The position numbers were made by a program, and so were the translations under genes. The notes beneath the pieces were generated by a model. The model made no database searches, had not been told where the DNA came from, and saw only the letters and a program-made list of their open reading frames with translations. Positions 1 through 62,052 of a stretch of DNA of 62,052 nucleotides are shown piece by piece; within the stretch, counting starts at the first letter, position 1, and every line of letters begins with the position of its first letter. The DNA comes from Clostridium sp. CAG:217 (GTDB taxonomy: Bacteria > Bacillota_I > Bacilli_A > Erysipelotrichales > Erysipelotrichaceae), in contig CAVFKJ010000046.1 in the NCBI GenBank assembly GCA_963623125.1, positions 41,253-103,304 on the forward strand, in the 5' to 3' direction.

Positions 1-1
1 A

Positions 2-292
2 AAGGATCCTAACTTTGGTAATCTTTGGACTAATATTCCTTTAGATACTTTTAAAGAAATGGGCTTTAAGTTTGGTGATATTGTTAAGACTTCTATTTAT
101 CATAATGATAAGCTTTTATATAAGTGGGATCTTCCTTATTATGATTCATTTGGTAAGGCTAAAGATCATACGGTTATGATTTACAATAATGAGCTTAATA
201 AGATGGCTTTAGCTATGGTTGTTGATAACTTGTGTAAGACTTATGATTTAACTTTTGGTAAAGATTATAGAGTAGTATTTGAACATGAATAA
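2..292 (+). CDS. 3' end of an upstream DUF62 (S-adenosyl-L-methionine hydroxide adenosyltransferase family) paralog; 5' end lies outside the window
   Basis: Frame 2 is open from the window edge (KDPNFGNLWTNIPLDTFKEMGFKFGD...). This tail parallels the C-terminal ~90 aa of the next ORF (FGSLWTSIPYEDFKKCGFKFGD...). Confidence 0.6.
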   Translation, partial: KDPNFGNLWTNIPLDTFKEMGFKFGDIVKTSIYHNDKLLYKWDLPYYDSFGKAKDHTVMIYNNELNKMALAMVVDNLCKTYDLTFGKDYRVVFEHE

Positions 293-1130
293 TTTGCTGG
301 TTTTTCAAACTGATTTTGGCTTAGATGATGGTGCCATTAGTGCGATGGAGGGTGTAGCTTTTGGGGTAAGTCAAAGCCTTAATATTCGTCATCTAACGCA
401 TAATATTCCTCAATACAATATATTTGATGCCTCATATCGTTTGTATCAAGCTATTAATTATTGGCCAGAGGGTACCGTCTTTGTTTCGGTAGTTGATCCA
501 GGTGTAGGTAGTTCTAGAAAAAGCGTTGTAGCTAAGACTTCTACTAATCAATATATTGTTACCCCAAACAATGGTACTTTAACCCATATTGAGAAGTTTG
601 TAGGCATCGAGGAATTAAGGGAGATAGAAGAGAGTGTTAATCGTTTAAAGGATTCAGAACTTTCTTATACTTTCCATGGTCGTGATGTTTATGCCTATAC
701 TGGTGCTAGACTTGCGTCTAATACTATTGATATGAGTGGTGTAGGCCCTAAGCTTGATTTAAGTGAAATTGTAGAGCTTGAACTTTATGGTTGTCAGGAA
801 ATTGAAAATGGTGTTAAAGGTCAAATTGATATCTTAGATGTGCGTTTTGGTTCTTTATGGACATCTATTCCTTATGAAGATTTTAAGAAATGTGGTTTTA
901 AGTTTGGCGATAATATCTTAGTTAAAATCTTTAATAAGGATATTTGTGTTTACGCTAATACGGTAAATTATGGTAAATCTTTTGCGGATGTGCCTGTTTC
1001 TACGCCTATCATTTACATGAATAGCGCTTATCATATTGCCGTGGCAATAAATCAAGGCTCTTTTGCGAAAGCTTATAATATTGGGGTTGGTAGTGATTGG
1101 AAGATTACTATGCAAAAGGCCAGCATCTAA
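285..1130 (+). CDS. S-adenosyl-L-methionine hydroxide adenosyltransferase family protein (DUF62, SalL/FlA fold)
   Basis: N-terminal LLVFQTDFGLDDGAISAMEGV and VVDPGVGSSRK motifs are typical of DUF62. The ATG at 285 overlaps the stop (290-292) of the preceding paralog. The track start at 279 is a TTG. Confidence 0.75.
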   Translation: MNNLLVFQTDFGLDDGAISAMEGVAFGVSQSLNIRHLTHNIPQYNIFDASYRLYQAINYWPEGTVFVSVVDPGVGSSRKSVVAKTSTNQYIVTPNNGTLTHIEKFVGIEELREIEESVNRLKDSELSYTFHGRDVYAYTGARLASNTIDMSGVGPKLDLSEIVELELYGCQEIENGVKGQIDILDVRFGSLWTSIPYEDFKKCGFKFGDNILVKIFNKDICVYANTVNYGKSFADVPVSTPIIYMNSAYHIAVAINQGSFAKAYNIGVGSDWKITMQKASI

Positions 1131-1161
1131 ATAAATATAATATTTAAGTAATCTTAAAATG

Positions 1162-1188
1162 GCTTAAGTTTAACACTTAGGCTTTTTT
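1162..1188 (+). terminator. Rho-independent terminator candidate
   Basis: Imperfect hairpin gcttaagt/acttaggc followed by TTTTTT. Confidence 0.5.
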
Positions 1189-1233
1189 ATTTTTAAGGTT
1201 ATAATAAGAAAAAATAAGAAGGGAGTATTCTAT

Positions 1234-4200
1234 ATGAATAAATCGCTATTAGCCAAAGTCTTACGATGTGTGGTATTAAGCTTGTTGTTTATAACGATCA
1301 TGCCTTGTAATATCTTAGCCCAGGGGGAAAAAGCTTATGCCTATAGTGAAAGTGATGGTAAGAAGACTTATTATTATTCCATTCCTGAGGCGATGAATGG
1401 CTCAAGAAAAGGCGCTATTCATATGACAAGAGATTGGGATGTTGGTGCCCAAATCAATATTGTAGAGGGTACTACTTCTATCATTTATATGGATGGTTTT
1501 ACTATTTATAAAGCTAATGATACTGAGTCTGATCCTTATCTAGGCGGTTTGTTTACTACTCATCCTAATTCTAAGTTATATCTATATGGTTCAACTACTT
1601 CAAAAGAATTTATGGATAGTAATGGTAATAAGGTTATAAGTGGTGGTTTGCTTACTGGTGGTTATGCCCATGATGGCGGTGCCATTTATATGAGAAATAA
1701 TTCCAAAATATATTTAACTAATGTGGCAATTAGTGGAAATAAGGGCGAATATACCGGTGGTGGTATTCATGTTGGTGAGGATTGTGAGATTTGGATGGAT
1801 AATGGCCACATTGATCATAATTATTCTGGAACTAATGGCGGTGGTATTTATTCTAGTTCGGATGGTACCCGTATTCATATGAGCAATAACTCATCAATTA
1901 GTTATAATGATTCTCATTCAATAAGTGGCGGTGGTGCTGGCGTTTGTTTTAAAAAAACTTGGTTTTCAATCGAAGGTGATGGTACTGCCAAAATTAGCAA
2001 TAATACCCATCATGATAGTGATGGTAGTGGCGGCGGCATCTATGTTTGCCAAAATAATTTTCATACTAATAATGGTTTAATTAGCGGTGTTATTATTGAT
2101 GGCAATAAGGCTTCTAGAGGCGCTGGTGTTTGTATTGGTACAAGTAATATTGTTTTAAAAGATGTAACAATTGCAAATAATACCGTAAAAGTTGATGGTG
2201 ATAACACTGGCGGTGGTGGCGTTTATGTTGCGACTGATGTTGATGTTAATCTTCAAGGTAAAGTAGAAATAATCAATAACAAGCGAACTGATGGCGCTGA
2301 TGATGATTTATTATTAGATGCGTTTATCACAAAAGCTTATATAAGACTTAAGGGTTTAAGTTCTGATTCTTTGATTGGCATTCGAACAAGCACAACAGGT
2401 GATAGATTAGTAGTAAAAAACATTTCAGATTCTAAGCTTTATTCTTGTTTCTTTTTAAATCAAGCTTCAAGTTACCATCTAGGGATTGAATCTAAAGATA
2501 ATGAACTATGGCAAAGAAATGGCACTACAAGTTATACGGTTAAGGTAAATGGAAAGCCGGTTGGTAAATACGCAGAAGGTACAAAGAATGTTACGATTGT
2601 TGATAATAATACCGATACATCTAGAGTATTTGTTTCTTGGAAAGAAAATTCTCTGGTAAAGCTAACTAATGATCAATTAAAGTCAAAAACTATTTCTTTT
2701 ACAATGCCGGCATTCAATGTAAATATGGAGGCCAATTATCTTCCTTCTGTTAAAGAACTTTCTTTAGATATTGATGGCGCTATTACTGATGGTCAAAAGT
2801 TTCCTGTTAAGGGATCTCTTAATTGGACTTTTAACAATATCGAAAATAGCGAGACAGTTACTTTAAATTGGTATAAGAAACAAGATGATTCATTTATAAG
2901 TTGTGCAGAAAATGAAGTCGCAACAAGTGGTGGGGAATACATATTTGAAGTATATGCCGATGCAAAACAAGATGGTGTACATGTATTATCTAGCTCCATT
3001 ACAAAAGATAACATAAAGATAAATTATGAGGGTATAACAGTTAGTGAATTTTCTTTAAGCGATGAAGGAACATTAAATTTTAAGAGTGATAAGATTCTTA
3101 TAGGCAAAGATAAGATTAAATATGTTGATCCAATAGTTGTTTTAGTAAGAGAAGGTGATAGTAAAAGGAATGTTATAAAGGCTATCACTCAAGTAAACAA
3201 TAATACTAGAAAACTTATCGCTACTTCTTATAATGGCTATGAATATGAAGTTGAACTAAATACGATTGAAATTGGAACATTTAATATAGATGGCGTGTTT
3301 GATAAAGAAGGTGAAGATGGAAAAGTGGCAGAAAATGCCAAGGCTTATTATCAAACAAGTGTTGGTGTCTCTACTACAAATAGTAAGATTGATTTAAATG
3401 GTAACACTAGTGCTGATGTGGTCATTATGGTGTTACCTAATAATGATGGAGATGCTGATACAAAGCCAAGTAAGCCTGAATTATTAGATAATGAATCTTG
3501 GACATTTGGTGACACTTTGTCAAAGAAAATAAAAATAGAATATAACGATTATCAAAAAGCATATTTACTTTATTATGATAAAGATGATGATGGTATCTTA
3601 AAATGGAACCTTAAGAATGTATTTGAACAACAAATTGTAGCTAGTAAAAATTCTTATAAAGAAGTTAAGGCTTTTGCTTGGGTTGTTGAAAACGGTAATA
3701 TGTCCGATGTTGCAAGTAAGCTTTATATAATTGACAATAGAATTAAATTCACATCATTTATTTCTAAGGTAGATGTGACAATTGATAATCTTGTTTATGG
3801 CCAAAGTTTGCCAACAGTTGTTAAAAATGTTGATGTAACTTTATCTGGAAATAAAGTTGCTTTATATAAGGATGTGCCAATACAATCATGGAATACAAAT
3901 GGTGAAGAGGTAGCTTTAAATAACAAGGTATATCAAGCCAAGATAGAAATAACCAATACGGGTGATTATGATATTGAGTATTTGTCTTCTTTACATGTAG
4001 AAGTTAATAATAATTCTAATATTTATGCTTATATAAAAAATGAAGATGGTAAAGCTATGTTATATATTATTTTCCCAGAACTAGAAGGTAGTACTGGTGA
4101 TTATGATGAAGATATACCGTTAAGTTATACTTTAAATGATATTGAAATAGATGATTATACTAGTGAGATATCTTATGAGGAAGCATGTAAATTGAACAAC

Positions 4201-4584
4201 GAAGTAAGTAAACTTGATTTGCCTAATGTAATACTAAAGTCAATTAATAATAATGATGATTCTAAAGAGTACTTTAGGATATATAAGGATGATATAGACT
4301 ATAGGATTATTACACCATTTGACTTAAACAATTATAATGCTCAAGAGATAGTAATAGAGGGCACTATTAACGAACCTTCATATTTAGAGTTTAATGGTTT
4401 AAGCAATAAGTTTACTTTAAGAATTAAAGTCAATTCAAAACAAGGTTATATACCTCAAGATGTTTTGGATAACTCAAGTAATAAGGCTATTACTTGTGAG
4501 GAATATATGAAATCAAAAGATTGGACTTGGTCTGAAAGTAAGAAGGCTTGTGTATATAAGGTAAGCAATACAAATAGTAAATAA
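1234..4584 (+). CDS. Large secreted surface protein with polymorphic-membrane-protein (PMP)-type beta-helix repeats
   Basis: N-terminal signal peptide (VVLSLLFITIMPCNILAQG). It has repeated GGAIY / GGGIH / GGGIY / GGGAGV / GGGVYV motifs spaced 20-30 aa apart. The long beta-rich C-terminal part looks Ig-like. No LPXTG is present. Confidence 0.7.
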   Translation: MNKSLLAKVLRCVVLSLLFITIMPCNILAQGEKAYAYSESDGKKTYYYSIPEAMNGSRKGAIHMTRDWDVGAQINIVEGTTSIIYMDGFTIYKANDTESDPYLGGLFTTHPNSKLYLYGSTTSKEFMDSNGNKVISGGLLTGGYAHDGGAIYMRNNSKIYLTNVAISGNKGEYTGGGIHVGEDCEIWMDNGHIDHNYSGTNGGGIYSSSDGTRIHMSNNSSISYNDSHSISGGGAGVCFKKTWFSIEGDGTAKISNNTHHDSDGSGGGIYVCQNNFHTNNGLISGVIIDGNKASRGAGVCIGTSNIVLKDVTIANNTVKVDGDNTGGGGVYVATDVDVNLQGKVEIINNKRTDGADDDLLLDAFITKAYIRLKGLSSDSLIGIRTSTTGDRLVVKNISDSKLYSCFFLNQASSYHLGIESKDNELWQRNGTTSYTVKVNGKPVGKYAEGTKNVTIVDNNTDTSRVFVSWKENSLVKLTNDQLKSKTISFTMPAFNVNMEANYLPSVKELSLDIDGAITDGQKFPVKGSLNWTFNNIENSETVTLNWYKKQDDSFISCAENEVATSGGEYIFEVYADAKQDGVHVLSSSITKDNIKINYEGITVSEFSLSDEGTLNFKSDKILIGKDKIKYVDPIVVLVREGDSKRNVIKAITQVNNNTRKLIATSYNGYEYEVELNTIEIGTFNIDGVFDKEGEDGKVAENAKAYYQTSVGVSTTNSKIDLNGNTSADVVIMVLPNNDGDADTKPSKPELLDNESWTFGDTLSKKIKIEYNDYQKAYLLYYDKDDDGILKWNLKNVFEQQIVASKNSYKEVKAFAWVVENGNMSDVASKLYIIDNRIKFTSFISKVDVTIDNLVYGQSLPTVVKNVDVTLSGNKVALYKDVPIQSWNTNGEEVALNNKVYQAKIEITNTGDYDIEYLSSLHVEVNNNSNIYAYIKNEDGKAMLYIIFPELEGSTGDYDEDIPLSYTLNDIEIDDYTSEISYEEACKLNNEVSKLDLPNVILKSINNNDDSKEYFRIYKDDIDYRIITPFDLNNYNAQEIVIEGTINEPSYLEFNGLSNKFTLRIKVNSKQGYIPQDVLDNSSNKAITCEEYMKSKDWTWSESKKACVYKVSNTNSK

Positions 4585-4589
4585 TCAAC

Positions 4590-4619
4590 AAGGTTTGGGT
4601 GTATGCTCAAGCCTTTTTT
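4590..4619 (+). terminator. Rho-independent terminator
   Basis: Stem aaggtttggg/ctcaagcctt (with G-U pairs) followed by a T-run. Confidence 0.6.
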
Positions 4620-4620
4620 A

Positions 4621-4720
4621 TAAAACATGTAATTTTAGACTTAAAAAACATCATAAAACTTGTAATATTTGCTTTAAAAAATAGCTTAAAACTTGTAATG
4701 AAAAAACTGTGATTGTAAAA
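4621..4720. repeat. Degenerate 33-bp tandem repeat, about 3 units
   Basis: TAAAAC(A/T)TGTAAT occurs at 4621, 4654 and 4687 (exact 33-bp spacing). Each copy is followed by a TTAAAAAA-like A-run. Confidence 0.7.
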
Positions 4721-4760
4721 TACGCCTTAAATAAAGGGCATTTCGTTAATGTTTGCTACA

Positions 4761-4824
4761 ACTAGACAAGACTAGATAAGTTTTGTCTAGTCACTAGACA
4801 AAATATTGTCGAGTAACTAGACAA
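4761..4824. repeat. ACTAGACAA word array: two direct copies plus two 9-1-9 palindromes
   Basis: actagacaa at 4761 and actagataa at 4771. Perfect palindrome ttgtctagt-c-actagacaa at 4783-4801. Near-palindrome ttgtcgagt-a-actagacaa at 4806-4824. Confidence 0.75.
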
Positions 4825-4858
4825 ATATGCGCGCAGGATATTGCTTTTGCATTTTTAA

Positions 4859-5854
4859 TCAAAGAGTTTCAAACATATCTAATGCATAAGAGTGAATATC
4901 ACTTGGCTTTACCATGTTGTATTTTTCTTTTATTGCTTTAAAATATGCTCCAATAGATTCGTTTGAAATAATCTTTTCAGATGGAGATTCTAACGGTAAA
5001 TCACTTCTGGCCTCAAGCCAAGGTGTTTCGCTATGCGTGAATTTTTCAAGTACTTTTCCACTGTAACAGCAAAAATTATCTATAACGCTATCAAAGATTG
5101 CTTTTTCTGCTGTGCTTAAGCACGAATCATCAAAGCTTGTATTCTTGGCAATAGGATCAAAATGATAATCACGATATTTAAAATAGACTTCTCGATAAAC
5201 AGGGCCATGTGTCCATGCTTCGCATTCTTCTTTAAAAAGGAAAGTATCACAAAAGGCAAAGTAAAACCCTTGGATATAATATAAAGCCTTTTGTAGTGCT
5301 AAAGGTGTGACATCTTCACATTTATTTAAAAGATATTTGATTGCAATATCGATTTTTGAAGATGAGGTTGTAGATTCATTTATTAATGCATCTACTGCTT
5401 TACGGCTTTTTTTATACGCATTCAATGACTTTAAATTGCCTTTTCTAGATTCTAGTAATTTTGCATAATAATGTGGGTCTTCATATATTTTGGCAAGAAT
5501 TTCTGAATATTGTTTTGTAGGAATATCACCTTCACAATATCTAGAAAAAGTAAGTTCTCCCCATCCCAATAAAAGTGAAAGCGGTCTTTTACCAATTGCA
5601 TATTTTTTAGGGATTGCCAAAATTGTTTCTAATGAAAGAATACCGTTTTTTTCGCGATATGTATCATATAAAGCTTTTAGATTAAAGTCGTTGATTTCTC
5701 TAACATAAACTTTCGAATTGCACTTAGTACATCTAGCAATCTTTCCAATATAACTATACTTTGTGCCCTTAATGGTTCCCTCCATCGATTCTTTATTTAC
5801 TTCATATTCTTCATCAAGACGACAATTTTCACAAAAAATCATTTTTTTATTCAT
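4859..5854 (-). CDS. Antitoxin candidate: MqsA-like zinc ribbon + XRE-type HTH fused to a DUF4065 (SocA/Panacea) domain
   Basis: CENC...CTKC zinc ribbon at the N-terminus. HTH-like segment LSLLLGWGELTFSRYCEGDIPTKQYSEIL. DUF4065-like segment LALQKALYYIQGFYFAF...WTHGPVYREVY. Its start overlaps the upstream ORF by 8 nt. Confidence 0.65.
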   Translation of the reverse strand: MNKKMIFCENCRLDEEYEVNKESMEGTIKGTKYSYIGKIARCTKCNSKVYVREINDFNLKALYDTYREKNGILSLETILAIPKKYAIGKRPLSLLLGWGELTFSRYCEGDIPTKQYSEILAKIYEDPHYYAKLLESRKGNLKSLNAYKKSRKAVDALINESTTSSSKIDIAIKYLLNKCEDVTPLALQKALYYIQGFYFAFCDTFLFKEECEAWTHGPVYREVYFKYRDYHFDPIAKNTSFDDSCLSTAEKAIFDSVIDNFCCYSGKVLEKFTHSETPWLEARSDLPLESPSEKIISNESIGAYFKAIKEKYNMVKPSDIHSYALDMFETL

Positions 5855-6287
5855 TATGATTCTCCTTTTCTATATCTTGTCTAAATAGATACTCTATTGG
5901 TTTATTTTTCTTATGAAAGGAAATTACAATAGTTCTACTTCCAGATGGCAAGTCAATAATATTGAATTTCGTATATACATCTATCGTTTCTTCTTTACCA
6001 TCAGCGTTAAAAAGTTTAATTTGAGGGACAAAGACATAAAGTATTTCGTATTCATAGCCAATATGTGTGTTTTGTAAAGAATGACAGAAATCTTCAACTT
6101 TTATTCCCATTAGAATAGCCTTTTGTTTATCACTGCGAATATTATATTCGTTGATAAAATCAATATTTTCTTGACGATTATCATTCATGGAAATTACATA
6201 TTGGTCTAAAGATATACATGTTTTAATTTTGCTTAGAACATCTTCTATTTCCTTACGTGAATAGTTTTGATTATAATACGAATTCAT
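5847..6287 (-). CDS. MqsR-like toxin candidate
   Basis: The C-terminal IDVYTKFNIID...RTIVISFHKKNK resembles the MqsR end (QVYLKITVIHDVLIVSFKEK). VEDFCHS resembles MqsR SESDFYKS. The gene is toxin-first and overlaps the antitoxin. GAGGG RBS lies upstream of the ATG. Confidence 0.5.
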   Translation of the reverse strand: MNSYYNQNYSRKEIEDVLSKIKTCISLDQYVISMNDNRQENIDFINEYNIRSDKQKAILMGIKVEDFCHSLQNTHIGYEYEILYVFVPQIKLFNADGKEETIDVYTKFNIIDLPSGSRTIVISFHKKNKPIEYLFRQDIEKENHNE

Positions 6288-6343
6288 TAGTCCCTCTTCA
6301 ATGATTATGATACATTAATTGCCTAATTGTGTCTAGATAAAGT

Positions 6344-6357
6344 GTATCAATTGATAC
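6344..6357. promoter_or_regulatory. Palindromic operator candidate in the promoter region of the toxin-antitoxin operon
   Basis: Perfect 14-bp palindrome GTATCAATTGATAC about 60 bp upstream of the toxin start. An extra TGATACA half-site lies at 6307-6313. Confidence 0.4.
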
Positions 6358-6440
6358 ATATTTTAAATTTGCCAACCGAAACACTTTATGAACAAAAGTC
6401 ATTTATTGAGGTTACAATAGAAATAACTAAGAGGTATGAT

Positions 6441-7724
6441 ATGTCAAAGTATGTTTTAACTAATTGTTTTGTTTTAGATGGTACAAAGGACATGAAGGCT
6501 AATAAAGGTAGCGTTTATGTTGAAAATGATAAGATCGTTAAAGTAAGTGATGATGATAAGCTAATTGAAGGTTATGAAGTGATTGATTTAAAGGGTAAAT
6601 ATTTAATGCCTGGTTTAATCAATATGCATGTTCATTTGGCTGGCAATGGTAAGCCCCAAAAGAAACAAAGAGATAATGAGAAGCTAGTTAAGCAAGTTTT
6701 CGCTACAGCTGCTGGACGTTATGTGGCTAGAAAGCTTGTAGAAGATTATGCCAAGATTGAGCTTATGTCTGGAGTTACAACCATTAGAACAGTAGGGGGC
6801 CTAAAAGATTTAGATTCTAAGACAAGAGATAAGATTAATGCTGGTAAGATGGTTGGGCCTAGAATCTTGTGTTCTAATACCGCAATTTCTGTAAAGGGTG
6901 GTCATATGGCGGGTAGTGTTGCCAAGGCTTGCGATAGTATTGATGAAGCTTTAGCTTTTATTGACGAGCTTAATAAAGAAGGTGTTGATTTAATTAAGCT
7001 GATGATTACTGGCGGTGTAATGGATGCTAAGGAAAAGGGTGTTCCTGGCCAATTAAAGATGAAACCGGAGATGGTTAAGGCGTGTTGTAAGAGGGCACAC
7101 GAGCTTGGTTTTATTGTTTCAGCCCATGTAGAAAGCCCTGAGGGTGTTAAGGTAGCCTTGGAAAATGGTGTTGATTCTATTGAGCATGGTGCTGTTTTAG
7201 ATGATGAATGTGTCAAATTATTCAAGGAAAAGAAGGCTTTCTTGATTTGTACAGTTTCACCTGGCATTCCATATGCTTTATTTGATAGAGAAGTAGCTCA
7301 TACAAGTGAAGTTGAAAAGTATAATGGCGAAATTGTCTTAAATGGTTTTATCGAAGGCGCTAAGAAGGCTTTGGAAAATAATATTCCGGTAGGGCTTGGC
7401 AATGATGTAGGCTGTCCTTGGATTAGCCAATATGACTTCTATAGAGAGCTTGTTTATTTCCATAAATATGTTGGCGTAAGTAACGCTTTTGCCTTATATA
7501 CCGCAACGCTTAATAACGCTAGATTAGCGGGCGTAGAAAAAGAAACCGGTTCAATTGAAGCTAATAAGTGTGCAGATATGATTGTTACTAGTAAAAATCC
7601 TTTAGATAATCTTAATAATTTGCGTAATGTGGATATGGTTATTAAATCGGGTAAGATTATCTATAATCCAAAGGTTAAGCGTAAGGCTTATGTTGATTCT
7701 TATTTGGATGAATATTGTAAATAA
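6441..7724 (+). CDS. Metal-dependent amidohydrolase family protein
   Basis: LMPGLINMHVHL (HxH metal motif), SAHV and SIEHG motifs. AAGAGG RBS lies 7 nt before the ATG at 6441. The track start at 6327 would run through the divergent promoter. Confidence 0.75.
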   Translation: MSKYVLTNCFVLDGTKDMKANKGSVYVENDKIVKVSDDDKLIEGYEVIDLKGKYLMPGLINMHVHLAGNGKPQKKQRDNEKLVKQVFATAAGRYVARKLVEDYAKIELMSGVTTIRTVGGLKDLDSKTRDKINAGKMVGPRILCSNTAISVKGGHMAGSVAKACDSIDEALAFIDELNKEGVDLIKLMITGGVMDAKEKGVPGQLKMKPEMVKACCKRAHELGFIVSAHVESPEGVKVALENGVDSIEHGAVLDDECVKLFKEKKAFLICTVSPGIPYALFDREVAHTSEVEKYNGEIVLNGFIEGAKKALENNIPVGLGNDVGCPWISQYDFYRELVYFHKYVGVSNAFALYTATLNNARLAGVEKETGSIEANKCADMIVTSKNPLDNLNNLRNVDMVIKSGKIIYNPKVKRKAYVDSYLDEYCK

Positions 7725-7754
7725 TATAGAGATTTTATCGTTATAATAAATATC

Positions 7755-8609
7755 GTGAAAAAAGAAGTTCGTGATTATTTATTTATTATCTTTTGGTCAT
7801 TTATTTTCGCATTAAGTTGTAATCTTTTTATTGTCCCCTTTGGACTTTATAATGGTGGCATTATTGGGGTTGCCCAACTTATTAGAACTTTGATAGTTAA
7901 TGTATTTAAAGTAAATGTTAACTTTGATTTAACGGGTATTGCGAATCTATTAATTAATATTCCGCTTTTAATTATTTCTTTAAAAGTATTAAATAAGAAC
8001 TTTGTCTATAAGACTATTGTTTCCGTAATTTTTCAAACAATAGCCTTTTCTATTGTCTTTAAGGCTTCACCTATTAATGATGAACTAGTAAGCATTATCG
8101 TTGGTGGAGCAATATCAGGTTATGCTATCTCAAGAATTTTGGTTTATAAGGCCTCGGGTGGCGGCAATGATATCTTGGGATTGTTTGTTACTTTAAAACA
8201 TCCAACAATTTCTGTTGGTAGATATTGTTTTATCTTTAACTGTATTTTATATGGACTTTGTGCTATATTGTTTAATTTTGAGACAGCTGTTTATTCAATC
8301 ATTCAAGCTTTTGTTTATTCAACCGTAATTGATAAGGGACATTTAGAGAATATTGATGTAGCTTTGATGATTTTTACTAAGAATGAAGAAGTAAAGAAGA
8401 TGATTATGAAAGATAATCGTCGTGGTGTTACTACTTGGTCAGGTAAGGGCGCTTATACTAATAAGGATACTGAAGTACTAGTTTCGGTTGTATCAAAGTA
8501 TGAGGTTTATGAATTAAAAAGAAAGATTAGAAATTTGGATAAGGATGCGTTTATCATTATTACAAATGTTGAGGATGTATCTGGCGGTTATGATAAGAGG
8601 TTGGTATGA
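7755..8609 (+). CDS. YitT-family membrane protein with C-terminal DUF2179
   Basis: Multi-TM N-terminal part (FGLYNGGIIGVAQL) plus a DUF2179-like tail (VALMIFTKNEE...AFIIITNVEDVSGGY). GTG start. Confidence 0.75.
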   Translation: MKKEVRDYLFIIFWSFIFALSCNLFIVPFGLYNGGIIGVAQLIRTLIVNVFKVNVNFDLTGIANLLINIPLLIISLKVLNKNFVYKTIVSVIFQTIAFSIVFKASPINDELVSIIVGGAISGYAISRILVYKASGGGNDILGLFVTLKHPTISVGRYCFIFNCILYGLCAILFNFETAVYSIIQAFVYSTVIDKGHLENIDVALMIFTKNEEVKKMIMKDNRRGVTTWSGKGAYTNKDTEVLVSVVSKYEVYELKRKIRNLDKDAFIIITNVEDVSGGYDKRLV

Positions 8610-9304
8610 GTAAGGAAGAATTTTTAAGGGCATTAAGTGATAATGGTTTGACTTTAGATGATAAGCAAATTGAGCAATTGGATGATTATGCAGCCTTTTT
8701 GAAGGAATATAATCAAAAGATTAATCTAACAGGCATTGATGAATATGAGGATGTTTTGGATAAACATTTCTATGATTCCTTATTATTGAGTTTTAATTTT
8801 AAGCTTGAAGGTTGTTTTGTGGATGTTGGAACCGGTGCGGGTTTTCCTGGTGTAGTCTTAAAGATATGTTATCCAAATTTAAGAGTTATTTTACTAGAGC
8901 CCTTAAAGAAAAGATGTGTATTTTTAAATGAACTAATTGAAAAGCTTGCTTTAAAAGATATTGAAGTAGTTAATACTAGGGGTGAAGAATATACCGCCTT
9001 ACATCGAGAAGAATTTGATTATGTTAGCGCTAGAGCTGTTAGTAATATGAATATGCTTATTGAAGTATGTGGGGGCTTAGTTAAAAAAGATGGTTATTTC
9101 ATTGCCCTAAGAGGTTTAAATGGCCAAGAAGAGTTAAAGAGTGCTAGTAGAGCGATTAAGGAAATGGGCTTTGTTAAGGAAAGTGAGAAAGAATGCTTCT
9201 TGTTTGAGGGGTCAAAAAGATATATCGCTTATTTAAGAAAGAAGAGCCTTACTCCTAAAAAGTATCCAAGAAATTATAGTATAATTGTGAAGAAACCGTT
9301 ATGA
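8606..9304 (+). CDS. rsmG: 16S rRNA (guanine527-N7)-methyltransferase RsmG
   Basis: INLTGI...HFYDSL...DVGTGAGFPGVVLKI SAM-binding motifs. Conserved position upstream of noc/soj/spo0J. Confidence 0.9.
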   Translation: MSKEEFLRALSDNGLTLDDKQIEQLDDYAAFLKEYNQKINLTGIDEYEDVLDKHFYDSLLLSFNFKLEGCFVDVGTGAGFPGVVLKICYPNLRVILLEPLKKRCVFLNELIEKLALKDIEVVNTRGEEYTALHREEFDYVSARAVSNMNMLIEVCGGLVKKDGYFIALRGLNGQEELKSASRAIKEMGFVKESEKECFLFEGSKRYIAYLRKKSLTPKKYPRNYSIIVKKPL

Positions 9305-10050
9305 GTGAAGTAGTAAATATTGATGTAAATAAGATTGTGCCTAATAAGAGTCAACCTAGACTTGATTTTTATGATGATTCAATAAAATCTTTGGCCGAAA
9401 GTATTAAGGAAAATGGCCTATTACAGCCTGTTTCTGTAAGAAAAATGGGTGATGAGTATGAGCTTATTGCTGGAGAGAGACGTTTTAGGGCTTGTAAGTA
9501 TTTAGGATTTAAAGAAGTTAAGGCTATTGTTTATGATATGTCAGATAAAGAGAGTGCTGCCTTATCTTTAATTGAGAATATTCAAAGAGAAGATTTAAAT
9601 GCGATTGAGACAGCCATGGCTATGCAAAGAATCATGGATGATGAGGGTATTACCCAAAACGAGTTAGCTAAAAGACTTGGTTATAAACAAAGTACAGTGG
9701 CTAATAAGATTAGACTTTTAAAGCTTCCTGATTATGTAAAGAACGCTGTTAGTATTGGTACGATTACTGAAAGACATGCGCGTGCTTTGCTTAAGGTGCC
9801 AAGTGAGATGCTTGAGGAAGTTTTCCTTACAATTACTAATCGTAATTATACGGTTAGTAAAACAGAAGAATATATTGATTCTTTACTTAATAAGAATAAA
9901 CATACTAAGGGTGTTTCTTATGGTAGTCAGATTGCGGTTAATTCTTTAAAACAAACTTATGATATGGTAAGAAATGCGGGTATTGATGCGGATTTTCAGG
10001 TTAGTGAATATTCGGATATTACTAAAATAGTAATTAAAATAAAGAAATAG
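9301..10050 (+). CDS. noc: ParB-family protein, Noc-like by position
   Basis: ParB N-terminal box (LLQPVSVRK...ELIAGERRFRAC) and HTH (TQNELAKRLGYKQSTVANKIRLLKLP). It sits between rsmG and soj, as noc does in Bacillus. Confidence 0.6.
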   Translation: MSEVVNIDVNKIVPNKSQPRLDFYDDSIKSLAESIKENGLLQPVSVRKMGDEYELIAGERRFRACKYLGFKEVKAIVYDMSDKESAALSLIENIQREDLNAIETAMAMQRIMDDEGITQNELAKRLGYKQSTVANKIRLLKLPDYVKNAVSIGTITERHARALLKVPSEMLEEVFLTITNRNYTVSKTEEYIDSLLNKNKHTKGVSYGSQIAVNSLKQTYDMVRNAGIDADFQVSEYSDITKIVIKIKK

Positions 10051-10058
10051 GAGGAAGT

Positions 10059-10844
10059 ATGGCGAAAGTTATTGCGATTGCGAATCAAAAAGGTGGTGTT
10101 GGTAAGACTACCACTTCTATAAATTTGGCTGCTGGGTTAGCCTATCTTTCTAAGAAAGTATTATTGATTGACTTTGATCCTCAGGGCAACGCCACTCAGG
10201 GCATTGGTTATGAGGTTAGAGTTGATGATTTAACCGTATATGATGCTTTACTTGGGGATAATGATATTAAAGATTGTATTAAGAGCTTAAAGAAGCCTCC
10301 TTTAGATATTCTTCCAGCTAACATTACTTTGGCTGGTGCTGATTTGGAGATTGCGCAAATTGAGGAAAATCGTGAACAAATCCTTAAGAGTAAACTAGAT
10401 ACAATTAAAGATAATTATGATTTTGTCATTATTGATTGTCCTCCTAGTTTAGGTTTACTTAATACTAATGCCCTTACGGCAGCAGATTCAATTATTATTC
10501 CAGTACAGTGTGAATATTATGCTTTAGAGGGTGTTACGCAACTTTTACAAACTATTAGACTTGTTCAAAAGTTGTTTAATCCTAAGTTAAAGATTGAGGG
10601 TGTTCTTCTTACAATGTTTGATGCGCGTACTAATTTAAGTAGTGAAGTGTCTAGTGAAGTTAGAAAGCACTTTAAGGAAAAAACATATCGTACTAATATT
10701 CCAAGAAATATTAAGTTATCAGAGGCTCCAAGTGTTGGTAAATCGATTTTTGATTATGATATGTCTTGTGAGGGCGCTAGAGCTTATGTAGCTTTAACTA
10801 AGGAAGTTATTGAGACAAATAAAGAAGGTGAAAACAATGGCTAA
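10059..10844 (+). CDS. soj: Chromosome partitioning ATPase ParA/Soj
   Basis: Deviant Walker A NQKGGVGKTTT and the DCPPSLG motif. Confidence 0.9.
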   Translation: MAKVIAIANQKGGVGKTTTSINLAAGLAYLSKKVLLIDFDPQGNATQGIGYEVRVDDLTVYDALLGDNDIKDCIKSLKKPPLDILPANITLAGADLEIAQIEENREQILKSKLDTIKDNYDFVIIDCPPSLGLLNTNALTAADSIIIPVQCEYYALEGVTQLLQTIRLVQKLFNPKLKIEGVLLTMFDARTNLSSEVSSEVRKHFKEKTYRTNIPRNIKLSEAPSVGKSIFDYDMSCEGARAYVALTKEVIETNKEGENNG

Positions 10845-11697
10845 GAAATTAGGCAAGGGTTTAGGTGCTATCTTTGGTGATGATATTGATTCGGTTTTAG
10901 ATGAAATATCTAATGGTGATAGCGAAATAAAGGGTGAGAAGGTTGGTCTTAAGATTAGTGAGATCAGGCCTAATCCTTATCAACCACGTAAAATCTTTGA
11001 TGAGGAAGCTTTAAAGGATTTAAGTGCTTCAATCAAAGAAAGAGGTGTTTTTCAACCAATTTTGGTTAGAAAGTCTTTAAAGGGTTATGAACTTATTGCG
11101 GGAGAGCGTCGTTTAAAGGCTAGTAAGATGGCTGGTTTAAAAGATATTCCAGCTATTATATTAGATTTTGATGATACCGATATGATGGAAGTTTCTTTAC
11201 TTGAGAATGTTCAAAGAGAGAACTTAACGCCAATAGAGGAGGCTGAGGCTTACGATAATATCATCAAGAAATTAAATTATACTCAAGATGAACTTTCTAA
11301 GAAGGTTGGTAAATCAAGAGCTTATATTACTAATAGTTTAAGACTATTAAAACTTCCTAGTAGTGTAAGGGATTTGGTTAATAAGGGTAAGATTAGCCAA
11401 GGTCATGCCAAGGCTTTATTAGCTTTTGATGATGAAGATAAGATTATCGAGGTAGCAAATCGTATCGTTAAAGAGGATTTAACCGTTAGAGATGTTGAAA
11501 AGTTAAGTAAACAAAAGATAGTTAAAAAAGAAGCTAAGAAGGAAGATGACCCATATCTTGTGAATGTTAGAAATAATCTTGAGTCAAAATTAATGACTAA
11601 GGTTGATGTTGATAAAAGTAAGGTCACTATTCATTACACTAGTAATGATGAATTAAATAGAATTTTGGAATTGTTAGACTGTTTAGATCAAAATTAG
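10837..11697 (+). CDS. spo0J: Chromosome partitioning protein ParB/Spo0J
   Basis: MAKKLGKGLGAIFG N-terminus, PNPYQPRK, ELIAGERRLKAS, and HTH TQDELSKKVGKSRAYITNSLRLLKLP. The ATG at 10837 is preceded by GAAGGTG and overlaps the soj stop by 8 nt. Confidence 0.9.
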   Translation: MAKKLGKGLGAIFGDDIDSVLDEISNGDSEIKGEKVGLKISEIRPNPYQPRKIFDEEALKDLSASIKERGVFQPILVRKSLKGYELIAGERRLKASKMAGLKDIPAIILDFDDTDMMEVSLLENVQRENLTPIEEAEAYDNIIKKLNYTQDELSKKVGKSRAYITNSLRLLKLPSSVRDLVNKGKISQGHAKALLAFDDEDKIIEVANRIVKEDLTVRDVEKLSKQKIVKKEAKKEDDPYLVNVRNNLESKLMTKVDVDKSKVTIHYTSNDELNRILELLDCLDQN

Positions 11698-11705
11698 GAG
11701 GGAAC

Positions 11706-12866
11706 ATGCCAGAGAAACAAGAAGAGAAGATCGTTTTATCATTGAATGATGAACCAGTTCAAGAGGAAAAGAGTGAAGAGAAGGTAGAAATTAGCGAAGA
11801 AGAGGTTAAGGAAGCTAGAGTTGATGATTCTTCTTTATCTGCTGAGGAGAAGGCTCAAGTTGAGGAATTTTCTAAGCAAATCGATATTAATAAGGCTAAT
11901 GCGATTTTACAATATGGTGCTAGTGCTCAAAATAAGGTTGCGGATTTCTCTGAACAAACTTTAAAGAATGTTCGTACTAAGGATTTGGATTCAGTTGGTG
12001 ATACTTTAGAGGATTTAGTAAAACAACTTAAGAGTTTTGATGTCAATGAGAAGGAAGATGGTTTCTTTGATAAGCTTTTTAAGAAATCAGCCAATTCTGT
12101 TCAAAGCTTAAAGGTTAAGTATGATAGTGCTTCTAGTAATGTTGATAAGATTGTTAAGATTTTAGAGGATCATCAAGTTACTTTATTAAAGGATATCAAC
12201 TTACTTGATCAATTATATGAGAAGAACCTGGTTAATCAAAAAGAACTTACAATGTATATTCTTGCTGGGTACAAGAAGCTTGATGAAGTAAAAAATAATG
12301 AACTTCCTGTTTTATTAGCTAAGGCTAAGGAAACAGGTGATCCTGAGGATGCCCAAAAGGCTAATGATTTAAGTAATGCGATTAATCGTTTTGAGAAAAA
12401 GCTTCATGATTTAGAGCTAACTAGAATTGTTTCTATTCAAACTGGTCCGCAAATTAGACTTGTTCAAAACAATGATACTTTGATGGTGGAGAAGATTCAG
12501 TCTACTTTAGTTAATACTATTCCTTTATGGAAGTCACAGATGCTTATTGCCTTAGGTATCTCGCATTCTAAGGAGGCTGCAAAGGCTTCTAATGAAGTTA
12601 CTGAGATGACTAATAGAATGCTTAAGGAGAATGCTGAGAATCTTAAGATGGCTACGATTGAGACAGCTAAGGAATCAGAAAGAGGCATTGTTGATATTGA
12701 GACTTTAACAGAGACTAATAAGAAGCTTATTGAGACTCTTGAGGAAGTTCAAAGAATTCAAACTGAGGGTAGAGAAAAAAGAGCTGCTGCTCAAGTTGAG
12801 CTTAGAAAGATTGAAACGGAACTTTCTAATAAACTTACCGATGTTAAGGGAACGATTGAACAATAA
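11706..12866 (+). CDS. TelA/YaaN-family toxic anion resistance-like protein
   Basis: Acidic N-terminal tail followed by a long helical domain with a TelA-like pattern (ILQYGASAQNKVADFSEQTL...IVSIQTGPQIRLVQNND). Confidence 0.7.
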   Translation: MPEKQEEKIVLSLNDEPVQEEKSEEKVEISEEEVKEARVDDSSLSAEEKAQVEEFSKQIDINKANAILQYGASAQNKVADFSEQTLKNVRTKDLDSVGDTLEDLVKQLKSFDVNEKEDGFFDKLFKKSANSVQSLKVKYDSASSNVDKIVKILEDHQVTLLKDINLLDQLYEKNLVNQKELTMYILAGYKKLDEVKNNELPVLLAKAKETGDPEDAQKANDLSNAINRFEKKLHDLELTRIVSIQTGPQIRLVQNNDTLMVEKIQSTLVNTIPLWKSQMLIALGISHSKEAAKASNEVTEMTNRMLKENAENLKMATIETAKESERGIVDIETLTETNKKLIETLEEVQRIQTEGREKRAAAQVELRKIETELSNKLTDVKGTIEQ

Positions 12867-13423
12867 TGAAGTGGATGGTTGTAAGCGATATTCATGGTAG
12901 TGAATTATACGCTAAGAAACTTGTTGAATTATATAAAAAAGAGGGTGCTACTAAGTTATTACTTTTAGGAGATATCTTATATCATGGACCTAGGAATGAT
13001 TTACCCGAAGGTTATCGTCCAAAGGGTGTAATTGAACTTTTGAATCCTTTAAAGAAAGATATTGTTTGTGTTAGAGGCAATTGTGAAGCAGAAGTTGATC
13101 AAATGGTACTAGAGTTTCCAGTATTGACTGATCATGTGCTTATTGAAAGTGATTATTTTACTTTATATCTTACGCATGGCCATCATGAGTGTGATAATAA
13201 TCCACCTTTAATGAATAAGGACTTTATTCTATTGTGTGGTCACAGCCATGTACCTAAACTTAGCATTCATGATGATTATATTTATATGAATCCAGGTTCA
13301 ATTACTATTCCTAAGGAAAATTCTTGGCATGGTTATATGCTTATAGAGGATGATAAATTTACTTGGAAGGATATAGAAGGGGACATTAAAAAGGAGTACA
13401 CTTATAAACAAAGGAGTGTTTAA
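12866..13423 (+). CDS. yfcE: YfcE-like metallophosphoesterase (MJ0936 family)
   Basis: Near-collinear with E. coli YfcE: SDIHGS, LGDILYHGPRNDLPEGY, VRGNCEAEVDQM, THGH, GHSH. Confidence 0.8.
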   Translation: MKWMVVSDIHGSELYAKKLVELYKKEGATKLLLLGDILYHGPRNDLPEGYRPKGVIELLNPLKKDIVCVRGNCEAEVDQMVLEFPVLTDHVLIESDYFTLYLTHGHHECDNNPPLMNKDFILLCGHSHVPKLSIHDDYIYMNPGSITIPKENSWHGYMLIEDDKFTWKDIEGDIKKEYTYKQRSV

Positions 13424-13872
13424 TGTTTAACGACTTTTTAAGTAATAGAGTGATTATTGTGGCGATATTGTCTTGGCTAATAGCGCAAGTATCTAAGACA
13501 ATTACGCATGCGATAGTATATAAAAAAATTGACCTTAAAAGGTTAATGGGTGATGGTGGTATGCCTAGTTGTCACTCGGCTGTTGTAACAAGTGTTGCCT
13601 TATCAATTGGTATTACAGAGGGCTTTAATACTTCTATCTTTGACTTAGCTTTGGTATTTGCGATTGTGGTAATGCATGATGCCTCAGGCGTTAGATACGA
13701 GACTGGTAAGCAAGCTTTAGTTATTAAGAGTATTACCCAAATCATTGAGGAGATGGCTAATACCCATATCGATGATGAAAAACTTAAGGAATTTGTTGGC
13801 CATACTCATTTGCAAGTTTTTATGGGAGCTTTGACTGGTATTATTGTTACTCTTGTTTATTTTATGTTTTAG
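13423..13872 (+). CDS. Divergent PAP2 / DUF212 (YuiD-like) membrane protein
   Basis: GGMPSCHSA, HDASGVR and GHTHLQV motifs within a 4-TM protein. Confidence 0.75.
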   Translation: MFNDFLSNRVIIVAILSWLIAQVSKTITHAIVYKKIDLKRLMGDGGMPSCHSAVVTSVALSIGITEGFNTSIFDLALVFAIVVMHDASGVRYETGKQALVIKSITQIIEEMANTHIDDEKLKEFVGHTHLQVFMGALTGIIVTLVYFMF

Positions 13873-13904
13873 AAAGATCAAGAAATTGGTCTTTTCTTTT
13901 TGGT

Positions 13905-13986
13905 AAGATGTAAATAGATGTAAAAGAAAATAAAACATGTAAAGAGATGTAAAAAGATGTAAAAGAAATTAAAAGATGTAAAAGAA
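13905..13986. repeat. Phased array of six (G/C)ATGTAAA(A/G) words
   Basis: ATGTAAA starts at 13908, 13918, 13937, 13947, 13957 and 13976, giving spacings of 10/19/10/10/19 bp. Confidence 0.8.
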
Positions 13987-14079
13987 GCAAATTTACGAAA
14001 TATAATTTGGCGTGATAGAATTTTCTTTGCCTAGATTTGGTGAATTTATAGCGTTTTTACAATATGAGTAGGGGGTAAT

Positions 14080-14994
14080 ATGTTTATTTCAACTTTAAAT
14101 CAGATGTTGTTTCTGTTTCTTTGTATCTTAATTGGTTATTTTTTAAAGAAGAAGAAATTACTTCCCGAAGGTAGTGAAACAGTTATTTCTAAGCTTGAGA
14201 ATCTTATTTTGATTCCTGCTTTATTAATTAAGTCTTTTTCTAGTAATTGTAATATTACTAGTTTGACTAATAATATGAACTTACTTTTATATGGCCTATT
14301 TTTTGTATTATTACAGATTGGAATAGCTTATCTTTTGACACCATTATTTAAGCCTACTAAACAAGAGAAGGGCATCTTTGTTTATTCTTTGACAGTAGTA
14401 AACTTTTCTTTTATGGGTAATTCTTTAGTGCTTTCTTTATATGGTGATGAAATGTTATACAAGTATTTAATTTTTTCTTTGCCACTTAATATTGTGGCTT
14501 TTTCAATTGGTTATATTTGGCTTACTGCTGGCAAAGAAAAGTTTTCTTTTAAAAGATTAATTAATCCTATTGTTGTTTCAATGGTTATTGGTATGATAAT
14601 TGGCTTAAGCGGTATTACATTACCTTCTTTTATTAGTAACACTTTAAATAGTTTAGCAAATTGTTTCTCACCAATGGCTATGCTTCTAACGGGTATTGTA
14701 ATAGGCGGCTATGATATTAAATCGTTACTTACTAATAAGCGTGTTTATTTGCTTACTTTTATTAGATGCTTAATTTTACCTTTTGTGTTATTGTATGGTG
14801 CTAAGTTGTGTGGTTTAGATAGTACGGTAATTACCTTATTAATCTTTATTTGCGCTATGCCTTTAGGCCTTAATACTATCGTTATTCCATCAGCCTTTGG
14901 CTATGATACAAGTCTTGGTGCTAGTATGGCGGTCATCTCTAATATTTTAGGTATCGTGTCAGTGCCTTTGTTTCTAATGATCTTTGCATTGTGA
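14080..14994 (+). CDS. AEC (auxin efflux carrier) family transporter
   Basis: A roughly 10-TM protein of 304 aa with the two-halves membrane topology typical of AEC/malate permease-like carriers. Confidence 0.65.
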   Translation: MFISTLNQMLFLFLCILIGYFLKKKKLLPEGSETVISKLENLILIPALLIKSFSSNCNITSLTNNMNLLLYGLFFVLLQIGIAYLLTPLFKPTKQEKGIFVYSLTVVNFSFMGNSLVLSLYGDEMLYKYLIFSLPLNIVAFSIGYIWLTAGKEKFSFKRLINPIVVSMVIGMIIGLSGITLPSFISNTLNSLANCFSPMAMLLTGIVIGGYDIKSLLTNKRVYLLTFIRCLILPFVLLYGAKLCGLDSTVITLLIFICAMPLGLNTIVIPSAFGYDTSLGASMAVISNILGIVSVPLFLMIFAL

Positions 14995-15006
14995 TAAACT
15001 AATTAT

Positions 15007-16110
15007 ATGAGTTTAACTGCAGGAATTATTGGACTACCAAATGTTGGTAAGTCAACATTATTTAACGCTATTACAAATTCAAGGGTTGAGGCTGCTAACT
15101 ATCCTTTTGCAACAATTGAGCCTAATGTGGGTATTGTTGAGGTTAAGGATGAAAGACTTATTAACTTAGCAGAAATATTTAAACCAGAAAGGACTATTTT
15201 CACAACTTTTGAATTTACCGATATCGCTGGTCTTGTAAAAGGGGCTAGTACTGGTGAGGGACTTGGTAACAAGTTCTTGGCTAATATTAGGGAAGTTGAT
15301 GCGATTTGTCATGTTGTAAGATGTTTTGAGGATAATGATATTCAACATGTTTATAATCGTATTGATCCGGTTGACGATATTGAGATTATTAATTATGAAT
15401 TAATTATGGCTGATATGGCTACTTGTGAAAATCGAATTTCAAAGGTAGAGAAAAAGGCTTTGACTACTAAGGACAAGGAGGCTGTTTTTGAATATAATAT
15501 TCTTAAGCGTATTCATGAGGCCTTAGGCAAGTCTGTTTTAGTTCGTAATTTGGATTTTAATGAGGAAGAAAAGGCTTATATTAAACAATTTTGTTTCTTA
15601 ACGGGTAAGCCAGTTATTTATATTGGTAATATCAAGGAAGAAGAGATTAACAATCCTGATAGTAATCCGCACTTTGTTGCTTTAAAAGAATATGCGGCTA
15701 AAGAAGGCAGTGAGGTTGTAGCTATTAGTGCCCATATTGAAGAAGAATTATCGGATTTAAGTAAGGAAGATAAACTAGCTTTCTTAGAGGATTTGGGTAT
15801 TAATCATTCTGGTCTTGATGAACTTATTTTAAAAGCTTATAAGACACTTGGTCTAAAGACTTTCTTTACGGTTGGGAAAGATGAATGTCGTGGTTGGACC
15901 TTTATAGATGGTATGAAGGCTCCTGATTGTGCTGGTGTTATCCATACTGATTTTAAAAGAGGTTTTATTAAGGCGGAAGTTTACGCTTATGATGATATGA
16001 TGGTTTATAAGTCGGAGGCTAAATTAAAGGAAGCCGGTAAGGTAAGACAAGAAGGTAAAGAATATCTGGTTAAAGATGGGGATGTTATCTTCTTTAAGTT
16101 TAATGTTTAA
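15007..16110 (+). CDS. ychF: Ribosome-binding ATPase YchF
   Basis: GIIGLPNVGKSTLFNA, FTDIAGLVKGAS, and the C-terminal TGS-like IHTDFKRGFIKAEV. Confidence 0.95.
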   Translation: MSLTAGIIGLPNVGKSTLFNAITNSRVEAANYPFATIEPNVGIVEVKDERLINLAEIFKPERTIFTTFEFTDIAGLVKGASTGEGLGNKFLANIREVDAICHVVRCFEDNDIQHVYNRIDPVDDIEIINYELIMADMATCENRISKVEKKALTTKDKEAVFEYNILKRIHEALGKSVLVRNLDFNEEEKAYIKQFCFLTGKPVIYIGNIKEEEINNPDSNPHFVALKEYAAKEGSEVVAISAHIEEELSDLSKEDKLAFLEDLGINHSGLDELILKAYKTLGLKTFFTVGKDECRGWTFIDGMKAPDCAGVIHTDFKRGFIKAEVYAYDDMMVYKSEAKLKEAGKVRQEGKEYLVKDGDVIFFKFNV

Positions 16111-16115
16111 TGTTT

Positions 16116-16140
16116 AGGCTTGATTTTTCAAGCCTTTTTA
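16116..16140 (+). terminator. Rho-independent terminator after ychF
   Basis: aggcttga-tttt-tcaagcct hairpin followed by TTTT. It lies inside the 5' extension of the track ORF for tilS. Confidence 0.65.
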
Positions 16141-16145
16141 AAATT

Positions 16146-17327
16146 ATGAGTGATGTTAAAAAGAAAGTACTAGTGGCGGTATCTGGTGGGCCTGATTCAA
16201 TGGCTCTTTTAGACATGGTTAAAGATAAATATGAGTGTTATGTAGCTCATGTTAATTATCATCATCGTGATAGTGCTTTAAGAGATGAAAACATCGTAAG
16301 AGATTTTTGTTTAAAATATAATATTCCTTTTTTTAAGGAAGATTATGTTGAAAGTTCAGGTAACTTTCAAGAAAGAGCCCGTATTTTTCGTTATGAATTC
16401 TTTAAAGATTTAGTTAATGAATATCATTTAGATTGTGTTTTAATTGCCCGTCAAAAGGATGATTTGATTGAAACTTATCTTATGCAAGAAAAACGTAATA
16501 GCCAAGTTTATTATTATGGCCTTAAAAGTAGTGTAGAAATATTTGGGATTAAGGTTAAAAGGCCTTTACTTTCTAAGACTAAAAAAGAATTGGAAGATTA
16601 TTGTAAGAAAAATAATATTGAATATGGAATCGATGAGTCTAATTTAGGGGATGATTTTACGCGCAATAAGATAAGGCATGAAGTAATTGATAGGATGTCA
16701 ATTAAGGAAAAGAATGCTTTAGTTAGAAAGATAAGGGATCTTAATAAAGAGAATGAATTGTTAAATAAGAAGGCCAAGTCTTTTATTGATGGTAGAGATA
16801 AGATTCCTGTTGAACAATTTCTTGAATATGATGATAAGATTAGGCTTCTTAGATATTTTGTTGGGATTGGTATTTCTAAAAAAGAGGCTAATGAATTAAT
16901 TAGACAAATAAAAGAGTCAAAGGGTTTTGAAGTTTTAATTGGTGATACTTATTTTTGTAAGGAATATGGTTATCTTTTAGCTTATAAAAAGGAAGAAGAC
17001 TATTGTTTTGTTTTAGATAAGATTGAATATTTTAAGACTAAACATTTTAAGATTTCTAAAAAAGGTAGTAGCGTTGAGGCTGTTTGTTTAAAAGAAAGTG
17101 ATTTTCCTATTACTATTAGAAACTATAAAACAGGAGATAGTATTAAGTTGCGTTATGGTACTAAGAAAATCAATCGTTTCTTTATCGATCGCAAGATTTC
17201 TAGCAAGGATAGGAAGATGTGGCCAATTATGTTTAATAAAGATGGTAGTGCTATTCTTGTGCCAAAAATAGGCTGTGATATACATCATTATGCACAAAAT
17301 GATATATTGTATATGATAAAATTATAA
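16146..17327 (+). CDS. tilS: tRNA(Ile)-lysidine synthase TilS
   Basis: PP-loop VAVSGGPDSMAL. Conserved tilS-hpt-ftsH order. The start is moved to ATG 16146, downstream of the ychF terminator. Confidence 0.85.
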   Translation: MSDVKKKVLVAVSGGPDSMALLDMVKDKYECYVAHVNYHHRDSALRDENIVRDFCLKYNIPFFKEDYVESSGNFQERARIFRYEFFKDLVNEYHLDCVLIARQKDDLIETYLMQEKRNSQVYYYGLKSSVEIFGIKVKRPLLSKTKKELEDYCKKNNIEYGIDESNLGDDFTRNKIRHEVIDRMSIKEKNALVRKIRDLNKENELLNKKAKSFIDGRDKIPVEQFLEYDDKIRLLRYFVGIGISKKEANELIRQIKESKGFEVLIGDTYFCKEYGYLLAYKKEEDYCFVLDKIEYFKTKHFKISKKGSSVEAVCLKESDFPITIRNYKTGDSIKLRYGTKKINRFFIDRKISSKDRKMWPIMFNKDGSAILVPKIGCDIHHYAQNDILYMIKL

Positions 17328-17346
17328 AGTTAAACGAGGTGGCATT

Positions 17347-17880
17347 ATGCATAAGGATGTTAAAAAGATATTAATTAGTGAAGAAGAAATAGAAAAAAGA
17401 AGTAGTGAGATTGCCAAGGAAATAGATGAATATTATCGTAAGCGTAATACTGTTCCGATGGTAGTAGGTTTACTAAAGGGTTCTGTTCCTTTTATGATGA
17501 ATCTTGTTATGAAGATGGAAGTTGATTTGGAGATTGATTTCATGGATGTTTCTAGTTATAGTGGAACAAATTCTATGGAGGTTAAGATAATTAAGGATGT
17601 TGAATCTCCAGTTATTGATAGAGATGTACTTATTGTCGAAGATATTATTGATACAGGTAAGACTCTTGATAAAGTTATTGAAATGTTTAAGGCCAAGGGG
17701 GCTAAAGATATTAAAATTGTGACTCTATTAGATAAGCCATCAAGAAGAGAAAAGAGTATTAAAGGTGATTATATTGGTTTTGAAGTACCAGATGAATTCG
17801 TTATTGGGTATGGACTAGACTATAATCAAAAATACCGTAATCTTCCTTTTGTAGGCGTTATTAAAGAGGAAGCAATCTAG
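17347..17880 (+). CDS. hpt: Hypoxanthine phosphoribosyltransferase
   Basis: PRPP-binding motif VLIVEDIIDTGKT plus FVIGYGLDY. Confidence 0.9.
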   Translation: MHKDVKKILISEEEIEKRSSEIAKEIDEYYRKRNTVPMVVGLLKGSVPFMMNLVMKMEVDLEIDFMDVSSYSGTNSMEVKIIKDVESPVIDRDVLIVEDIIDTGKTLDKVIEMFKAKGAKDIKIVTLLDKPSRREKSIKGDYIGFEVPDEFVIGYGLDYNQKYRNLPFVGVIKEEAI

Positions 17881-17893
17881 TTGGAGGTTATTG

Positions 17894-19822
17894 ATGAATA
17901 AAACAAAAAATAAAAAACCTAATCCTGGTTCTTTTATTCCTTATCTTATTGCAGTAGCATTTCTTATTGCGTTATTTTTTACAAATCCTATTTCACAAAG
18001 TGCTACTACAACGATAAACTATACTGAACTTAACAAATTATTAGATTCACAGGTTATTAGAGAAGCTGATTTAACGGTTAATGATAACATTGTTTCAGTT
18101 GTAGGTACTTATGAAGAAAATGGTGTGGTTAAGACTTTTAGAAGTGATGTAGCTAAGACGGATATGAGTGTTGATGACTTATTGTCTAAGCTTGATAAGT
18201 CTGAGGCTTCTGTTACAATTGAGGACGCTAATCAAAGCAGCATTGTTTTAACTTTATTAAGTTCTATCTTACCAATTGTCATCTTTGCTGGACTTGGCAT
18301 GTTGATGATTTCTAAGATGGGGGCTGTCAATGGCAATAATAAGGCCTTTGAATTTTCTAAGTCAAGAGCTCGTAAAGAAGATAATGTTAAGGTTAGATTT
18401 AAGGACGTTGCCGGTTGTGATGAAGAAAAACAAGAAATGGCTGAAATTATTGAGTATCTAAAGACACCTAAAAAGTTTGCGGCTATGGGCGCTAGAATTC
18501 CAAAGGGTATCTTAATGGTTGGTTCCCCTGGTACTGGTAAGACATTACTTGCTAAGGCGGTAGCTGGTGAGGCTGATGTACCTTTCTATTCAATAAGTGG
18601 CTCTGATTTCGTGGAAATGTTTGTTGGCGTTGGTGCTAGTAGAGTTAGAGATATGTTTAAACAAGCTAAGGCTACTGCTCCTTGTATGATTTTTATTGAT
18701 GAAATTGATGCGGTAGGTAGACAACGTGGTGCCGGTATGGGTGGTGGCCACGATGAAAGAGAACAAACTCTTAACCAAATGTTAGTTGAGATGGATGGTA
18801 TGTCAGATAATAGCGGTGTCGTTGTTATTGCGGCTACAAATAGACCAGATGTACTAGATCCAGCTCTTTTAAGACCAGGTCGATTTGATAGACAAATTAC
18901 GGTTTCTTTACCTGATTTAAAGGGCAGAGAGGCTATCTTAAAGGTTCATGCACGTAATAAGAAGATCGCTAGTGATGTTGACTTAGAGGCTTTAGCTAGA
19001 CGTACTCCAGGTTTCTCTGGTGCTGATCTTGAAAATGTTTTAAATGAAGCTGCTATCTTGAGCGTAAGAGAAAAGAAGAATATTATTGAGACACCACAAA
19101 TTGATGAAGCTATTGATAGAGTTATGATGGGCCCTGCTAAAAAGAGTAGAACTTATGATGAACATACTAAGAAGTTAGTGGCATATCATGAGGCAGGTCA
19201 TGCGATTGTTGGTTTAAATTTACCAGATGGTGCTATTGTTCAAAAGGTTACCATTATTCCTCGTGGTAATGCGGGTGGTTATAACTTAATTACGCCTCGT
19301 AAGGAAAAGATTTTAAATTCTAAGAAAGAACTAGTGGATACTATTACTTCTTATATGGGTGGTAGAGCTGCTGAAGAAATCTTCTTTGATGATATTACTA
19401 CTGGTGCAAGTAACGATATTCAACAGGCTACTAGAATTGCTAAGGACATGGTTACAACATATGGCATGTCTGATTTAGGTCCTGTTCAATATAATAGTGA
19501 TAATTCGACGGTATTCTTAGGCAGAGATTATAATTCACCTGCTAATGCAAGTAGTCAGGTTGCCTATGAAATTGATATTGAGGTTAGAAAGATTATTGAT
19601 TCTTGTCATGAACTTGCTAAGAAGATTATCAATGAACATAAGGACGATTTAATTAAGATTGCTGAGGCTTTAATTGCTCAAGAGACAATTACGGCTGAGG
19701 AAATTGAGAAAGTATTAAGTGGTGATTTAATTGTAAAGGATGGTAAACTTATTAAGAAGGAAGAAGATGAAAAGGTCATTGACGTAAATGCCGAAGATTC
19801 TTCTGATAAGGAAAATGCGTAA
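17894..19822 (+). CDS. ftsH: ATP-dependent zinc metalloprotease FtsH
   Basis: Walker [14 protein letters not shown], Walker B IFIDEID, the SRH, and zinc motif HEAGHA. GGAGG RBS lies 7 nt before ATG 17894. Confidence 0.95.
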
Positions 19823-20091
19823 TGGATGAACTTACTACTTTAAATAAGCAGATTGATTATTTGGTTAAGCATGATGTAAAGTACAATTCTTATGAGTTTC
19901 TTTGTTTCTATGGAAATATGGATAACTATTTAAAGAAGACTTATGGTAAGGATTCGCCTTTATATAAGGAATTTAAGGAGATTAAGTTTGCAAGCAATCT
20001 TTATGAAAATGATGATAATACTATCATTAATGTTGAGGCTTGCTTAAATGGTTTACTTAAGGCAAAGGAATTGTTGAAGGGTACTGTTTAG
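19822..20091 (+). CDS. Hypothetical 89-aa protein, start overlapping the ftsH stop (TAATG)
   Basis: An ORF only, with no recognisable motif. The 1-nt overlap with ftsH and a following terminator support expression. Confidence 0.4.
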   Translation: MDELTTLNKQIDYLVKHDVKYNSYEFLCFYGNMDNYLKKTYGKDSPLYKEFKEIKFASNLYENDDNTIINVEACLNGLLKAKELLKGTV

Positions 20092-20106
20092 TACTCTTCT
20101 TTTTTT
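20076..20106 (+). terminator. Rho-independent terminator
   Basis: gaagggtac/gtactcttc stem (one G-U pair) followed by TTTTTTT. Confidence 0.6.
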
Positions 20107-20179
20107 AAAAAAGTAAGGAATTTTAAGAAAAATTAGTAATAATAATATATACAAAGATTCTTGTATAGGAAGGAGAAAT

Positions 20180-20710
20180 ATGGAAAAACAAGTAAAGAGA
20201 AATGAAATTTATAATGGTAAGATCATTCATGTTGTATGTGATGATGTAATGATTGATGATGGTACAATGTCTAAAAGAGAGGTTGTTTACCATAATGGCG
20301 GTGTTTGTATTGCCTTAAAGGATAAAGATGGTAAGTTTTTTATGGTTAAACAATATCGTTATGCTTTAGAAAAAGAAATGATTGAATTTTGTGCTGGTAA
20401 GATTGAAAAGGGTGAGGATCCCGATATTGCCATCATAAGAGAATGTGAAGAAGAATTAGGTTATAAGGCAGTTAATGTTCAAAAGTTTGGTTATGTTATT
20501 CCAACTTGTGGATATTGTTCGGAGAAGATTTACTTATATTATGGTGAAGTAGGCGAAATGGTTGGCACGCATTTTGATAAGGATGAGCGTATTGAACCGT
20601 TGAAGTATTCAGCTAAGGAAATCAAGGATATGATTAAGTCTGGTGTTATTGATGATGGCAAGACAATCGCGCTTATGATGCACATGGAAATGGCAGGTTT
20701 AAATGTATAG
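20180..20710 (+). CDS. NUDIX hydrolase, ADP-ribose pyrophosphatase-like
   Basis: Nudix box GKIEKGEDPDIAIIRECEEELGY. GGAAGGAG RBS. Confidence 0.8.
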   Translation: MEKQVKRNEIYNGKIIHVVCDDVMIDDGTMSKREVVYHNGGVCIALKDKDGKFFMVKQYRYALEKEMIEFCAGKIEKGEDPDIAIIRECEEELGYKAVNVQKFGYVIPTCGYCSEKIYLYYGEVGEMVGTHFDKDERIEPLKYSAKEIKDMIKSGVIDDGKTIALMMHMEMAGLNV

Positions 20711-21500
20711 TTTTGAACAATTAGTTTTTGATACTGCGAATAAAAAAAGAGAAGAGTGCCGAATTTATTTCAATGATTTTTTCAAGGAATATAACAGTAC
20801 AACTTATATTTTTGATCCTTCGATGCCCGATGATGATAAACAATCTGTTTATGATATGTTTAGTGGTATTGATGAAATTGATGATAGGGCGTTAAGTGTA
20901 CTTGAACAAAATCCATATTGTGTAGAAGCGTTTTATGTTTCTTATAAGTTATCTAATGATGTAACTTTACAATATTACTTCAATAAGATGCTTAATGCGA
21001 CGGTTGGTTTTAATGAACTATCAAAGTATCATCAAAATGCCTTATTGTTTATTTTGAATTGTTATTGTGATTTCTTGTCTTCTATTCATAATTATACAAA
21101 GGCTATAAAGGTGGCAGATGTTTTACTTGACTTAGACAAAAATGCGATTAATAAATATATAGATATGAAAGTATTCTATTATAGTCAAATTGAGGATTTG
21201 GATCATTTATATGATTTGTATTTAAATGATAGTTTTAAAGATCCAGCTTGTTATATCTTCCTTATTGTGACTTGCTTAAAGCATGAGGATGAGATTAAGG
21301 CAAAAGAAGTTCTTTCGACTTTTATTTCTACTTATCCTAAGGCTAATTATATTGATCATATTTGGGAGATGGATTCTGATAAAAGCCCAGAGGCTAATCA
21401 AATGCGTAGTGCGATATCTTATTGTTATCCTAGCATTTGTGCAATTCCTTTCTTCTTCTCTTGGTGTGGTAAAAACAAGGAAGAACAATTGCTTTCTTAA
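20703..21500 (+). CDS. Hypothetical 265-aa protein
   Basis: An ORF overlapping the NUDIX gene stop by 8 nt. It looks helical and Cys-rich, and I recognise no family. Confidence 0.4.
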   Translation: MYSFEQLVFDTANKKREECRIYFNDFFKEYNSTTYIFDPSMPDDDKQSVYDMFSGIDEIDDRALSVLEQNPYCVEAFYVSYKLSNDVTLQYYFNKMLNATVGFNELSKYHQNALLFILNCYCDFLSSIHNYTKAIKVADVLLDLDKNAINKYIDMKVFYYSQIEDLDHLYDLYLNDSFKDPACYIFLIVTCLKHEDEIKAKEVLSTFISTYPKANYIDHIWEMDSDKSPEANQMRSAISYCYPSICAIPFFFSWCGKNKEEQLLS

Positions 21501-21509
21501 TTAGATAAT

Positions 21510-21752
21510 ATGATAAAGATTAATTATTGTGATTTAAAAGATAACATGAAGGCATATATGGATATGGCTGTGTATAAACAAGAGACCATACTTGTTAAAA
21601 GAAAAGAAAATAAGAATGTAGTTATGTTATCTAAGGATGCTTATAACAATTTAATTGAAAATTTGTATGTAATGGGTAATAAGGCTAATTTTGATTGGCT
21701 TATGGAGTCTAAAAGACAACTAGAAAATAGTAATATTAAGGTAATCAATTAG
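21510..21752 (+). CDS. Phd/YefM-family antitoxin-like protein
   Basis: The pattern ETILVKRKENKNVVMLSKDAYNNLIENL matches the Phd/YefM N-terminal fold signature. Confidence 0.6.
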   Translation: MIKINYCDLKDNMKAYMDMAVYKQETILVKRKENKNVVMLSKDAYNNLIENLYVMGNKANFDWLMESKRQLENSNIKVIN

Positions 21753-21813
21753 TTGTAAATTTAGCACTCAATTAATTTGTACTAAATTGTTTTGTATATA
21801 TAATAAATGTGTT

Positions 21814-22110
21814 ATGGAAATAGATATTAAAAAATTAGATGGCATTAAAAATGAATTAGCTAGTATAGATAAGGACGATACTTTATATATCATGGAAAAT
21901 GGCAGTGCTAAGTATGCACTTTTGCCTATTGATATTTATGATGCATTAATGGAAGAAGATGAGGATGAATTTAATTTGTCTTCTCCTTCTATTAAAGTTA
22001 TCGCTCCTGGTAATATTGAGCTAAGCTATGACGAATATGAGGCAGTTAAAAAGCGCATTATTGACGCTTTTGATAAGACCTTTAAGCCAAAAAGAGAGAA
22101 ATTGAATTAA
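21814..22110 (+). CDS. Second Phd/YefM-like small protein with an acidic tail
   Basis: TLYIMENGSAKYALLPIDIYDALMEE resembles the Phd/YefM core. The ATG at 21814 lies about 10 nt after a TATAAT (21799-21804), so the mRNA may be near-leaderless. The track start at 21787 is a TTG. Confidence 0.4.
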   Translation: MEIDIKKLDGIKNELASIDKDDTLYIMENGSAKYALLPIDIYDALMEEDEDEFNLSSPSIKVIAPGNIELSYDEYEAVKKRIIDAFDKTFKPKREKLN

Positions 22111-22733
22111 TGAATAAGGGAAAATTTATCGTATTTGAGGGTCCGGATGGTTCTGGTAAGACCACGGTTGCCTTAAGAGTATGTGAACTTTTAAAAGAGA
22201 AGGGCTTTGATATTGTTCATACTAGGGAGCCTGGTGGCATTGATATTGCGGAACAAATTCGTAATGTAATTTTAGATCCTAAAAATACTGCCATGGATGC
22301 TAGAACGGAAGCTTTACTTTATGCGGCTAGCAGAAGGCAGCATCTTGTACAAAAGGTTTTGCCAGCTATAAATGAGGGCAAGATTGTTATTTGTGAGCGT
22401 TTCTTATTTTCTTCTTTAGCTTATCAAGGTAAGGCTAGAGGAATTGGTTATGATGGCATTTTAGATATTAATAACTTTGCGATTGAAAGCCATATGCCTG
22501 ATTTAACTATTTATTTAGATATTGATGAACAGCTTGGTCAAAAGCGTATTAATCAAAGAAGCAGTAAGGATAGACTTGATAGCGAGTCCATTAATTTCCA
22601 TCATTTAGTTAATGAGGGCTATAAAGAGGTTCTTGATAAGTTTAAGGATACCAAGATTGTTGATGCGTCTAATGATGTAGAAAAGGTTGTAAGTGATTGT
22701 TTATCTATTATAATGGATTTAATAGATGATTAA
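22110..22733 (+). CDS. tmk: Thymidylate kinase
   Basis: P-loop FEGPDGSGKTT plus the TREPGG motif. Confidence 0.95.
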   Translation: MNKGKFIVFEGPDGSGKTTVALRVCELLKEKGFDIVHTREPGGIDIAEQIRNVILDPKNTAMDARTEALLYAASRRQHLVQKVLPAINEGKIVICERFLFSSLAYQGKARGIGYDGILDINNFAIESHMPDLTIYLDIDEQLGQKRINQRSSKDRLDSESINFHHLVNEGYKEVLDKFKDTKIVDASNDVEKVVSDCLSIIMDLIDD

Positions 22734-23682
22734 GGATGTTTTAAAAGAAAAAGAGGCTATAGCTTATCTTAGTTTAAAGAATGATTTAAATAGTGGCCAT
22801 ATTGCCCATAGTTATTTGTTTTATGGCGATTTAAATCCTTTTAAGAAAGATGTAGCTTTTTTGTTGGCTCAAAGTATAGTTGAGGGCAAGAATGATTTTG
22901 CGTGTGAGACTTGCAACACTTGTAGAAGAATAAAGAATAATCTTTATTTTGATGTTATCTATATCGATGGTTATAAGGGTTCAATTAAAAAAGAGGATAT
23001 TGAAAATATTATGTCTGAATTTTCAAGAACTTCTTTAGAGTCTAGTGGTAAGAAAGTTTATATTATCGATAATATTAATAATATTAGTGCCAAGGGCATT
23101 AATATGCTTCTTAAGTTTATGGAAGAGCCTAGTAATGATCATACCTATGGCATTTTTATAAGTGATAACATTGATACTTTACTTGAAACAATTATTAGTC
23201 GATGTGAGAAGATTCCTTTTGTGACTAAAGATTTTTCTTATTTGATTAAAGAATATGAGAATAAGGGCTTTGATTATATTGATGCTTATTTACTAAGTGA
23301 TATTAAACATGAGCTTGTGGATATTGATGTCAATGATGAGGCTTATTTAAATGGTAAGGAATACGCTTATAAGCTAATTGATAATTTAAACAATAAAGAG
23401 TATATTCCAGTACTATTTTCTAGAGATTTTTATAGTTGTGTTAGTAAAGAGAATTTTAAACAATGTAGCGATTATTTTCTTTCTATTATGCTTAAGATGA
23501 TTCATGATGGTTTAAATGATTGCAAAGTTGATGATAAACAATATAATGAGTACTTAGCTATTTTAAGAAATAGTGATATTAATAAGTTATTGGATATCTT
23601 TTTAAGGGCCAAGGATAAGACTAGTTTGCCGATAAATCGAAACTTATTGTTTGACCAAATCGCGTTTGAAATACTATCATAA
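22726..23682 (+). CDS. holB: DNA polymerase III subunit delta'
   Basis: HSYLFYG, zinc module CETCNTCRR, and the conserved tmk-holB-ricT order. Confidence 0.8.
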   Translation: MIKDVLKEKEAIAYLSLKNDLNSGHIAHSYLFYGDLNPFKKDVAFLLAQSIVEGKNDFACETCNTCRRIKNNLYFDVIYIDGYKGSIKKEDIENIMSEFSRTSLESSGKKVYIIDNINNISAKGINMLLKFMEEPSNDHTYGIFISDNIDTLLETIISRCEKIPFVTKDFSYLIKEYENKGFDYIDAYLLSDIKHELVDIDVNDEAYLNGKEYAYKLIDNLNNKEYIPVLFSRDFYSCVSKENFKQCSDYFLSIMLKMIHDGLNDCKVDDKQYNEYLAILRNSDINKLLDIFLRAKDKTSLPINRNLLFDQIAFEILS

Positions 23683-23686
23683 ATAT

Positions 23687-24544
23687 ATGAGTGAAAATAT
23701 TAAATATCTATCCGTTCGTTTTCAAGCTACGAACAAAACATATACTTTTTCAACCACTGATCCTACTATTAAGATGGATGATGGAGTTGTTGTTGAGACC
23801 CAAAGAGGCGTGGAGTATGCTAAGGTCATAGCTGAGCCTTTTGATAAACCAAATGTTTCAATGGAAATTAAGCCTATTGTTAGAAAGGCTAATAACGAGG
23901 ATTTAAAACATTACAATCAAAATATCGAAGATTGTAAAGAGGCTAAGGAAAAGTGTCAAAAAGAGGCTGATAAGCTTAATTTGGGTATGAATGTTATTTC
24001 GGCTGAGTATACACTAGATCGAAACAAGATTACTTTTACTTATGTAGCTGATGATCGTGTTGATTTTAGAGAACTACTTAAAGTATTGGCTTATATGTTT
24101 AAGTGTCGTATTGATTTAAGACAAGTTGGCACAAGAGATAAGGCTAAGATTGTATCAGGTATTGGCACTTGCGGTAGAGAACTTTGTTGTGCTAAATATC
24201 TAAGCGAATTTGATCGCATTTCAATCAATATGGCCAAGAATCAACTTTTAGCTTTAAATGTTTCTAAATTATCTGGACAATGTGGCAATTTAATGTGCTG
24301 TTTAAAATATGAAGATGAAGCTTATAAGGATTTAAGAAAAGACTTACCGAAGATGAATTCCAATATTGAATATGAAAACGAAAGATATAAGCTTACTTCA
24401 ATGAATGTTATTGCGCGTAATTGCAAACTTGAGAATGCTAACCATGCGATTTTCATTAGCTTGGATGAGTTAATGAAAAAAGGTAAAGTGCTAAAGCCTA
24501 TGGCAAATAATAAGAAAAAGGAAGAGGAAAGTGTCAGTGAATAA
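23687..24544 (+). CDS. ricT: PSP1-domain regulator RicT (YaaT)
   Basis: PSP1 C-terminal cysteine cluster GTCGRELCCAKYL...GQCGNLMCCLKYE. The ATG at 23687 comes just after the holB stop. Confidence 0.85.
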   Translation: MSENIKYLSVRFQATNKTYTFSTTDPTIKMDDGVVVETQRGVEYAKVIAEPFDKPNVSMEIKPIVRKANNEDLKHYNQNIEDCKEAKEKCQKEADKLNLGMNVISAEYTLDRNKITFTYVADDRVDFRELLKVLAYMFKCRIDLRQVGTRDKAKIVSGIGTCGRELCCAKYLSEFDRISINMAKNQLLALNVSKLSGQCGNLMCCLKYEDEAYKDLRKDLPKMNSNIEYENERYKLTSMNVIARNCKLENANHAIFISLDELMKKGKVLKPMANNKKKEEESVSE

Positions 24545-25355
24545 GGTGACACTTTTTTTGGTTGCAACGCCCATTGGCAATTTAAATGAGGCTTCTCCTA
24601 GAGTGATTGAAACACTTAAAAGTGTTAAGCTTATTGCGTGTGAAGATACGCGTAATACGATTAAACTATTAAGTCATTTTGATATTCATACTAAGATGAT
24701 TGCTTATCATAATTTTAATGAAGAAAAGGCTTGTATAGATATCTTAAATTGTTTAGACAATGGTGATGATGTGGCTTTAGTAAGTGATGCAGGATACCCG
24801 TTATTATCCGATCCTGGTTATGTTTTAGTTAATGAAGTAATTAAAAAAGGTTATAGCATCAATACGGTAAGTGGACCTAATGCTGCAATTAACGCCTTGG
24901 TGGCCAGTGGCCTTCCTACTAATCATTATCTATTCTATGGTTTTTTAAATGCTAAAAGTTCTAGCGCTAGAAAAGAACTAGAGGAATTAAAAGAGTTTCC
25001 GTATACCATTATTTTCTATGAGGCTCCTCATCGCATTAATAAGACCCTTAAATTAGTGTTAGAAGTGTTTGGCGATCGAAAGGCTGTTGTGGCAAGAGAA
25101 CTTACTAAGATTCATGAGGAATATCTAAGGGGAAATCTAAGTGATCTTTGTAAGGTTGAAGAATTTAAGGGTGAACTAGTTTTGATTGTTGAAGGTTTTA
25201 AAAAGGAAGAAGAGGAAGTTGATTTTTCTATATTAAAAAAAGAAGTTGATAAACTAGTTGATGATAATATCAAAACAAAAGAAGCTATTAAGCTTGTAAG
25301 TGAAAAGTATCATGTTTCTAAAAATGAGTTATATGATTACTATCATAAGAAATAA
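24531..25355 (+). CDS. rsmI: 16S rRNA (cytidine1402-2'-O)-methyltransferase RsmI
   Basis: LFLVATPIGNL, CEDTRNT, SDAGYPLLSDPG and FYEAPHR motifs. Confidence 0.9.
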   Translation: MSVNKVTLFLVATPIGNLNEASPRVIETLKSVKLIACEDTRNTIKLLSHFDIHTKMIAYHNFNEEKACIDILNCLDNGDDVALVSDAGYPLLSDPGYVLVNEVIKKGYSINTVSGPNAAINALVASGLPTNHYLFYGFLNAKSSSARKELEELKEFPYTIIFYEAPHRINKTLKLVLEVFGDRKAVVARELTKIHEEYLRGNLSDLCKVEEFKGELVLIVEGFKKEEEEVDFSILKKEVDKLVDDNIKTKEAIKLVSEKYHVSKNELYDYYHKK

Positions 25356-25487
25356 AAACGGATAATACGTTGATAATTTCTAAAAATGGCCAAAAAAGGT
25401 GAAAAATGGAAAATAACTACTGAAAATCCGTTTTTATTTTCTAAACCATAATTTTTTGTTTTAAAAACTATATAGCGTGTATATAAT

Positions 25488-25598
25488 AAAGACAGTTTTC
25501 TAGGGCAGGGTGCGATTCCCGATCGGTGGTATACCCCACGAGCGTAAGCTGAACTTGTGAAATTCAAGTGGCGACAGTAAAGTCTGGATGGAAGGAGA
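25488..25598 (+). promoter_or_regulatory. FMN riboswitch (RFN element)
   Basis: Conserved core AGGGCAGGGTGCGATTCCCGATCGGTGGT...CCACGAGCG...GTGAAATTCAAGTGGCGACAGTAAAGTCTGGATGGAAGGAG. It lies directly upstream of a RibU-like gene. Its 3' end contains the GGAAGGAG Shine-Dalgarno sequence. Confidence 0.9.
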
Positions 25599-25610
25599 TT
25601 TTTTTATTTT

Positions 25611-26204
25611 ATGAAAACTAATTCAACTATTCGTCTTGTTTGTGTAGTGGCCATACTTGGGGCACTAGCTGGTGTTTTGATGTTGCTGGAGTTTCCACTT
25701 CCCATTGCACCACCATTTTACAAAGTTGATTTATCACTTGTGGCACCACTTTTAGCTGGCTATGCGCTAGGGCCTATTGCAGGTATCTTAGTGTGTCTTG
25801 TAAAGGTTTTGATTTCCATTATTCTAAATGGTACAACGACAGCTTTTGTGGGCGAGTTTGCGGCTTTTATCATGGATGGTAGTTTTACTTTATGTGCATG
25901 TCTTATTTATAAGAAGGAACATACTAAAAAGGGTGCCATTAAATCACTTATTTGTGCTACTTTGACTTTAATGCTTGTAGGTGGCCTTACTAATTACTTT
26001 ATTCTAGTGCCAGCTTATGTTAAATTTATGAACATTCCTTTAGAAGCGATTGTTTCAATGGGCAATGCCATATTTAAGAGTGTAAACTCTTTGCTTACAC
26101 TTATCTTATTTTGTACGGTACCGTTTAATTTCTGTAAGGGTGTAATAATCAGTGTTATTACTTACTTGCTTTATAAACGTGTTTCACCAATTCTAAGAGG
26201 ATAA
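25611..26204 (+). CDS. ribU: ECF-type riboflavin transporter S component RibU
   Basis: A 6-TM protein collinear by eye with B. subtilis RibU/YpaA (LMLLEFPLP..., ILVPAY, PFNFCKGVIISV). It sits under FMN riboswitch control. Confidence 0.85.
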   Translation: MKTNSTIRLVCVVAILGALAGVLMLLEFPLPIAPPFYKVDLSLVAPLLAGYALGPIAGILVCLVKVLISIILNGTTTAFVGEFAAFIMDGSFTLCACLIYKKEHTKKGAIKSLICATLTLMLVGGLTNYFILVPAYVKFMNIPLEAIVSMGNAIFKSVNSLLTLILFCTVPFNFCKGVIISVITYLLYKRVSPILRG

Positions 26205-26232
26205 AAAATCAGGATTATTATTCCTGATTTTT
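26204..26232. terminator. Bidirectional terminator between convergent genes
   Basis: aatcagga/tcctgatt stem flanked by an A-run and a T-run. It overlaps the stop of the minus-strand ORF. Confidence 0.65.
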
Positions 26233-26784
26233 GTTTTCACTATTTGAATTATCTAGGGCTTCCTTAGCTTTATCAAGTGCTTTGATTAAAGTATCAAGTC
26301 CTTTATCAGCTACATTAATGGCGCTCTTTTTAACATTTTCAATAGCTTCCTTAGTTTCTTCCTTATTCATAAATTCCATAAAGCTATCTTTTAAGCTATT
26401 GGCCATATTTACAGCGCTCTTAACATTTTCATTGTCTAAGAATTTTTCCATAGTGCTCTTTGTATCGTCTTCTACTTTGACTTTTTCTTCTTTTACGGTA
26501 GGAAGAATTTCATCAAATTTGTAGTATGCATACTTTGCAGCCTTATCGCATTTCTCTAAAACTCTATCTAAGAATTTGCTTAGTTCTTCTTCATCAGAGA
26601 TTTTATCAACCACACCTTTAAGCTTTACACTAGCCTCATTGATTGTATCAATTGTTTTGTTTGAAACAGATTTTAGTTTCTCAGCTGTTTCGCTATCAGC
26701 TTCTTTTAGTTTTTTATCACAGGCATCTTGAATGTTGTTGATGATGTCTTGCATCTTTTTAATCGTATTATCAAAAGTGTTCAT
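26218..26784 (-). CDS. Hypothetical 188-aa helical, lysine/glutamate-rich protein
   Basis: An ORF with a GGAGG RBS and no TM segment. It has repeated K/E/D-rich helical heptad-like segments, and I recognise no family. Confidence 0.5.
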   Translation of the reverse strand: MNTFDNTIKKMQDIINNIQDACDKKLKEADSETAEKLKSVSNKTIDTINEASVKLKGVVDKISDEEELSKFLDRVLEKCDKAAKYAYYKFDEILPTVKEEKVKVEDDTKSTMEKFLDNENVKSAVNMANSLKDSFMEFMNKEETKEAIENVKKSAINVADKGLDTLIKALDKAKEALDNSNSENKNQE

Positions 26785-26835
26785 AATTTACCTCCGCTTT
26801 CATTATAACTCATAAATTATTGTATAATAACTCAT

Positions 26836-27777
26836 ATGAGAAGAGGTCGATTTGATGTGGGAGGAGGGTTATTCTTCCTAATTCTATTTTTTGCGTTTTT
26901 TGGTGAAATATTAACTGGTGTGTTTTCCCTTTTAGTTTTTCTTTTGCCTGTTGGTGTAGCAGGATATTTGATTTATAAGTTTGCGAAAAAGGGTGATAAT
27001 ACAAATTCTTATAATGGAACGCGCGTTACAAAGCAAAGTAATGAGGGTACTTATGTAAGTAAAATGTCAGTACCTGAACTTAATAAGATTGATAAGAAAC
27101 TTAATAGTTATTTTAAGAATAATGTATCTTTGCCGGTAATTGATGGTGTTACTTTAACTACCAATGGTAAGTTTACGACAGCTGATCAATTATTTTTGGC
27201 TTATAAGGATGAGAAGATTTGTAAGTTATCAGAATTTAAGTATAACTATCCTGATGTCTATAATAAGATTATGGACTTATTGTTGGTATTTTCTACTAAG
27301 TCTGATGATGTATTAAAGACAAGTGTTGAGACTGTTGAGATTAAAAAAGAGGAAAAGCTATCGGATGCCAACAAGTATATTGATAAGATTGATGAATTAA
27401 ATAGAGCTATCCCTCAAGAAGAGATTACTAATGGTTTGTATCAAACTTGTGATTTGCTTAAGCAAATTGATATTTTAAGCGAAACGCATAGTGATGATAC
27501 TAAGGTTTCTAAATTATATGATTACTATTTGCCTATTTTAACTAGTGCTTTAGAGAAATATAAGAAGCTACAGGATGCACCAGTTCATGGTGAGGACTTT
27601 AGTAAGTGCGAGGCTCAACTTATTAAGACAATTGTTTTGATTAATGAGGCTTTAAAGACTATTTGTTCTAGTATGCAAGAAGATGATTATATGAATATCA
27701 ATGCGGATATGAATACTTTACAGAGTTTGCTAAAAAAGGATGGCTATGGTGAGAATCCTTTTGGAGGTAAAAAGTAG
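26836..27777 (+). CDS. XpaC-like (5-bromo-4-chloroindolyl phosphate hydrolysis family) membrane protein
   Basis: Two N-terminal TM helices. The C-terminal helical region (LYDYYLPILTSALEKYKKLQ...) resembles the XpaC family, which normally partners with TelA. Confidence 0.45.
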   Translation: MRRGRFDVGGGLFFLILFFAFFGEILTGVFSLLVFLLPVGVAGYLIYKFAKKGDNTNSYNGTRVTKQSNEGTYVSKMSVPELNKIDKKLNSYFKNNVSLPVIDGVTLTTNGKFTTADQLFLAYKDEKICKLSEFKYNYPDVYNKIMDLLLVFSTKSDDVLKTSVETVEIKKEEKLSDANKYIDKIDELNRAIPQEEITNGLYQTCDLLKQIDILSETHSDDTKVSKLYDYYLPILTSALEKYKKLQDAPVHGEDFSKCEAQLIKTIVLINEALKTICSSMQEDDYMNINADMNTLQSLLKKDGYGENPFGGKK

Positions 27778-28343
27778 TGGCTGATCAAGATATTTATAAG
27801 TTAGTTGAGCAGTTAAATAAGAATAAGATTTCGGATAATTCTAAAATTGAGGAAATCTATAATATTCTTGATTCAATTGATAAAGAAGATAAAAGCGATA
27901 TTAATTTACATGTTGAAGATAACGGTAAGAGTGTTAATACTAGTAAGCGTAATGTTAATTTAGCTGATTTAAAAAATAAGATTAGGCCAGTTTCTAAGCC
28001 TAGTTTTCCTAAGGAAATAAGACCGTTTGATAATCGTAGCGATTGTTTCTTTAATATCTTAGCGGAAGTTGATTATGGTAGTAATAATAATGAGGATTAC
28101 GAAAAGGGTCATAAAGATGCTTTAAGTAAGTATTATATGATTGTTAAGAATAACGCTAAGGATTTATATGTTGTTGAGGGACAAGTAAATGATGAGCTTA
28201 ACAATCGTTTAGCTAATAAGACTAGTGATTATTATGCAAATGGTTATTATGATGGTTTAGAGTATGTTTCTAAGGCTTTATTTAAATCAAAGGAACTTAT
28301 TAGTAAGAAGATTTATCAAGAATTATTGAAAGAGTTGGGTTAA
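27777..28343 (+). CDS. Hypothetical 188-aa protein, translationally coupled on both sides
   Basis: Its GTG start overlaps the upstream TAG, and its stop overlaps the downstream ATG (TAATG). No recognisable motif. Confidence 0.45.
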   Translation: MADQDIYKLVEQLNKNKISDNSKIEEIYNILDSIDKEDKSDINLHVEDNGKSVNTSKRNVNLADLKNKIRPVSKPSFPKEIRPFDNRSDCFFNILAEVDYGSNNNEDYEKGHKDALSKYYMIVKNNAKDLYVVEGQVNDELNNRLANKTSDYYANGYYDGLEYVSKALFKSKELISKKIYQELLKELG

Positions 28344-30319
28344 TGAATAGGGACGAGAGAGAAAAACTTTTAGATGAAGTTTTAAATAGACGTAGAAATG
28401 TTAATGTGCAGGATTCTTTAAAGATTATTAATGAGACTGAGGCACAATTAAATAAGCTAATGAATGAGAATAAGAAGGGTATTGATGACCTTCTTAAAGA
28501 TAATAATACTTATAGTGATGATTATTTGGCTGGTGTTAAAAGCCAAATGGAAAAGGATTTTGATACTAAGATAGAAGTACCTGATACTGTTGTAGTAGGT
28601 AAGGGCTCTAAAGAAGTTTTTGATAAGATTGAAGCTGATTTAAAGGGTAAGATAATCGGTCAAGATGATGCTTGTGAAAAACTTACAATGGCTTTTAGAA
28701 GACCTTATGTAGTAGGTAGTAATCCTAAGCTTATTAAAAATTCTATTGTTGTCTATGGTTCTAATGGTACTGGACGCCATCTTTTAGTTTCTAGTATTGG
28801 GGAACTTTTACACAAGTATGGTTTAACTACGTCGTGTGAAGTAGCTACTTTGGATATGAAAAGATATCAATCTAGTAGCCAAGAGATATTGTTTTTACAA
28901 GACTTGTATGTTGCCTTAAGTGGAAGAAATCCAATTATTTTAGTAGAAAACTTTAAAGAGAGTTCACCTGTTTTTAATATGATGTTAAGTGAGCTTGTAT
29001 TAAATGGTAAGGTTGTTTTAAATCAAAGATACACTTTTGTGAACAATCAACTTCAAGAAGCTACTAGCAAGCTTAGTAAGGATGTTATTGACCACTTAGA
29101 TGGTAATGGCAAGATTTTGGTTTTCCTTACAAGCGATAGTCCAAGTAAGTTAATGGATGTCTTTGGTAAGTCTTTTGTAGATAAGGTTGAGGATAAAATT
29201 GAAACCGTTAAATTATCTGATGAGGCTGTTGGTAAGATTATTGATAATTTGCTTAATGATTTAGAAAAAAGAAGTGAAACCCAATTCGAACTTGATTTAG
29301 TTATTGATAAGAGTATTAAAGATTATTTGTTAAGCAAGTACGAGCCAAATGATGGAGTTGATTCTTTAACTCCTATAATTGATCGTATTTATACTAATTT
29401 AGTTAATATTACTTTAGCTAATAATGATATTGATGTTTTAACTATTAAATATGATGATACTATCAAGGCCATCTTTAATGAAAAGACTTTTGATTTAGAG
29501 ATTAGTGATGATTCTTCTAAAGAGCGAGAAGAGATTCAAAAGGAACTTGATGAAATAGTAGGACTTAAGAGTGTTAAGGATTACTTATTGTCTTTAGAAA
29601 ATCATATTAAGATTACACAAATTAGAAAACAAAAGGGTCTTAAGACTTCAGAAGTAAGCAAGCATATGATTTTTACGGGTAATCCTGGTACTGGTAAGAC
29701 AACTATTGCCCGTATTGTTTCGCGTATGATGAAGGCTTGTGGCATTTTAAAACAAGGCCAATTAGTTGAAGTAACACGTGCTGATTTAGTTGGTAAATAT
29801 GTTGGCCATACGGCTCCTTTAACCATGGATGTGATTAATAGTGCTTTGGGTGGTGTCTTATTTATTGATGAGGCTTATTCATTATATAGAGGTAAAGATG
29901 ATTCTTTTGGACTAGAAGCAATTGATACTTTAGTAAAAGGTATGGAAGATCATCGTGATGATTTAATCGTTATATTAGCTGGCTATTCTAAGGAAATGGA
30001 AGAGTTTTTGACGGCTAATAGTGGTTTAAAGAGCAGATTTGCCAATATTATTCATTTTGATGATTATAGTGGTGAGGAAATGACTTTAATTTCTAAAAGC
30101 ATCGCCAAGTCTAAGGGTTATGTAATAAGTGATGAGGCTATTAAGCCTTTAACTGATTACTATACAATTATTCAGGGCAAGGATGATCCAAATAGCGGCA
30201 ATGGTCGACTTGCTAGAAACAAGGTTGAGGAAGCCATCTTAAAACAAGCTAATAGATTATTGGATAATCCTGATGATGATATCAGTGAACTTAAGCTTGA
30301 GGATTTTAATTTAGCGTAG
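28343..30319 (+). CDS. Two-module AAA+ protein: degenerate ClpB-D2-like module plus SpoVK/CbbX-type AAA+ module
   Basis: N-terminal half: GQDDACEKLTMAFRR...VVYGSNGTGRHLL...IILVENF, where the Walker A Lys and Walker B Asp-Glu are not conserved. C-terminal half: canonical FTGNPGTGKTTIARIV, LFIDEAYSL and VILAGY. Confidence 0.7.
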   Translation: MNRDEREKLLDEVLNRRRNVNVQDSLKIINETEAQLNKLMNENKKGIDDLLKDNNTYSDDYLAGVKSQMEKDFDTKIEVPDTVVVGKGSKEVFDKIEADLKGKIIGQDDACEKLTMAFRRPYVVGSNPKLIKNSIVVYGSNGTGRHLLVSSIGELLHKYGLTTSCEVATLDMKRYQSSSQEILFLQDLYVALSGRNPIILVENFKESSPVFNMMLSELVLNGKVVLNQRYTFVNNQLQEATSKLSKDVIDHLDGNGKILVFLTSDSPSKLMDVFGKSFVDKVEDKIETVKLSDEAVGKIIDNLLNDLEKRSETQFELDLVIDKSIKDYLLSKYEPNDGVDSLTPIIDRIYTNLVNITLANNDIDVLTIKYDDTIKAIFNEKTFDLEISDDSSKEREEIQKELDEIVGLKSVKDYLLSLENHIKITQIRKQKGLKTSEVSKHMIFTGNPGTGKTTIARIVSRMMKACGILKQGQLVEVTRADLVGKYVGHTAPLTMDVINSALGGVLFIDEAYSLYRGKDDSFGLEAIDTLVKGMEDHRDDLIVILAGYSKEMEEFLTANSGLKSRFANIIHFDDYSGEEMTLISKSIAKSKGYVISDEAIKPLTDYYTIIQGKDDPNSGNGRLARNKVEEAILKQANRLLDNPDDDISELKLEDFNLA

Positions 30320-30339
30320 CGATCAAATGATCGCTTTTT
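30318..30339 (+). terminator. Rho-independent terminator
   Basis: agcgatc-aaat-gatcgct hairpin followed by TTTTT. Confidence 0.7.
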
Positions 30340-30344
30340 AAATG

Positions 30345-30389
30345 GTAGACTTTGAAAGTAGACTTTAAGTAGACTTTATAGTATACTTT
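30345..30389 (+). repeat. Four GTAGACTTT-type iterons immediately upstream of the AlbA_2 gene
   Basis: gtagacttt at 30345, 30358 and 30369, and gtatacttt at 30381, giving spacings of 13/11/12 bp. The first 34 bp are repeated exactly at 31714-31747. Confidence 0.85.
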
Positions 30390-30412
30390 AAGTGGTTAAA
30401 GTAGGTGATAAT

Positions 30413-31717
30413 ATGTTAAATCTTGGAATGGAAAATGAAAATCAAGAGTTTAAAGAGGGTTTGGGTCAACTAGATAAGGGGCTTAAGTCGATTACGGCAA
30501 TGCTTAATAAAAGTGGCAGTGGAACAGTTTATTTTGGTGTAAATGATGATGGTGATATCTGTGGACTTTCTATTGGCAAGAATACTTTGATGGACATTCG
30601 CAATAGAATCAGAGATAAGATTGAGCCTAGAATTTATGCTGATATCGAAGAATTAAGAGATGATGATAAAAAGTATATAAAGGTTTCGGCAACCGGTTTT
30701 GATGCACCTTATTCTTTTGATGGAAGATATTATATTCGCAATGTTTCTTCGGATGAACAAGCCTCTAACGATGTTTTAAGAAAAATGTTGGCTTCTTCTG
30801 ATAGCGATATTATTCGTCAAAAAACTTCGCCTAAGCAGAATTTATCCTTTAAAGCCTTTTTTGCGATATTAGCTGGAAGTGGCATCCATCCTAAGGCTAA
30901 TAAGGAATTTTATAATAACTATGGTTTGTTAAATAGAGATGGTAAATTTAATATAAATGCCTATTTATTGTCTGATGAAAATGAGGTTTCCATTAAAGTT
31001 GTTACTTTTGATGGTTTAGATAAAACCGTCATGTCAAGAAGAACGGAATATGGTGGAAAGTGTTTATTGGTTTCAATATCGGAGGTTATGAGTTATTTTG
31101 AATCAATTAATACAACTAATGTTGATTTAAATAGCAGTTTAAGAAAAGAAGAATATTTATTTGATTTTTCTAGTTTTAGAGAAGCGTGGATTAATGCTTG
31201 TTTACATAATGATTGGAATAACGCTATTCCGCCTTCAATACACTTATTTGATGATCGTATTGAGATTATTTCTTATGGTGGTTTACCATTTGCTTTGTCA
31301 AAAGAAGGTTTCTTTAATGGCACAAGTATGCCTATTAATAAAAGCCTTCTTACTATCTTTATTGCAGCGCATTTCGCTGAACAAAGTGGACATGGTGTTC
31401 CAACGATTGTTGAAAAATATGGTCGTGATGTCTTTTCTTTTGATGATGGAATGTTAAAGGTTACTTTGCCTTTAGCCTTTGATAGACCGGAAATTATTGC
31501 GCGTAAGAAGCTTGCTTTGCAAAAAAAGGGACTAAATGAAAATCAAAAGAAAGTTTATGATGCCTTAGCAAATGATGGCAAGGCTTCACTTGAGGATGTT
31601 TCAAAAATCGTTGGTCTAAGTCTTGGTGGTGTCAAAAAGATTTGTGCTAAACTTCAAGATTATCATTTACTTGAAAGAAAAGGCTCTAAGCGTGATGGCA
31701 TTTGGATTGTAATGTAG
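30413..31717 (+). CDS. AlbA_2 (Schlafen-like) + HATPase_c_4 + C-terminal winged-helix protein
   Basis: ENQEFKEG...GTVYFGVNDDGDICG matches AlbA_2. FREAWINACLHNDW...DDRIEIISYGGLP matches HATPase_c_4. NQKKVYDALANDGKASLEDVSKIVGLSLGGVKKICAKL is wHTH-like. The ATG at 30413 follows AGGTGA; the track start is an upstream GTG. Confidence 0.7.
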   Translation: MLNLGMENENQEFKEGLGQLDKGLKSITAMLNKSGSGTVYFGVNDDGDICGLSIGKNTLMDIRNRIRDKIEPRIYADIEELRDDDKKYIKVSATGFDAPYSFDGRYYIRNVSSDEQASNDVLRKMLASSDSDIIRQKTSPKQNLSFKAFFAILAGSGIHPKANKEFYNNYGLLNRDGKFNINAYLLSDENEVSIKVVTFDGLDKTVMSRRTEYGGKCLLVSISEVMSYFESINTTNVDLNSSLRKEEYLFDFSSFREAWINACLHNDWNNAIPPSIHLFDDRIEIISYGGLPFALSKEGFFNGTSMPINKSLLTIFIAAHFAEQSGHGVPTIVEKYGRDVFSFDDGMLKVTLPLAFDRPEIIARKKLALQKKGLNENQKKVYDALANDGKASLEDVSKIVGLSLGGVKKICAKLQDYHLLERKGSKRDGIWIVM

Positions 31718-31747
31718 ACTTTGAAAGTAGACTTTAAGTAGACTTTA
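31714..31747 (+). repeat. Exact 34-bp copy of the upstream iteron block, overlapping the stop codon
   Basis: gtagactttgaaagtagactttaagtagacttta is identical to 30345-30378. Confidence 0.9.
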
Positions 31748-31750
31748 AAA

Positions 31751-31777
31751 AAAGATGAGTTTTTTATGCTCATCTTT
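31751..31777. terminator. Bidirectional terminator between convergent genes
   Basis: aaagatgag/ctcatcttt stem with A/T-rich flanks. Confidence 0.6.
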
Positions 31778-32705
31778 ATTGTTTTTTAACCGCTGTTGCA
31801 TTATAGCTTAAAGGTAAGAAAATAAATCCTTGATTTGATAGTTCATCTATCATTTCCCCAAGGCAAGCGGCTGTATTAGCGCTATAGTCATGCATAAGGA
31901 CAATTAGCGTATTGAACTTACTGGAATAGTCGATGACGTTATGCAAGAATTCATCGGGTTCTAATACTGAATCACCATCACCAGTAGTAAGCGTCCAATC
32001 AACATAGCCATAGTGCATATCAACTAGTTCTTGTACAATCTTACTTTTATCAAGTCCTGAATAAGTAGCTTGTGGCGAGCCACCAGGGAAGCGCATTACT
32101 TCAGTAGTATAGCCTAGTAGGTTTTGAATAAATTCTCTATTTTCTTTTATATCATTAATAAAGTTTTCTTCGCTTGAATAAGTATAACCAGATATGGCAT
32201 GACTGGCTGTATGATTTCCTAGTGTATGACAACTATACATTTCTCTAAAGTATAAATCATCTACTCCTTCTTTTTCTAATAGGAAGAAGGTTGCTAAGAC
32301 ATCTTTTTCATCCAATATATCTAAGAAAGTTGGTGTGGTCTTGCGATATGGTCCATCATCAAAAGTTAGATAACATACTTTAAAGTCGGCTTCACCACTT
32401 TTAGCTAAGCTTTCAGCTTCAACGGCATATTTAAAGTATTCTTCTTTTACAGCGTTAATTGATTCATCAATGTTGTTGATGGAATCTAGCTTTTCTTGTA
32501 AAGTAGCTACTTCACTATTTTTGTTTTCAATTTGATTATCTAAGGAAGCGATTCTATCTTGCAAAGCTTGATTGTTATTTTTTAAAGTATTTGTATCTTT
32601 ATAGAACTTATAGGCAACAAGGGTAACAATAATGCATAATACTGCAAGAATACAAATACCTAATAGCCAAGTAGTGCTTTTAGCTTGTCTTTGTGTCTTA
32701 TCCAT
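31776..32705 (-). CDS. Membrane-anchored polysaccharide deacetylase (NodB homology domain) with coiled-coil linker
   Basis: N-terminal TM, then a coiled coil (NNNQALQDRIASLDNQIENKN...), then NodB motifs LTFDDGP and GNHTASH. AAGGAG RBS. Confidence 0.85.
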   Translation of the reverse strand: MDKTQRQAKSTTWLLGICILAVLCIIVTLVAYKFYKDTNTLKNNNQALQDRIASLDNQIENKNSEVATLQEKLDSINNIDESINAVKEEYFKYAVEAESLAKSGEADFKVCYLTFDDGPYRKTTPTFLDILDEKDVLATFFLLEKEGVDDLYFREMYSCHTLGNHTASHAISGYTYSSEENFINDIKENREFIQNLLGYTTEVMRFPGGSPQATYSGLDKSKIVQELVDMHYGYVDWTLTTGDGDSVLEPDEFLHNVIDYSSKFNTLIVLMHDYSANTAACLGEMIDELSNQGFIFLPLSYNATAVKKQ

Positions 32706-32938
32706 TTTTCATACTCCTTGACTTTATCTTCATTATTTTTAGAACTCTCTTCTATTTGTGTATTAATATCACTAACTTTAGTTTCACTATTACTTAATTC
32801 TAGTTCTAGACTATTTACTTGACTATTTAAGGAAGCATTAGTTTCTTTAATATTTTTATAATTATAGCCAATGTAGCCAGTAGCACTTACTAGTAATATT
32901 AATAGAATTATTTCAAATATAATAAATCCTTTTTTCAT
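32660..32938 (-). CDS. Small membrane-anchored coiled-coil protein
   Basis: N-terminal TM (IIFEIILLILLVSATGYIGY) plus a coiled coil resembling the linker of the downstream deacetylase. GAGGT RBS. The 3' end overlaps the next gene by 46 nt. Confidence 0.5.
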   Translation of the reverse strand: MKKGFIIFEIILLILLVSATGYIGYNYKNIKETNASLNSQVNSLELELSNSETKVSDINTQIEESSKNNEDKVKEYEKWIRHKDKLKALLGY

Positions 32939-33021
32939 ATTTAACCTCTACTACTTAGTTTAGCATTTTTACTAATTATTAAAGCTCTTTTATTCTATAA
33001 TTAAAGTTAATAGTAATAGTA

Positions 33022-35994
33022 ATGCCTAATTTTCAAGATTTTTATCAAAATACTCTTTCAAAAAATAAAAGAAGAGACATCATTATCATACTTGTATGTT
33101 TACAAGTAGTTTTGGCTTTCTCTTATTTTGGTTATATTATGGTTGAGCCTATTTCAATCACAACCTTACATATCTTAGTTATAGTGGCAGCTATGTTATT
33201 TGGCTATAAGGGTGCTATTCCAGTTTCTATAGTATTTGCCCTAACTTCTATTTGGAAGGCTTCAGTTTCAGCTTTTCAATACCAAGATATTATTTTTTCA
33301 CCTTTTAGAAGTGGTGATCCTTTTTCTTCAATCTTATTAATTATTCCTAAGATTTTGTTTGCATTATTTGCCTCATGGTTATTTTCTTTATATTTTAAAA
33401 GAAATCCTAAAAAGCCTATTATTGGTATTTTCTTTATATCTATCATATCTACTTTATTTCATGCCCTAACTTTAGCCTTATTTATTAAGATGTTATTTTA
33501 TGATGTAGAATATGGTGTTTCAAGTAATATCTTAGAATTTATTATTGTTTATTTATTAACAGGAATAGTAGTTTATTTAAATTACTTATTCTTTAATAGT
33601 GATACTATTAGAAATACTTTTAAGACTATTGATAACTATAAGACTAATGTTAAATGGTATTATCAAGTTATTTGTGGTGGCTTCTTTTTATTTCTAATCG
33701 CATCAATTATTTTTCATTTCTTAAGTCGATTATTTAATTATCATAGTGTTTCTATTGACCCTCTTAGTTATTTAATTTATGAAGAAGAGGGTGAATTAAT
33801 ACTACAGTTTATTTTTGCGTTTATTGCGGTAGCTGTTATCTTTTTCATTATTATTTCCTGGGCCAACGAATATTATCTTCATTCAGCTATAACAGTAAGG
33901 GAGAAGGAAAAGGAATTAGAGTTTGAAAGAGAGCTCAATGATAGTCTTAAGGATGATCATGAGAAATTATTGACTTCTAATAATAAGCTTGAAGAGGCTA
34001 TGAATGAGCTTAAAATTAATTATGAGATTATTTCGGCTATTTCTACTTTATATACGATTATTTTCCGTATTGATTTAGTTAGTATGGAGTATGAACAAAT
34101 CAAGGGCTACGATGCACTTACTTCAGTTATTGGTAAACAAGGTGTGGCTGATTATCATTTTGGGGAGCATTTTAAGAATTTTGTAAGTGAAGATTTTAAG
34201 GATAGCTTTATTAAGTTTCTTGATTTAAATACGGTTAATCAAAGGCTTAAGAATAACAATGTTATTTCTTTACAATATAAGTCTATTAATGATAAGTGGA
34301 AAGAGATGTCTTTTATTGTTAAGGTTAGAAATGATTTGGGTGATGTTACTAATGTATTATTATTAGTTAATGATATTGATAAACAAAAGCGTCTTGAGCT
34401 TGATTATTATATGGCTATAGAAGCTTTATCAAGGGATTATTCAGCTGTTTATATTTGTGATTTACTAAAGGATACAATTACACCTTTTTCGGCTAAGAAG
34501 GGTTCTTTCTCTTATGATTTACAACATAATAAGAATATCGATTGTTATAAGAGTTTTACTACTTGGGTTAAATTTGATTATGAGCATTTTGTGATTCATG
34601 ATAGCATTCCTGATTATTTTAATAAGATGGATAGAAACAATCTAATGGACTCTCTTAAAAGGGATGGGATGTTTGTCATAAGATATGATACAATTACTAG
34701 CCCTATTGGTTTATCAAAGTTTGAGACTCGTTTTATTAAGATTAGTGAGAGTAAGGATAGTTTTAAGGCGATTATTGCTTATCGTTTTATTGATGATGTC
34801 ATAAAGAAGGAACAAGAGCGTAATAGAGAGCTCAAGCAAATCAATGAAGAGCTTAAGAAACAAAAACATGAGGCTGATTTAGCTAATAGTGCTAAGGCTA
34901 ATTTCTTAAGGAGAATGTCTCATGATATTAGAACGCCTATTAATGGTATTAGGGGTATTACTGAGATTGCAAGTCATTTTCCTAATGATTTAGAAAAACA
35001 AAATGAATATCGTCAAAAGGTTTTAACTTCTTCTGATTATCTATTGGCTTTAGTTAACAATATCTTGGATATGTCTAAGCTTGAATCTGGTGAGGTAAAA
35101 CTAGTTAATACACCATTTAATTTAGATGATACTTTAAATCAATGCGTTGAGGTAGCTAAGATGTATGGTGCGGAAAGTTGTATTAATATTCATACTGATT
35201 TTGATGACATTAAGCATGTTCATTTAATTGGTTCTAGTGTACATTTTAGACAAGTATTAAATAATATTGTTTCTAATGCGATTAAATATAATCGTCAAAA
35301 TGGCGATATCTATTTGTCTTGTAAAGAAGATAGTTTTGAGGATGATACAGCCTATTTTACAATTACTTGTAAAGATACGGGACTTGGCATGTCTAAAGAG
35401 TTTCAGGAGCATCTTTTTGAGCCTTTCTCTCAAGAAGATGATGGTGCAAGAACTAATTATAAGGGATCAGGTCTTGGTATGAGTATTGCTAAGGAACTTT
35501 GTGAGCTTATGGGTGGTAGTTTATCTTTTGAGAGTGAACTTAATAAGGGTAGTACTTTTGTGATTAAGATTCCTTTTAAGATTGATGAAAAACAGAATGT
35601 TTCTTTAGTTAAAGAAGATAATGATAATTTAAATGGCATTAGAATTCTTTTGGTTGAGGATAATAAGCTTAATATGGAAATTGCTGAATTTATGCTTAAA
35701 GAAAAGGGTGCTATTTTAGATAAGGCATATGATGGATTAGAGGCTATAGAAAAATATGAAAAGGGTAAATATGATCTAATTTTAATGGATATTATGATGC
35801 CTAATATGGATGGTTATGAGGCTACAAAGAAAATAAGAGAAAAAGATAAAGATATTCCAATTATTGCGATGAGCGCTAATGCCTTCTTGGATGATATTGA
35901 AAAGAGTAAGAAGATGGGCATGAATGATCATGTGACTAAGCCTTTGGATATTAATAAGCTAGTTAAGAAGATTAATGAATTAATTGAAAACTAG
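33022..35994 (+). CDS. Hybrid sensor histidine kinase (multi-TM sensor, HisKA, HATPase_c, C-terminal receiver)
   Basis: About 8 N-terminal TM helices followed by a coiled coil. H-box FLRRMSHDIRTPINGI, N-box NAIKYN, G-boxes DTGLGM/GSGLGMSI, and receiver ILLVEDNKLN...DLILMDIMMPNMDG...KP. Confidence 0.9.
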   Translation: MPNFQDFYQNTLSKNKRRDIIIILVCLQVVLAFSYFGYIMVEPISITTLHILVIVAAMLFGYKGAIPVSIVFALTSIWKASVSAFQYQDIIFSPFRSGDPFSSILLIIPKILFALFASWLFSLYFKRNPKKPIIGIFFISIISTLFHALTLALFIKMLFYDVEYGVSSNILEFIIVYLLTGIVVYLNYLFFNSDTIRNTFKTIDNYKTNVKWYYQVICGGFFLFLIASIIFHFLSRLFNYHSVSIDPLSYLIYEEEGELILQFIFAFIAVAVIFFIIISWANEYYLHSAITVREKEKELEFERELNDSLKDDHEKLLTSNNKLEEAMNELKINYEIISAISTLYTIIFRIDLVSMEYEQIKGYDALTSVIGKQGVADYHFGEHFKNFVSEDFKDSFIKFLDLNTVNQRLKNNNVISLQYKSINDKWKEMSFIVKVRNDLGDVTNVLLLVNDIDKQKRLELDYYMAIEALSRDYSAVYICDLLKDTITPFSAKKGSFSYDLQHNKNIDCYKSFTTWVKFDYEHFVIHDSIPDYFNKMDRNNLMDSLKRDGMFVIRYDTITSPIGLSKFETRFIKISESKDSFKAIIAYRFIDDVIKKEQERNRELKQINEELKKQKHEADLANSAKANFLRRMSHDIRTPINGIRGITEIASHFPNDLEKQNEYRQKVLTSSDYLLALVNNILDMSKLESGEVKLVNTPFNLDDTLNQCVEVAKMYGAESCINIHTDFDDIKHVHLIGSSVHFRQVLNNIVSNAIKYNRQNGDIYLSCKEDSFEDDTAYFTITCKDTGLGMSKEFQEHLFEPFSQEDDGARTNYKGSGLGMSIAKELCELMGGSLSFESELNKGSTFVIKIPFKIDEKQNVSLVKEDNDNLNGIRILLVEDNKLNMEIAEFMLKEKGAILDKAYDGLEAIEKYEKGKYDLILMDIMMPNMDGYEATKKIREKDKDIPIIAMSANAFLDDIEKSKKMGMNDHVTKPLDINKLVKKINELIEN

Positions 35995-36066
35995 TCATTT
36001 TATAACCGAAATATAACCATGGATTACTACAATAATATTGTCTAAGGATTTATTAGTGGAGTTTTT

Positions 36067-36561
36067 ATGAAGAAATTATTGATTGTACTTAGTATTGCAT
36101 TCAGTTTACTTGTTTGTCCAATTAGTGCATTTTGTGAGGATACTACAACAATAACTGATGAGCAAACACCTACTGCTGCAGCTAAAAAAGCGAACAATTT
36201 AACGCTTATTTATTCTGTTTCAATTACAGGGGCTGTTGTTTTAGCGTATGTTTATTATTCTTGCAAGAAAAGTGGCAAACTAAGTTTACAAGTAAATGAA
36301 GTTAGCGAAAATGATGATGGCACGCTAACGGTTAACTTTGGTTATAACAACAAAACTAATAAAAATATTGATGTCGACTATAACAACCTTAATGTTACAA
36401 GTGGTACGGCTATTATTCTAAAAAGTGATAGTTCTAAGAAGATGATGCCTGGCAAACACGAGGATGTTCTTACAGCAGTTATTGAACCGAATACAAGTTT
36501 AAACTGGTGTGTTAATGATTTAAGTATTGGTGTCGAAGGTAAAAAGGTAATAAGACACTAG
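36067..36561 (+). CDS. Small bitopic membrane protein immediately upstream of the SRR adhesin
   Basis: Signal peptide, then the short segment ITDEQTPTAAA, then a TM helix (LTLIYSVSITGAVVLAYVYY), then a ~95-aa beta-rich domain. Confidence 0.55.
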   Translation: MKKLLIVLSIAFSLLVCPISAFCEDTTTITDEQTPTAAAKKANNLTLIYSVSITGAVVLAYVYYSCKKSGKLSLQVNEVSENDDGTLTVNFGYNNKTNKNIDVDYNNLNVTSGTAIILKSDSSKKMMPGKHEDVLTAVIEPNTSLNWCVNDLSIGVEGKKVIRH

Positions 36562-36576
36562 AAGGAGAGACTATCC

Positions 36577-39500
36577 ATGAAGGAAGAAATCAAAAAGAAA
36601 AAAAGAAAAGGTGGTTTATTAAAGGGTGCTGCAACAGTTACAGGTGCAGCCTTTGTTGGAGCATTGACTGTTGAAAACCAAGCAGTTTATGCCGAAGAAG
36701 ACAGTCAGATGTCTCAAAGCGAGTCACAAAACATCGCAGAAAGTCAGCTAGTTGAGGAATCTAATAGTGCTTCAGACTCCGATGAAACTTCTCTTTCACA
36801 AGTTGGCGAAAACTCAGAAGCTGCTTCTGAATCATTAAAGAGTGAAGAAAGTCAAATCAAATCTACAAGCGAAGAAAAAAGTGCAAGTGCAGCTAGTAGC
36901 TTAAGTGATGCGACTAAAGAAAGTGAAACTAATTCTGCTAAGGCAAGTGAGAATGTAGTTAAGTCTACTGAAAATTCCGCTTTAGCAAGTACTTCATTTT
37001 CACTTGAAAATAGTGTTTCAACAACAAATTCTGCTTCAGCAAACACTTCAGCAGTTGAAGTTGAAGATAAATCAGAAAGTACTTCAGTACAATTATCTAA
37101 TTCTAATAGTGATGCAAAGAGTGAATCAACATCAGATAAAACAAGCGATGAAACTTCTTTAAGTAATGCAACAAGAGTTAGCACAGAAGCTTCTACAGCC
37201 GCATCAGATTCAGCATCAGATGTAGAAAGTACTTCAGAAGCTAATAGTACTTTAGATAAAAACACTTCAACAACTGGTAGTGCTGTTTTATCACAAGAGG
37301 AGTCAACTTATGAAAGTCAATCAAATCTATACGCTTCATTAAGTAACTCAGAATCGACTGCTAAGTCAGCTTATGAAAGTACAAGTGCATCAGAATCTGT
37401 AAAAGTGTCTGAGTTTGTAGCTGATAGTATGACATATAAAGATGGTGTTGAAGAAAATACTATCTTATCAGCATTAAATGCAGCTCAAATAGCTTATAAA
37501 GAAAATGCATCAGAAGAAAATAAAGAAAGCCTAGTTAGAGCTATCTTGGCTTATAAGATGTATACTGGTGAGATTTCTCACGTTAATAGTAAGAATGAAG
37601 ATTTCAAGAATGATGGCATACAAGAATATACTATCGTTAAGAATGAAGATGGAACATATGATGTAACATACCATACTAGCTATGGTTATCAAATTGATGA
37701 GTTAGGAAATAAGTTACCTAACGCTGAATATGTAAGGGAAACAATGACTTTACATGTTAAGCAAGAAGAAGGTAAGGTAACTTTATTTGAAAAACAATAT
37801 ACTTGGGGCGAAGAAACTACTCAAGAATATAAAAACGATAAACCTACAAAGGACATTGAATCCTCAACGTTTAATCAAAACTATCATCTAGTAATACGCA
37901 AGATTGAAGCCGGCTATTATGAAGAAGAGGCTGAAGAAGGCGGAAAAGAAGACATTAAGTACACTTGGGTGACAGAGAAGAGTGACACTTACTATCTTAA
38001 AGATTCTGGCGAAAAAGTTGTTGAAAAACTAAACAAGAACCAGGTTTCGTATGATAAAGCAAACGATTCTTATACTGTGTCTAAATACGAAAAGCCAAAA
38101 AAAGTTGAAACTAATGCGGGCAATGAATTAAAAGAATTCGAAATCCATATAGCTCCTAGTGGCCAAAAGTATATGGTCGTAAGAGAAGGTGAGACTAATT
38201 ATGTTTGTGTTCAAACAGGAAATGATGGTAAATATCAAAAAATATGGTTGGGTTGGAATGCCGGCCTTCTTACCGCGAATGATTATAAAAATCCAACTGA
38301 GTTCAGCATAACTTACTCATATATTTATAAGAGAATAGTAACATTTAAAACTACTGATAAAGCAACCATTGATATACAAATCAAAAATAATAGGATAGTT
38401 ATTAGTGGCGATTATAACTATGAAAAAAGAAAGCCTTTATCAAATCAACTTATAGATAAAAAGCATTATGACAGTTATTCACAATCCTTTAAAATAGCTA
38501 CTCAACCAGATGAAATCTATAGTACCCTAGCAGACAAGACAACAACTAAGTTTAACGAGAGTGATAAAGAACTTAAAGATGATAGCAGCGTAGTCAACTC
38601 TTATTCAACTGCGATAAGTGAATCTAATGCGGCTTCTGAAGTATCATCTAAGCTTTCTTCTGAATCTGTTAGCCAAGCTAAGGAATCAATGGAAATAGCG
38701 CAAAGTGTTGCTAAAAGTACTTCAATTTCAAATGAAAGTACAAGTACTTCAACTTCAACTGTTAGATCACAGTCTTATAAAGATGCACAAAGTACGAGTT
38801 TAAAGACTAGTGAGGAAGCAAAGAATTCTCAAAGTGATGTTGAAAGTACAAGTGCTGTAAATAGTAAAGCAGCTGATAGTGTAAGTGCAGCTCATTCAAC
38901 TAATAGTGATTCTAATAGTAAGAGTGCTGCTGATTCATTAAGTAAAGCTAGCGAAAATAGTGGTTCAAATTCTCTTTCTGCTTCTATAAGTTATAGTGAG
39001 GCAATCAGTAGAAGCCTTAAAAATAGTGAGTCAGATAGTACAAGTCATAAAGAAGTTAGTGAGAGCAATTCTAGTGTAAAGAGTGCTTCTCTTTCTGCTT
39101 CTACAAGTGCAGAAGATAGCCTAAATAAGAGTGCTAGTACTAGTGAAAGTAGAGATGCAAGCTTAAAGGATTCTGAGTCTACATCAAAAGCTGGTTCCGT
39201 TTCTGCTTCTAATAGCAAGTCAACAAGCTTAAGCGATTATGTTTCTAGATCTACTTCCGTTTCACTAAGCAATTCAATTAGTGACGCTAATAAAGATAGC
39301 ATTTCGACTAGTACTTCATTATCTACTTCAATTAGTACTGATGTATCTAATTCAGATGCTACATCTAAGAGTTTATCTGAGTCATTAAGTATAGCTAATA
39401 GTGAAAGTGCTGAAAAATCTGAAAGCTTATCTAACTCTATCGCAAGTGATATTAAGAGCGAAAGTGAAGCTAAAGATAGCTTATCTAAGTCATTAAGTGA

Positions 39501-41193
39501 TGAAAAGAGTACAAGCATTTCTAATAGTGTTAGACATAGTGAACAAGTAAGTACTGAAGCTTCTAAATCAACAAGTTTAAGTACTAAAGATAGTGAAAGT
39601 GGTTTAACTAGTGAAGAGTTATCTAACAGTGCTAGCCAAGAGGCTTCTAAGTCTATTAGTAATTCACTTTCTCAAAGTGATTCTGCTAAACAAGAAACTA
39701 TTAAGTCAGAATCTTCTAGCTTAAGTGCAAGTACTTCATTAAGTGAAGCTGTAAAGAAATCTGAATCTGCTTCCGAAAGTGCTAAAGATTCTACTTCAAC
39801 TGTTAAGTCTAATTCTGAGTCAACAAGTACCAGCCTAAAAGATAGCGCAAGTATTGCTGAATCATTAAGTAAGAAACATTCAGAAAGCGAATCTAATTCT
39901 AAGTCAATCGCTGATTCAATGAGTGCTTCTCAAGCAAAGAGAAGTGATTTGGATAGTGAATCATTAAGTAATAGTGCTGCAATCGCTGAAAGCTTAAGTA
40001 ATTCTAATAAAGATTCTGCTTCTACTTCTAAGTCAATCGCTGATAGCTTAAGCAGTTCTAATTCAACAAGTGCTTATAACTCTAAGTCGACTGCTGAAAG
40101 CTTAAGTGCTAGAAACTCTGAAAGTTTAAGCAATAGTTCTAAAGATGTAGAAAGTAAGTCTGAAGAAAATTCAAAGAGTGCAGAAAACTCTAGATCATCT
40201 GCAGAAAGCACAAGCAAGTCTAATTCAACAAGTGATAGCGATAGCCATGTTGATGGAGATAAATTCAGTACATCTATTAGTGAATCATTGAGTGAGTCTA
40301 CTAAGACATCAGAGAGTGTTAGTGCTTCAACAAAAGAAAGTGAAAAGGTATCTGAAGAAGTTTCTCAATCAGTAAGTCAAAGTACTAATGTTTCTACTTC
40401 AGCTTCTACTGTTGCCAGTCAAGAAAAGAGTGCTAGCGAATCTACTGTAGCTAGTACTATTGCTAGCCAAGAGAAATCTACTAGTCTAAGTGATTCAACT
40501 AGTACAAGCGATAGTGTTAAGAAATCTCAAGAGGCTTCTAAGTCAAATAGTGAAAGCTTATCTGCTAGTGTTAGTGCTAGTGAAGATGCTTCAAGAAAGG
40601 CTAGTGAAAGCTTAAGTAAGTCATCTTCATTAAGTCTAAGCACAAGTGTTTCAGATAGTACTAGCAAGTCATTAAGTACTTCTAGTTCAATTAGTGGTTC
40701 TCTAAGCACTTCTGAAAGTAATTCGGCTAGTGCATCTACTTCAACTAGTGGTTCTAATAGTACAAGCCTAAGCACTTCAATTAGCGCAAGCTTATCTGCT
40801 AGTATTAGTGCTAGTATTGCTGCAAGTAATAGTGGTAATGCTGAAACTTCTGAGACTAGTACAAGTGAGACTAATACAAGTGAAGTACCTGATAGTACTT
40901 CAACTAGAAGATATGTTGATTATGCAAGTCTAAGTAGAAGTGCTTCAGCAAGTCTTTCTGAATCAATTAGTATTAGTGAGTCTTTGAGTCAATCAGAGTT
41001 CGATAGTGCTCCACTTAATATCGATAGTACAAGCCAGACGACTAAGATCGATGATGAAGAGACACCAGAGGTTCTTGGTGTAGCTTCTCCTTGGTGGACT
41101 TGGATTCCTGGTTTAGGTGGTGTATTAAGCATCTACGATGGTCTTAAAAACAAGAAGAAGGACAAAGATAAAAAAGATTCTGAAGAAGAATAA
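36577..41193 (+). CDS. Serine-rich repeat (SRR) adhesin, predicted accessory Sec substrate
   Basis: Gly-rich signal peptide (KKKRKGGLLKGAATVTGAAFVGALTV). The layout is SRR1, a non-repeat basic region of ~360 aa, a very long SRR2, and a C-terminal hydrophobic segment with a KNKKKDKDKK tail. It is followed by secY2-asp1-3-secA2-gtfAB. Confidence 0.85.
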   Translation: MKEEIKKKKRKGGLLKGAATVTGAAFVGALTVENQAVYAEEDSQMSQSESQNIAESQLVEESNSASDSDETSLSQVGENSEAASESLKSEESQIKSTSEEKSASAASSLSDATKESETNSAKASENVVKSTENSALASTSFSLENSVSTTNSASANTSAVEVEDKSESTSVQLSNSNSDAKSESTSDKTSDETSLSNATRVSTEASTAASDSASDVESTSEANSTLDKNTSTTGSAVLSQEESTYESQSNLYASLSNSESTAKSAYESTSASESVKVSEFVADSMTYKDGVEENTILSALNAAQIAYKENASEENKESLVRAILAYKMYTGEISHVNSKNEDFKNDGIQEYTIVKNEDGTYDVTYHTSYGYQIDELGNKLPNAEYVRETMTLHVKQEEGKVTLFEKQYTWGEETTQEYKNDKPTKDIESSTFNQNYHLVIRKIEAGYYEEEAEEGGKEDIKYTWVTEKSDTYYLKDSGEKVVEKLNKNQVSYDKANDSYTVSKYEKPKKVETNAGNELKEFEIHIAPSGQKYMVVREGETNYVCVQTGNDGKYQKIWLGWNAGLLTANDYKNPTEFSITYSYIYKRIVTFKTTDKATIDIQIKNNRIVISGDYNYEKRKPLSNQLIDKKHYDSYSQSFKIATQPDEIYSTLADKTTTKFNESDKELKDDSSVVNSYSTAISESNAASEVSSKLSSESVSQAKESMEIAQSVAKSTSISNESTSTSTSTVRSQSYKDAQSTSLKTSEEAKNSQSDVESTSAVNSKAADSVSAAHSTNSDSNSKSAADSLSKASENSGSNSLSASISYSEAISRSLKNSESDSTSHKEVSESNSSVKSASLSASTSAEDSLNKSASTSESRDASLKDSESTSKAGSVSASNSKSTSLSDYVSRSTSVSLSNSISDANKDSISTSTSLSTSISTDVSNSDATSKSLSESLSIANSESAEKSESLSNSIASDIKSESEAKDSLSKSLSDEKSTSISNSVRHSEQVSTEASKSTSLSTKDSESGLTSEELSNSASQEASKSISNSLSQSDSAKQETIKSESSSLSASTSLSEAVKKSESASESAKDSTSTVKSNSESTSTSLKDSASIAESLSKKHSESESNSKSIADSMSASQAKRSDLDSESLSNSAAIAESLSNSNKDSASTSKSIADSLSSSNSTSAYNSKSTAESLSARNSESLSNSSKDVESKSEENSKSAENSRSSAESTSKSNSTSDSDSHVDGDKFSTSISESLSESTKTSESVSASTKESEKVSEEVSQSVSQSTNVSTSASTVASQEKSASESTVASTIASQEKSTSLSDSTSTSDSVKKSQEASKSNSESLSASVSASEDASRKASESLSKSSSLSLSTSVSDSTSKSLSTSSSISGSLSTSESNSASASTSTSGSNSTSLSTSISASLSASISASIAASNSGNAETSETSTSETNTSEVPDSTSTRRYVDYASLSRSASASLSESISISESLSQSEFDSAPLNIDSTSQTTKIDDEETPEVLGVASPWWTWIPGLGGVLSIYDGLKNKKKDKDKKDSEEE
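36700..37430 (+). repeat. SRR1 serine-rich low-complexity coding repeat
   Basis: Alternating Ser-x codons (SESQ, SASD, SESTS...) in the translation. Confidence 0.7.
38590..41000 (+). repeat. SRR2 serine-rich low-complexity coding repeat
   Basis: About 800 aa of S-x-S-x repeats (SKSxSxSLSxS...). It produces spurious Leu/Glu-rich antisense ORFs. Confidence 0.8.
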
Positions 41194-41204
41194 TTAATAT
41201 TTGG

Positions 41205-41240
41205 ACATGCACAGTTTATAATAAAGCTGTGCATGTTTTT
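41205..41240 (+). terminator. Terminator or attenuator hairpin between the SRR adhesin gene and secY2
   Basis: Perfect 10-bp stem acatgcacag/ctgtgcatgt with a 12-nt loop, followed by TTTT. Confidence 0.6.
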
Positions 41241-41257
41241 ATAAGTGGGAGATAATT

Positions 41258-42457
41258 TTGATTAATTTTTTTAAAACACATGAATTACCTAGAAGATTAT
41301 TATGCATGATTTTAGTGCTTGGGGTTTTTGTGTTGGGTAGAAATATCATTTTATATAATGTCGATATCGCTTCTTTAGTTGATAATAATAATGCTGAAAA
41401 TATCTTACTTAGTGCTGTAAGTGGTGACTTGAATCGTTATTCTATTTTTGCACTAGGTATTATGCCTTATATGAGCGCTTCTATTCTTGTACAGTTTGTT
41501 TTACTTGTTTTGCCTAAGGAAAGTAAGAAGCGCATTTCTAAAAGTAAGATGGATACCATTTCTTTGATTTTAGCTATCATCTTTTCTTTGTTTTTGGGCT
41601 ACTCAAGAGCTAATGAATTAGTTTATTTAACCAGTCCTTTAAGCAAGCTTGCTTTGATGATTATTTCGATTGTGGAGATGGTGATTGGTTCTTTGATTAT
41701 CATTTTTATTTGTAAGTTTAATAAGGATCATGGTTTGGGTGGGCAAACACCAATTATTTTAATTAATGTAGCTGAAAGCTTTTATACAACCATTAAGGAT
41801 AATTTATATGATATTACGGTTCTTTTGGTTTTGATTTGTTTGGCGGTATTTTTTATTACTTTATTAATCGAAAATGTTGAACTACATATTCCCGTACAAA
41901 GAGTTTCTATCAATAATATGTATGCGGATAAAAACTATATTGCGTTTAAATTAAATCCAATTGGTATTATGCCAGTTATGTTTTCTTCTTCAATCTTTAT
42001 TCTTGTTAAGTATATACTTTATGCCTTGGGTGGCATCTTTGAGGAAGATAAGACTTTGCTTAATATTAATGCGAATATGGATTTGACTAGTAAGATTGGG
42101 GTTAATACTTATCTTATTATTGTTTTCTTATTTACGGTTATCTTTTCTTTTGCGATGTTAGCTCCTAGAGATATGGCTGATAACTTACAAAAAGGTGGAG
42201 ATAGTATTGTGGGCGTTTATGCTGGTAAGCCTACTAGACGTTATTTTTCTTTTGCGATATTAATGCTTTCACTTATTAGTGGGGTTGTGTTGTCTAGTTG
42301 TATGGCTTTGTCTTTATATTTAGCTTTAAATGGTAATTTAACCAGTGAATTAGCGATGCTTCCTTCATCGATTATGATGTTAGTAAGTATCTTTAGTAAT
42401 GTGATAGCTGAAGCTTATAGTTACTATAAGCTTGATATGTATAAATTCTTTATTTAG
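41258..42457 (+). CDS. secY2: Accessory Sec translocase subunit SecY2
   Basis: A 10-TM SecY-like protein of 399 aa (GIMPYMSASILVQF). Position in the aSec locus. TTG start after a GGGAGA RBS. Confidence 0.85.
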   Translation: MINFFKTHELPRRLLCMILVLGVFVLGRNIILYNVDIASLVDNNNAENILLSAVSGDLNRYSIFALGIMPYMSASILVQFVLLVLPKESKKRISKSKMDTISLILAIIFSLFLGYSRANELVYLTSPLSKLALMIISIVEMVIGSLIIIFICKFNKDHGLGGQTPIILINVAESFYTTIKDNLYDITVLLVLICLAVFFITLLIENVELHIPVQRVSINNMYADKNYIAFKLNPIGIMPVMFSSSIFILVKYILYALGGIFEEDKTLLNINANMDLTSKIGVNTYLIIVFLFTVIFSFAMLAPRDMADNLQKGGDSIVGVYAGKPTRRYFSFAILMLSLISGVVLSSCMALSLYLALNGNLTSELAMLPSSIMMLVSIFSNVIAEAYSYYKLDMYKFFI

Positions 42458-42465
42458 GTGAGTGT

Positions 42466-44040
42466 ATGCTTTATTTTATTCCGGCTTGGTATAGTGAAAA
42501 TAGTTTTAAGGAAAATAGCCAACAATGGTATCAAAGAAGACTGCGTTCAGAGGTTGATGATAGTGTTAAACAGCTTCAACTTTTTGATCGTAAGAAGATT
42601 GCTGATACATGTGCTATTGTTTTAAATCATGCACCAAACTATCGTCATTTCTTACATCGTCAGGGTCTTTTAAATAGTAACTATTTTAATGTGTTTGATA
42701 GTATTCAAAATATTAAATCAAAAAAGGCAGCTGTTTTTTCTTATCGTGATTTAAGCTGGCCAGAGGGTATTGATTTTATCTATTCACCATTTTGTATTAT
42801 TGCGTATTTTAAGGGGATTAAATATGCTCAAATAGAATTTGGTGAAGATGGCAATATGATTCTAATTGATATGTTTAAGGATAATGTATTAAGTAGAAGG
42901 AATATTTATGATGATCGTGGTTTTTTAAGTTTAACTATTGTTTATAAAGATGGAAAGATGGTTTATGAACAATATCTAAATGATAAAGGAACTTGGATGA
43001 TTTGTATTTATAGTGATGGTCATGTTTTAGTTAATGAAAAAGAGAATAAATATCTTATTGGCGATAATTATTTTGTTTATTTAAAGAAAGAATATTCTAA
43101 TGTAAGTGATTTAATTAAGGAAGTTTTAACAAGTTACTTGAGCAGTGTTAATAGTTTGGATATTTTTGTGGTAGCTATGCATAAGTTACATAGTTCTTTA
43201 TTACTTGATTGCTTAGGTGATAAAAAAATAATTTTATCTTTATTTAGAGATAGATGTATTGTGGATGATAAGGCTTCTATTAAGTTATGTGATTTAGCTA
43301 AGGCGATTGTAACCGATAGTAAGGATACTTATCATAAAAGTGGCTTGGATAAGCTTGATTGTCAATATAAGATTACGGATATTACACCATTTGATACTAG
43401 AGTTGATTTTGGCATTAGTAGGCAACTTAAACAACAAAATATTCTTTTGTCAGTTGATTTAATAGATGATTGTACTTTTGAAAAGTGTATTGTTATCTTG
43501 ATGAACTATATGCTTAAAAATAAGGACGCTAGAGTTAGCTTATTTACGCGAAATAGTGTCTATGATATAGAAGAGCGTTTATTGTCTAAAGTACGTAATA
43601 TCCTAGCTAAAAATGGCTTTAGTGAAGACTATGCTGTTAATAAGAAGAATATTGTGACTGAGAATAATTTAGATGAAGAACTTCCTTGTCTTTTCTTTGT
43701 TAAACAATGCGTTACCGAACTTAGTTTAAGCAAGTGTCTAAAGGAACAAAGGCTTGTTATTGACTTTGGTGATGAGATTGATTTGTTCTTACAAATTGGT
43801 TCAATTAGTATGGGTATTCCTTTAATTGTTAGTAAAAGAAGTGAATATGTAGAAAATGGTGAAAATGGTTTTGTTTTAGCTAATGTAGATAGATTAAATG
43901 ATGTATTAGTTTATTATCTTGATACTTTGGATAATTGGAATAAGGCAATGATTGCTTCCTATAAGATAGGCAAGAAGTTTTCTAGTGATAATTTAGTTAA
44001 ATGGTGGAAGGGAGTAATAGATTATGTTTTACAAAATTAA
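42466..44040 (+). CDS. asp1: Accessory Sec system protein Asp1
   Basis: Characteristic MLYFIPAWY N-terminus, a size of ~520 aa, and its position after secY2. Confidence 0.8.
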   Translation: MLYFIPAWYSENSFKENSQQWYQRRLRSEVDDSVKQLQLFDRKKIADTCAIVLNHAPNYRHFLHRQGLLNSNYFNVFDSIQNIKSKKAAVFSYRDLSWPEGIDFIYSPFCIIAYFKGIKYAQIEFGEDGNMILIDMFKDNVLSRRNIYDDRGFLSLTIVYKDGKMVYEQYLNDKGTWMICIYSDGHVLVNEKENKYLIGDNYFVYLKKEYSNVSDLIKEVLTSYLSSVNSLDIFVVAMHKLHSSLLLDCLGDKKIILSLFRDRCIVDDKASIKLCDLAKAIVTDSKDTYHKSGLDKLDCQYKITDITPFDTRVDFGISRQLKQQNILLSVDLIDDCTFEKCIVILMNYMLKNKDARVSLFTRNSVYDIEERLLSKVRNILAKNGFSEDYAVNKKNIVTENNLDEELPCLFFVKQCVTELSLSKCLKEQRLVIDFGDEIDLFLQIGSISMGIPLIVSKRSEYVENGENGFVLANVDRLNDVLVYYLDTLDNWNKAMIASYKIGKKFSSDNLVKWWKGVIDYVLQN

Positions 44041-45523
44041 TGTATTACAACTTGGCAAAACCGATTTTAGTAAAATTTATACCATACATGAAGCTGTTAC
44101 ATGGCATTTCGAGAGTGATTTAGAAGATAGTAAACTAAAGTCTTTTGATGTAGTTATTTTGGATCGTAATATTAATGATTCAGAGAGAAAACAATTGTTT
44201 AAGTTAACTAAGGCTTATTGTTTATTTATCTTAGATGATTTTGTATACGAAAAGAATATTTCTTGGTTAATTGAAACTAAAGTAGGGAAGATAATTAATA
44301 AAGATAAACTTAATGTTTTATTAAAAGATGAGATTATTGATTATTTTGGTAAACCCTATGGTGAAAAATTTAGTCCAGTTAATTTAACCGTTAATGATGG
44401 CTTTAAAGGAAAAGTGTCATATGAAGGGTATAATGGCTTAAATTTAAGCGGTGACTTTGGAAGTGATTTTAGACAAATTGCCTATTGGCGAAATAATATT
44501 CCGGTTTTTAAAGGCCAATCAATTGATTTTTGGCTAGAATATGAAAAAAGTAGTGATGTAAGTATTAAATTATCAATTGTCCAGTTTGTATCTGGTTCTT
44601 TAAGTACTATTTTAAATAGTTGGCTTTTTGATGAAGAGGATATGAAAGAAATTGTTTATATCACTAATAATAAGGCTACTGGTCCTGTTTTTGTATCTAT
44701 TTTAGCTAAAGGAAAAGGCGATTTAAAAATAATTGCCTTACATGATCGCTATTCACGAAGAGGTAAGGGTAACTTTCTTGTGGGTGGTCAAAGAGCGGTT
44801 ACAAGTAAAAGAGAGGAGATTTTCTTTTACTTTGATCCAGGGGATAAAAAACCACCTTTAAATGTTTACTTTTCTGGTTATAAGACCCAAGAGGGCTTTG
44901 AGGGCTACAACATGATGCGTAAGATGGGTTCACCATTCTTACTTATAAGCGAGTCAAGACTTGAAGGTGGCGCTTTCTATTTGGGTGATGAAGAATATGA
45001 GAAGATGATGGTTGATGGAATTAAGTGTTATTTAGATAAGCTTGGTTTTTCTAATAAACAAATGATTATGTCTGGCCTTTCAATGGGTACTTTTGGGGCT
45101 ATGTATTATGCGTGTGACTTTAATCCTTTTGCGGTAGTACTTGGTAAGCCTTTATGTAATTTAGGTGATGTCGCAAACAATGAGCGTATCAATCGTCCTT
45201 ATGCTTTCCCTACTTCCTTGGATGTACTATATAAGCAATATGGTAATCTAGATGATTTTGATAAATTAAATAAGCGTTTTTGGGATAAGTTTGATAAGGC
45301 TTGTTTTGATGATATCAAGTTTGTTGTTTCTTATATGATTGAAGATGACTATGATTGTAATGCCTATAATGATTTATTGTCACATATTAATAATGATTCT
45401 ATTGAAGTATATGGCAAAGGCATTCATGGCCGTCATAATGATAATACAGCTGGTATTGTTGGTTGGTTTGTTGGCCAATACTATAATTTATTAAATGGTT
45501 TCTTTAATAGGAGATTAAGATGA
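44024..45523 (+). CDS. asp2: Accessory Sec system protein Asp2 (esterase/acetyltransferase fold)
   Basis: N-terminal VLQLGK. The Ser-hydrolase nucleophile motif GLSMG sits in the C-terminal half. Its position fits the locus. Confidence 0.8.
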   Translation: MFYKINVLQLGKTDFSKIYTIHEAVTWHFESDLEDSKLKSFDVVILDRNINDSERKQLFKLTKAYCLFILDDFVYEKNISWLIETKVGKIINKDKLNVLLKDEIIDYFGKPYGEKFSPVNLTVNDGFKGKVSYEGYNGLNLSGDFGSDFRQIAYWRNNIPVFKGQSIDFWLEYEKSSDVSIKLSIVQFVSGSLSTILNSWLFDEEDMKEIVYITNNKATGPVFVSILAKGKGDLKIIALHDRYSRRGKGNFLVGGQRAVTSKREEIFFYFDPGDKKPPLNVYFSGYKTQEGFEGYNMMRKMGSPFLLISESRLEGGAFYLGDEEYEKMMVDGIKCYLDKLGFSNKQMIMSGLSMGTFGAMYYACDFNPFAVVLGKPLCNLGDVANNERINRPYAFPTSLDVLYKQYGNLDDFDKLNKRFWDKFDKACFDDIKFVVSYMIEDDYDCNAYNDLLSHINNDSIEVYGKGIHGRHNDNTAGIVGWFVGQYYNLLNGFFNRRLR

Positions 45524-45957
45524 ATACTTGGAATATATATTGGAATGATTATTCTTTTAATTCTTATTTATATGGTTCAAAGATTGAATTTGATAAAAAA
45601 GATGTTAAGTTTTCAAATAGTTTAATGTCGCCTGGTTCAATTATTAAGACTTGGTATTCTAAGGTAAAATTTCAAGAAAAGAGAGTTGAACCAACTTTGC
45701 CGATGATTGATGGTGAAAACAGTTATAATTTAAGTAGAGATATTGAGTGTTTGAATAAAGAAGATATAATCATTCGCATTGTCTTTTTTGATCGATATGA
45801 AAATGAAGTTGATAGTTTGATAATTAGAGAAGAGAGTGTTGACTTTACTTGTCCAATTAAGACTTATAGTTATCAAATTGAACTTATTAATGGTGGAAAA
45901 TGTGACTTTGTTTTCCATAAGTTAGTGTTAAAAGAGTATGAGGGCAAACAAATTTAA
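45520..45957 (+). CDS. asp3: Accessory Sec system protein Asp3
   Basis: A 145-aa protein between asp2 and secA2, with overlapping starts and stops. Confidence 0.7.
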   Translation: MNTWNIYWNDYSFNSYLYGSKIEFDKKDVKFSNSLMSPGSIIKTWYSKVKFQEKRVEPTLPMIDGENSYNLSRDIECLNKEDIIIRIVFFDRYENEVDSLIIREESVDFTCPIKTYSYQIELINGGKCDFVFHKLVLKEYEGKQI

Positions 45958-48253
45958 TAAGGATGTTAGAAGAATAAGGGAACTTGAGAGTCTTTATGAG
46001 AAGTTAAATGATAAAGAAATCAAAGAAAAGACTATTGAGTTTAAAAAGCGTTACCAAAAGGGTGAAAGCCTCGACTTTTTAATGTGTGAGGCTTATGGTG
46101 TTTGTATTGAAGCTTGTAAGCGTGTTTTAAAACAAAGGCCTTATGATGTACAAATTATGGGGGCCATTGGTTTACATAAGGGTTTGCTTGTAGAGATGAA
46201 TACTGGTGAGGGTAAGACTTTAACGGCCGTTATGCCTTTATATTTAAATGCTTTAAGTGGCAAAAGTTCTATCCTTGTTACAGCTAATGGTTATTTGGCG
46301 TATCGTGATGGAATACAAATGGGCGAGGTCTATAAGTTTCTGGGCTTAACTTGTAGGGCTGGTGTTAGTGAAACTGACGATAAACAGTTAAGCAATGAAG
46401 AGAAAAAGGAAATATATAGTGCGGATATTGTTTATACAACCCATGGTACTTTAGGTTTTGATTATTTACTTAATAATTTGGTTAGTAAAAAAGAAGATCG
46501 TTTTCTTTGCGATTTTAATTATGTCATTATTGATGAAGCGGATTTAGTTTTACTTGATGCAGCTCAAATGCCTTTAGTTATCTCTGGGGCACCTAGAGTT
46601 ACTAGTAATTTATATAAGATATGTGATTTCTTTGTTAGAACGCTTAAGGAAGATATTGATTATGAAGTTGAGGATAATCAAATTTGGCTTACTAAAAAAG
46701 GTGTTAAGTATGCCGAAGAGTTCTTTGGGATAAAGGGATATTACGAAAGTAGTAACTTTGAGATTAATCGTCATGTGACCTTGGCTTTAAGGGCACATTA
46801 TCTAATGGAAAAGGGCAAGGATTATGTTGTGTCTGATAAAAATGAGATTGTTTTAATGGATAATGGTTCAGGTAGAACGGCTCCGGGTATGAAACTCAGG
46901 GGTGGTCAACATCAGGCTATTGAGATGAAGGAAAAGATTAATGTTTCAAATGAAAATAGATCAGTAGCTAGTATTACTTATCAAAACTTCTTCCTTTTAT
47001 TTCCTAAATTATCAGGCATGTCAGGTACTATTGCGGATGCCAAGAAGGAATTAAAGAGAGTCTACAACAAGGATGTCATGATTATTCCGCCTAATCGTAA
47101 ATTAAGAAGGGTGGATAATCCAGATTTATATTTTAAAGATAGTAAGTCCCAACATAAGGCAGCTATTGAGGATATTTTAAGAAGACATAAAAATGGCCAA
47201 CCTGTTTTAATTGTTACTTCGACAATTGAAGATAGTGAGGCTATTTCAAGAGTCTTAGTTAAAAATAAGATTCCTCATAATGTCTTAAATGCCAATAGTG
47301 CTTATTATGAGGCGCAAATAATTAAGGAAGCTGGTAAAAGAAATGCTGTTACTGTTTCTACAGGCATGGCTGGAAGAGGCACGGATATTAGACTTGAAAA
47401 GGGTGTTAAAAGTTTAGGTGGTTTGGCTATTATTGGCATTGGTCGAATGGATAACATTCGTCTTGAAAGGCAAGTTAGAGGCAGAAGCGGTAGACAAGGT
47501 GATCCAGGTGTTAGTCAATTTTATGTTTCTTTAGAAGATGGTGTAGTAGAGAATAGTCTTGGTGAAGATAAGGTTGAATACTTACTTAATAAAAAGCATA
47601 TCCCTTTATATAAATTAAAAAGATATATTGATGGCAGTAGAAGATTAAATGAAGACAATGGTTTTTCTAGTAGAGAGAGTGCTGTTGAATTCGATAAGGT
47701 AATGAAGGTTCAAAGAAATATTTTCTATGAGGCTAGAAATAGACTTCTTGATGGTGATAGCTTAGATAATAATGTTTTAAAGAAGGTTATTAATGAGAAT
47801 ATTAATAACTTTGTTAGAAAGAATAAATTAAATAAACAAAGTTTAAATCGTTTTGTTTTGGATAATATGTCCTATACTAATGATTTTGATTCTAATTTTA
47901 AGTTTTATACTTCTTTTAAGGTAAAAAGAGCTTTAAAGAAATATGCTAAAGAGCTTTTTGAAGATAAGATTGATTCTTTCTCTGATGAACAATTAAAAGA
48001 GTTTGTACGTTTATGTACACTACAAGCTATGGATAATGCTTGGATTGAGGAAGTAGACTATTTAGGGCAGTTACAGTATGTTATGGCGGGCAGGCAATCG
48101 GCTTTAAGAAATCCGATTTTTGAGTATCGTAATGAGGCTTATGAGGCTTTTAAGATAATGCAAAACAATGTTAAGAAAGACTTGATGCGTAATTTCTTAT
48201 TAGGTGAGGCAAGTTTTGATGAAGATGGGCATATGCTTATAATGTTCCCATAG
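45938..48253 (+). CDS. secA2: Accessory Sec translocase ATPase SecA2
   Basis: SecA motifs MNTGEGKTLTA, IIDEADLVLLD and TGMAGRGTDI. It is shorter than SecA1 (771 aa) and lacks the C-terminal zinc-binding tail. Confidence 0.9.
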   Translation: MRANKFNKDVRRIRELESLYEKLNDKEIKEKTIEFKKRYQKGESLDFLMCEAYGVCIEACKRVLKQRPYDVQIMGAIGLHKGLLVEMNTGEGKTLTAVMPLYLNALSGKSSILVTANGYLAYRDGIQMGEVYKFLGLTCRAGVSETDDKQLSNEEKKEIYSADIVYTTHGTLGFDYLLNNLVSKKEDRFLCDFNYVIIDEADLVLLDAAQMPLVISGAPRVTSNLYKICDFFVRTLKEDIDYEVEDNQIWLTKKGVKYAEEFFGIKGYYESSNFEINRHVTLALRAHYLMEKGKDYVVSDKNEIVLMDNGSGRTAPGMKLRGGQHQAIEMKEKINVSNENRSVASITYQNFFLLFPKLSGMSGTIADAKKELKRVYNKDVMIIPPNRKLRRVDNPDLYFKDSKSQHKAAIEDILRRHKNGQPVLIVTSTIEDSEAISRVLVKNKIPHNVLNANSAYYEAQIIKEAGKRNAVTVSTGMAGRGTDIRLEKGVKSLGGLAIIGIGRMDNIRLERQVRGRSGRQGDPGVSQFYVSLEDGVVENSLGEDKVEYLLNKKHIPLYKLKRYIDGSRRLNEDNGFSSRESAVEFDKVMKVQRNIFYEARNRLLDGDSLDNNVLKKVINENINNFVRKNKLNKQSLNRFVLDNMSYTNDFDSNFKFYTSFKVKRALKKYAKELFEDKIDSFSDEQLKEFVRLCTLQAMDNAWIEEVDYLGQLQYVMAGRQSALRNPIFEYRNEAYEAFKIMQNNVKKDLMRNFLLGEASFDEDGHMLIMFP

Positions 48254-48263
48254 AAAGGAAAGT

Positions 48264-49754
48264 ATGATATATAACATTAATTTAGGAATTGGTTGGGCAA
48301 GTAGTGGTGTTGAGTATGCTCAAAGTTATAGGGCTAGTGCTTTTAGAAATCTAGGGGTAGAAAGTAAATTTATTTTTACCGATATGATTACTTATGAACA
48401 TATTGAGCATATGACGAGAAATATCGGTTTTTTAGATAGTGAAGTTATTTGGCTTTATATGTATTTTACTGATTTTAAAATGACGCCCGTTACTTACACT
48501 GACGAAGACTTAGTTAAGACTTTTTCTTCCCTTGTTTATACTTATAAAAGAGAGGGTAAGATTGGTCGTTATACTTTTGAGGGTAATGGCAATTTTTATA
48601 CCGTTTACTATACTAATGAAAGTGATAATTTAATTCATCGAGTAGAGATTGTTTCTAATGGCTTTTTAATTAGAAAAGATTATTTTACTTATGCCCGTTT
48701 ATTTTCCGAATATTATGCACCACTTGATAATAAAGCTCATCTATATTTGAGAAGATTCTTTAATGAAGATGGCAGTGTAGCTTATGAAGAGGTTAATGAT
48801 GATGATAAGGTGATGTATCAATTTAAGGATCAAATTATTACTTCTAAGGAAGAGTTTGTAGCTTACTTTATCAAGTGTCTTAAATTGAAGGACGATGATG
48901 TGGTGATTGTTGATAGAACTACTGGTATTGGCCAAGCAGTTTTTATGGCCGCTAGTAATGCTCGAATTGGTATTGTGATTCATGCCGACCACTTTTCGGT
49001 TGGTAGCACTAATGATGATTATATTCTTTGGAATAATTATTATGAGTATCCTTTTATGATGCATAAGCATATCGCTTTCTATATTTGTGCAACACAGGGT
49101 CAAAGCGATTTATTTAAAGCTCAATTTGAAAAATATGTAGGTGTTACGCCTACTGTTTATACAATTCCAGTTGGTAGTTTAGATAAACTAAGATATCCAA
49201 AGAGTGAAAGAAGACCATATTCTATTATTACAGCTAGTAGACTCGCCAGTGAAAAGCATATCGATTGGCTAGTTGAGGCTGTGGCGATAGCTAAAAAAGA
49301 AGTAAAGGAACTTACTTTAGATATCTATGGTAAGGGTGGTGAAGAAGAACTTATTAGAAAGAAGATTGATGAATATAAGGCTAATGATTATATTCATTTA
49401 ATGGGTCAACAAAATCTTAAGGAAGTTTATCAAAATTATGAACTTTATTTAGCCGCTTCAACAAGTGAAGGTTTTGGTTTAACCCTAATGGAGGCAGTTG
49501 GAGGAGGACTTCCAATTGTGGGTTTTGATGTAAGATATGGTAATCCAACTTTTATTGATGATGGTGAAAATGGTTATCTAATTAAATATGATGAGAATGA
49601 TAGTATTAAAAATAAAGTAAATGATTTAGCTAAGGCGATTGTTAAAGTATTTAAGGAGGCTGATTTAGCTAAGTTTCATGAGCATTCTTATCTTGTGGCA
49701 AGTAAGTTTTTAAGCAGTGAAGTGGAAAGAAAGTGGGCAGAGGTAGTCAAATGA
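48264..49754 (+). CDS. gtfA: Accessory Sec glycosyltransferase GtfA
   Basis: MIYNINLGIGWASSGVEYAQSYRA N-terminus and the GT4 motif EGFGLTLMEA. Confidence 0.9.
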   Translation: MIYNINLGIGWASSGVEYAQSYRASAFRNLGVESKFIFTDMITYEHIEHMTRNIGFLDSEVIWLYMYFTDFKMTPVTYTDEDLVKTFSSLVYTYKREGKIGRYTFEGNGNFYTVYYTNESDNLIHRVEIVSNGFLIRKDYFTYARLFSEYYAPLDNKAHLYLRRFFNEDGSVAYEEVNDDDKVMYQFKDQIITSKEEFVAYFIKCLKLKDDDVVIVDRTTGIGQAVFMAASNARIGIVIHADHFSVGSTNDDYILWNNYYEYPFMMHKHIAFYICATQGQSDLFKAQFEKYVGVTPTVYTIPVGSLDKLRYPKSERRPYSIITASRLASEKHIDWLVEAVAIAKKEVKELTLDIYGKGGEEELIRKKIDEYKANDYIHLMGQQNLKEVYQNYELYLAASTSEGFGLTLMEAVGGGLPIVGFDVRYGNPTFIDDGENGYLIKYDENDSIKNKVNDLAKAIVKVFKEADLAKFHEHSYLVASKFLSSEVERKWAEVVK

Positions 49755-51079
49755 GCGATGTTCTTTTGTTAGATAATTTTAATGAAGATAGTATTATGCT
49801 TCATGAATCTTTTAAAGCTGCAGGCTTTAATGGTAAGACAATAGTGGTAGATGATAGTGGCTTTTTACCAGATGATGTCATTAGTTTATATCGCTTTTTC
49901 TGTGGCGCTTTTAAAAAAGGCAAGCCTCGTTATTTTAATCAAATTGATTTACCCGATTATTGGGAGATAGAAGCTAATAATACTTCTGGTAAGATTACTA
50001 ATTTATTTAGAAAAAGAGGCAGTATTTACTTTACTCTTCCTTTAAATAATCGTTTAGTAAGTAATGTTGATTGGTATGATGAAGAGGGTGTTGTTAGAAG
50101 TAGCGATCATTATGATGCGAATGGTTTTCTTTATGCTCGTACTACTTTTAATAAAAAGGGCGAAAGAGTTTGCAAGTCATATTATGATGAGGATAATAGA
50201 GAGATAATAGTTGAAAACTTTGTTACAAGAGATATTATTTTAAATTATGATGGTAAAGTATTTATCTTTAAAAATAAGGTAGATATGATAAAGAGATTGT
50301 TCGAATCAGGTAATATTAAATATGATCGCATTTTCTATAATTCTTTATCTACGCCTTTCTTTGTCTCGGAGTCTTTAAGTAGTATTGAAAAGAAGGATAT
50401 TCTTTTTTGGCAAGAGAATAAAAGAAATGATGTTCCAGGTAATATGCAAGTTATTCTAAGTGGTAATGCTTCGCGTACTAATTTAATTTATGTACAAAAA
50501 AGAGCTAGTTATGATAAATTGATGGAACTTACTAATAATAGTGATATTATTAAGCCTCTTGGCTATGTATATAACTTTGCAAAGCAAAACAAACATACCA
50601 ATAAGGCTTTAATTTGTACTAATTCTGATCAAATTGAACAATTAGAGTACCTGGTAAATAATTTGAAGGATGTTGAATTTCATATTGTGGCCATTACGGA
50701 GATGTCTAGTAAGCTTCTTAGTATGGGCAAGTATGACAATGTTCGTTTATATCCTGGGGCAAAGAGTTCAATTATTGAAGATTTGTTTGATGAGTGTGAC
50801 TTTTATTTAGATATCAATTATGCCAATGAGATTGTGGATTCTTTAAAAAGAGCTTTCTTACACAATCAATTGATATTGGCTTTTGAAAATACTGTTCATA
50901 ATCGTACTTATATTTGTGATAATCATATATGTAATAGTGGTGATAAAATGGTACAATTATTAAAACAAGTTATGGTTGATTATTCTTTGTTAGATGAACA
51001 TTTAAGTTTGCAAAGAAAAAAGGCCATGAGTGAAGATGTGAGTGCTTATGAGAATATTTTAAATTTGTGGGAGGTATAA
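49751..51079 (+). CDS. gtfB: Accessory Sec glycosylation chaperone GtfB
   Basis: ATGA overlap with gtfA, a size of ~440 aa, and its position. The track start at 49733 is an upstream GTG. Confidence 0.8.
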   Translation: MSDVLLLDNFNEDSIMLHESFKAAGFNGKTIVVDDSGFLPDDVISLYRFFCGAFKKGKPRYFNQIDLPDYWEIEANNTSGKITNLFRKRGSIYFTLPLNNRLVSNVDWYDEEGVVRSSDHYDANGFLYARTTFNKKGERVCKSYYDEDNREIIVENFVTRDIILNYDGKVFIFKNKVDMIKRLFESGNIKYDRIFYNSLSTPFFVSESLSSIEKKDILFWQENKRNDVPGNMQVILSGNASRTNLIYVQKRASYDKLMELTNNSDIIKPLGYVYNFAKQNKHTNKALICTNSDQIEQLEYLVNNLKDVEFHIVAITEMSSKLLSMGKYDNVRLYPGAKSSIIEDLFDECDFYLDINYANEIVDSLKRAFLHNQLILAFENTVHNRTYICDNHICNSGDKMVQLLKQVMVDYSLLDEHLSLQRKKAMSEDVSAYENILNLWEV

Positions 51080-51080
51080 A

Positions 51081-51272
51081 ATGTTTATTGGAAGTGCTAG
51101 TGGTGTTAGTTTAACGACGATTATTATTATTTTGGAACTTATTCTTTTGATTGATAGTGTAGCTTTAGTTATTCAATCTAAGGGTAAGGTAGTAAAGATT
51201 GTTAATGCGATATTAGCTGTTGCATGGCTAGTATGTATTATTGGCAATCTAGTTAATTTTGGAATTAAATAG
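51081..51272 (+). CDS. Small 2-TM membrane protein at the position occupied by asp4/asp5 in streptococcal aSec loci
   Basis: A 63-aa ORF starting 2 nt after the gtfB stop, with two hydrophobic helices. A hairpin with a T-run lies downstream. Confidence 0.4.
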   Translation: MFIGSASGVSLTTIIIILELILLIDSVALVIQSKGKVVKIVNAILAVAWLVCIIGNLVNFGIK

Positions 51273-51338
51273 TTAATCATTTTATTAGCTATTAAAGAGT
51301 ATTACCGGAGATATTTTTATCTTCGTTTTTTTAATATA

Positions 51339-52232
51339 ATGAATAATATGAGATGTCGCTTTTTTAAAATAGCCATAGTTTTAATATTGTTGATAAACGG
51401 TTTTGGTTGTGAAAAGAAAGTGGAGAATAAAGAGAGTCATAGTTATACTTTTGATGAAATATTATGGTGTTCTAGTGGTGATTTAGATTATGAGGATGAT
51501 AAAGTCTTAGTTGACTATTCTAATACTAATGAGGGCTATATCATGGCTAAAAGTAAGACTAGTGATCATAATCGTATCAAGATTATGCTTATTAAGGATG
51601 AAGAGAAGTATACTTATGATTTAAATAAGGATTTAGAGTTTGAGACTTATCCTTTAAATATGGGAAGTGGTACTTATACTATTAAAGTATATGAGAATAT
51701 AAATGATGATGAATATGGCCTATTATATTCATTTGATATAGATGTTAGTTTAGATAGTGAGTTTATACCTTTTTTATATCCTAATCAAATAGTTGATTAT
51801 AATAGTAGTACAAAGTGCATTGAAAAATCTTTTGAATTAGTTAAGGATGACAAAACTGATTTAGATAGAGTCGATCATATTTATCATTGGGTTTTAGATA
51901 ATGTAACCTATGATTGGGATAAGGTGGAAGAGGTACAGGGCAAGTATGTTTTGCCTATACTTGATGATATTTATGATGAAGGCAAGGGAATTTGTTTTGA
52001 CTATGCCGCTATTATGGCAGCTATGCTTAGAGTACAACACATTCCTACGAAGGTTGTAACAGGTATGGTATCAGAAGGTTATCATGCTTGGATTGAGGTT
52101 TATATTGAAAATATGGGCTGGATTAAGCCACATGTTTATTTTAATTCAGGAGAGTGGACCCAAATGGATCCAACTTATGATGCGATGGATAGAGAATATA
52201 ATGGCGATTATAGTATTAAATATACTTATTAG
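51339..52232 (+). CDS. Transglutaminase-like cysteine protease-fold protein, secreted or lipoprotein
   Basis: Signal peptide ending in INGFGC, which may be a lipobox. Catalytic-core pattern GKGICFDYAA...GYHAWIEVY...MDPT (Cys-His-Asp). Confidence 0.7.
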   Translation: MNNMRCRFFKIAIVLILLINGFGCEKKVENKESHSYTFDEILWCSSGDLDYEDDKVLVDYSNTNEGYIMAKSKTSDHNRIKIMLIKDEEKYTYDLNKDLEFETYPLNMGSGTYTIKVYENINDDEYGLLYSFDIDVSLDSEFIPFLYPNQIVDYNSSTKCIEKSFELVKDDKTDLDRVDHIYHWVLDNVTYDWDKVEEVQGKYVLPILDDIYDEGKGICFDYAAIMAAMLRVQHIPTKVVTGMVSEGYHAWIEVYIENMGWIKPHVYFNSGEWTQMDPTYDAMDREYNGDYSIKYTY

Positions 52233-52241
52233 GAGGCAAGC

Positions 52242-53270
52242 ATGAAGAATATTACAGAACTTGAGAAGGCACAATTTTTAAAGCAGATGGGTATGATTTT
52301 GGATAGTGGTTTATCTTTGGCTGATGGACTTGAGGCAATTGAGGGTCAAGTTGAGGATAAGGATTATGCTAGGGTTTTAAATAAGGCTAAGGAGAGCGTT
52401 AAACAAGGCGATACTTTTTCGAGTGCTTTAGATAAAACGGGTGTTTTTGATTCTTATATGATTAATATGCTTAGGGTTGGTGAAGAAAGCGGCTATCTTG
52501 ATAAGGTAGTAAAACAACTTTCAAGTTACTATTATCGTATGCATGATACTAGAAATAGAATTAAGGATGCCTTAAGTTATCCAACTATTTTGGTTGTGAT
52601 GATGTTAGTAGTAGTTATCATTTTAATCAATAATGTGCTTCCTTTATTTAAGATGGTGCTAGCTAATATGGGCATGGAAGTATCTAATACAGCTACGGTG
52701 ATGCTTGATATTGGTAAGAATTTAGCTATTATTGCCTTGGTAATAATATTCATCTTATTTGTAATTTTTATTTATACATTAATTTCTTTAAGGGGAAAAG
52801 ATTATAGTTATATAACATTATTACAAAAGTTTTTTATGACGAGAAAGTTTGCCAATGAATTGTCAGTTGTACAATTTGCCTATGGTTTATCTCTTTTATT
52901 AAGTAGTGGCATTAGTCAAATTGATGCCTTAAAACAAAGTAGTGAAATGTGTAATGATAAAGAATTAAAGAAGAGAATTGATAAGCTTATTGAAGATATT
53001 AATTCGGATAAGAGTATGTCCGATTGCATTATCGATAGTCATATCTTTAAGGAAATCTATAATCGTATGTTAGTGATTGGTTTAAAGAGTGGCCATTTTG
53101 AGGAGACCATGCACGAAGTAGCTTTGGCTTATGAAAACGATATTGATGAAAATATTAATAAGATGCTTGATGTTATTGAGCCAAGCCTTGTGGTTATTCT
53201 TTCAATTATTGTTGGTATTATTATTGTTTCGGTTATGCTTCCACTGGGTAGTATATTGGTGAATTTATGA
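52242..53270 (+). CDS. GspF/PilC/ComGB-family platform protein
   Basis: Two GspF-type repeats (LDSGLSLADGLEAI... and LLSSGISQIDALKQS...) and three TM segments in 342 aa. Confidence 0.75.
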   Translation: MKNITELEKAQFLKQMGMILDSGLSLADGLEAIEGQVEDKDYARVLNKAKESVKQGDTFSSALDKTGVFDSYMINMLRVGEESGYLDKVVKQLSSYYYRMHDTRNRIKDALSYPTILVVMMLVVVIILINNVLPLFKMVLANMGMEVSNTATVMLDIGKNLAIIALVIIFILFVIFIYTLISLRGKDYSYITLLQKFFMTRKFANELSVVQFAYGLSLLLSSGISQIDALKQSSEMCNDKELKKRIDKLIEDINSDKSMSDCIIDSHIFKEIYNRMLVIGLKSGHFEETMHEVALAYENDIDENINKMLDVIEPSLVVILSIIVGIIIVSVMLPLGSILVNL

Positions 53271-53563
53271 GAAAGTCGCAGATTTTAATTTTTATCTTAA
53301 GTATTGTCATCATGGCTTTGATTACTTCGGCTATCTTTAAAAGTGAGACTTACTATAAAGATAATCAACTAGATACAATTGAAGAAAGTATTCGTAAGGC
53401 TTTAGTAACCTGTTATGTTAGTGAGGGCTTTTATCCTGGTTCGCTTGATTATTTAAAACAAAATTATGGTTTGGTAATAAGTGATAAAGTTAACATCTTT
53501 TATCAAGCTGTTGGTAGTAATATCTTTCCAGACTTTATGGCTAGTTATAAGGAGAAACAATGA
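53267..53563 (+). CDS. Small N-terminally anchored protein (98 aa), pseudopilin/assembly-factor candidate
   Basis: MRKSQ followed by a single hydrophobic helix, with no Gly before the helix. ATGA overlap with the platform gene. Confidence 0.45.
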   Translation: MRKSQILIFILSIVIMALITSAIFKSETYYKDNQLDTIEESIRKALVTCYVSEGFYPGSLDYLKQNYGLVISDKVNIFYQAVGSNIFPDFMASYKEKQ

Positions 53564-53982
53564 AACACTCTAGTATTGCTCAAATTGGTTTTTCTTTGAT
53601 TATCTTTCTAATGTTTGTCTTTGGCAGTTTCTTTATGCTTTATTATGGTTCTAATGCCTATAAAAATGGTCTTGATAGCGAAGTTGAAAGAGAGGATATG
53701 CAGATTCCTTATGCTTATCTTTCAACTAAAATCTATATGGCCAAAAGTAAAGATAACATAACAATTAAGGATAATAGTTTAATCATTGATAATGATGGTT
53801 CTTTTACTTGTATCTATTTTAAAGACAATGGTTTATATGAACTAGTAGTAAAGGATGTTTCTTTAATTGATTATGCTGGTGGAAGTAAGATTTGTAATCT
53901 AGATTCTTTTAGTATTAGTCAAGAAGATAATTTATATACTATTAAATTTAATGATGTAAGTTTTAAGGTGGGTAAGCTATGA
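53560..53982 (+). CDS. Small N-terminally anchored protein (140 aa) with a degenerate prepilin-like leader
   Basis: MKHSSIAQIG|FSLIIFLMFV has Gly at -1 and Phe at +1 but Ile instead of Glu at +5. Overlaps the upstream gene by 4 nt. Confidence 0.45.
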   Translation: MKHSSIAQIGFSLIIFLMFVFGSFFMLYYGSNAYKNGLDSEVEREDMQIPYAYLSTKIYMAKSKDNITIKDNSLIIDNDGSFTCIYFKDNGLYELVVKDVSLIDYAGGSKICNLDSFSISQEDNLYTIKFNDVSFKVGKL

Positions 53983-54302
53983 AAAATACACATTCTTTTA
54001 ATTTTTTATTAGAAATTCTTATTTCCATTATCTTTTTTACTATTTGTTCAATGGTGTTTGTGGGCTTGTTTTATTTATCTAATAGAATGAATAAAGAGGC
54101 TTTGATTAAGTCTGAGTCTTTGGTTGAGGTAGAGTCAATTTACGAAGAGTTTAAGGCTAGTGGTAAATGTGAGGATTATACAGGTGATGATTTTATTGTT
54201 ACAACTAATATAGAAGATAATGTTTGTCATATTAAGGCAATAAGTGATAATAAGGTTCTTATTGAAGTAGATTCTATTTACTTGGGTGAAGCATATGAAT
54301 AA
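53979..54302 (+). CDS. Small N-terminally anchored protein (107 aa), the most pilin-like leader in the operon
   Basis: MKNTHSFNFLLEILISIIFF resembles K-G-F-T-L-L-E-x-L-I but has Ser for Gly and one extra residue before the Glu. Overlaps the upstream gene by 4 nt. Confidence 0.45.
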   Translation: MKNTHSFNFLLEILISIIFFTICSMVFVGLFYLSNRMNKEALIKSESLVEVESIYEEFKASGKCEDYTGDDFIVTTNIEDNVCHIKAISDNKVLIEVDSIYLGEAYE

Positions 54303-54696
54303 AAGAAGAAATAGTATCGGCGTTGGTTTATGTAGTCTTCTTATGATTTTTACTTGTCTTTGTCTTACTATTTTTGTCACCTTATCTTATCTACAGGCTA
54401 AGAGAAACCTTAATGATTCAAATAAGATTGTTGATTCTATTACTGATTATTATGAAGCTGATAATAAGGCTAGTCAGTTAGTTTTAGATTTAAAGGATAA
54501 TTATAATGATGAGTCCTTTTTAAATGAAAACAATATTGAATATAATAATGGAGTATATTGTTTTAGTATGGCTATTTCAAATAACAAGTATCTTGACGTG
54601 GAACTTAGTTTTGATCAAGATAAGCTAATTGTATATAAGTGGCAAGAAGTGTCTAAGGCAAGTGGCGAATATGATTATTCAGGTTTTGTGAACTAG
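54286..54696 (+). CDS. Small N-terminally anchored protein (136 aa), pseudopilin candidate
   Basis: MKHMNKRRNSIG|VGLCSLLMIF has a basic N-terminus, a Gly, then a hydrophobic helix with no Glu5. Overlaps the upstream gene by 17 nt. Confidence 0.45.
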   Translation: MKHMNKRRNSIGVGLCSLLMIFTCLCLTIFVTLSYLQAKRNLNDSNKIVDSITDYYEADNKASQLVLDLKDNYNDESFLNENNIEYNNGVYCFSMAISNNKYLDVELSFDQDKLIVYKWQEVSKASGEYDYSGFVN

Positions 54697-54704
54697 GAGA
54701 TTTT

Positions 54705-55763
54705 ATGGATATTAGAGAGATTTTAGAGTATGCGGTAAATAAGGAAGCTAGTGATATTTTTATTGTCGCTGGTACACAGATTGCGTATAAGATTAATGGT
54801 TCAATTGAGACGGTTGACGATGTTAGCCTTAAGCCGGATGATACTTATGATTTAGTAAAACAAATTTATGAAATTAGTAATAATACTAATGATATAGATA
54901 GATTAAAGGAAGATGATTTTTCTTTTTCTTTAAAAGATGTTGGACGTTTTAGAGTAAATATTTATCGTCAAAGAGGTTCTTTGGCAGCGGTACTTAGAGT
55001 TGTGCGTTTTACTTTACCCGATCCTAGCAAGCTTCATATATTACCTAGCATTTTAGATTTAGCCAAATTAACAAAGGGTTTAATCTTGGTTACTGGTAGT
55101 GCTGGCAGTGGCAAGTCTACAACTTTGGCTTGCATTGTAGATGAGATTAATAAAACGAGGAATGCCCATATTATCACTATTGAAGATCCAATTGAATATC
55201 TTCATAAGCATAATAAGTCTATTGTTTCTCAGCGTGAAATAGGTCATGATACTGATGATTATTTAAACGCTTTGCGTGCCGCTTTAAGAGAAGCACCTGA
55301 TGTGATTCTTGTGGGGGAGATGCGTGATTTAGAGACGGTAAGTGTGGCTCTTACAGCGGCTGAGACAGGGCACTTAGTATTAAGTACGCTTCATACTTCA
55401 GGGGCAAGTGATACGATTAGTAGAATTATTGATATTTTCCCTCCTGCCCAACAGGAACAAATTCGTATTCAATTAACAATGACTTTACAAGCGGTTATTT
55501 CTCAACAGCTTATCAAGGGAAAAGATGGCAAGATGTATCCAAGTTATGAAGTTATGAAGACTTGTCCAGCTATTTGTTCGCAAATTAGGGATAATAAGCT
55601 TCATCTTATCAACAATACAATTATGCTTAATCGTAACAATGGCATGATTACTAACGATGATAGTGTTTATGAATTATATAAGAAGGGTTTGATTGATAAG
55701 GAGAGTGCTTTAACCCATTCTTCGAATATGGAGGCAATGGCTAGTAAACTTAATCATTTTTGA
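54705..55763 (+). CDS. pilT: PilT-family (twitching-motility/retraction-type) secretion ATPase
   Basis: Collinear by eye with P. aeruginosa PilT: ASDIFI, DFSFSL..GRFRVN, Walker A GSAGSGKSTTLA, ITIEDPIEY, ALRAALREAPDVILVGEMRDLET and TAAETGHLVLSTLHT. It has no PilB-type N-terminal extension or tetracysteine motif. Confidence 0.85.
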   Translation: MDIREILEYAVNKEASDIFIVAGTQIAYKINGSIETVDDVSLKPDDTYDLVKQIYEISNNTNDIDRLKEDDFSFSLKDVGRFRVNIYRQRGSLAAVLRVVRFTLPDPSKLHILPSILDLAKLTKGLILVTGSAGSGKSTTLACIVDEINKTRNAHIITIEDPIEYLHKHNKSIVSQREIGHDTDDYLNALRAALREAPDVILVGEMRDLETVSVALTAAETGHLVLSTLHTSGASDTISRIIDIFPPAQQEQIRIQLTMTLQAVISQQLIKGKDGKMYPSYEVMKTCPAICSQIRDNKLHLINNTIMLNRNNGMITNDDSVYELYKKGLIDKESALTHSSNMEAMASKLNHF

Positions 55764-55785
55764 TGTTATACTTTAGGTAAGAAGT

Positions 55786-56904
55786 ATGGACGAAAAAATT
55801 TATGCCTTTAGTTTGTTTGGGGTATTTAGAGTATATACTCAAGACAAAGAAGTATTGTTAAGAGATAAGTTAGGTAAACAACTATCTAGTCTTTTTGCGT
55901 TTCTTTTACTAAATCATAATCATCCAGTTTTAAAAGATAAATTAATTGATACTTTTTGGAATGATAGCGATAATCCCGCTAACGCTTTAAAATACGCTAT
56001 TTTTAGATTAAGGGGTGCCCTAAAGGATATTGAGGAATTTAAGGATATTGATTTAATAGTTAGTGCTAATAATGCTTATCAAATTAATCCTGATTTAGAT
56101 ATAAATTTAGATGTTGAAGCTTTTGAGAGTGCTGTTTCTTATGGTAGGCAAAATAATGATATTGAGAGTTTAAGAAACGCTTTTGATATTTATTGTGGAA
56201 ATTATTTAGATGGTGTTAATCAAGAGTGGATTGATAGTGATAGAGGCTATTATCAAACTATTATGCTTGATATTTGTAATGAACTTGCCTTATGGGAAAT
56301 AAATAGCGGTAGTGGTAAGAAAGCTATTGAGTATGCTGAAAAAGGTTTAAGTTATGATTGTTTTGACGAAAAACTTATTTATGCTTATTTAAAGGCTTTA
56401 GTTTTAGATAAAAAATATAGTCAGGCTATGACTTATTACAAGAATATTTCTAAGCGTTATTTTGAACAAATGGGCTTTAAGTTAGAGAGTACCAATAAAG
56501 GTTTTAGTGAAATACTTTCTAATAATGGTGAAACTTATATTTCAAGTAAAAGTGTTGACGTTGATACTATAACCGGGCCAATGGTGGTGAATAGTGATAC
56601 TTTTAATAGTATTTGTGTTTATTCGATTAGAAATAATGGCCGATATGATACTACAGCTTATGTGCTTACTATCTCTTTAGATAAAGATGATGAACATCTT
56701 GATAGTATTATGAATAAATTTATGAGCATTTTTGAGGTTCTATTTAGAAAAAGTGATGTCATTTGTCGAATAAATGATAATGAATTTGCGATACTATTTA
56801 GGTTTAAGAATAAGGAGAATACTAAAATAATTGAAAATAGAATTAATTCTCGTTTAGCTAAGATTTATACAAAAAACATTAAATATACTTGGAAGACTTT
56901 GTAG
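55786..56904 (+). CDS. SARP-type winged-helix + BTAD regulator fused to a degenerate GGDEF-like domain
   Basis: N-terminus FSLFGVFRVY...LIDTFWNDSDNPANALKYAIFRLRGAL is an OmpR/SARP-type wHTH. BTAD helices follow (FDIYCGNYLDGVNQEWI...). The C-terminus has RINDNEFAILF where RxGGDEFxxL would be expected. Confidence 0.65.
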   Translation: MDEKIYAFSLFGVFRVYTQDKEVLLRDKLGKQLSSLFAFLLLNHNHPVLKDKLIDTFWNDSDNPANALKYAIFRLRGALKDIEEFKDIDLIVSANNAYQINPDLDINLDVEAFESAVSYGRQNNDIESLRNAFDIYCGNYLDGVNQEWIDSDRGYYQTIMLDICNELALWEINSGSGKKAIEYAEKGLSYDCFDEKLIYAYLKALVLDKKYSQAMTYYKNISKRYFEQMGFKLESTNKGFSEILSNNGETYISSKSVDVDTITGPMVVNSDTFNSICVYSIRNNGRYDTTAYVLTISLDKDDEHLDSIMNKFMSIFEVLFRKSDVICRINDNEFAILFRFKNKENTKIIENRINSRLAKIYTKNIKYTWKTL

Positions 56905-56956
56905 CTTTTGTTTTTTTGGTTATATGCGATAATTCAAGTGAATAAGGAGGGGCTTT

Positions 56957-57454
56957 ATGAAAAGAAAAATTATCACATGTTGTGCCATCTTGGCTTGTTT
57001 ACTAATTGGATGCAGTAAGAGCACCGTAAGTAAAGAATATGGAGTAGATTACAATTTAGGTGAAGACTGCTTTATTAGATTTTACTTAGATCCAAGTGAT
57101 TGCAAGAAAGTAAATGCGATTTATATTGTAGCTAATAAAGATAATAGACAATCAGGCTTTGATGGCGATTTCCCTAGCGACATTAAAGAAGATATTCCTA
57201 TTTCATATGCTTATACCGATGATCAAGAAGTAATTTACTTTAGGTTTTATAATAAGGACTTCGATTATACTAAGGCAGTCCCTTTATTTGAATATGCCGG
57301 TTTAGATAAATTTACAAATAGACCAAATTTAAAGGATATTGTTAAAAATGAGGAGTTTGCTTATAAGAATATAATTTTAAAGGGTACACTTACTACTAAT
57401 ATTTCATTCTCTGGCGATGGGGAAGATGTTGATATTAATAAGGCATTAAGCTAA
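56957..57454 (+). CDS. Lipoprotein, function unknown
   Basis: Signal peptide with lipobox LLIGC. AAGGAGG RBS. Confidence 0.6.
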   Translation: MKRKIITCCAILACLLIGCSKSTVSKEYGVDYNLGEDCFIRFYLDPSDCKKVNAIYIVANKDNRQSGFDGDFPSDIKEDIPISYAYTDDQEVIYFRFYNKDFDYTKAVPLFEYAGLDKFTNRPNLKDIVKNEEFAYKNIILKGTLTTNISFSGDGEDVDINKALS

Positions 57455-57460
57455 TTAAAA

Positions 57461-57494
57461 GGACCGTGATTTTCACGGTCCACGTTTTATTTTG
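57461..57494. terminator. Bidirectional terminator
   Basis: ggaccgtga-ttt-tcacggtcc perfect hairpin followed by a T-rich run, between convergent genes. Confidence 0.75.
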
Positions 57495-57505
57495 TATTAA
57501 ATAGA

Positions 57506-58651
57506 TTACATTAATGAACGATATAATTTTTCAATATCTTCTACTGTACATTCTCTTGGGTTACCAGGACGGCATGCATCATTGTAGGCATCAATTGATA
57601 ATTGGTGAAGATCTTCTTCTTTTACAACACCCTTTAATGTACATTCAATGCCAACATCCTTAGCTAGTTGTTTAACAGCGTCGATAGCAGCTTTTCTATA
57701 TTCTTCTTGGCTCATTTCATCAACACCTTTAACACCCATAGCACGTGCGATTTCTCTATACTTTTCACCACTTACAGGAGCGTTAAATTCCATTGAAGTA
57801 GGAAGTAAAGTAGCACAAGCCTTACCATGTGGCATATCGTAGTATGCGCTAAGTGTATGTGCCATTGCATGGTCAACACCTAAACCTACATTTGAGAAGC
57901 CCATACCAGCGATGTATTGGCCAAGGGCCATACCTTCTCTACCTTCTTTTTCATTATTTACAGCAGATCTTAAGCTCTTTGCGATAAGTTCGATAGCTTT
58001 GATATGGAACATATCAGATAATTCCCATGCGCCAGCAGTAGTATAACCTTCAATGGCGTGTGTTAGAGCATCCATACCTGTTGCGGCAGTTAAGCCCTTA
58101 GGCATTGAAGACATCATTTCTGGATCGACAACTGCACAAACTGGGATATCGTGTACATCTACACAAACGAATTTTCTCTTCTTTTCAACATCAGTAATTA
58201 CATAGTTGATAGTTACTTCAGCAGCAGTACCAGCAGTAGTAGGCACGGCGATAATTGGCACACATGGTTTCTTAGTAGGAGCTACACCTTCAAGAGATCT
58301 TACATCTTCAAATTCTGGGTTGTTGATAATAATACCGATAGCCTTTGAAGTATCCATTGAAGAACCACCGCCAATGGCGATAATGCAATCAGCACCACAT
58401 TCTTTGAATGTTTTAACGCCTTCTTTTACATTTTCAATAGTTGGGTTTGGTTTGATGTTTGAATACAAATGATAAGGAATATTTGCCTTATCTAGTAAGT
58501 CAGTTACTTTAGCTGTTACGCCAAATTTTACAAGATCTGGGTCAGATGCGACAAATGCTTTTTTAAAGCCTCTGTTTTTGAATTCCTCAGGAATTACACT
58601 GATGCATCCTGCACCATGATAAGATGTTTCATTTAATACGAATCTATTCAT
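57506..58651 (-). CDS. fucO: Iron-containing alcohol dehydrogenase, lactaldehyde reductase (FucO)-like
   Basis: Near-collinear with E. coli FucO: LNETSYHGAG, IAIGGGS, NNPEFEDVRSLEG, PTTAGTAAEVTINYVITD..KRKFVCVD, ALTHAIEGY, and GMGFSNVGLG. Confidence 0.85.
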   Translation of the reverse strand: MNRFVLNETSYHGAGCISVIPEEFKNRGFKKAFVASDPDLVKFGVTAKVTDLLDKANIPYHLYSNIKPNPTIENVKEGVKTFKECGADCIIAIGGGSSMDTSKAIGIIINNPEFEDVRSLEGVAPTKKPCVPIIAVPTTAGTAAEVTINYVITDVEKKRKFVCVDVHDIPVCAVVDPEMMSSMPKGLTAATGMDALTHAIEGYTTAGAWELSDMFHIKAIELIAKSLRSAVNNEKEGREGMALGQYIAGMGFSNVGLGVDHAMAHTLSAYYDMPHGKACATLLPTSMEFNAPVSGEKYREIARAMGVKGVDEMSQEEYRKAAIDAVKQLAKDVGIECTLKGVVKEEDLHQLSIDAYNDACRPGNPRECTVEDIEKLYRSLM

Positions 58652-58704
58652 TTTTTGATTCCTCCTGTATTCAATTATAACGCTATTTGTGAAAACTGTA
58701 ACAA

Positions 58705-60144
58705 TTATTGCAAGATGATGGAACTGTGATTGGTCTTATATACCTTTGTTTTACCATCTGATTTTATTAATAAATCTTGTTTTACTAAGTTATTAATAAT
58801 GGTATTTCTTAAGTAACTTGAATCACTAATATTTAAATTAGCAGCAATCTCTTTGATGCTTCTTGCCTGCGCGTAACAATACGATAGAATTTGTTTATCA
58901 TATTTGCTTTCCTTTTCGATTGGAGGATAAATTAAATTTGTTGTTTCATTACTTTCTATGCCTTCAAGATAGGTTAAATCGGGAAGGACTAGAGTAAAAT
59001 GGTCGCTTGTTGAAAAGATGTAAGGTCTATGTTTAAGATCACAATCTTTATAGTCTTCAAGTATTTTATCAAAGTCAGTACCAGCTGCTTCCATAACGTT
59101 ACATAAAACAAGTACTCCACATATAATGTTGTTTCTTCTTTTAGAAATAATATGCGATAAGTCATATGTTTTAGCTATTGTTTCGCCATTATAAAAGCTT
59201 CCTGGTGAGGATATTTCTAGTCGATCTTTAAAAATATCGAATTGAATCTGGCTACCATCGATAAAGTAGTCCCTATGGGCAAAAGTGTTTACTACGCCCT
59301 CAAATAATGCACGTTTAGGGTAAGAGTCAATATTTATTCTATAATCATCTTTTTTGATGATAGAGTGGTTCATTCTGCTTGTAATAAAGTCCATCACATA
59401 GGAAATTGAATCAGTGATATTACCTTTATATTTATTAATACTGACAATTCTTTGACTACCTTTATTAAAGCCGGAATATAGTGAACACTGAACAAGTGTT
59501 TTATCACCATCATAATCATCTTTAAATAATAGAGCACCATTACTCAAATTATTATCATTATCATAAAAGCCTAAAGAGCTTAGAACTTTATTTGATAATT
59601 GTTTATTGTCATTGTGAAGAGAATAGAAGGCGAATAATTTTTTAAAATCATTTTGACTATATTTAATATCGCTATAAAGAGAATCATATTGTACTTTCTT
59701 ACTAGAAATGGACATATTTATTATTTCTTCATATGTGGCACCATTAGTGAAACCATCTCTTCGCATGTATATTGATGGAATGTCATTGTATTTTAGGATA
59801 ATGGGTTTAATAGCTGATTCATAAACATTTACTTTGATAATAAACAATTCTTTTCCTCTAATCTCATATCTTAAAAACTCTATGTTTATATTTGGTCTTG
59901 GCGTTAAATGCTCATTTATTTGACTATTGAAGTAATTTCTTTCTTTGTCTGCTTGCGTTTTATCAAAACCGACTAGTTTATTTGTCTTGTCTTCTACACC
60001 AATATAAAAGACGCCACCTTTATTATTAGAAAAACCTGCGATTGTTTTTAACCAAGATATTGGATCTTGTGCGTTTAATTTGCTTTTGCATTCAAAAAAT
60101 TCATTTTCAGTATAATGAGTGTTATCTATTTCTTCTAAAAACAT
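58705..60144 (-). CDS. AlbA_2 (Schlafen-like) + HATPase_c_4 + C-terminal winged-helix protein, paralog of 30413-31717
   Basis: ENEFFECKS...GGVFYIGVEDKTNKLVG matches AlbA_2. LFEGVVNTFAHRDY...KDRLEISSPGSF matches HATPase_c_4. The C-terminal SIKEIAANLNISDSSYLRNTIINNLVKQ is a wHTH. The ATG at 60144 follows a GGGAGA RBS; the track start is an upstream GTG. Confidence 0.7.
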   Translation of the reverse strand: MFLEEIDNTHYTENEFFECKSKLNAQDPISWLKTIAGFSNNKGGVFYIGVEDKTNKLVGFDKTQADKERNYFNSQINEHLTPRPNINIEFLRYEIRGKELFIIKVNVYESAIKPIILKYNDIPSIYMRRDGFTNGATYEEIINMSISSKKVQYDSLYSDIKYSQNDFKKLFAFYSLHNDNKQLSNKVLSSLGFYDNDNNLSNGALLFKDDYDGDKTLVQCSLYSGFNKGSQRIVSINKYKGNITDSISYVMDFITSRMNHSIIKKDDYRINIDSYPKRALFEGVVNTFAHRDYFIDGSQIQFDIFKDRLEISSPGSFYNGETIAKTYDLSHIISKRRNNIICGVLVLCNVMEAAGTDFDKILEDYKDCDLKHRPYIFSTSDHFTLVLPDLTYLEGIESNETTNLIYPPIEKESKYDKQILSYCYAQARSIKEIAANLNISDSSYLRNTIINNLVKQDLLIKSDGKTKVYKTNHSSIILQ

Positions 60145-60157
60145 AATATTTTCTCCC

Positions 60158-60241
60158 ACTTCAATTTTACTTCAAAGCTACTTCAATATAACTTCAATAA
60201 ATACTTCAATGCTACTTCAATGAATTATTGAAGTACTTCAA
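60158..60241 (-). repeat. Seven ACTTCAA (gene-sense TTGAAGT) iterons plus one inverted copy, directly upstream of the AlbA_2 paralog
   Basis: ACTTCAA starts at 60158, 60169, 60180, 60191, 60203, 60214 and 60235, giving spacings of 11/11/11/12/11/21 bp. Inverted repeat tacttcaat-gaatt-attgaagta at 60213-60235. Confidence 0.85.
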
Positions 60242-60282
60242 AATAGGGATGATATAATTTAAAAAATAATTTAGGAGCATTT

Positions 60283-61863
60283 ATGAAGAATATAGGAAAA
60301 GTTTTGCTTAGTGTTTTATTGTTAATTGTAATGGTAGGATGTTCATCTGATAATAAGGTTACAATGGATGATGTCGATAGTATTAAGGCTTATATAGATG
60401 AAACATTTTATGGAGCGGGTGTAAAACAAATTGAAGTGACTTATAAAAGTGGTAGTAATTTATCTTGTATTGATAAAGAAAGCTACATTATTGAAGATAG
60501 AGGCAGTTTAAATCCTGATTTTGGTAGACTTGATATTGAAAGTGTAGAAGTAAAAGATAATGTTGTTACACTAAATATTCATAGAGGTTTTGATGCGAGT
60601 GAAAATAATGCACTTATTTATACGGGCGATGATGCAGGTGTAAGAGAAAGGAACAGCTTTGGCGTACTTGTTTCTGTTGGCTGGTATAGAGATGTTGATG
60701 GAGCTATCCATTATGGTGATAATAATCCTGATAATATTGGTTATCAAGTAAGACCTAGTTTAGAATTAAGGCTTCGTCATGCTTGGGAAGATGAAAGTAA
60801 GAATGAATGTCTAGCTAATGAAGATGGCCAATATAACAATAATGGTAAATGGCTTGACAGTGTTAATAGACAGCTTGATAAGTTTAATAATTTGTATGAT
60901 TTAAAGATTGAAAGTAGTGCAAGTAATGTGGCTGATAATACAGCTGATAAGTATGTAAGAGGCTATTACTATATCCCTGAAGATTATAATCCAGATAATG
61001 GCATCATCTTTACTTTACAAGGTCAAGCTATTTCTTATTGGCGACTAGAAGATGGAACAGATAATGAAGGAACTGGCTTATTGTTTGATAGCGCTACTTC
61101 TTCTTGGATAAATACTGGGGCAATCGTGGTAAATATCCAAGATAGGTCAAGCTATGGCAAAGACTATGGAAGCTTTTGGGAAAGCTATGATTTTGTATTA
61201 GATGATGTAAATGTTATGAAATATTTCATCGATAAATATAACATTACAGGCAATATTGTCTTACAAGGCAATTCAAGAGGTACTATGGCTAGCGCTATGA
61301 TAATTAAAGCTTTAGCAGGACAAGAATATAATCCTAAGAATCAAATAAAAGATGGGACATATGAAGAAACTTTCTTATTAGATAAAGATAAGTATAACTT
61401 CAATGTGAATGCCTATATTTGTCAAAACGGTATGTTTGGCTATGAATATGATGAAGAAGACTACAAAGCGGTATGTGCTACTAATTTAAAAGTATGGGCC
61501 TTTAATGGTGAACAAGATACTGATGATTATGCTGATATTACTAAATATAAAGAAATGATGATTAATATAAATGGTGAAGAGTGGTCTAATGAAAATATTC
61601 GTTTAACGGCATATCCAAGCGAATTATTCTATCCATTTGGTGAAAGTGATCATTCAGTTACCCGTATTAATGGCTGGTTCTTTGCGGATAAGGGCTATTT
61701 AGGTCCTGATTTAGAAATTAATGATGATGGCGAAATTGTTTATTCTAATAAACTAAATGATGGTGATGCTTATTCTTTAAGGGGTAGAGGCAATGGTTCT
61801 TTAAAAAAGGATTATATATATCAAATTTATGATGAATCCTTCCATTTGTGGGCACTTAAATAA
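60283..61863 (+). CDS. Lipoprotein with a C-terminal alpha/beta-hydrolase (esterase-like) domain
   Basis: Lipobox VMVGC. Nucleophile elbow QGNSRGT (G-x-S-x-G). A late Asp and His (GESDHSV) are consistent with a catalytic triad. Confidence 0.6.
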   Translation: MKNIGKVLLSVLLLIVMVGCSSDNKVTMDDVDSIKAYIDETFYGAGVKQIEVTYKSGSNLSCIDKESYIIEDRGSLNPDFGRLDIESVEVKDNVVTLNIHRGFDASENNALIYTGDDAGVRERNSFGVLVSVGWYRDVDGAIHYGDNNPDNIGYQVRPSLELRLRHAWEDESKNECLANEDGQYNNNGKWLDSVNRQLDKFNNLYDLKIESSASNVADNTADKYVRGYYYIPEDYNPDNGIIFTLQGQAISYWRLEDGTDNEGTGLLFDSATSSWINTGAIVVNIQDRSSYGKDYGSFWESYDFVLDDVNVMKYFIDKYNITGNIVLQGNSRGTMASAMIIKALAGQEYNPKNQIKDGTYEETFLLDKDKYNFNVNAYICQNGMFGYEYDEEDYKAVCATNLKVWAFNGEQDTDDYADITKYKEMMININGEEWSNENIRLTAYPSELFYPFGESDHSVTRINGWFFADKGYLGPDLEINDDGEIVYSNKLNDGDAYSLRGRGNGSLKKDYIYQIYDESFHLWALK

Positions 61864-61865
61864 TT

Positions 61866-61928
61866 AAAAAAAGCTATCGAATATCCTAGAGGGGAAAGTT
61901 AGAATTTCTAGGTATTCAATAGCTTTTT
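61866..61928. terminator. Long bidirectional terminator hairpin
   Basis: A stem of about 21 bp, aaaaagctatcgaatatcctaga / tctaggtattcaatagcttttt, with one mismatch and one bulge. It has A-run and T-run flanks. Confidence 0.65.
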
Positions 61929-61930
61929 AT

Positions 61931-62050
61931 TTATTTTTTAGAAGATTTTTTACTAGGAGCCTTTTCTTCCTTGGCTTCTTTTTCTTCTTCTAAACTCTTA
62001 TATGTTCCATAATATGAATCAGTTAAGATTTGTTCAATATCCTTAATCAT
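61931..62050 (-). CDS. Possible small ORF or 3' end of a gene that extends beyond the window
   Basis: The reverse strand reads MIKDIEQILTDSYYGTYKSLEEEKEAKEEKAPSKKSSKK-stop. The frame stays open to the window edge, so the Met may be internal. Confidence 0.3.
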   Translation of the reverse strand: MIKDIEQILTDSYYGTYKSLEEEKEAKEEKAPSKKSSKK

Positions 62051-62052
62051 TG

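What the first reader, a model, noticed from the sequence alone, without database searches (positions are those of the whole stretch)
4859..6287. Toxin-first MqsR-like toxin paired with an MqsA-like antitoxin carrying a C-terminal DUF4065 (Panacea) domain
Seen in sequence: two minus-strand ORFs overlap by 8 nt. The upstream 146-aa protein ends IDVYTKFNIID...RTIVISFHKKNK and contains VEDFCHS, which parallel the MqsR C-terminal strands (QVYLKITVIHDVLIVSFKEK) and SESDFYKS. The downstream 331-aa protein has three parts: a CENC...CTKC zinc ribbon, an XRE-like HTH (LSLLLGWGELTFSRYCEGDIPTKQYSEIL), and a DUF4065-like module (LALQKALYYIQGFYFAF...WTHGPVYREVY). Established: mqsRA is the classic toxin-first type II TA pair, and MqsA consists of a zinc ribbon plus an XRE HTH. 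DUF4065 (SocA/Panacea) is a promiscuous antitoxin domain that pairs with many unrelated toxins. Inference: a complete MqsA-like antitoxin fused to a Panacea domain gives two potential neutralising modules in one protein. I do not recognise this as a described architecture. It may be a defence-type or abortive-infection module.
Basis: partly seen in the sequence, partly recalled or inferred. Interest (0 to 1): 0.6.

Follow-up and report, generated by a model that had tools for sequence, protein, structure and literature searches.

The report
Known MqsR-like toxin, MqsA-Panacea antitoxin
This is an intact two-gene toxin-antitoxin cassette (a divergent MqsR-type RNase toxin followed by an antitoxin made of a zinc ribbon, a DNA-binding domain and a Panacea domain), but the design was catalogued in 2022 and dissected by experiment in 2023, so it is an ordinary new member of a known family.

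Summary
Two minus-strand ORFs (146 aa at 5847-6287, 331 aa at 4859-5854) overlap by 8 nt.

- **Antitoxin:** it matches the MqsA family (TIGR03830, 62.1 bits against a 61.8 cut-off) and Panacea (PF13274, 67.1 bits). Its AlphaFold model's best PDB match is E. coli MqsA (3GN5).
- **Toxin:** it has no direct Pfam MqsR hit. However, 33 of 81 family representatives hit PF15723 below threshold. A profile-profile comparison with true MqsR gives 94% probability across nearly the whole protein. Y81, K83 and S94 are kept, and K96 is replaced by His. Foldseek did not retrieve MqsR, so fold-level proof is missing.
- **Novelty:** the claim fails. Ernits et al. 2023 (PMC10440598) dissected Bacillus fungorum MqsR:PanA, which has the same ZBD-HTH-Panacea antitoxin. 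The zinc domain neutralises the toxin and Panacea does not.
- **Distribution:** the pairing recurs in about 52 of 66 related loci in diverse bacteria. Earlier follow-ups in this scan reached the same verdict on other genomes.

- A 14-bp palindrome sits 7-8 nt upstream of the -35 in all 54 loci examined and is probably the operator.
- The 8-nt overlap results from a lineage-specific loss of the toxin stop codon (CAA where relatives have a stop).
- The cassette sits in a variable chromosomal region.

The parts
5847..6287 (-). Toxin gene, 146 aa. It belongs to a divergent MqsR-superfamily branch that is normally 136 aa.
   Evidence: ORF. No Pfam MqsR hit for the protein itself. 33 of 81 family representatives hit PF15723, at 17-25 bits where scanned singly. 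hhalign against the MqsR family gives 94% probability, E 1.4e-7. The family-conserved residues R38, N41, D66, F67, F86, Y105, K107, S123 and H125 are all present. AF2 model pLDDT is 93.5.
5877..5879 (-). Codon 137 of the toxin, CAA. Relatives have a stop codon here. Its loss adds 10 residues (QDIEKENHNE) and creates the 8-nt overlap with the antitoxin gene.
   Evidence: 17 of 17 relatives have TAA, TGA or TAG at this codon. The alignment shows the extension only in the window.
4859..5854 (-). Antitoxin gene, 331 aa, with three domains: ZBD, HTH and Panacea (an MqsA-PanA antitoxin).
   Evidence: TIGR03830 at 62.1 bits (cut-off 61.8) over residues 8-133, and PF13274 at 67.1 bits over residues 187-279. 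AF2 pLDDT is 91.2. More than 2,300 homologues, most 331 aa, some named MqsA-family or SocA-domain antitoxin by NCBI.
5645..5854 (-). Zinc-binding domain (about residues 1-70) with Cys8, Cys11, Cys42 and Cys45. This is the predicted toxin-neutralising part.
   Evidence: The four Cys are invariant in 41 homologues. The spacing C11-C42 = 31 equals E. coli C6-C37 (PMC2791442). The model shows a long beta ribbon (E13-42) plus helix 52-69. The Foldseek top hit is MqsA 3GN5, probability 1.00.
5435..5644 (-). XRE-type HTH domain (about residues 71-140). Predicted roles are dimerisation and operator binding.
   Evidence: Covered by TIGR03830 and PF15731. Helices 75-136 in the model. The FSRY motif is shared with E. 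coli MqsA. The Foldseek alignment to 3GN5 spans all 131 residues of MqsA.
4862..5359 (-). Panacea (DUF4065/SocA-like) domain, about residues 166-331. It follows a low-confidence hinge at residues 161-164.
   Evidence: PF13274 E 3.2e-18. phrog_1281 covers residues 166-314. The model has a helical domain with a small beta hairpin at 211-219, as described for Panacea in PMC10440598.
6343..6358 (.). Perfect 16-bp palindrome TGTATCAATTGATACA (14-bp core at 6344-6357). It is the likely operator for the antitoxin HTH dimer.
   Evidence: A GYAYYAATTRRTRC-type inverted repeat lies 7-8 nt upstream of the -35 and 68-94 nt (mostly 71-75) before the toxin ATG in 54 of 54 loci from unrelated genomic contexts. 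44 of these have no mismatch to the degenerate pattern. Binding is inferred, not shown.
6307..6335 (-). Promoter of the toxin-antitoxin operon: -35 TAGACA (6335-6330), 17-nt spacer, -10 TATCAT (6312-6307).
   Evidence: Consensus scan. The same positions align with TTGACA-17-TATCAT in the relatives.
5862..5867 (-). Antitoxin ribosome-binding site AAGGAG, here lying inside the extended toxin ORF.
   Evidence: Sequence. The equivalent GGAGG lies in the intergenic spacer of relatives.

Best explanation
This is a chromosomal, toxin-first type II toxin-antitoxin operon of the published MqsR:PanA class.

- **Toxin (inferred):** the first gene encodes a small RelE/MqsR-superfamily endoribonuclease that arrests growth by cleaving RNA.
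- **Antitoxin (inferred from the B. fungorum homologous architecture):** the second gene encodes an MqsA-like antitoxin whose N-terminal four-cysteine zinc-binding domain binds and neutralises the toxin.
- **Autoregulation (inferred from conservation):** the central XRE-type HTH dimerises and represses the operon. It would do so by binding the conserved 16-bp palindrome that abuts the -35 element.
- **Panacea domain (published hypothesis only):** the C-terminal Panacea domain is an accessory module that is not needed for neutralisation. It may be a sensor that controls toxin release.

The following are shown directly: the two intact genes, the domain composition, the conserved pairing, and the conserved promoter and palindrome.
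For: - **ORFs:** the two ORFs and their overlap are confirmed.
- **Antitoxin domains:** TIGR03830 scores over its cut-off and PF13274 well over. The four Cys are invariant. The AF2 model has pLDDT 91.2 and its only significant PDB matches are E. coli MqsA 3GN5 (probability 1.00, E 2.9e-4, all 131 residues aligned).
- **Toxin homology:** PF15723 is the only recurrent Pfam hit in the family, in 33 of 81 representatives, best E 3.5e-6. hhalign against an MqsR alignment gives 94% probability, E 1.4e-7, over 90 columns covering MqsR 9-100.
- **Toxin residues:** E. coli Y81, K83, S94 and D53-F54 correspond to Y105, K107, S123 and D66-F67, which are 90-100% conserved. Y81 and K96 are toxicity residues in E. 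coli (PMC2791442).
- **Toxin secondary structure:** the AF2 model (pLDDT 93.5) has three helices and a beta sheet in the same linear order as MqsR.
- **Conserved pairing:** about 52 of 66 loci in Clostridia, Gemella, Fusobacterium and others carry the 136-aa toxin followed by the ~331-aa ZBD-HTH-Panacea protein. The same pair occurs on B. cereus-group megaplasmids.
- **Published experiment:** in B. fungorum MqsR:PanA, ZBD or ZBD-HTH neutralise, Panacea alone does not, and the Y97 substitution detoxifies (PMC10440598).
- **Operator:** the palindrome sits at a fixed place in 54 of 54 loci.
Against: - The window's toxin has no Pfam MqsR hit at E <= 1, and searching the whole genome with PF15723 found nothing. 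Relatives scanned singly reach only 17-25 bits against a 26.2 cut-off.
- Foldseek of the confident toxin model against the PDB gave no match at E <= 0.001, and MqsR was not among the 50 listed. The one significant viral match is an unhelpfully named 124-aa protein.
- Two of the four E. coli toxicity residues are not conserved. The K56 position is variable (His here) and Q68 has no counterpart. K96 is replaced by His.
- The Pfam MqsA model is below threshold (20.2 against 30) and TIGR03830 passes by only 0.3 bits.
- No toxicity, neutralisation, RNA cleavage or DNA binding was or could be tested here.
- I could not retrieve the B. fungorum proteins for a direct sequence comparison.
Confidence: 0.85

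Rival explanations
1. The module is primarily an anti-phage abortive-infection system. The Panacea domain senses a phage cue and releases or activates the RNase toxin. This concerns biological role and is compatible with the best explanation's anatomy.
For: PMC10440598 favours a sensor role for Panacea in multidomain PanA antitoxins and links TA modules to phage defence in general. Both proteins match PHROG families: phrog_34059 at 4e-20 and phrog_10390 at 4.9e-60. The cassette is patchily distributed and lies in a variable region.
Against: No PADLOC defence model matches the toxin, and the antitoxin has only a chance-level hit at E 0.02. No match was found in 50,697 phage records by DNA or by protein. 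The neighbours are a surface protein, an amidohydrolase, a YitT-like protein and rsmG, not a defence island. No MqsR:PanA system has been shown to protect against phage in the papers read.
Confidence: 0.2
2. One reading: the antitoxin carries two working neutralising modules (the MqsA zinc domain and Panacea). Either each neutralises the toxin redundantly, or Panacea neutralises a second, unlinked toxin.
For: Stand-alone Panacea domains can neutralise toxins directly, as in B. choladocola PanA (PMC10440598). Panacea pairs with many unrelated toxins (PMC8832971).
Against: In the one dissected ZBD-HTH-Panacea antitoxin, Panacea alone and HTH-Panacea failed to neutralise, while ZBD alone sufficed (PMC10440598). 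Only one candidate toxin gene adjoins the antitoxin here and in the relatives.
Confidence: 0.08
3. The 146-aa protein is not an MqsR homologue. Instead it is an unrelated small toxin or a non-toxic partner, and the resemblance to MqsR is convergent or spurious.
For: There is no direct HMM hit. Foldseek did not retrieve MqsR. The active-site set is only partly shared. RefSeq annotates plasmid homologues as hypothetical proteins.
Against: hhalign gives 94% probability over nearly the full length of MqsR, with the conserved motifs in register. PF15723 is the sole recurrent Pfam family among 81 relatives. The protein is always paired, toxin-first, with an MqsA-family zinc-domain antitoxin, which in E. 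coli binds MqsR.
Confidence: 0.1
4. The cassette is decaying. The lost toxin stop codon and the degenerate -35 (TAGACA) would mark a module that is no longer functional.
For: Codon 137 is CAA instead of a stop. The -35 deviates from the TTGACA of most relatives. Several relatives have interrupted toxin genes (L021, L028, L030, L041, L060, L064-L069).
Against: Both ORFs are full length and every family-conserved residue is retained. A 98%-identical 146-aa copy exists elsewhere (P0001). The extension merely translates the former spacer and ends in a stop overlapping the antitoxin start, an arrangement typical of coupled TA genes.
Confidence: 0.05

Closest known systems
Bacillus fungorum MqsR(D2):PanA (toxin WP_099686063.1, antitoxin WP_099686064.1; Ernits et al. 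2023, PNAS, PMC10440598)
   Same: The accession numbers there run toxin then antitoxin. It pairs a small MqsR-type toxin with an antitoxin built as ZBD (MqsA) - HTH - Panacea, 349 aa against 331 aa here, with the domain boundary near residue 175 against about 166 here.
   Different: The sequences could not be fetched, so identity is unknown. The nearest Bacillus homologues I could read (B. cereus-group megaplasmids) are 41-43% identical in the toxin and are annotated hypothetical. The window's toxin gets no direct MqsR domain hit. Nothing was tested experimentally here.
Escherichia coli MqsR/MqsA (PDB 3HI2, 3GN5; Brown et al. 2009, PMC2791442)
   Same: Toxin-first operon. The antitoxin has a four-Cys zinc domain with identical Cys spacing followed by an XRE HTH. 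The antitoxin model's best PDB match is 3GN5. The toxin motifs DF, VY.K and VSF are in register. An inverted repeat lies in the promoter.
   Different: The antitoxin here has an extra ~165-residue Panacea domain. The toxin is 136-146 aa against 98 aa, with an extra beta hairpin. The K56 and Q68 equivalents are not conserved and K96 is His. From my own knowledge, the E. coli MqsA palindrome is of the ACCT...AGGT type, whereas the palindrome here is TGYAYYAATTRRTRCA. Pairwise sequence identity is insignificant.
PanAT systems in general (Kurata et al. 2022, PNAS, PMC8832971)
   Same: A Panacea/DUF4065-containing antitoxin next to a small toxin. MqsR-like is the commonest annotated partner (n = 90), and N-terminal HTH domains were found in 343 PanA sequences.
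   Different: That survey did not dissect the zinc domain. One MqsR:PanA pair tested there (Herbaspirillum frisingense) was toxic but not rescued in E. coli.
SocAB type VI system of Caulobacter (SocA, the founding DUF4065 protein)
   Same: The C-terminal domain matches the SocA-like Panacea family.
   Different: The SocA equivalog model is far below threshold (43.6 against 190 bits). SocA acts as a proteolytic adaptor for the SocB toxin, and there is no SocB-like partner here.

Membership tests
MqsR toxin family (Pfam PF15723) | Match to the family HMM above the gathering score (26.2 bits) | tested here: not met
   No hit at E <= 1 for the window protein, and none in the genome. Relatives scanned singly reach 17-25 bits. 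33 of 81 relatives have sub-threshold or borderline hits, best E 3.5e-6.
MqsR toxin family (Pfam PF15723) | Remote homology to bona fide MqsR over most of its length | tested here: met
   hhalign of the 81-sequence family against a 30-sequence MqsR alignment gives 94.0% probability, E 1.4e-7, over 90 columns covering MqsR 9-100. Against E. coli MqsR alone it gives 69.7%.
MqsR toxin family (Pfam PF15723) | RelE-like fold: six-stranded sheet with three helices | tested here: inconclusive
   The AF2 model (pLDDT 93.5) has three helices, then a sheet, in the same linear order plus one extra hairpin. Foldseek against the PDB gave no significant match, and MqsR was not in the 50 listed.
MqsR toxin family (Pfam PF15723) | Toxicity residues K56, Q68, Y81 and K96 of E. 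coli MqsR | tested here: inconclusive
   Y81 corresponds to Y105 (78 of 81). K96 corresponds to H125 (80 of 81, a substitution). The K56 position is variable (His here). Q68 falls in a gap.
MqsR toxin family (Pfam PF15723) | Toxic RNase activity neutralised by the cognate antitoxin | not testable with these tools
   Requires expression and cleavage assays.
MqsA antitoxin family (TIGR03830 / PF15731) | Match to the family model above the cut-off | tested here: met
   TIGR03830 scores 62.1 bits against a 61.8 cut-off over residues 8-133, so it only just passes. Pfam PF15731 is below its cut-off at 20.2 against 30.
MqsA antitoxin family (TIGR03830 / PF15731) | Four zinc-coordinating cysteines (CxxC ... 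CxxC) | tested here: met
   C8, C11, C42 and C45 are invariant in 41 homologues. The spacing is the same as E. coli C3, C6, C37 and C40. Metal binding itself was not tested.
MqsA antitoxin family (TIGR03830 / PF15731) | MqsA fold (zinc ribbon plus five-turn helix, then HTH-XRE domain) | tested here: met
   The Foldseek top two PDB hits are 3GN5 chains A and B, probability 1.00, E 2.9e-4, 131 columns, 21% identity.
Panacea / SocA-like domain (Pfam PF13274) | Match to the family HMM above the gathering score (25.7 bits) | tested here: met
   67.1 bits, E 3.2e-18, residues 187-279 matching model positions 1-112 of 113.
MqsR:PanA class with ZBD-HTH-Panacea antitoxin (Ernits et al. 2023) | Domain order ZBD, HTH, Panacea in one protein, encoded directly after an MqsR-type toxin gene | tested here: met
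   The same arrangement is present in about 52 related loci.
MqsR:PanA class with ZBD-HTH-Panacea antitoxin (Ernits et al. 2023) | Neutralisation by the ZBD, with Panacea dispensable | not testable with these tools
   Known only for B. fungorum. No multimer prediction tool was available.
SocA type VI antitoxin (NF047745 equivalog) | Match above the equivalog cut-off (190 bits) | tested here: not met
   43.6 bits, over residues 180-243 only.
Catalogued anti-phage defence systems (PADLOC-DB 2.0) | Match of either protein to a defence-system model | tested here: not met
   The toxin has no hits. The antitoxin has only PDC-S26 at E 0.02, 12 bits.

The most novel reading that the evidence does not exclude
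This large, database-unannotated toxin branch may be more than a sequence-divergent MqsR. It is 136 aa with an invariant Tyr-Lys pair, a near-invariant His in place of K96 and no K56/Q68 equivalents. It could be a mechanistically distinct RNase, with a different catalytic set and cleavage specificity. Its release could be controlled by the Panacea domain acting as a sensor of a phage or stress cue, which would make the cassette a small defence module.
Probability: 0.15. Interest if true: 0.45.

Novelty: new member of a known kind. Interest (0 to 1): 0.15.

Why it matters
It matters little as a discovery, because the architecture, its gene order and the division of labour among the antitoxin domains are already published. 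The practical value is in annotation. The toxin partner is still labelled 'hypothetical protein' in RefSeq records and gets no Pfam domain. Yet it forms a large family: 416 representatives at the 50% identity level with E <= 0.001, found in gut Clostridia, Gemella, Fusobacterium and B. cereus-group megaplasmids. The strictly conserved palindrome next to the -35 gives a ready-made operator for anyone studying how MqsA-PanA antitoxins autoregulate. The open question of what the Panacea domain does in multidomain antitoxins could be addressed with any member of this family.

Tried and rejected
- **Direct homology searches for the toxin.** Direct HMM searches gave nothing useful: Pfam, NCBIfam and PADLOC, phmmer and a family profile against PDB sequences, and PF15723 against the whole genome. 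Homology to MqsR had to be shown through the family.
- **Fold searches for the toxin.** Foldseek of the toxin model against the PDB and the viral library did not retrieve MqsR. The PDB top hits were NTF2-like and CaMKII hub folds at E > 0.03. I do not read these as meaningful.
- **Related-loci scan.** The search for related loci with the family alignment failed because no stretch was conserved enough. It was rerun with the single protein.
- **Phage and prophage origin.** No match in the phage collection by DNA or protein, and there are no phage genes beside the cassette. I rejected a phage or prophage origin for this copy.
- **TGTCTAG word.** I considered that this word links the promoter to the downstream palindromes at 4781-4825. 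I rejected this. The promoter copy is simply a degenerate -35 (TAGACA against TTGACA in relatives). The word is not enriched in the window overall. The downstream palindromes are absent from all 66 related loci.
- **Simple insertion site.** Rejected. A same-genus genome keeps both flanks but carries about 4.5 kb of other genes in between, so this is a replaced variable segment with no identifiable empty site.
- **B. fungorum proteins.** I tried to find the exact proteins by looking at Bacillus plasmid hits. The accessions differ, so no direct comparison was possible.
Full report
**Observation.** The minus strand carries two ORFs exactly as reported: 5847-6287 (146 aa) and 4859-5854 (331 aa). 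They share 8 nt. A plausible promoter (TAGACA-17-TATCAT, 6335-6307) and a ribosome-binding site precede the first gene.

**The antitoxin.** NCBIfam TIGR03830 (MqsA family) matches residues 8-133 at 62.1 bits, just over its 61.8 cut-off. Pfam SocA_Panacea matches residues 187-279 at 67.1 bits against a 25.7 cut-off. Pfam MqsA_antitoxin is sub-threshold at 20.2 bits, and the SocA equivalog is far below its cut-off.
- An alignment of 41 homologues shows Cys8, Cys11, Cys42 and Cys45 to be invariant. Their spacing is that of the zinc ligands Cys3, Cys6, Cys37 and Cys40 of E. coli MqsA (PMC2791442).
- The AlphaFold model (pLDDT 91.2) shows a long beta ribbon plus a long helix (residues 1-70), a helical HTH region (75-136), a linker helix with a low-confidence hinge at 161-164, and a helical domain with a small hairpin (166-331).
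- Its only significant PDB matches are the two chains of E. coli MqsA, 3GN5. Probability is 1.00, E is 2.9e-4, and all 131 residues of MqsA are aligned.
- The three-part architecture is therefore confirmed.

**The toxin.** The 146-aa protein itself has no Pfam MqsR_toxin hit even at E <= 1. It has no PDB sequence match, and PF15723 finds nothing in the whole genome. It does belong to a large family:
- 1,179 hits at 90% clustering, mostly 136 aa and unannotated.
- 416 representatives at 50% clustering with E <= 0.001.

Of 81 full-length representatives, 33 match PF15723 at E <= 0.1 (best 3.5e-6), and no other Pfam family recurs. Scanned singly, these reach 17-25 bits, just under the 26.2 cut-off.

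A profile-profile comparison of the family with an alignment of 30 genuine MqsR proteins gives 94% probability and E 1.4e-7 over 90 columns spanning MqsR 9-100. The residue correspondences are as follows:

| E. coli MqsR | This family | Conservation in 81 representatives |
|---|---|---|
| D53-F54 | D66-F67 | at least 90% |
| Y81 | Y105 | 78 of 81 |
| K83 | K107 | 81 of 81 |
| S94 | S123 | 80 of 81 |
| K96 | H125 | 80 of 81 (Lys replaced by His) |
| K56 | position 69 (His here) | variable |
| Q68 | none | falls in a gap |

K56, Q68, Y81 and K96 are the residues whose substitution lowers MqsR toxicity (PMC2791442). Only part of the functional set is therefore retained.

The AlphaFold model is confident (pLDDT 93.5). 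It has three helices followed by a sheet in the same linear order as MqsR, plus one extra hairpin and a C-terminal helix made by the extension. Foldseek, however, found no significant PDB match, and MqsR was not among the 50 listed. The single significant viral-library match is uninformative.

I conclude that the protein is a divergent MqsR-superfamily member, with about 85-90% confidence. It is not a member of Pfam PF15723 as currently drawn.

**Conservation of the pair.** A scan of one genome per species found 66 related loci in Lachnospiraceae, Clostridium, Oscillospiraceae, Gemella, Fusobacterium necrophorum, Syntrophomonas and a few Spirochaetes and Bacteroidota MAGs.
- In about 52 of them an intact 136-aa toxin gene is followed by a ~331-aa ORF. 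The gap is 19-60 nt and contains a GGAGG ribbon-binding site. The ORF has two CxxC motifs 34 residues apart and a Panacea-like C-terminus.
- The rest are cut by contig ends or have interrupted toxin genes.
- The same pair lies on Clostridium estertheticum and B. cereus-group megaplasmids. RefSeq calls the toxin 'hypothetical protein' and the antitoxin 'type II toxin-antitoxin system antitoxin SocA domain-containing protein'.
- The antitoxin has more than 2,300 close homologues, some named MqsA-family antitoxin.

**Features specific to this copy.**
- In 17 of 17 relatives sampled, toxin codon 137 is a stop. The window has CAA there. The ORF therefore reads through the old spacer and ribosome-binding site for ten more codons and ends in a TAA overlapping the antitoxin start. 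The 8-nt overlap is thus a derived trait of this lineage, shared with a 98%-identical 146-aa protein (P0001).
- The -35 is TAGACA rather than the TTGACA of most relatives.
- All family-conserved residues of both proteins are intact, so I see no sign of decay.

**Regulation.** Immediately upstream of the -35 lies the perfect palindrome TGTATCAATTGATACA (6343-6358).
- An inverted repeat of the form GYAYYAATTRRTRC occurs in 54 of 54 loci examined. It sits 7-8 nt upstream of the -35 and 68-94 nt (mostly 71-75) before the toxin start. 44 of the 54 have no mismatch to the degenerate pattern.
- Sequence similarity between loci ends just upstream of the repeat.
- The pattern was defined after looking at the data. 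Even so, an 18-19-bit pattern at a fixed position in every locus, across unrelated genomic contexts, is far beyond chance.
- It is the obvious candidate operator for the HTH dimer. By its position it would block RNA polymerase at the -35. This is inference; no binding was tested.
- It differs in sequence from the E. coli MqsA palindrome (my own knowledge: ACCT...AGGT type).

**Context.** The neighbours are a 1,116-aa secreted repeat protein, an amidohydrolase, a YitT-like membrane protein and rsmG.
- A same-genus genome (G007) keeps both outer flanks at 79-82% identity but has about 4.5 kb of different genes between them and no TA cassette. Among 30 relatives, only two (G017, G020) show weak partial matches to the antitoxin gene.
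- The cassette is therefore accessory and sits in a variable segment, but no insertion scars were found.
- There is no match in 50,697 phage records and no PADLOC hit of note. Both proteins do match PHROG families of unknown function.

**Comparison with what is known.**
- Kurata et al. 2022 (PMC8832971) record that DUF4065 had been proposed in 2013 as an alternative antitoxin of MqsR. They find MqsR-like to be the commonest annotated toxin partner of Panacea antitoxins (n = 90) and report N-terminal HTH domains in 343 PanA proteins.
- Ernits et al. [quoted passage not shown] Isolated ZBD and ZBD-HTH neutralise the toxin. Panacea alone and HTH-Panacea do not. Substituting the toxin's catalytic Tyr abolishes toxicity. 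The authors favour a sensor role for Panacea.
- The 'two neutralising modules' idea is thus contradicted for the nearest studied system.
- Earlier follow-ups in this scan reached the same conclusion for the same design in many other genomes. I read the two papers before consulting those notes.

**Verdict.** This is a real, intact toxin-first TA operon of the MqsR:PanA (ZBD-HTH-Panacea) class: a new member of a known kind, of low interest. Three things are modestly new here:
- The evidence that the unannotated 136-aa toxin family is an MqsR offshoot with a Tyr-Lys-His constellation.
- The invariant promoter-proximal palindrome.
- The stop-codon loss that explains the overlap.

Noticed in passing
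window 6343-6358, and L004-L063 upstream of the toxin genes: A 14/16-bp inverted repeat (TGYAYYAATTRRTRCA) lies 7-8 nt upstream of the -35 in 54 of 54 related cassettes from very different bacteria. Similarity between loci ends just upstream of it, so it marks the 5' edge of the mobile cassette.
   Followed up: yes
window 5877-5879: Toxin codon 137 is CAA where all 17 sampled relatives have a stop. This gives a 10-residue tail that translates the old spacer and RBS, and it creates the 8-nt overlap.
   Followed up: yes
window 4621-4825: A repeat-dense gap lies between the convergent surface-protein and antitoxin genes. It holds three TAAAACWTGTAAT copies at 33-bp spacing and a cluster of ACTAGACAA words forming a perfect palindrome (4781-4803) and an imperfect one (4806-4825). 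The palindromes occur nowhere else in the incomplete genome and in none of the 66 related cassettes, so they are not part of the TA module. Their function is unknown.
   Followed up: partly
relatives such as L013, L048, L056 and L058, between the -10 and the toxin ATG: Many relatives have a second inverted repeat (TTGCAT ... ATGCAA) bracketing the toxin RBS and start codon, resembling operator half-sites. It could be a second operator or an RBS-sequestering hairpin. The window's copy lacks it.
   Followed up: no
L021, L028, L030, L041, L060, L064-L069: About ten related loci have toxin genes interrupted or truncated. In L068 and L069 the full-length antitoxin gene remains, which suggests recurrent toxin loss leaving orphan antitoxins.
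   Followed up: no
L003 (G000 contig C11) 1288-2979, minus strand; outside the window: The same genome carries a DarT-DarG pair. DarT is PF14487 at 137 bits. The partner is a 356-aa macrodomain protein whose C-terminal part has a sub-threshold Panacea match (21.4 bits).
   Followed up: partly
window 1120-6425 compared with L076 (G007:C7) 1750-6243: A same-genus relative shares both flanks (79-82% identity) but has an unrelated ~4.5-kb gene set in place of the surface-protein gene plus the TA cassette. This is a variable chromosomal segment.
   Followed up: partly
window 6327-7724: The mechanical ORF for the amidohydrolase starts at a TTG inside the TA promoter region. The likely real start is the ATG near 6441 (MSKYVLTNCF...). 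That leaves a ~150-bp divergent intergenic region.
   Followed up: no
window ~4400-4620 (query positions 1400-1620): The 3' end of the 1,116-aa surface-protein gene and its terminator region recur at 80-92% identity on at least six other contigs of the same genome and in a same-genus genome. This suggests a family of paralogous surface proteins with a shared C-terminal module.
   Followed up: no

Follow-up and report, generated by a model that had tools for sequence, protein, structure and literature searches.

Positions 30345 to 31747 of a 62,052-nucleotide stretch of DNA from Clostridium sp. CAG:217 (hereafter the window) raise the question of why a lone gene for a Schlafen-type protein is bracketed by two identical 34-bp sequences, and whether these are regulatory sites, the ends of a mobile cassette, or both. 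A search of the window retrieved exactly two copies of the 34-mer GTAGACTTTGAAAGTAGACTTTAAGTAGACTTTA, at 30345-30378 and 31714-31747, both on the forward strand. At ≤ 3 mismatches it had zero matches in 100 shuffles, and none is expected by chance. The perfect direct repeat around the gene, which the original prediction had read from the sequence, was thereby confirmed. Each copy consists of three phased GTAGACTTT iterons. The locus and a second family member in the window comprise the following features.

30318 to 30340, forward strand: terminator of the upstream AAA+ (SpoVK/CbbX-like) gene, with a terminator-like hairpin (30318-30335) and a T-run; left module boundary.
30345 to 30389, forward strand: upstream iteron array, GTAGACTTT three times (30345, 30358, 30369) and a degenerate unit GTATACTTT at 30381; probable operator carrying the promoter.
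30359 to 30387, forward strand: predicted sigma-70-type promoter, with -35 TAGACT at 30359-30364 (unit 2), a 17-bp spacer and -10 TATACT at 30382-30387 (unit 4).
30404 to 30408, forward strand: ribosome-binding site GGTGA, read from the sequence.
30413 to 31717, forward strand: gene P0001, Schlafen (AlbA_2)-GHKL ATPase-winged-helix protein of 434 aa, from domain searches and an AlphaFold2 model.
31714 to 31747, forward strand: downstream iteron array, identical to the initial 34 bp of the upstream array.
31751 to 31787, no strand assigned: terminator shared with the convergent deacetylase gene, with its hairpin at 31751-31777; right module boundary.
58705 to 60243, reverse strand: paralog P0002 (gene 58705-60144) and its array; same three-domain plan, approximately 24% identical to P0001.

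The iteron word is 9 bp long and its units are direct and tandem, without inverted symmetry. The upstream units are spaced by 13, 11 and 12 bp, in agreement with the predicted 11-13-bp register and fourth, degenerate unit, and are followed by AAGTGG, the ribosome-binding site and the ATG. For this start codon, the open reading frame listing gave GTG at 30392, and the ortholog alignment favours ATG at 30413. The first base of the downstream copy is the G that ends the last sense codon (ATG, 31712-31714), and the copy includes the TAG stop codon (31715-31717). The promoter was called by a consensus scan only, and promoter-like sites are no more numerous in this region than in shuffles; the same promoter-in-iterons layout is found in orthologs, often with a TG-extended -10 (TGGTATACT). 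No known RNA family was matched at the cassette. In the 1.25-Mb assembly GTAGACTTT occurs 19 times, against approximately 16 expected, and six of the 19 occurrences make up the two arrays, with no other clusters. The genome-wide count that had been proposed as a check therefore shows that the word is not a dispersed element.

The upstream AAA+ gene ends at 30319, and the convergent neighbour is a polysaccharide deacetylase gene (31776-32705, reverse strand). Terminator-like hairpins were found at each flank, as had been noticed earlier, and the right one can work in both directions because an A-run precedes it and a T-run follows it. The setting is chromosomal, with parB, gidB, ftsH and tmk in the surroundings, and the module is placed between housekeeping genes without extra DNA.

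The source genome is a metagenome-assembled genome of 104 contigs and 1.25 Mb, 67% complete, and on this ground the duplicate 34-mer could be an assembly artefact. We regard this as extremely improbable. An independent, short Logan contig (SRR13434675), the only one matched by the deacetylase, has the same right-hand junction and ends within the array, a break that is expected because the repeat is longer than k=31. The architecture also recurs in dozens of independent assemblies, including the isolates Faecalicoccus acidiformans DSM 26963 and F. pleomorphus DSM 20574, and the iteron-array layout is not peculiar to the source genome. Exact database look-ups of P0001 and the AAA neighbour returned no record; P0001 is a singleton in databases, and its closest relative shares 79% identity.

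In P0001, the SLFN_AlbA_2 domain (PF04326; residues 7-117, E 2.3e-19, 70.5 bits against a cut-off of 25.3) is followed by HATPase_c_4 (GHKL, PF13749; residues 274-336, E 5.8e-11) and a C-terminal HTH_24/TrmB region at residues 369-425 (HTH_24 itself 374-416, E 1e-5). These Pfam matches confirm the AlbA_2/HATPase_c_4/wHTH plan that had been proposed from the translation. The E-x4-(E/D)-x-K motif is intact (E7-NENQ-E12-F-K14, ENENQEFK); among 43 homologs E12 never varies, and conservation of E7 and K14 is 90% or higher. In the AlphaFold2 model (mean pLDDT 80.6), residues 376-433 form three helices and a beta wing, and the C-terminal domain is predicted to be a MarR-like winged helix. Fold matches of the model include 3lmm, SLFN5/11/12/13/14, the SAMD9 tRNase domain and MarR-type regulators. 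No known recombinase fold is among the structure matches, and neither a transposase nor a Rep domain was detected in the Pfam search. The best full-length fold match is DIP2311 of Corynebacterium diphtheriae (PDB 3lmm; Foldseek E 7e-19), which is also the sole PDB sequence match, with approximately 15% identity and a longer chain; it is a structural-genomics entry of unknown function.

It was only in 2025-2026 that Schlafen-type nucleases were shown to act against phages in bacteria. Prokaryotic Schlafen (pSlfn) proteins are tRNases that defend against phage, and their HisKinase-HTH class, 19.2% of all pSlfns, is absent from the architectures picked for phage testing; the two protecting genes in that screen were other fusion types, with DUF262 and Ig-like domains (PMC13056530). 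The combination of SLFN with GHKL PF13749 has been described as the Schlatpase supradomain, in which > 90% of the C-terminal tails are HTH (bioRxiv 10.64898/2026.05.29.728809). P0001 has the Schlatpase supradomain and, with its tail, matches the pSlfn HisKinase-HTH class. The likeness covers PF04326 with the E-x4-(E/D)-x-K motif, PF13749, the C-terminal HTH, the single-gene organisation, the patchy distribution and the defence-type neighbours (Fic, AbiEii) at some loci, whereas iterons, autoregulation and flanking repeats are described in neither PMC13056530 nor bioRxiv 10.64898/2026.05.29.728809. The suggestion of a defence-type context is supported by published work at the level of the protein family (PMC13056530), and P0001 itself may have tRNase or anti-phage activity. 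Few architectures are commoner than Schlafen-GHKL-HTH, to which neither a mechanism nor a mode of regulation has been assigned. A further relative, known by description rather than by sequence comparison, is TrlG (AlbA_2 plus HATPase_c_4) of Photorhabdus laumondii, which has the same two core domains and a patchy, strain-specific distribution. Its loss of function lifts growth restriction (bioRxiv 10.1101/2020.06.02.129163), which fits a potentially toxic protein in need of tight control. Unlike P0001, it is encoded in an operon of three genes, together with a distinct small regulator, trlR, and iterons or flanking repeats are not reported (bioRxiv 10.1101/2020.06.02.129163).

What the iterons bind was approached through orthologs, counted as loci retrieved by protein search. 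A phased upstream array lies over the promoter in 26/26 orthologs, and none of 35 control stretches inside the gene contains one. In proteins down to 48% identity, the helix S(L/I)xGVKK(I/A) pairs with GTAGACTTT. Elsewhere GVQKI pairs with GTATATTTT, GVTKRTIER with ATGTCGGT and G(L/V)xxT(A/S)(I/V) with TTATC(C/A)CCCAC, and further pairs exist. Across the more distant subfamilies the iteron word changes in step with the recognition helix; inside the close orthogroup this co-variation is seen in one lineage. Within the source genome, P0002 is preceded by seven to eight TTGAAGTA units at 11-12-bp spacing (approximately 60153-60243, reaching the ribosome-binding site) and has no downstream array; its iteron word differs from that of P0001. 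The earlier proposal that the iterons are the protein's own sites is upheld computationally by the upstream arrays and the co-variation, and the iterons are probably bound by the winged helix of P0001.

Alternatively, the iterons might not be bound by P0001: they could be repeats of a promoter or UP-like element, or they could simply travel with the gene as sites of a host factor encoded elsewhere. Each unit resembles a -35 (TAGACT) or -10 (TATACT) hexamer, and similar arrays with TATAAT precede unrelated genes (L057/L069, L071/L107, G008). The subfamily-wise change of the word together with the helix argues against this, and a shared host factor fails as an explanation because two paralogs of one genome carry different words. 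In addition, the word is not enriched elsewhere in the genome, and downstream arrays occur where no promoter is needed, the next gene being convergent in the window, L021 and L053. We consider this alternative very unlikely.

The second half of the question concerns the downstream array. Found in 16/32 orthologs, it is an old, widespread part of the module and not the footprint of a recent event in the source genome. It usually begins at the stop codon, and many arrays read AAG TAG ACTTT, with the stop codon within unit 1. The downstream units of L060 are inverted, and the direct orientation that deletion requires is therefore not found at every locus. The two arrays of one locus evolve in concert: across 21 non-redundant loci, the longest identical run between an upstream and a downstream array averages 22.4 bp when both belong to one locus and 15.2 bp when they belong to different loci (permutation p = 1e-4). 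Within their own loci, the arrays share runs of 34 bp in the window, 48 bp at L177, 39 bp at L197 and 38 bp at L074. A role as operator of the next gene was rejected, since presence of the array does not follow the direction in which that gene is transcribed (13 co-directional and three convergent with the array, nine and three without it); distances to the next gene are mostly 100-750 bp.

These observations bear on whether function is confined to the upstream array, as promoter and operator, the downstream one being a neutral leftover of tandem duplication or of cassette rows, occasionally homogenised by gene conversion and progressively lost. Because it is absent in half of the orthologs, and because one allele (L110) has deleted it and retained the gene, the downstream array is dispensable and could be neutral. 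Several orthologs have one unit or just AAGTAGA, array copy number is unstable (three to approximately 11 units), and some cassettes stand in rows or are fused to remnants of family members (L058; P0007 locus). Against a leftover, the start at the stop codon is kept in proteins merely 48-79% identical and in many contexts, and the duplicated segment regularly stops at the last iteron, without remnants of the ribosome-binding site or the gene. A distant subfamily (L033) has a downstream array as well, with a different word, and the within-locus similarity of the arrays is significant. Overall, a neutral leftover is unlikely. That an array recurs at the stop codon is a conserved feature in need of an explanation, with looping, titration and recombination as candidates.

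If the arrays recombine, alleles with a single array should exist, as the original prediction stated. Such empty sites were found at a homologous cassette in a human-gut species, in which three contigs are filled (array-gene-array; L095, L072, L091) and three have a solo array (L051, L112, L062). The flanks of the filled and empty alleles are 97-99% identical; the filled allele is longer by 1362 bp, and the two flank alignments overlap by 50 bp, a stretch that corresponds to the array. A looser contrast exists in the source genus, where G384 is filled and G008 has a solo array, and where the locus is also rearranged further downstream. Recombination between the arrays, as judged from these alignments, appears to remove the gene and leave a single array. 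At the window's own locus no empty site was found: the AAA gene and the deacetylase gene are adjacent in no relative of the genus, and the gene 3' of the AAA gene varies among relatives (GNAT-like, mnmE, others). The search for a never-occupied site without an array gave no clean case, and what the L177 and L183 genomes have in common with their relatives is limited to diverged flanks. Gain of the gene by re-insertion into a solo array is a conjecture, because no array-free, never-occupied site was found. A search for the gut-species locus in 400 Erysipelotrichaceae genomes retrieved nothing; that species belongs to another family. Of 39 gene-less pattern matches in metagenomes, approximately 25 are unrelated microsatellites. 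Cassette swapping at the arrays was rejected for the gut species: the divergent L110 is a mosaic with its break inside the gene.

Cassettes that are 98% identical at the nucleotide level occupy different contexts, and their homology stops approximately 20 bp to the left of the upstream array and 0-150 bp to the right of the downstream array. Recurrent partners were absent among 147 neighbouring proteins (matches to 161 Pfam families). The ends of the module are direct repeats and not terminal inverted repeats. A transposon or insertion sequence was rejected on account of these direct ends and of the absence of a transposase domain and, at the inspected junctions, of target-site duplications; conserved terminal motifs were not seen there either. 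A phage or plasmid vehicle was also rejected: plasmid homologs are at most 33% identical, the homolog in Mycoplasma phage phiMFV1 is 40% identical, and among 2.9 million viral contigs the three-unit pattern was found once, as an unrelated coding repeat.

The spread of the cassette could instead mean that it is truly mobile and that the arrays serve as its attachment sites, with excision as a circle carrying one array, site-specific integration at an array or short core, catalysis by the encoded nuclease-ATPase-HTH protein or a host recombinase, and regulation as a secondary matter. The near-identical cassettes in unrelated contexts, the solo arrays in several genomes and the position between housekeeping genes are consistent with this, as is the lack of a recurrent recombinase neighbour. 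Furthermore, the repeated segment is the array itself and not a variable length of gene sequence, and four loci (L178, L187, L192, L198) lose homology right after AAGTAGA in the first downstream unit. On the other side, neither a circle junction nor the marks of insertion named above were seen at the inspected junctions, the right-hand breakpoints are nested and not precise, half of the orthologs have a single array only, and the protein is without a known recombinase fold. In Faecalicoccus the cassette is contained in a separate element that has tRNA-Asn repeats at its boundaries, and repeats of 34-50 bp suffice for loss by ordinary recombination or slippage. Attachment sites are therefore, in our judgement, quite unlikely.

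The layout resembles three known types of element. In P1/F-type plasmids (incC-repA-incA), the gene of a winged-helix initiator is flanked on both sides by direct arrays of sites to which the initiator binds; the array in front of the gene overlaps the promoter (autorepression), and the one behind it titrates the protein or loops ('handcuffing'). The cassette likewise has a gene for a winged-helix protein with direct arrays on both sides. It differs in its 9-bp words at 11-13-bp spacing (roughly 19-22 bp for plasmid iterons), in its chromosomal setting and its size of only 1.4 kb, and in having no Rep-family domain or origin features; together with the low identity of the plasmid homologs, these differences led us to reject an iteron replicon. 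Solo LTRs arise when recombination between terminal direct repeats removes the body of an element and leaves one repeat. Loss of the gene resembles this, although the cassette has no reverse transcriptase. In integron cassettes, one gene is joined to a neighbouring site for recombination or landing (attC, an imperfect inverted repeat), and such cassettes occur in many contexts. The arrays studied here are plain direct tandem units without such symmetry, the gene has its own promoter-like site, the cassette encodes no integrase and no match to PF00589 or PF00239 (recombinase) was obtained in the 67%-complete assembly, so an integron gene cassette was rejected too.

We consider it reasonably probable that the locus is a self-contained defence-type gene under its own repression, and that recombination between its operator arrays removes it and perhaps brings it back. 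Positions 30345-31747 would then form a compact, horizontally spread single-gene module, in which the phased 9-bp iterons, at a register of about one DNA turn, are cognate sites of the winged helix. As the upstream array holds the gene's promoter, an oligomer bound there would repress its own, probably toxic, gene, and we infer autorepression by P0001 on this basis. The downstream array would be a second set of the same sites, kept in step by recombination; if it has a function, it may reinforce repression through a DNA loop or soak up the protein locally. A crossover between the arrays would delete the gene and leave one solo array, and the module would therefore behave as a gain/loss cassette. 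Self-repression suggests how a potentially toxic nuclease stays silent, and the HTH gains a concrete, predictable candidate DNA target that adjoins every family gene and is subfamily-specific. A single defence-type gene would likewise have a simple route of loss, with the solo array as a scar that can be counted to gauge its turnover rate.

Two bolder readings go beyond this, and we consider both improbable. The module may be a minimal selfish element, whose protein assembles on the arrays and promotes its own excision and re-integration at arrays or array-like cores. This would constitute a recombination system without a known recombinase fold and would explain a lone defence-type gene between housekeeping genes of unrelated gut and rumen bacteria. 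In a milder variant, with which it shares its small likelihood, the arrays tether an inactive tRNase in a DNA-bound filament at its own locus, and the module would sense disturbance of the host chromosome.

We also considered whether the repeat extends into the last codons, as a circularly permuted unit would predict. The extension was not significant (identity p = 0.29, run length p = 0.04, some units being misplaced), and the idea was dropped. To the eye, the extension into the last codons looks suggestive in L055, L228 and the window (AATG).

The window contains exactly two copies of the 34-mer GTAGACTTTGAAAGTAGACTTTAAGTAGACTTTA, and 100 shuffles gave zero matches to it at three or fewer mismatches, which bears out the exact flanking duplication described in the original prediction. 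Each copy consists of three 9-bp units, GTAGACTTT, with start-to-start distances of 13 and then 11 bp. The cassette is organized as follows:

30318-30335: terminator-like hairpin at the left edge of the unit
30345-30378: upstream copy of the 34-mer
30381: degenerate fourth unit, GTATACTTT, 12 bp after unit 3, in the upstream array only; AAGTGG, the GGTGA ribosome-binding site and the ATG lie 3' of it
30413-31717: gene of the cassette protein P0001 (434 aa), with the ATG at 30413
31714-31747: downstream copy, whose first base is the G of the last sense codon and which covers the TAG stop (31715-31717)
31751-31777: terminator-like hairpin at the right edge, common to the convergent deacetylase gene

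The right-hand hairpin has an A-run on one side and a T-run on the other, in line with the predicted placement between terminators, the right one bidirectional. When the unit was counted genome-wide, as had been suggested, the 1.25-Mb assembly gave 19 occurrences where ~16 are expected; the two arrays account for six, and no further clusters were found in that assembly. The unit is no dispersed repeat. The right-hand junction is also present in an independent Logan contig from SRR13434675; this contig ends within the array, as expected of a k=31 assembler at a 34-bp repeat. That the duplicate is an assembly artefact is exceedingly improbable.

By consensus match, the units contain promoter-like hexamers (-35 TAGACT, 17-bp spacer, -10 TATACT). 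In this consensus reading, the -35 to -10 distance equals two iteron periods (23 bp) and the -10 is frequently TG-extended in orthologs. The surroundings are core chromosome (parB, gidB, ftsH, tmk and an accessory Sec locus), so that the cassette sits amid housekeeping genes with no obvious island. Positions 1-26000 are origin-proximal and hold two ParB-type genes, gidB, ftsH, tmk, a holB-like gene and ychF.

P0001 comprises an SLFN_AlbA_2 domain (residues 7-117), a HATPase_c_4 domain (274-336) and an HTH_24/TrmB domain (369-425). Its N-terminus carries E7-NENQ-E12-F-K14, an E-x4-(E/D)-x-K motif, which PMC13056530 gives as the catalytic motif of prokaryotic Schlafen (pSlfn) nucleases. E12 never varies among 43 homologs, and conservation of E7 and K14 is 90% or higher. 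Based on an AlphaFold2 model (mean pLDDT 80.6), the top fold match is the uncharacterised DIP2311 structure (3lmm); the N-terminal domain matches SLFN5/11/12/13/14 and the SAMD9 tRNase domain, and the C-terminal domain matches MarR-type winged-helix regulators. The Schlafen protein family is already known: the HisKinase-HTH class, with the architecture of P0001, accounts for 19.2% of 5,930 pSlfn proteins (PMC13056530), and >90% of the C-terminal tails of the Schlatpase supradomain, which P0001 fits, are HTH (bioRxiv 10.64898/2026.05.29.728809). The only AlbA_2+HATPase_c_4 member found with a phenotype is Photorhabdus TrlG, whose loss removes growth restriction at 36 °C (bioRxiv 10.1101/2020.06.02.129163). 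A literature search joining Schlafen with iteron yielded one unrelated paper and nothing relevant, and term searches of PMC13056530 and bioRxiv 10.64898/2026.05.29.728809 gave no hit for iterons or for repeats flanking the gene. The iteron architecture, the stop-codon array and the turnover by way of solo arrays seem not to have been described before.

We lean towards a stand-alone, self-repressed Schlafen-type module whose gene is flanked by operator iterons and lost by inter-array recombination. The upstream array would control the promoter, and the downstream array would be a second, recombinationally coupled copy with a possible part in looping or titration, or no role. Recombination between the arrays would remove the gene and leave a solo array.

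Scanning metagenomes for three phased units gave 118 stretches. Among the 80 listed, a homolog directly adjoins the array in 41; the gene-less ones comprise ~25 unrelated microsatellites, the remainder being true solo arrays. One human-gut species has both filled alleles (left flank-array-gene-array-right flank; L095, L072, L091) and empty ones (left flank-one array-right flank; L051, L112, L062). Positions 1-1110 of L051 correspond to 3907-5016 of L095 (97.6% identical) and 1061-5318 to 6329-10586 (98.3%); these alignments overlap by 50 bp, which is the array, and 1362 bp are extra in the filled allele. As a hybrid, the solo array matches the upstream copy in units 1-3 and the downstream side in its last unit and flank. 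Within the genus of the window, genome G384 carries array and gene directly after the same left-flank gene that in genome G008 is followed by a four-unit solo array; this region is also rearranged further downstream. These alleles show loss, or gain, via the arrays at homologous cassettes, where the predicted empty site with a single array was thus found. A third allele at the gut-species locus (L110, L138) retains the gene, but a 155-bp deletion has taken away the downstream array. This allele is mosaic relative to L095: 99-100% identical to ~+700 of the gene, only 61-69% over its last 500 bp (GHKL end and HTH), and 99.8% again past the deletion.

Orthologs at 62-79% identity are abundant (at least 1,234 protein clusters at E ≤ 1e-50) and patchily distributed, occurring in five genera of the window's family among the genomes sampled. 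Cultured carriers are Faecalicoccus, Amedibacillus, Lachnoclostridium and Eubacterium ruminantium; further phyla are named in metagenome-bin titles, but such labels are unreliable. Genome G022 (L008 = L186, G022:C192) belongs to the window's genus per the genome collection and is publicly titled 'Tannerellaceae bacterium', so bin titles are unreliable evidence of cross-phylum transfer.

Loci collected solely by protein similarity had two or more phased units in the last 130 bp before the start in 26/26, in the first 110 bp after the stop in 16/32, and in a control stretch inside the gene in 0/35. Many orthologs end in AAG TAG ACTTT, which places the stop codon within the first downstream unit; the arrangement in the window is therefore ancestral and no local accident. 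Spacers (GAAA, AA, GA, AAA, ATG) vary among loci and are mostly alike up- and downstream within one locus. Across 21 non-redundant loci, the longest identical run between upstream and downstream arrays averaged 22.4 bp for arrays of the same locus and 15.2 bp for arrays of different loci (permutation p = 1e-4), reaching 34 bp in the window, 48 in L177, 39 in L197 and 38 in L074. A lineage-specific variant unit, GTGTACTTT, is common to both arrays in L023 and L197. By this sequence comparison, the two arrays of one locus are related through recombination. A purely neutral downstream array, present after about half of the stops, is an unlikely alternative to the coupled second copy that we favour.

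Unit number and orientation also vary. Upstream arrays of L088, L093 and L108 have 8 to ~11 tandem units versus 3-4 in most loci, copy number being unstable, and G021 (L013) has an internally duplicated four-unit block. In L060 (a 51%-identical homolog), the first 60 bp after the stop hold AAAGTCTAC three to four times, in inverted orientation compared with the upstream array; there, recombination would cause inversion, not deletion. One inverted unit lies to the left of each array in G008 and G384. Mycoplasma phage phiMFV1 (L215; NC_005964.2 1527-2834) has a gene for a full-length homolog (40% identical; annotated 'DNA helicase'), with three ATAAAGT(A/G) units at 12-bp spacing ~300 bp downstream. 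GTAGACTTT arrays also directly precede unrelated genes (L057, L069, L071, L107 and L014, G008:C137 222-266), some ending in TATAAT; these genes encode a small MKCTPINF... protein, MESNKKIVYEEY... and a membrane protein. One island, in L198, contains a pair of arrays ~2.6 kb apart. Such arrays may represent captured promoters, members of a regulon or products of recombination.

Where the recognition helix S(L/I)xGVKK(I/A) is retained, the word GTAGACTTT is retained, in proteins down to 48% identity; in the GVQKI lineage it is GTATATTTT. Distant subfamilies have other words:

Recognition helices and iteron words of distant subfamilies
GVTKRTIER: ATGTCGGT
NLGQRTVER: TTGACGGAA
G(L/V)xxT(A/S)(I/V): TTATC(C/A)CCCAC, two direct copies and one inverted
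SVNKG: GTATAGAATAA
SYVRKI: AAGTGACAAATAA

The window paralog P0002 (58705-60243 with its array, minus strand; AlbA_2-HATPase_c_4-HTH, ~24% identical to P0001) is preceded by 7-8 TTGAAGTA units at 11-12-bp spacing that reach its ribosome-binding site, and lacks a downstream array. Two family members in one genome thus have different words, which argues against a shared host factor as iteron binder. L058 has a row of two cassettes from different subfamilies, each with its own word in front. This indirect evidence suggests that the iterons belong to the winged helix of their own protein, and the co-variation of word and helix supports the autoregulatory sites originally proposed; iterons unrelated to the protein are very unlikely.

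Cassettes 96-99% identical occur in differing contexts, with homology extending from ~20 bp left of the upstream array to 0-~150 bp right of the downstream array. Across the family's loci, the 147 neighbouring proteins are diverse (161 Pfam families), among them two large serine recombinases, two DDE transposases, three more family members and many housekeeping genes; Fic and ABC_tran are jointly the commonest domains (4/147 proteins each). No tyrosine- or serine-recombinase matches were found in the 67%-complete assembly, and no target duplication, circle junction or never-occupied array-less site at the cassette junctions and relatives' sites examined. A genuine site-specific cassette mechanism seems quite improbable. 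Homology stops directly after AAGTAGA, in the would-be first downstream unit, in four independent contexts (L178/L233-L242, L187, L192, L198), which may be chance or a preferred breakpoint.

In Faecalicoccus, array-gene-array lies within a 1.77-kb integrase-less element with a 78-nt tRNA-Asn 3'-end repeat at its edges, so the gene is also able to ride conventional elements. This element lies at tRNA-Asn(GTT) (L174 3679-5589, Faecalicoccus acidiformans DSM 26963; also L175, L180), and its direct repeats, 95% identical, cover the 3' end of the tRNA together with its terminator. In F. pleomorphus (L180) a second repeat copy lies upstream, as if by tandem accretion of elements. In L225-L232 (P0007, 77% identical to P0001; from Hadza and further human-gut samples), the downstream array runs straight into a 3' remnant of another family member, 144-152 aa long and comprising the HTH and part of the GHKL domain. 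The island has Fic, AbiEii and HTH_17 genes as well; a tyrosine integrase and a group II intron reverse transcriptase are present too on some of the contigs. The GTATATTTT lineage (L013/L020/L171-L173, same genus, titled Solobacterium) has no downstream array and carries a Fic-domain gene ~10-16 nt 3'.

Follow-up and report, generated by a model that had tools for sequence, protein, structure and literature searches.

The window analyzed here is a stretch of 62,052 nucleotides, in which positions 51,339 to 55,763 hold the genes TG, F (platform), s1, s2, s3, s4 and T (ATPase), followed by the gene for a SARP-type regulator, R (Table 1). The ORF coordinates, lengths and overlaps given in the initial annotation were reproduced; TG and F lie 9 nt apart, the next four junctions overlap by 4, 4, 4 and 17 nt, and the last has a gap of 8 nt. 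The 136-aa length of s4 and its 17-nt overlap hold for the ORF as called, but its translation more probably begins at the ATG at 54295 than at the GTG at 54286, as judged from a GGGTGA Shine-Dalgarno sequence and the fit to orthologue N-termini (MNKR...); s4 would then be 133 aa long with an overlap of 8 nt. The 13-nt spacing between the upstream hairpin and TG is too short for a sigma-70 promoter, and no recognizable Shine-Dalgarno sequence was found before TG, so read-through or an unusual start is possible for this gene. The 165-aa putative lipoprotein encoded ahead of the next terminator has no family match, and its only homologue is in L009, a locus from an 89%-identical relative.

Table 1 Features of the type IV filament-like block and its surroundings (positions in the window).
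Feature	Position	Strand	Product	Remarks
Hairpin	51306..51325	+	Terminator-like hairpin and T-run	Closes upstream aSec operon; 13 nt before TG start codon
TG	51339..52232	+	Transglutaminase-like (papain-fold) putative lipoprotein, 297 aa	Transglut_core, DUF553
F	52242..53270	+	GspF/PilC-type inner-membrane platform, 342 aa	Two T2SSF domains, E = 1.5e-48
s1	53267..53563	+	98-aa bitopic protein, pilin-like lollipop architecture	Without class III leader
s2	53560..53982	+	140-aa DUF4860 protein	Pfam DUF4860 41.7 bits, cut-off 25
s3	53979..54302	+	107 aa, pilin-type N-terminus	Glu at +5; Phe instead of Gly at -1
s4	54286..54696	+	136 aa as called	Probably 133 aa from ATG 54295 (start-site evidence)
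T	54705..55763	+	PilT-family hexameric ATPase, 352 aa	TIGR01420; sole ATPase of block
R	55786..56904	+	SARP-type regulator (winged HTH and BTAD)	C-terminal degenerate GGDEF-like domain, NDNEF replacing GGDEF
165-aa ORF	56957..57454	+	165-aa putative lipoprotein	Before next terminator; not a conserved part of the block
Hairpin	57461..57481		Bidirectional terminator-like hairpin	Likely 3' end of transcription unit

TG matched Pfam Transglut_core with E = 2e-21, and DUF553 was also matched. Its predicted catalytic residues are Cys219, His249 and Asp277; all 80 orthologues keep this Cys-His-Asp triad unchanged, and most of them also carry a lipobox. The closest solved relative is 3isr, a 'putative cysteine protease'. 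The platform protein F lacks the N-terminal ~60 residues of GspF and scored 200 bits against GspF, 161 against PilC and 132 against ComGB (cut-off 240), each under the cut-off of the respective model.

Profile classification of T bore out its description as a PilT-clade enzyme and the only ATPase of the operon. The protein scored 415.9 bits against the NCBIfam PilT/PilU model TIGR01420 (cut-off 319), as compared to 138 bits against ComGA (cut-off 300) and 118-131 bits against GspE/PilB models (cut-offs >600). It aligned end-to-end with Aquifex PilT (2gsz; E = 3e-93), while the matches to PilB and GspE covered just the core (~93 bits). A tetracysteine motif is lacking, and T contains three Cys in all. 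PilT was the best-matching family for all 29 orthologues searched, and the Walker A and B motifs, Asp box, His box and AIRNxIRxxK signature are kept in 60 orthologues. By profile, closest solved structures and signature motif, T is a true member of the PilT/PilU family, and its dN/dS is 0.05. In ~16 loci, mainly of Butyrivibrio and other rumen Lachnospiraceae, no T lies within 10 kb, so the gene for the motor can sit at another site.

None of the four small proteins passed a known pilin model, and profile and fold searches yielded no significant curated or solved pilin. Sub-threshold matches were mostly to ComGC-GG, PilV, PpdD and Gsp pseudopilin models, whereas GspM/T2SSM gave single matches only (E = 0.02-0.1). 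The AF2 model of s1 (pLDDT 87) consists of a helix at residues 2-53, a second helix at 60-67 and two strands; its best Foldseek match is the Thermus pilin PilA4, but with E = 0.59. The s1 family comprises 1657 clusters with no Pfam model and aligns with that of s3 at 90% probability in hhalign. With a dN/dS of 0.07, s1 is the most constrained small subunit. The initial annotation held that it has no Gly at all, which is right for the first 53 residues and wrong for the whole protein (Gly at 54, 58, 68 and 83). In most Lachnospiraceae s1 begins with a conserved cytoplasmic M-x-x-R-F (Arg3 and Phe4 >=90%), which we take to be reminiscent of the PilM-binding peptide of PilN. The s2 model (pLDDT 93.3) has a 57-residue N-terminal helix followed by an eight-strand beta head, and it had no significant match among PDB folds. 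This family numbers 849 representatives at 50% clustering. The N-terminus is G/FSLII in the clade of the window, with Gln at the acidic position of the helix start, where 76 of 82 orthologues have Asp or Glu. Thus s1 and s2 are predicted to be pilin-like in shape, each with an N-terminal helix of 52-57 residues and a beta head.

For s3 and s4 it is the N-termini that are pilin-like in sequence. An earlier reading of s3, with Ser in place of Gly and the Glu shifted by one residue, did not survive alignment with 80 orthologues, which puts the Glu at +5 and Phe7 at the Gly-1 position. Among s3 orthologues, Glu5 is found in 80 of 81, Phe at +2 in 71 and Leu at +3 in 80; position -1 is occupied by Ser in 31 orthologues, by Gly in 18 and by Phe in 11, and a fully canonical Gly-1/Glu5 leader occurs in 18 of the 81. 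Weak matches of s3, all sub-threshold, were to ComGE, ComGF, PilV and PpdD models. In s4, a basic leader and an invariant Gly14 precede a hydrophobic helix without Glu5. This Gly (81/81 orthologues; Phe at +8 in 80/81) is G14 of GVG/L and not G12, as had been assigned. Three of 25 s4 family members matched ComGG weakly (best 4e-5). The canonical s3 leaders and the invariant s4 Gly point to cleavage by a prepilin peptidase, which is never encoded in cis; the Gly-1 cleavage site is absent from most s1, s2 and s3 sequences.

The analysis agrees with the initial annotation that a canonical prepilin, a prepilin peptidase and PilM/N/O are absent in cis. The 62-kb window contains no canonical G/[FM][TS]LxE prepilin in any frame and no multi-TM protein with a prepilin-peptidase-type GxGDxK motif. 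Within 10 kb of 89 loci we found no assembly ATPase, second platform, canonical prepilin or peptidase-like ORF.

Of ~85 loci from Erysipelotrichaceae, Lachnospiraceae and Oscillospiraceae, 62 show the order TG-F-s1-s2-s3-s4-T, and this order is kept even where F identity drops to 24-28%; F homologues as low as 24% identity still sit inside an equivalent block. The arrangement is far above chance, with an identical gene order in three bacterial families. Co-occurrence of the block with the transglutaminase-like gene was strongly positive, with TG directly upstream of F in nearly every complete locus. Intact ORFs of the block are found in hundreds of species of gut and rumen Firmicutes, and dN/dS values against the nearest relative (0.05-0.29 for all eight genes, including the regulator) indicate purifying selection; the block is neither unique to this strain nor decaying. 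Its genes are close-packed or overlapping in every lineage, which suggests similar expression levels and not one abundant major pilin. The neighboring genes vary by lineage. R lies directly after T in 23 loci, all from the Erysipelotrichaceae-type group, while several Lachnospiraceae loci have a BTAD regulator divergent and upstream of the block. Of the surface-structure island proposed earlier, the SARP-type regulator stands as a recurrent partner in Erysipelotrichaceae; the aSec link does not, as no locus other than the window and L009 has aSec genes beside the block.

The seven-gene operon is real and related to type IV pilus machines. Platform, PilT-clade ATPase, four co-translated bitopic proteins and an extracytoplasmic Cys-His-Asp enzyme make up one inherited unit in three families, and the block appears not to have been described before. 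With moderate confidence, we favor the reading that it belongs to a branch of the type IV filament superfamily that is conserved and hitherto undescribed, and is a short pseudopilus or piston with its own platform, a PilT-type motor and a wall-acting cysteine enzyme. In such a device, s1-s4 would assemble into a short stub, roughly one helical turn, and not into a long fibre, comparable to the four-member core sets of minor pilins in T2SS, T4aP and Com. The stub would sit on F, mostly uncleaved in the lineage of the window, and the PilT hexamer would turn the platform, pulling the stub down or cycling it. T could be either a disassembly-only motor on a self-assembling complex or a bidirectional motor. 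TG would act on the wall or the subunits at the far end of the device, and so let it work through the thick monoderm wall. A dedicated regulator of the SARP or sigma type, in many cases linked to degenerate GGDEF domains, would control expression. Precedents are the MSHA pilus, whose extension requires PilT (PMC9815625), and the Tad system with its single bifunctional motor, CpaF. Counting against this reading are the retraction by known PilT proteins of filaments built by another ATPase (PMC6916266), the lack of significant pilin matches for s1-s4, the s3 and s4 leaders that point to a peptidase, and the loci without T.

A possible but rather doubtful alternative is that the block serves as an accessory to a canonical type IV pilus or Com system whose genes lie at another site. 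The contribution of the block would be a second platform, a group of minor pilins (priming or tip), a retraction motor and a tip enzyme, while a PilB/ComGA-type ATPase, prepilin peptidase and major pilin act in trans. Its composition does fit the portion of T4aP made up of minor pilins, a PilY1-like factor and PilT, retraction is the normal sole role of PilT (PMC6916266), and a canonical comG operon is present elsewhere in Erysipelotrichales (PMC12786226). The s3 and s4 leaders, with no peptidase in cis, speak for such dependence as well, and the loci without T indicate that trans-encoded parts are tolerated. However, the platform forms a block-specific clade and a canonical system would already own one, most s1, s2 and s3 sequences lack a cleavable Gly-1, and the block changes genomic context as a unit, never lying beside pilB, pilD or pilA in the 89 loci. 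Two Lachnospiraceae surveyed in 2011, whose carriage of the block is not established, have a Tad operon but no pil or com operon (PMC3244431). We regard as improbable a reading with no filament, in which s1-s4 are fixed membrane- or wall-spanning partners like PilN, PilO, GspL or GspM that couple the platform and PilT to TG, the whole being an ATP-powered switch or exporter whose task is to activate or position a cysteine hydrolase acting on the wall. The lack of significant pilin matches, the mostly uncleavable appearance of the N-termini, the M-x-x-R-F start of s1 in most Lachnospiraceae, and the standing of TG as the best-conserved partner apart from the motor are all in its favor. Set against these are pilin hallmarks that are not features of PilN, PilO or GspM, namely Glu5 in s3, the helix-start acidic residue in s2 and the invariant Gly in s4. 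The predicted continuous helix of >50 residues leading into a small beta head (s1, s2) is likewise the shape of a pilin and unlike a TM helix with coiled coil and ferredoxin-like fold, and the weak matches favor pilin over GspM/T2SSM models.

It is extremely unlikely that the block is a sequence-diverged version of the ordinary competence pseudopilus operon, ComG. In size, the 98-, 140-, 107- and 136-aa proteins encoded here resemble the ComG pilins of Bacillus subtilis, the best weak matches are to ComGC, GE, GF and GG models, and F is short and ComGB-like. Nonetheless, the profile scores refute this identity, with T (PilT 416 bits) at 138 of the 300 bits needed for ComGA and F at 132 of 240 for ComGB; the gene order also differs, with the ATPase last and the TG enzyme first, a ComGC-type leader is absent, and related Erysipelotrichales have a separate canonical comGA-GG locus (PMC12786226). 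Scarcely any weight falls on the idea of a former pilus locus that is now decaying or silent. Degenerate class III leaders and a TG gene with no visible promoter or Shine-Dalgarno sequence would suit it, but it is contradicted by the intact ORFs in hundreds of species, the low dN/dS values and the invariant catalytic residues of TG and T.

Among known systems, ComG (comGA-GG) of Bacillota is like the block in being monoderm with no secretin, and in its short platform and run of four to five small proteins, each with a single N-terminal helix. As in ComGG, the final small protein of the block carries a Gly but no Glu5, and the sub-threshold matches of s1-s4 are mostly to ComGC, GD, GE, GF and GG. 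It differs in that the block has a PilT-clade motor instead of ComGA, encoded last and not first, has neither a ComGC-type major pilin nor a canonical leader, and includes a transglutaminase-like lipoprotein as its integral first gene; relatives own a separate true comG operon. The monoderm T4aP of Streptococcus sanguinis, Clostridium perfringens and C. difficile, tied to c-di-GMP signaling in Clostridia, share with the block a PilT that bears an AIRNxIRE-type signature, a platform of the PilC type and several minor pilins. Unlike them, the block lacks a PilB/PilF extension ATPase, PilM/N/O, PilD and a major pilin in cis, its pilin-like proteins fail all pilin profiles, and PilT is its only motor. 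DotB and TraJ, of type IVB secretion and plasmid transfer, are PilT-related hexameric ATPases outside classical retraction, but T scores 149-170 bits on their models (cut-offs 368-463), and no T4SS genes were found near the block. Bidirectional drive by one ATPase and promotion of extension by PilT have precedents in the Tad/CpaF and Vibrio cholerae MSHA systems (PMC11300603; PMC9815625). CpaF, however, belongs to the TadA clade and not the PilT clade, and MSHA still has its own extension ATPase, MshE. Minor quartets (GspH-I-J-K; FimU-PilV-W-X with PilY1; ComGD-GG) resemble s1-s4 as four co-transcribed small subunits, one without Glu5, although no significant sequence or fold similarity was found. 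The known sets cap a major-pilin filament built by an assembly ATPase, whereas the block carries neither. These quartets form a one-turn tip or priming complex that a non-pilin tip protein, PilY1, can join, and TG may be comparable to that protein.

ORF calling exactly reproduced every coordinate that the initial annotation had given for the seven-gene block, in which a gene for a transglutaminase-like putative lipoprotein (TG) is followed by genes for a GspF/PilC-like platform protein (F), four small bitopic proteins with one N-terminal hydrophobic helix each (s1–s4) and a PilT-family ATPase (T). TG and F are separated by 9 nt; the next four junctions overlap by 4, 4, 4 and 17 nt, and T follows s4 after a gap of 8 nt. 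Good Shine-Dalgarno sequences precede F, s2, s3 and T; no ribosome-binding site is visible upstream of TG. The start of s4 is more likely to be the ATG at 54295 than the tabulated one, as judged from a GGGTGA Shine-Dalgarno and the resulting MNKR N-terminus, which is also that of the orthologues. A terminator-like hairpin ends only 13 nt from the TG start codon, and read-through into the block from the upstream accessory-Sec (aSec) operon is possible in this strain. The very hydrophobic ORF between the last aSec gene and this hairpin has no family match and is kept in an 89%-identical relative, locus L009 (E = 1e-30).

Coordinates of the block genes, transcription signals and neighboring features in the window
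Feature	Position (nt)	Length	Description
FMN riboswitch	25492-25603		95 bits; directly 5' of the ECF-transporter S-component gene
ECF S-component	25611-26204		ECF-transporter gene
Histidine kinase	33022-35994	990 aa	hybrid; just 5' of the serine-rich adhesin gene
Serine-rich protein	36577-41193	1538 aa	long aSec-type signal peptide
aSec genes	41258 to 51079		SecY2, Asp1, Asp2, 145-aa ORF, SecA2, two ORFs
Hydrophobic ORF	51081-51272	63 aa	between last aSec gene and hairpin
Hairpin	51306-51325		terminator-like
TG	51339-52232	297 aa	transglutaminase-like putative lipoprotein
F	52242-53270	342 aa	platform
s1	53267-53563	98 aa	small bitopic protein
s2	53560-53982	140 aa	small bitopic protein
s3	53979-54302	107 aa	small bitopic protein
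s4	54286-54696	136 aa	small bitopic protein
T	54705-55763	352 aa	PilT-family ATPase
R	55786-56904	372 aa	SARP-type regulator
Terminator	57461-57481		next terminator 3' of the block

Relatives of s2 and F are present in many assemblies, and the block is kept in the contexts of relatives at 53, 45, 33, 28 and 24% identity, where the shared order is a Transglut_core/DUF553 gene, T2SSF, an ORF of ~100 aa, DUF4860, two small ORFs and T2SSE. When one genome per species was scanned with a six-sequence alignment of the platform as query, at least 449 F relatives were confirmed. The best 80 of these fall in three families: Erysipelotrichaceae (Anaerorhabdus furcosa, Faecalicoccus acidiformans, Bulleidia and Longicatena), Lachnospiraceae (Eubacterium ramulus, Lactonifactor longoviformis, Dorea, Butyrivibrio and Anaerolentibacter) and Oscillospiraceae (Youxingia). 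ORFs were called in all loci and an iterated HMM was built for each gene. The complete order TG-F-s1-s2-s3-s4-T recurs in 62 of ~85 loci, which disposes of the suggestion that the block might be unique to one strain; the same number (62 of ~85) encode a GspE/PilB/PilT-family ATPase together with a GspF/PilC platform. Comparison with L009 gives dN/dS values of 0.05 (T), 0.07 (s1), 0.08 (F), 0.11 (TG), 0.21–0.25 (s2–s4) and 0.29 (R). The s1 family comprises 1657 clusters at 90% identity and the s2 family 849 representatives at 50% identity. These data show that selection maintains the platform F, the PilT-clade ATPase T, the co-translated bitopic proteins s1–s4 and a cysteine enzyme on the wall side (TG) as one unit. 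Three blocks 51–57% identical to the low-GC Firmicute block of the window (L013, L015 and L016) sit on contigs labelled Paratractidigestivibacter, Duodenibacillus and Bifidobacteriaceae; the taxon labels of this "cleanbin" MAG series look unreliable.

The description of T in the initial annotation as a PilT-type ATPase is correct, given the agreement of profiles, structure search, motifs and orthologues. T scores 415.9 bits against the NCBIfam PilT/PilU model TIGR01420 (cut-off 319.1), with residues 3–341 of 352 covered, as compared to 138 bits for ComGA and 118–131 bits for PilB and GspE. Among solved structures, the best match is Aquifex PilT (2gsz, E = 3e-93), aligned over the full length, and further PilT proteins and PilU come next at 235–278 bits; PilB/GspE structures reach ~93 bits and align over the ATPase core only. 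The full-length PilT match leaves no PilB-type N-terminal domain. PilT was the best-matching family for all 29 T orthologues scanned. An exact-match search with the T sequence returned nothing. Walker A, Asp box, Walker B and His box are kept across 60 orthologues, in which the AIRNLIRE-type C-terminal signature has the consensus pAIRnmIRdnK (PAICSQIRDNK in the window). Twenty loci lack T, Butyrivibrio loci among them, and in ~16 of the 20 the downstream sequence is long enough to show a true absence within 10 kb.

F carries two T2SSF domains (Pfam) and is best regarded as an unclassified platform, since its NCBIfam scores for GspF (200 bits, the best), PilC (161) and ComGB (132) are all below cut-off. 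No close relative of F was found on plasmids. The loci examined contain neither a second platform nor a second T2SSE ATPase, and no dedicated assembly ATPase (PilB, GspE, ComGA or TadA); the PilT-clade T is their sole T2SSE-family gene. Other absences noted in the initial annotation extend beyond the window. Canonical prepilin genes are missing from the window and, within 10 kb of the block, from all of 89 loci. The same holds for a prepilin peptidase (A24) across the 62-kb window, the 89 loci (within 10 kb) and the Pfam-annotated contexts; loci were screened with the GxGDxK motif plus hydropathy and transmembrane prediction, not with an HMM, and neither window nor loci yielded a multi-TM GxGDxK protein. 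Those multi-TM proteins that the window does encode are a YitT-family protein, a Mem_trans transporter, the ECF S-component and SecY2. The block and its annotated flanks likewise lack PilM, PilN, PilO, an extension ATPase of the PilB type and any major pilin whose alpha1N is canonical.

The four small proteins were compared at their N-termini over 81–83 orthologues each. The s3 consensus, S-[RK]-S-[SG]|L-F-L-M-E-L-I-I-A-I-L-F-F, retains Glu5 in 80 of 81 orthologues. Position -1 of s3 is occupied by Ser in 31 orthologues, by Gly in 18 and by Phe, Leu or Tyr in 22 (Phe in the window), and a fully canonical leader, with both Gly-1 and Glu5, is found in 18 of the 81. In s4, a basic leader and a Gly present in 81/81 orthologues precede a hydrophobic helix without Glu5. 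The s2 helix starts with an acidic residue in 76 of 82 orthologues; the window protein has Gln and G|FSLII, with no Glu5. Neither Gly-1 nor Glu5 occurs in s1, which has an invariant extracytoplasmic motif, CY-x-x-EG-x-YP.

Pfam scans assigned a family to s2 only, DUF4860 (PF16152; 41.7 bits, gathering threshold 25), which its orthologues carry in every context examined; members of s1, s3 and s4 matched no family and no pilin. All NCBIfam matches of the four proteins are far below cut-off and fall largely on pilin models: ComGC for s1, ComGF and ComGE for s2, PilV, ComGF, ComGE and PpdD-like for s3, and ComGG for s4 (the best, 4e-5). Their profiles returned nothing significant from PDB sequences. 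With hhalign, the families scored below 5% probability against single E. coli GspG, GspH and GspI sequences, with the acidic residues aligned to Glu5; the s1 and s3 families matched each other at 90% probability. AlphaFold (AF2) models built from deep alignments of database hits predict that s1 (pLDDT 87) has a helix at 2–53, a second, short helix and a beta hairpin, and that s2 (pLDDT 93) has a helix at 4–60 and then eight strands. In both, the predicted shape is the lollipop build of type IV pilins. Foldseek found no significant PDB match for either model; the top match of s1 is the Thermus pilin PilA4 at a non-significant E = 0.59, and no pilin is among the s2 matches. We conclude that the four small proteins are pilin-like in architecture, and s3 and s4 also in N-terminal logic, with pilin-family membership not demonstrated.

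Several further features of these proteins are conserved. An intramembrane Cys lies at position +20 of s3 in 63/81 orthologues and 12 residues after the invariant Gly of s4 in 59/81; the window has the s4 residue (Cys27) and a Phe at the s3 position. Cys49 of s1, within CY-x-x-EG-x-YP, is near-invariant. These conserved cysteines possibly serve inter-subunit contacts or acylation. In most Lachnospiraceae, s1 starts with M-x-x-R-F (Arg3 and Phe4 at least 90%), a conserved cytoplasmic peptide that might dock a cytoplasmic partner; s1 of the window (MRKSQ) lacks it. Two proteins, P0303 (336 aa) and P0365 (243 aa), contain a tandem pair of DUF4860 stretches, and the s2 head domain can therefore be duplicated within one protein. 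The giant protein P0373 was considered as a DUF4860-repeat protein and rejected: it is a cadherin/RTX protein whose DUF4860 match is probably spurious.

TG matches Transglut_core (PF01841) at 76.7 bits (threshold 23, E = 2e-21) and also DUF553. Its triad of C219, H249 and D277 is invariant in 80/80 orthologues, most of which have a lipobox, and its nearest relative of solved structure carries the annotation "putative cysteine protease". The initial annotation had asked whether the block co-occurs with TG across genomes; TG lies directly 5' of F in nearly all complete loci. TG cannot stand in for a prepilin peptidase, because its lipobox or signal anchor makes it extracytoplasmic and the basic leaders of s1–s4 should face the cytoplasm. 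Cross-linking of subunits by TG is without sequence support, the s1–s4 alignments having no invariant Lys or Gln. Hydrolysis of the wall or of the subunit heads would be the more economical guess for its activity.

R combines winged-helix and BTAD domains with a C-terminal GGDEF-like domain that reads NDNEF at the active-site motif, and such a regulator is directly 3' of T in 23 block loci. In a few loci, a BTAD regulator is upstream of the block on the opposite strand. A GGDEF-domain membrane protein, its motif often degenerate (GGNEF or GGNKF), is encoded just 5' of TG in 18 loci. In several Lachnospiraceae, genes for an ECF-type sigma factor and for an anti-sigma-like membrane protein whose outer domain is beta-rich join it on the same strand ahead of the block (L084 6963-8977, L067 6741-8958, L074 6940-8978, L088 7074-8937 and L058 6990-8989); the GGDEF-like motif of these trios is GGNKF, GGNEF or GSNDF. 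The Butyrivibrio loci have the GGDEF-like gene only 4 nt from TG and a single-domain response regulator gene after s4. An Rfam search near the block, in the window and four other loci, gave no riboswitch at or above the gathering score, c-di-GMP types included. A link between the block and c-di-GMP-type signalling is plausible.

The block, the aSec genes before it and R had been proposed to form one surface-structure island. This proposal is not supported, because the genes flanking the block change between lineages and the aSec genes, with a 165-aa lipoprotein, are beside it only in the window and L009. The aSec locus itself is real, as shown by the run of SecY2, Asp1, Asp2 and SecA2 genes after the 1538-aa protein with an aSec-type signal. 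Its remaining ORFs were assigned by position alone, the 145-aa ORF to Asp3 and the last two to GtfA and GtfB. The 1538-aa protein is 27% Ser, has no Pfam match and ends in a hydrophobic segment and a Lys/Asp-rich tail, not LPXTG; from its sequence, this substrate seems to be membrane-anchored rather than sortase-anchored. The histidine kinase 5' of it has about seven TM segments and HisKA, HATPase_c and receiver domains. Further upstream, the S-component behind the FMN riboswitch is probably a riboflavin importer.

We put the chance that the block encodes a distinct type IV filament machine at about even. A more specific version of this reading, which we hold only tentatively, is an autonomous nanomachine in which T is the sole motor, a largely uncleaved four-subunit stub sits on its own platform, TG opens or remodels the wall, and the whole possibly serves as a trans-wall conduit. 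In T2SS, T4aP and Com, the core minor pilins, four in number, make up about one helical turn and act as tip or priming complexes. By analogy with these quartets, the four small subunits would also form about one turn. A short stub is the simplest model because the block has neither a major pilin nor an assembly ATPase. Such a pseudopilin stub would self-assemble on the dedicated platform F, T would pull it down or cycle it, and TG, as a cysteine hydrolase at the distal side of the stub, would open or remodel the thick monoderm wall. An engine with PilT alone is made less implausible by two precedents: extension of the MSHA pilus requires PilT (PMC9815625), and CpaF alone is reported to drive both directions in Tad pili (PMC11300603).

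Several observations argue against autonomy, namely the fully canonical leader of some s3 orthologues, the invariant Gly of s4, the loci without T, and the separate canonical comG operon of Erysipelotrichales, which may bring a peptidase (PMC12786226). They suit an accessory module of another filament system, a doubtful but real contender when set beside a block that travels with its own platform. A non-filament coupling complex, a reading that does without the pilin-like build predicted for s1 and s2, is unlikely. That a block kept as one selected unit should be a relic is very improbable.

In the usual view, a type IV filament machine requires an assembly ATPase and a platform as well as a prepilin peptidase and a major pilin, and PilT serves as a retraction motor only. 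Hundreds of species (at least 1657 protein clusters) have inherited the block as a unit, in which PilT is the only motor beside the platform and the pilin-like proteins are mostly not cleavable in the usual way. If the block is autonomous, such machines can run on a PilT-type motor alone, and the block would offer a small, tractable system for how motor direction is set. It could then also be the conduit through the wall, perhaps for taking up DNA or delivering surface proteins, in gut Clostridia and Erysipelotrichia, some of them species without ComG or type IVa pilus genes. The constant wall-side cysteine enzyme partner bears on how such filaments cross a thick Gram-positive wall. Carriers of the block are abundant gut and rumen bacteria, and pilin finders based on canonical leaders would miss s1–s4. 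Our literature searches, which covered Clostridia, Lachnospiraceae and Erysipelotrichaceae, returned no description of an operon with PilT, a platform and a transglutaminase, nor any mention of DUF4860 or PF16152. In the superfamily survey of Denise et al., PilT appears only as a retraction paralogue in T4aP-type systems, and Imam et al. found pilT only within pil operons that include pilB.

Comparison with known systems places the block outside each of them. The initial annotation had allowed that T might belong to the ComGA clade and the block be an ordinary competence operon. T and F fall below the cut-offs of the corresponding models (138 against 300 bits for ComGA, 132 against 240 for ComGB), the ComG order GA-GB-GC-GD-GE-GF-GG differs from TG-platform-s1–s4-ATPase, and ComG has a major pilin, ComGC, with the canonical leader that the block lacks. 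An ordinary ComG operon is thus highly improbable, the sub-threshold ComG matches of the small proteins notwithstanding. Monoderm T4aP are defined by PilM/N/O, by an extension ATPase of the PilB type and by a canonical alpha1N in the major pilin (PMC6916266). Tad (type IVc) systems comprise TadA/CpaF, Flp and a TadB/TadC platform pair, in contrast to the single two-domain platform of the block, and T scores 50 bits on the TadA-family model (cut-off 373). The block is clearly a descendant of the type IV filament superfamily, but its set of parts has not been described before: it fails the defining tests of ComG, T4aP, T2SS and Tad, and its components qualify as members of the PilT family, as a T2SSF platform, as DUF4860 and as members of the transglutaminase-like superfamily.
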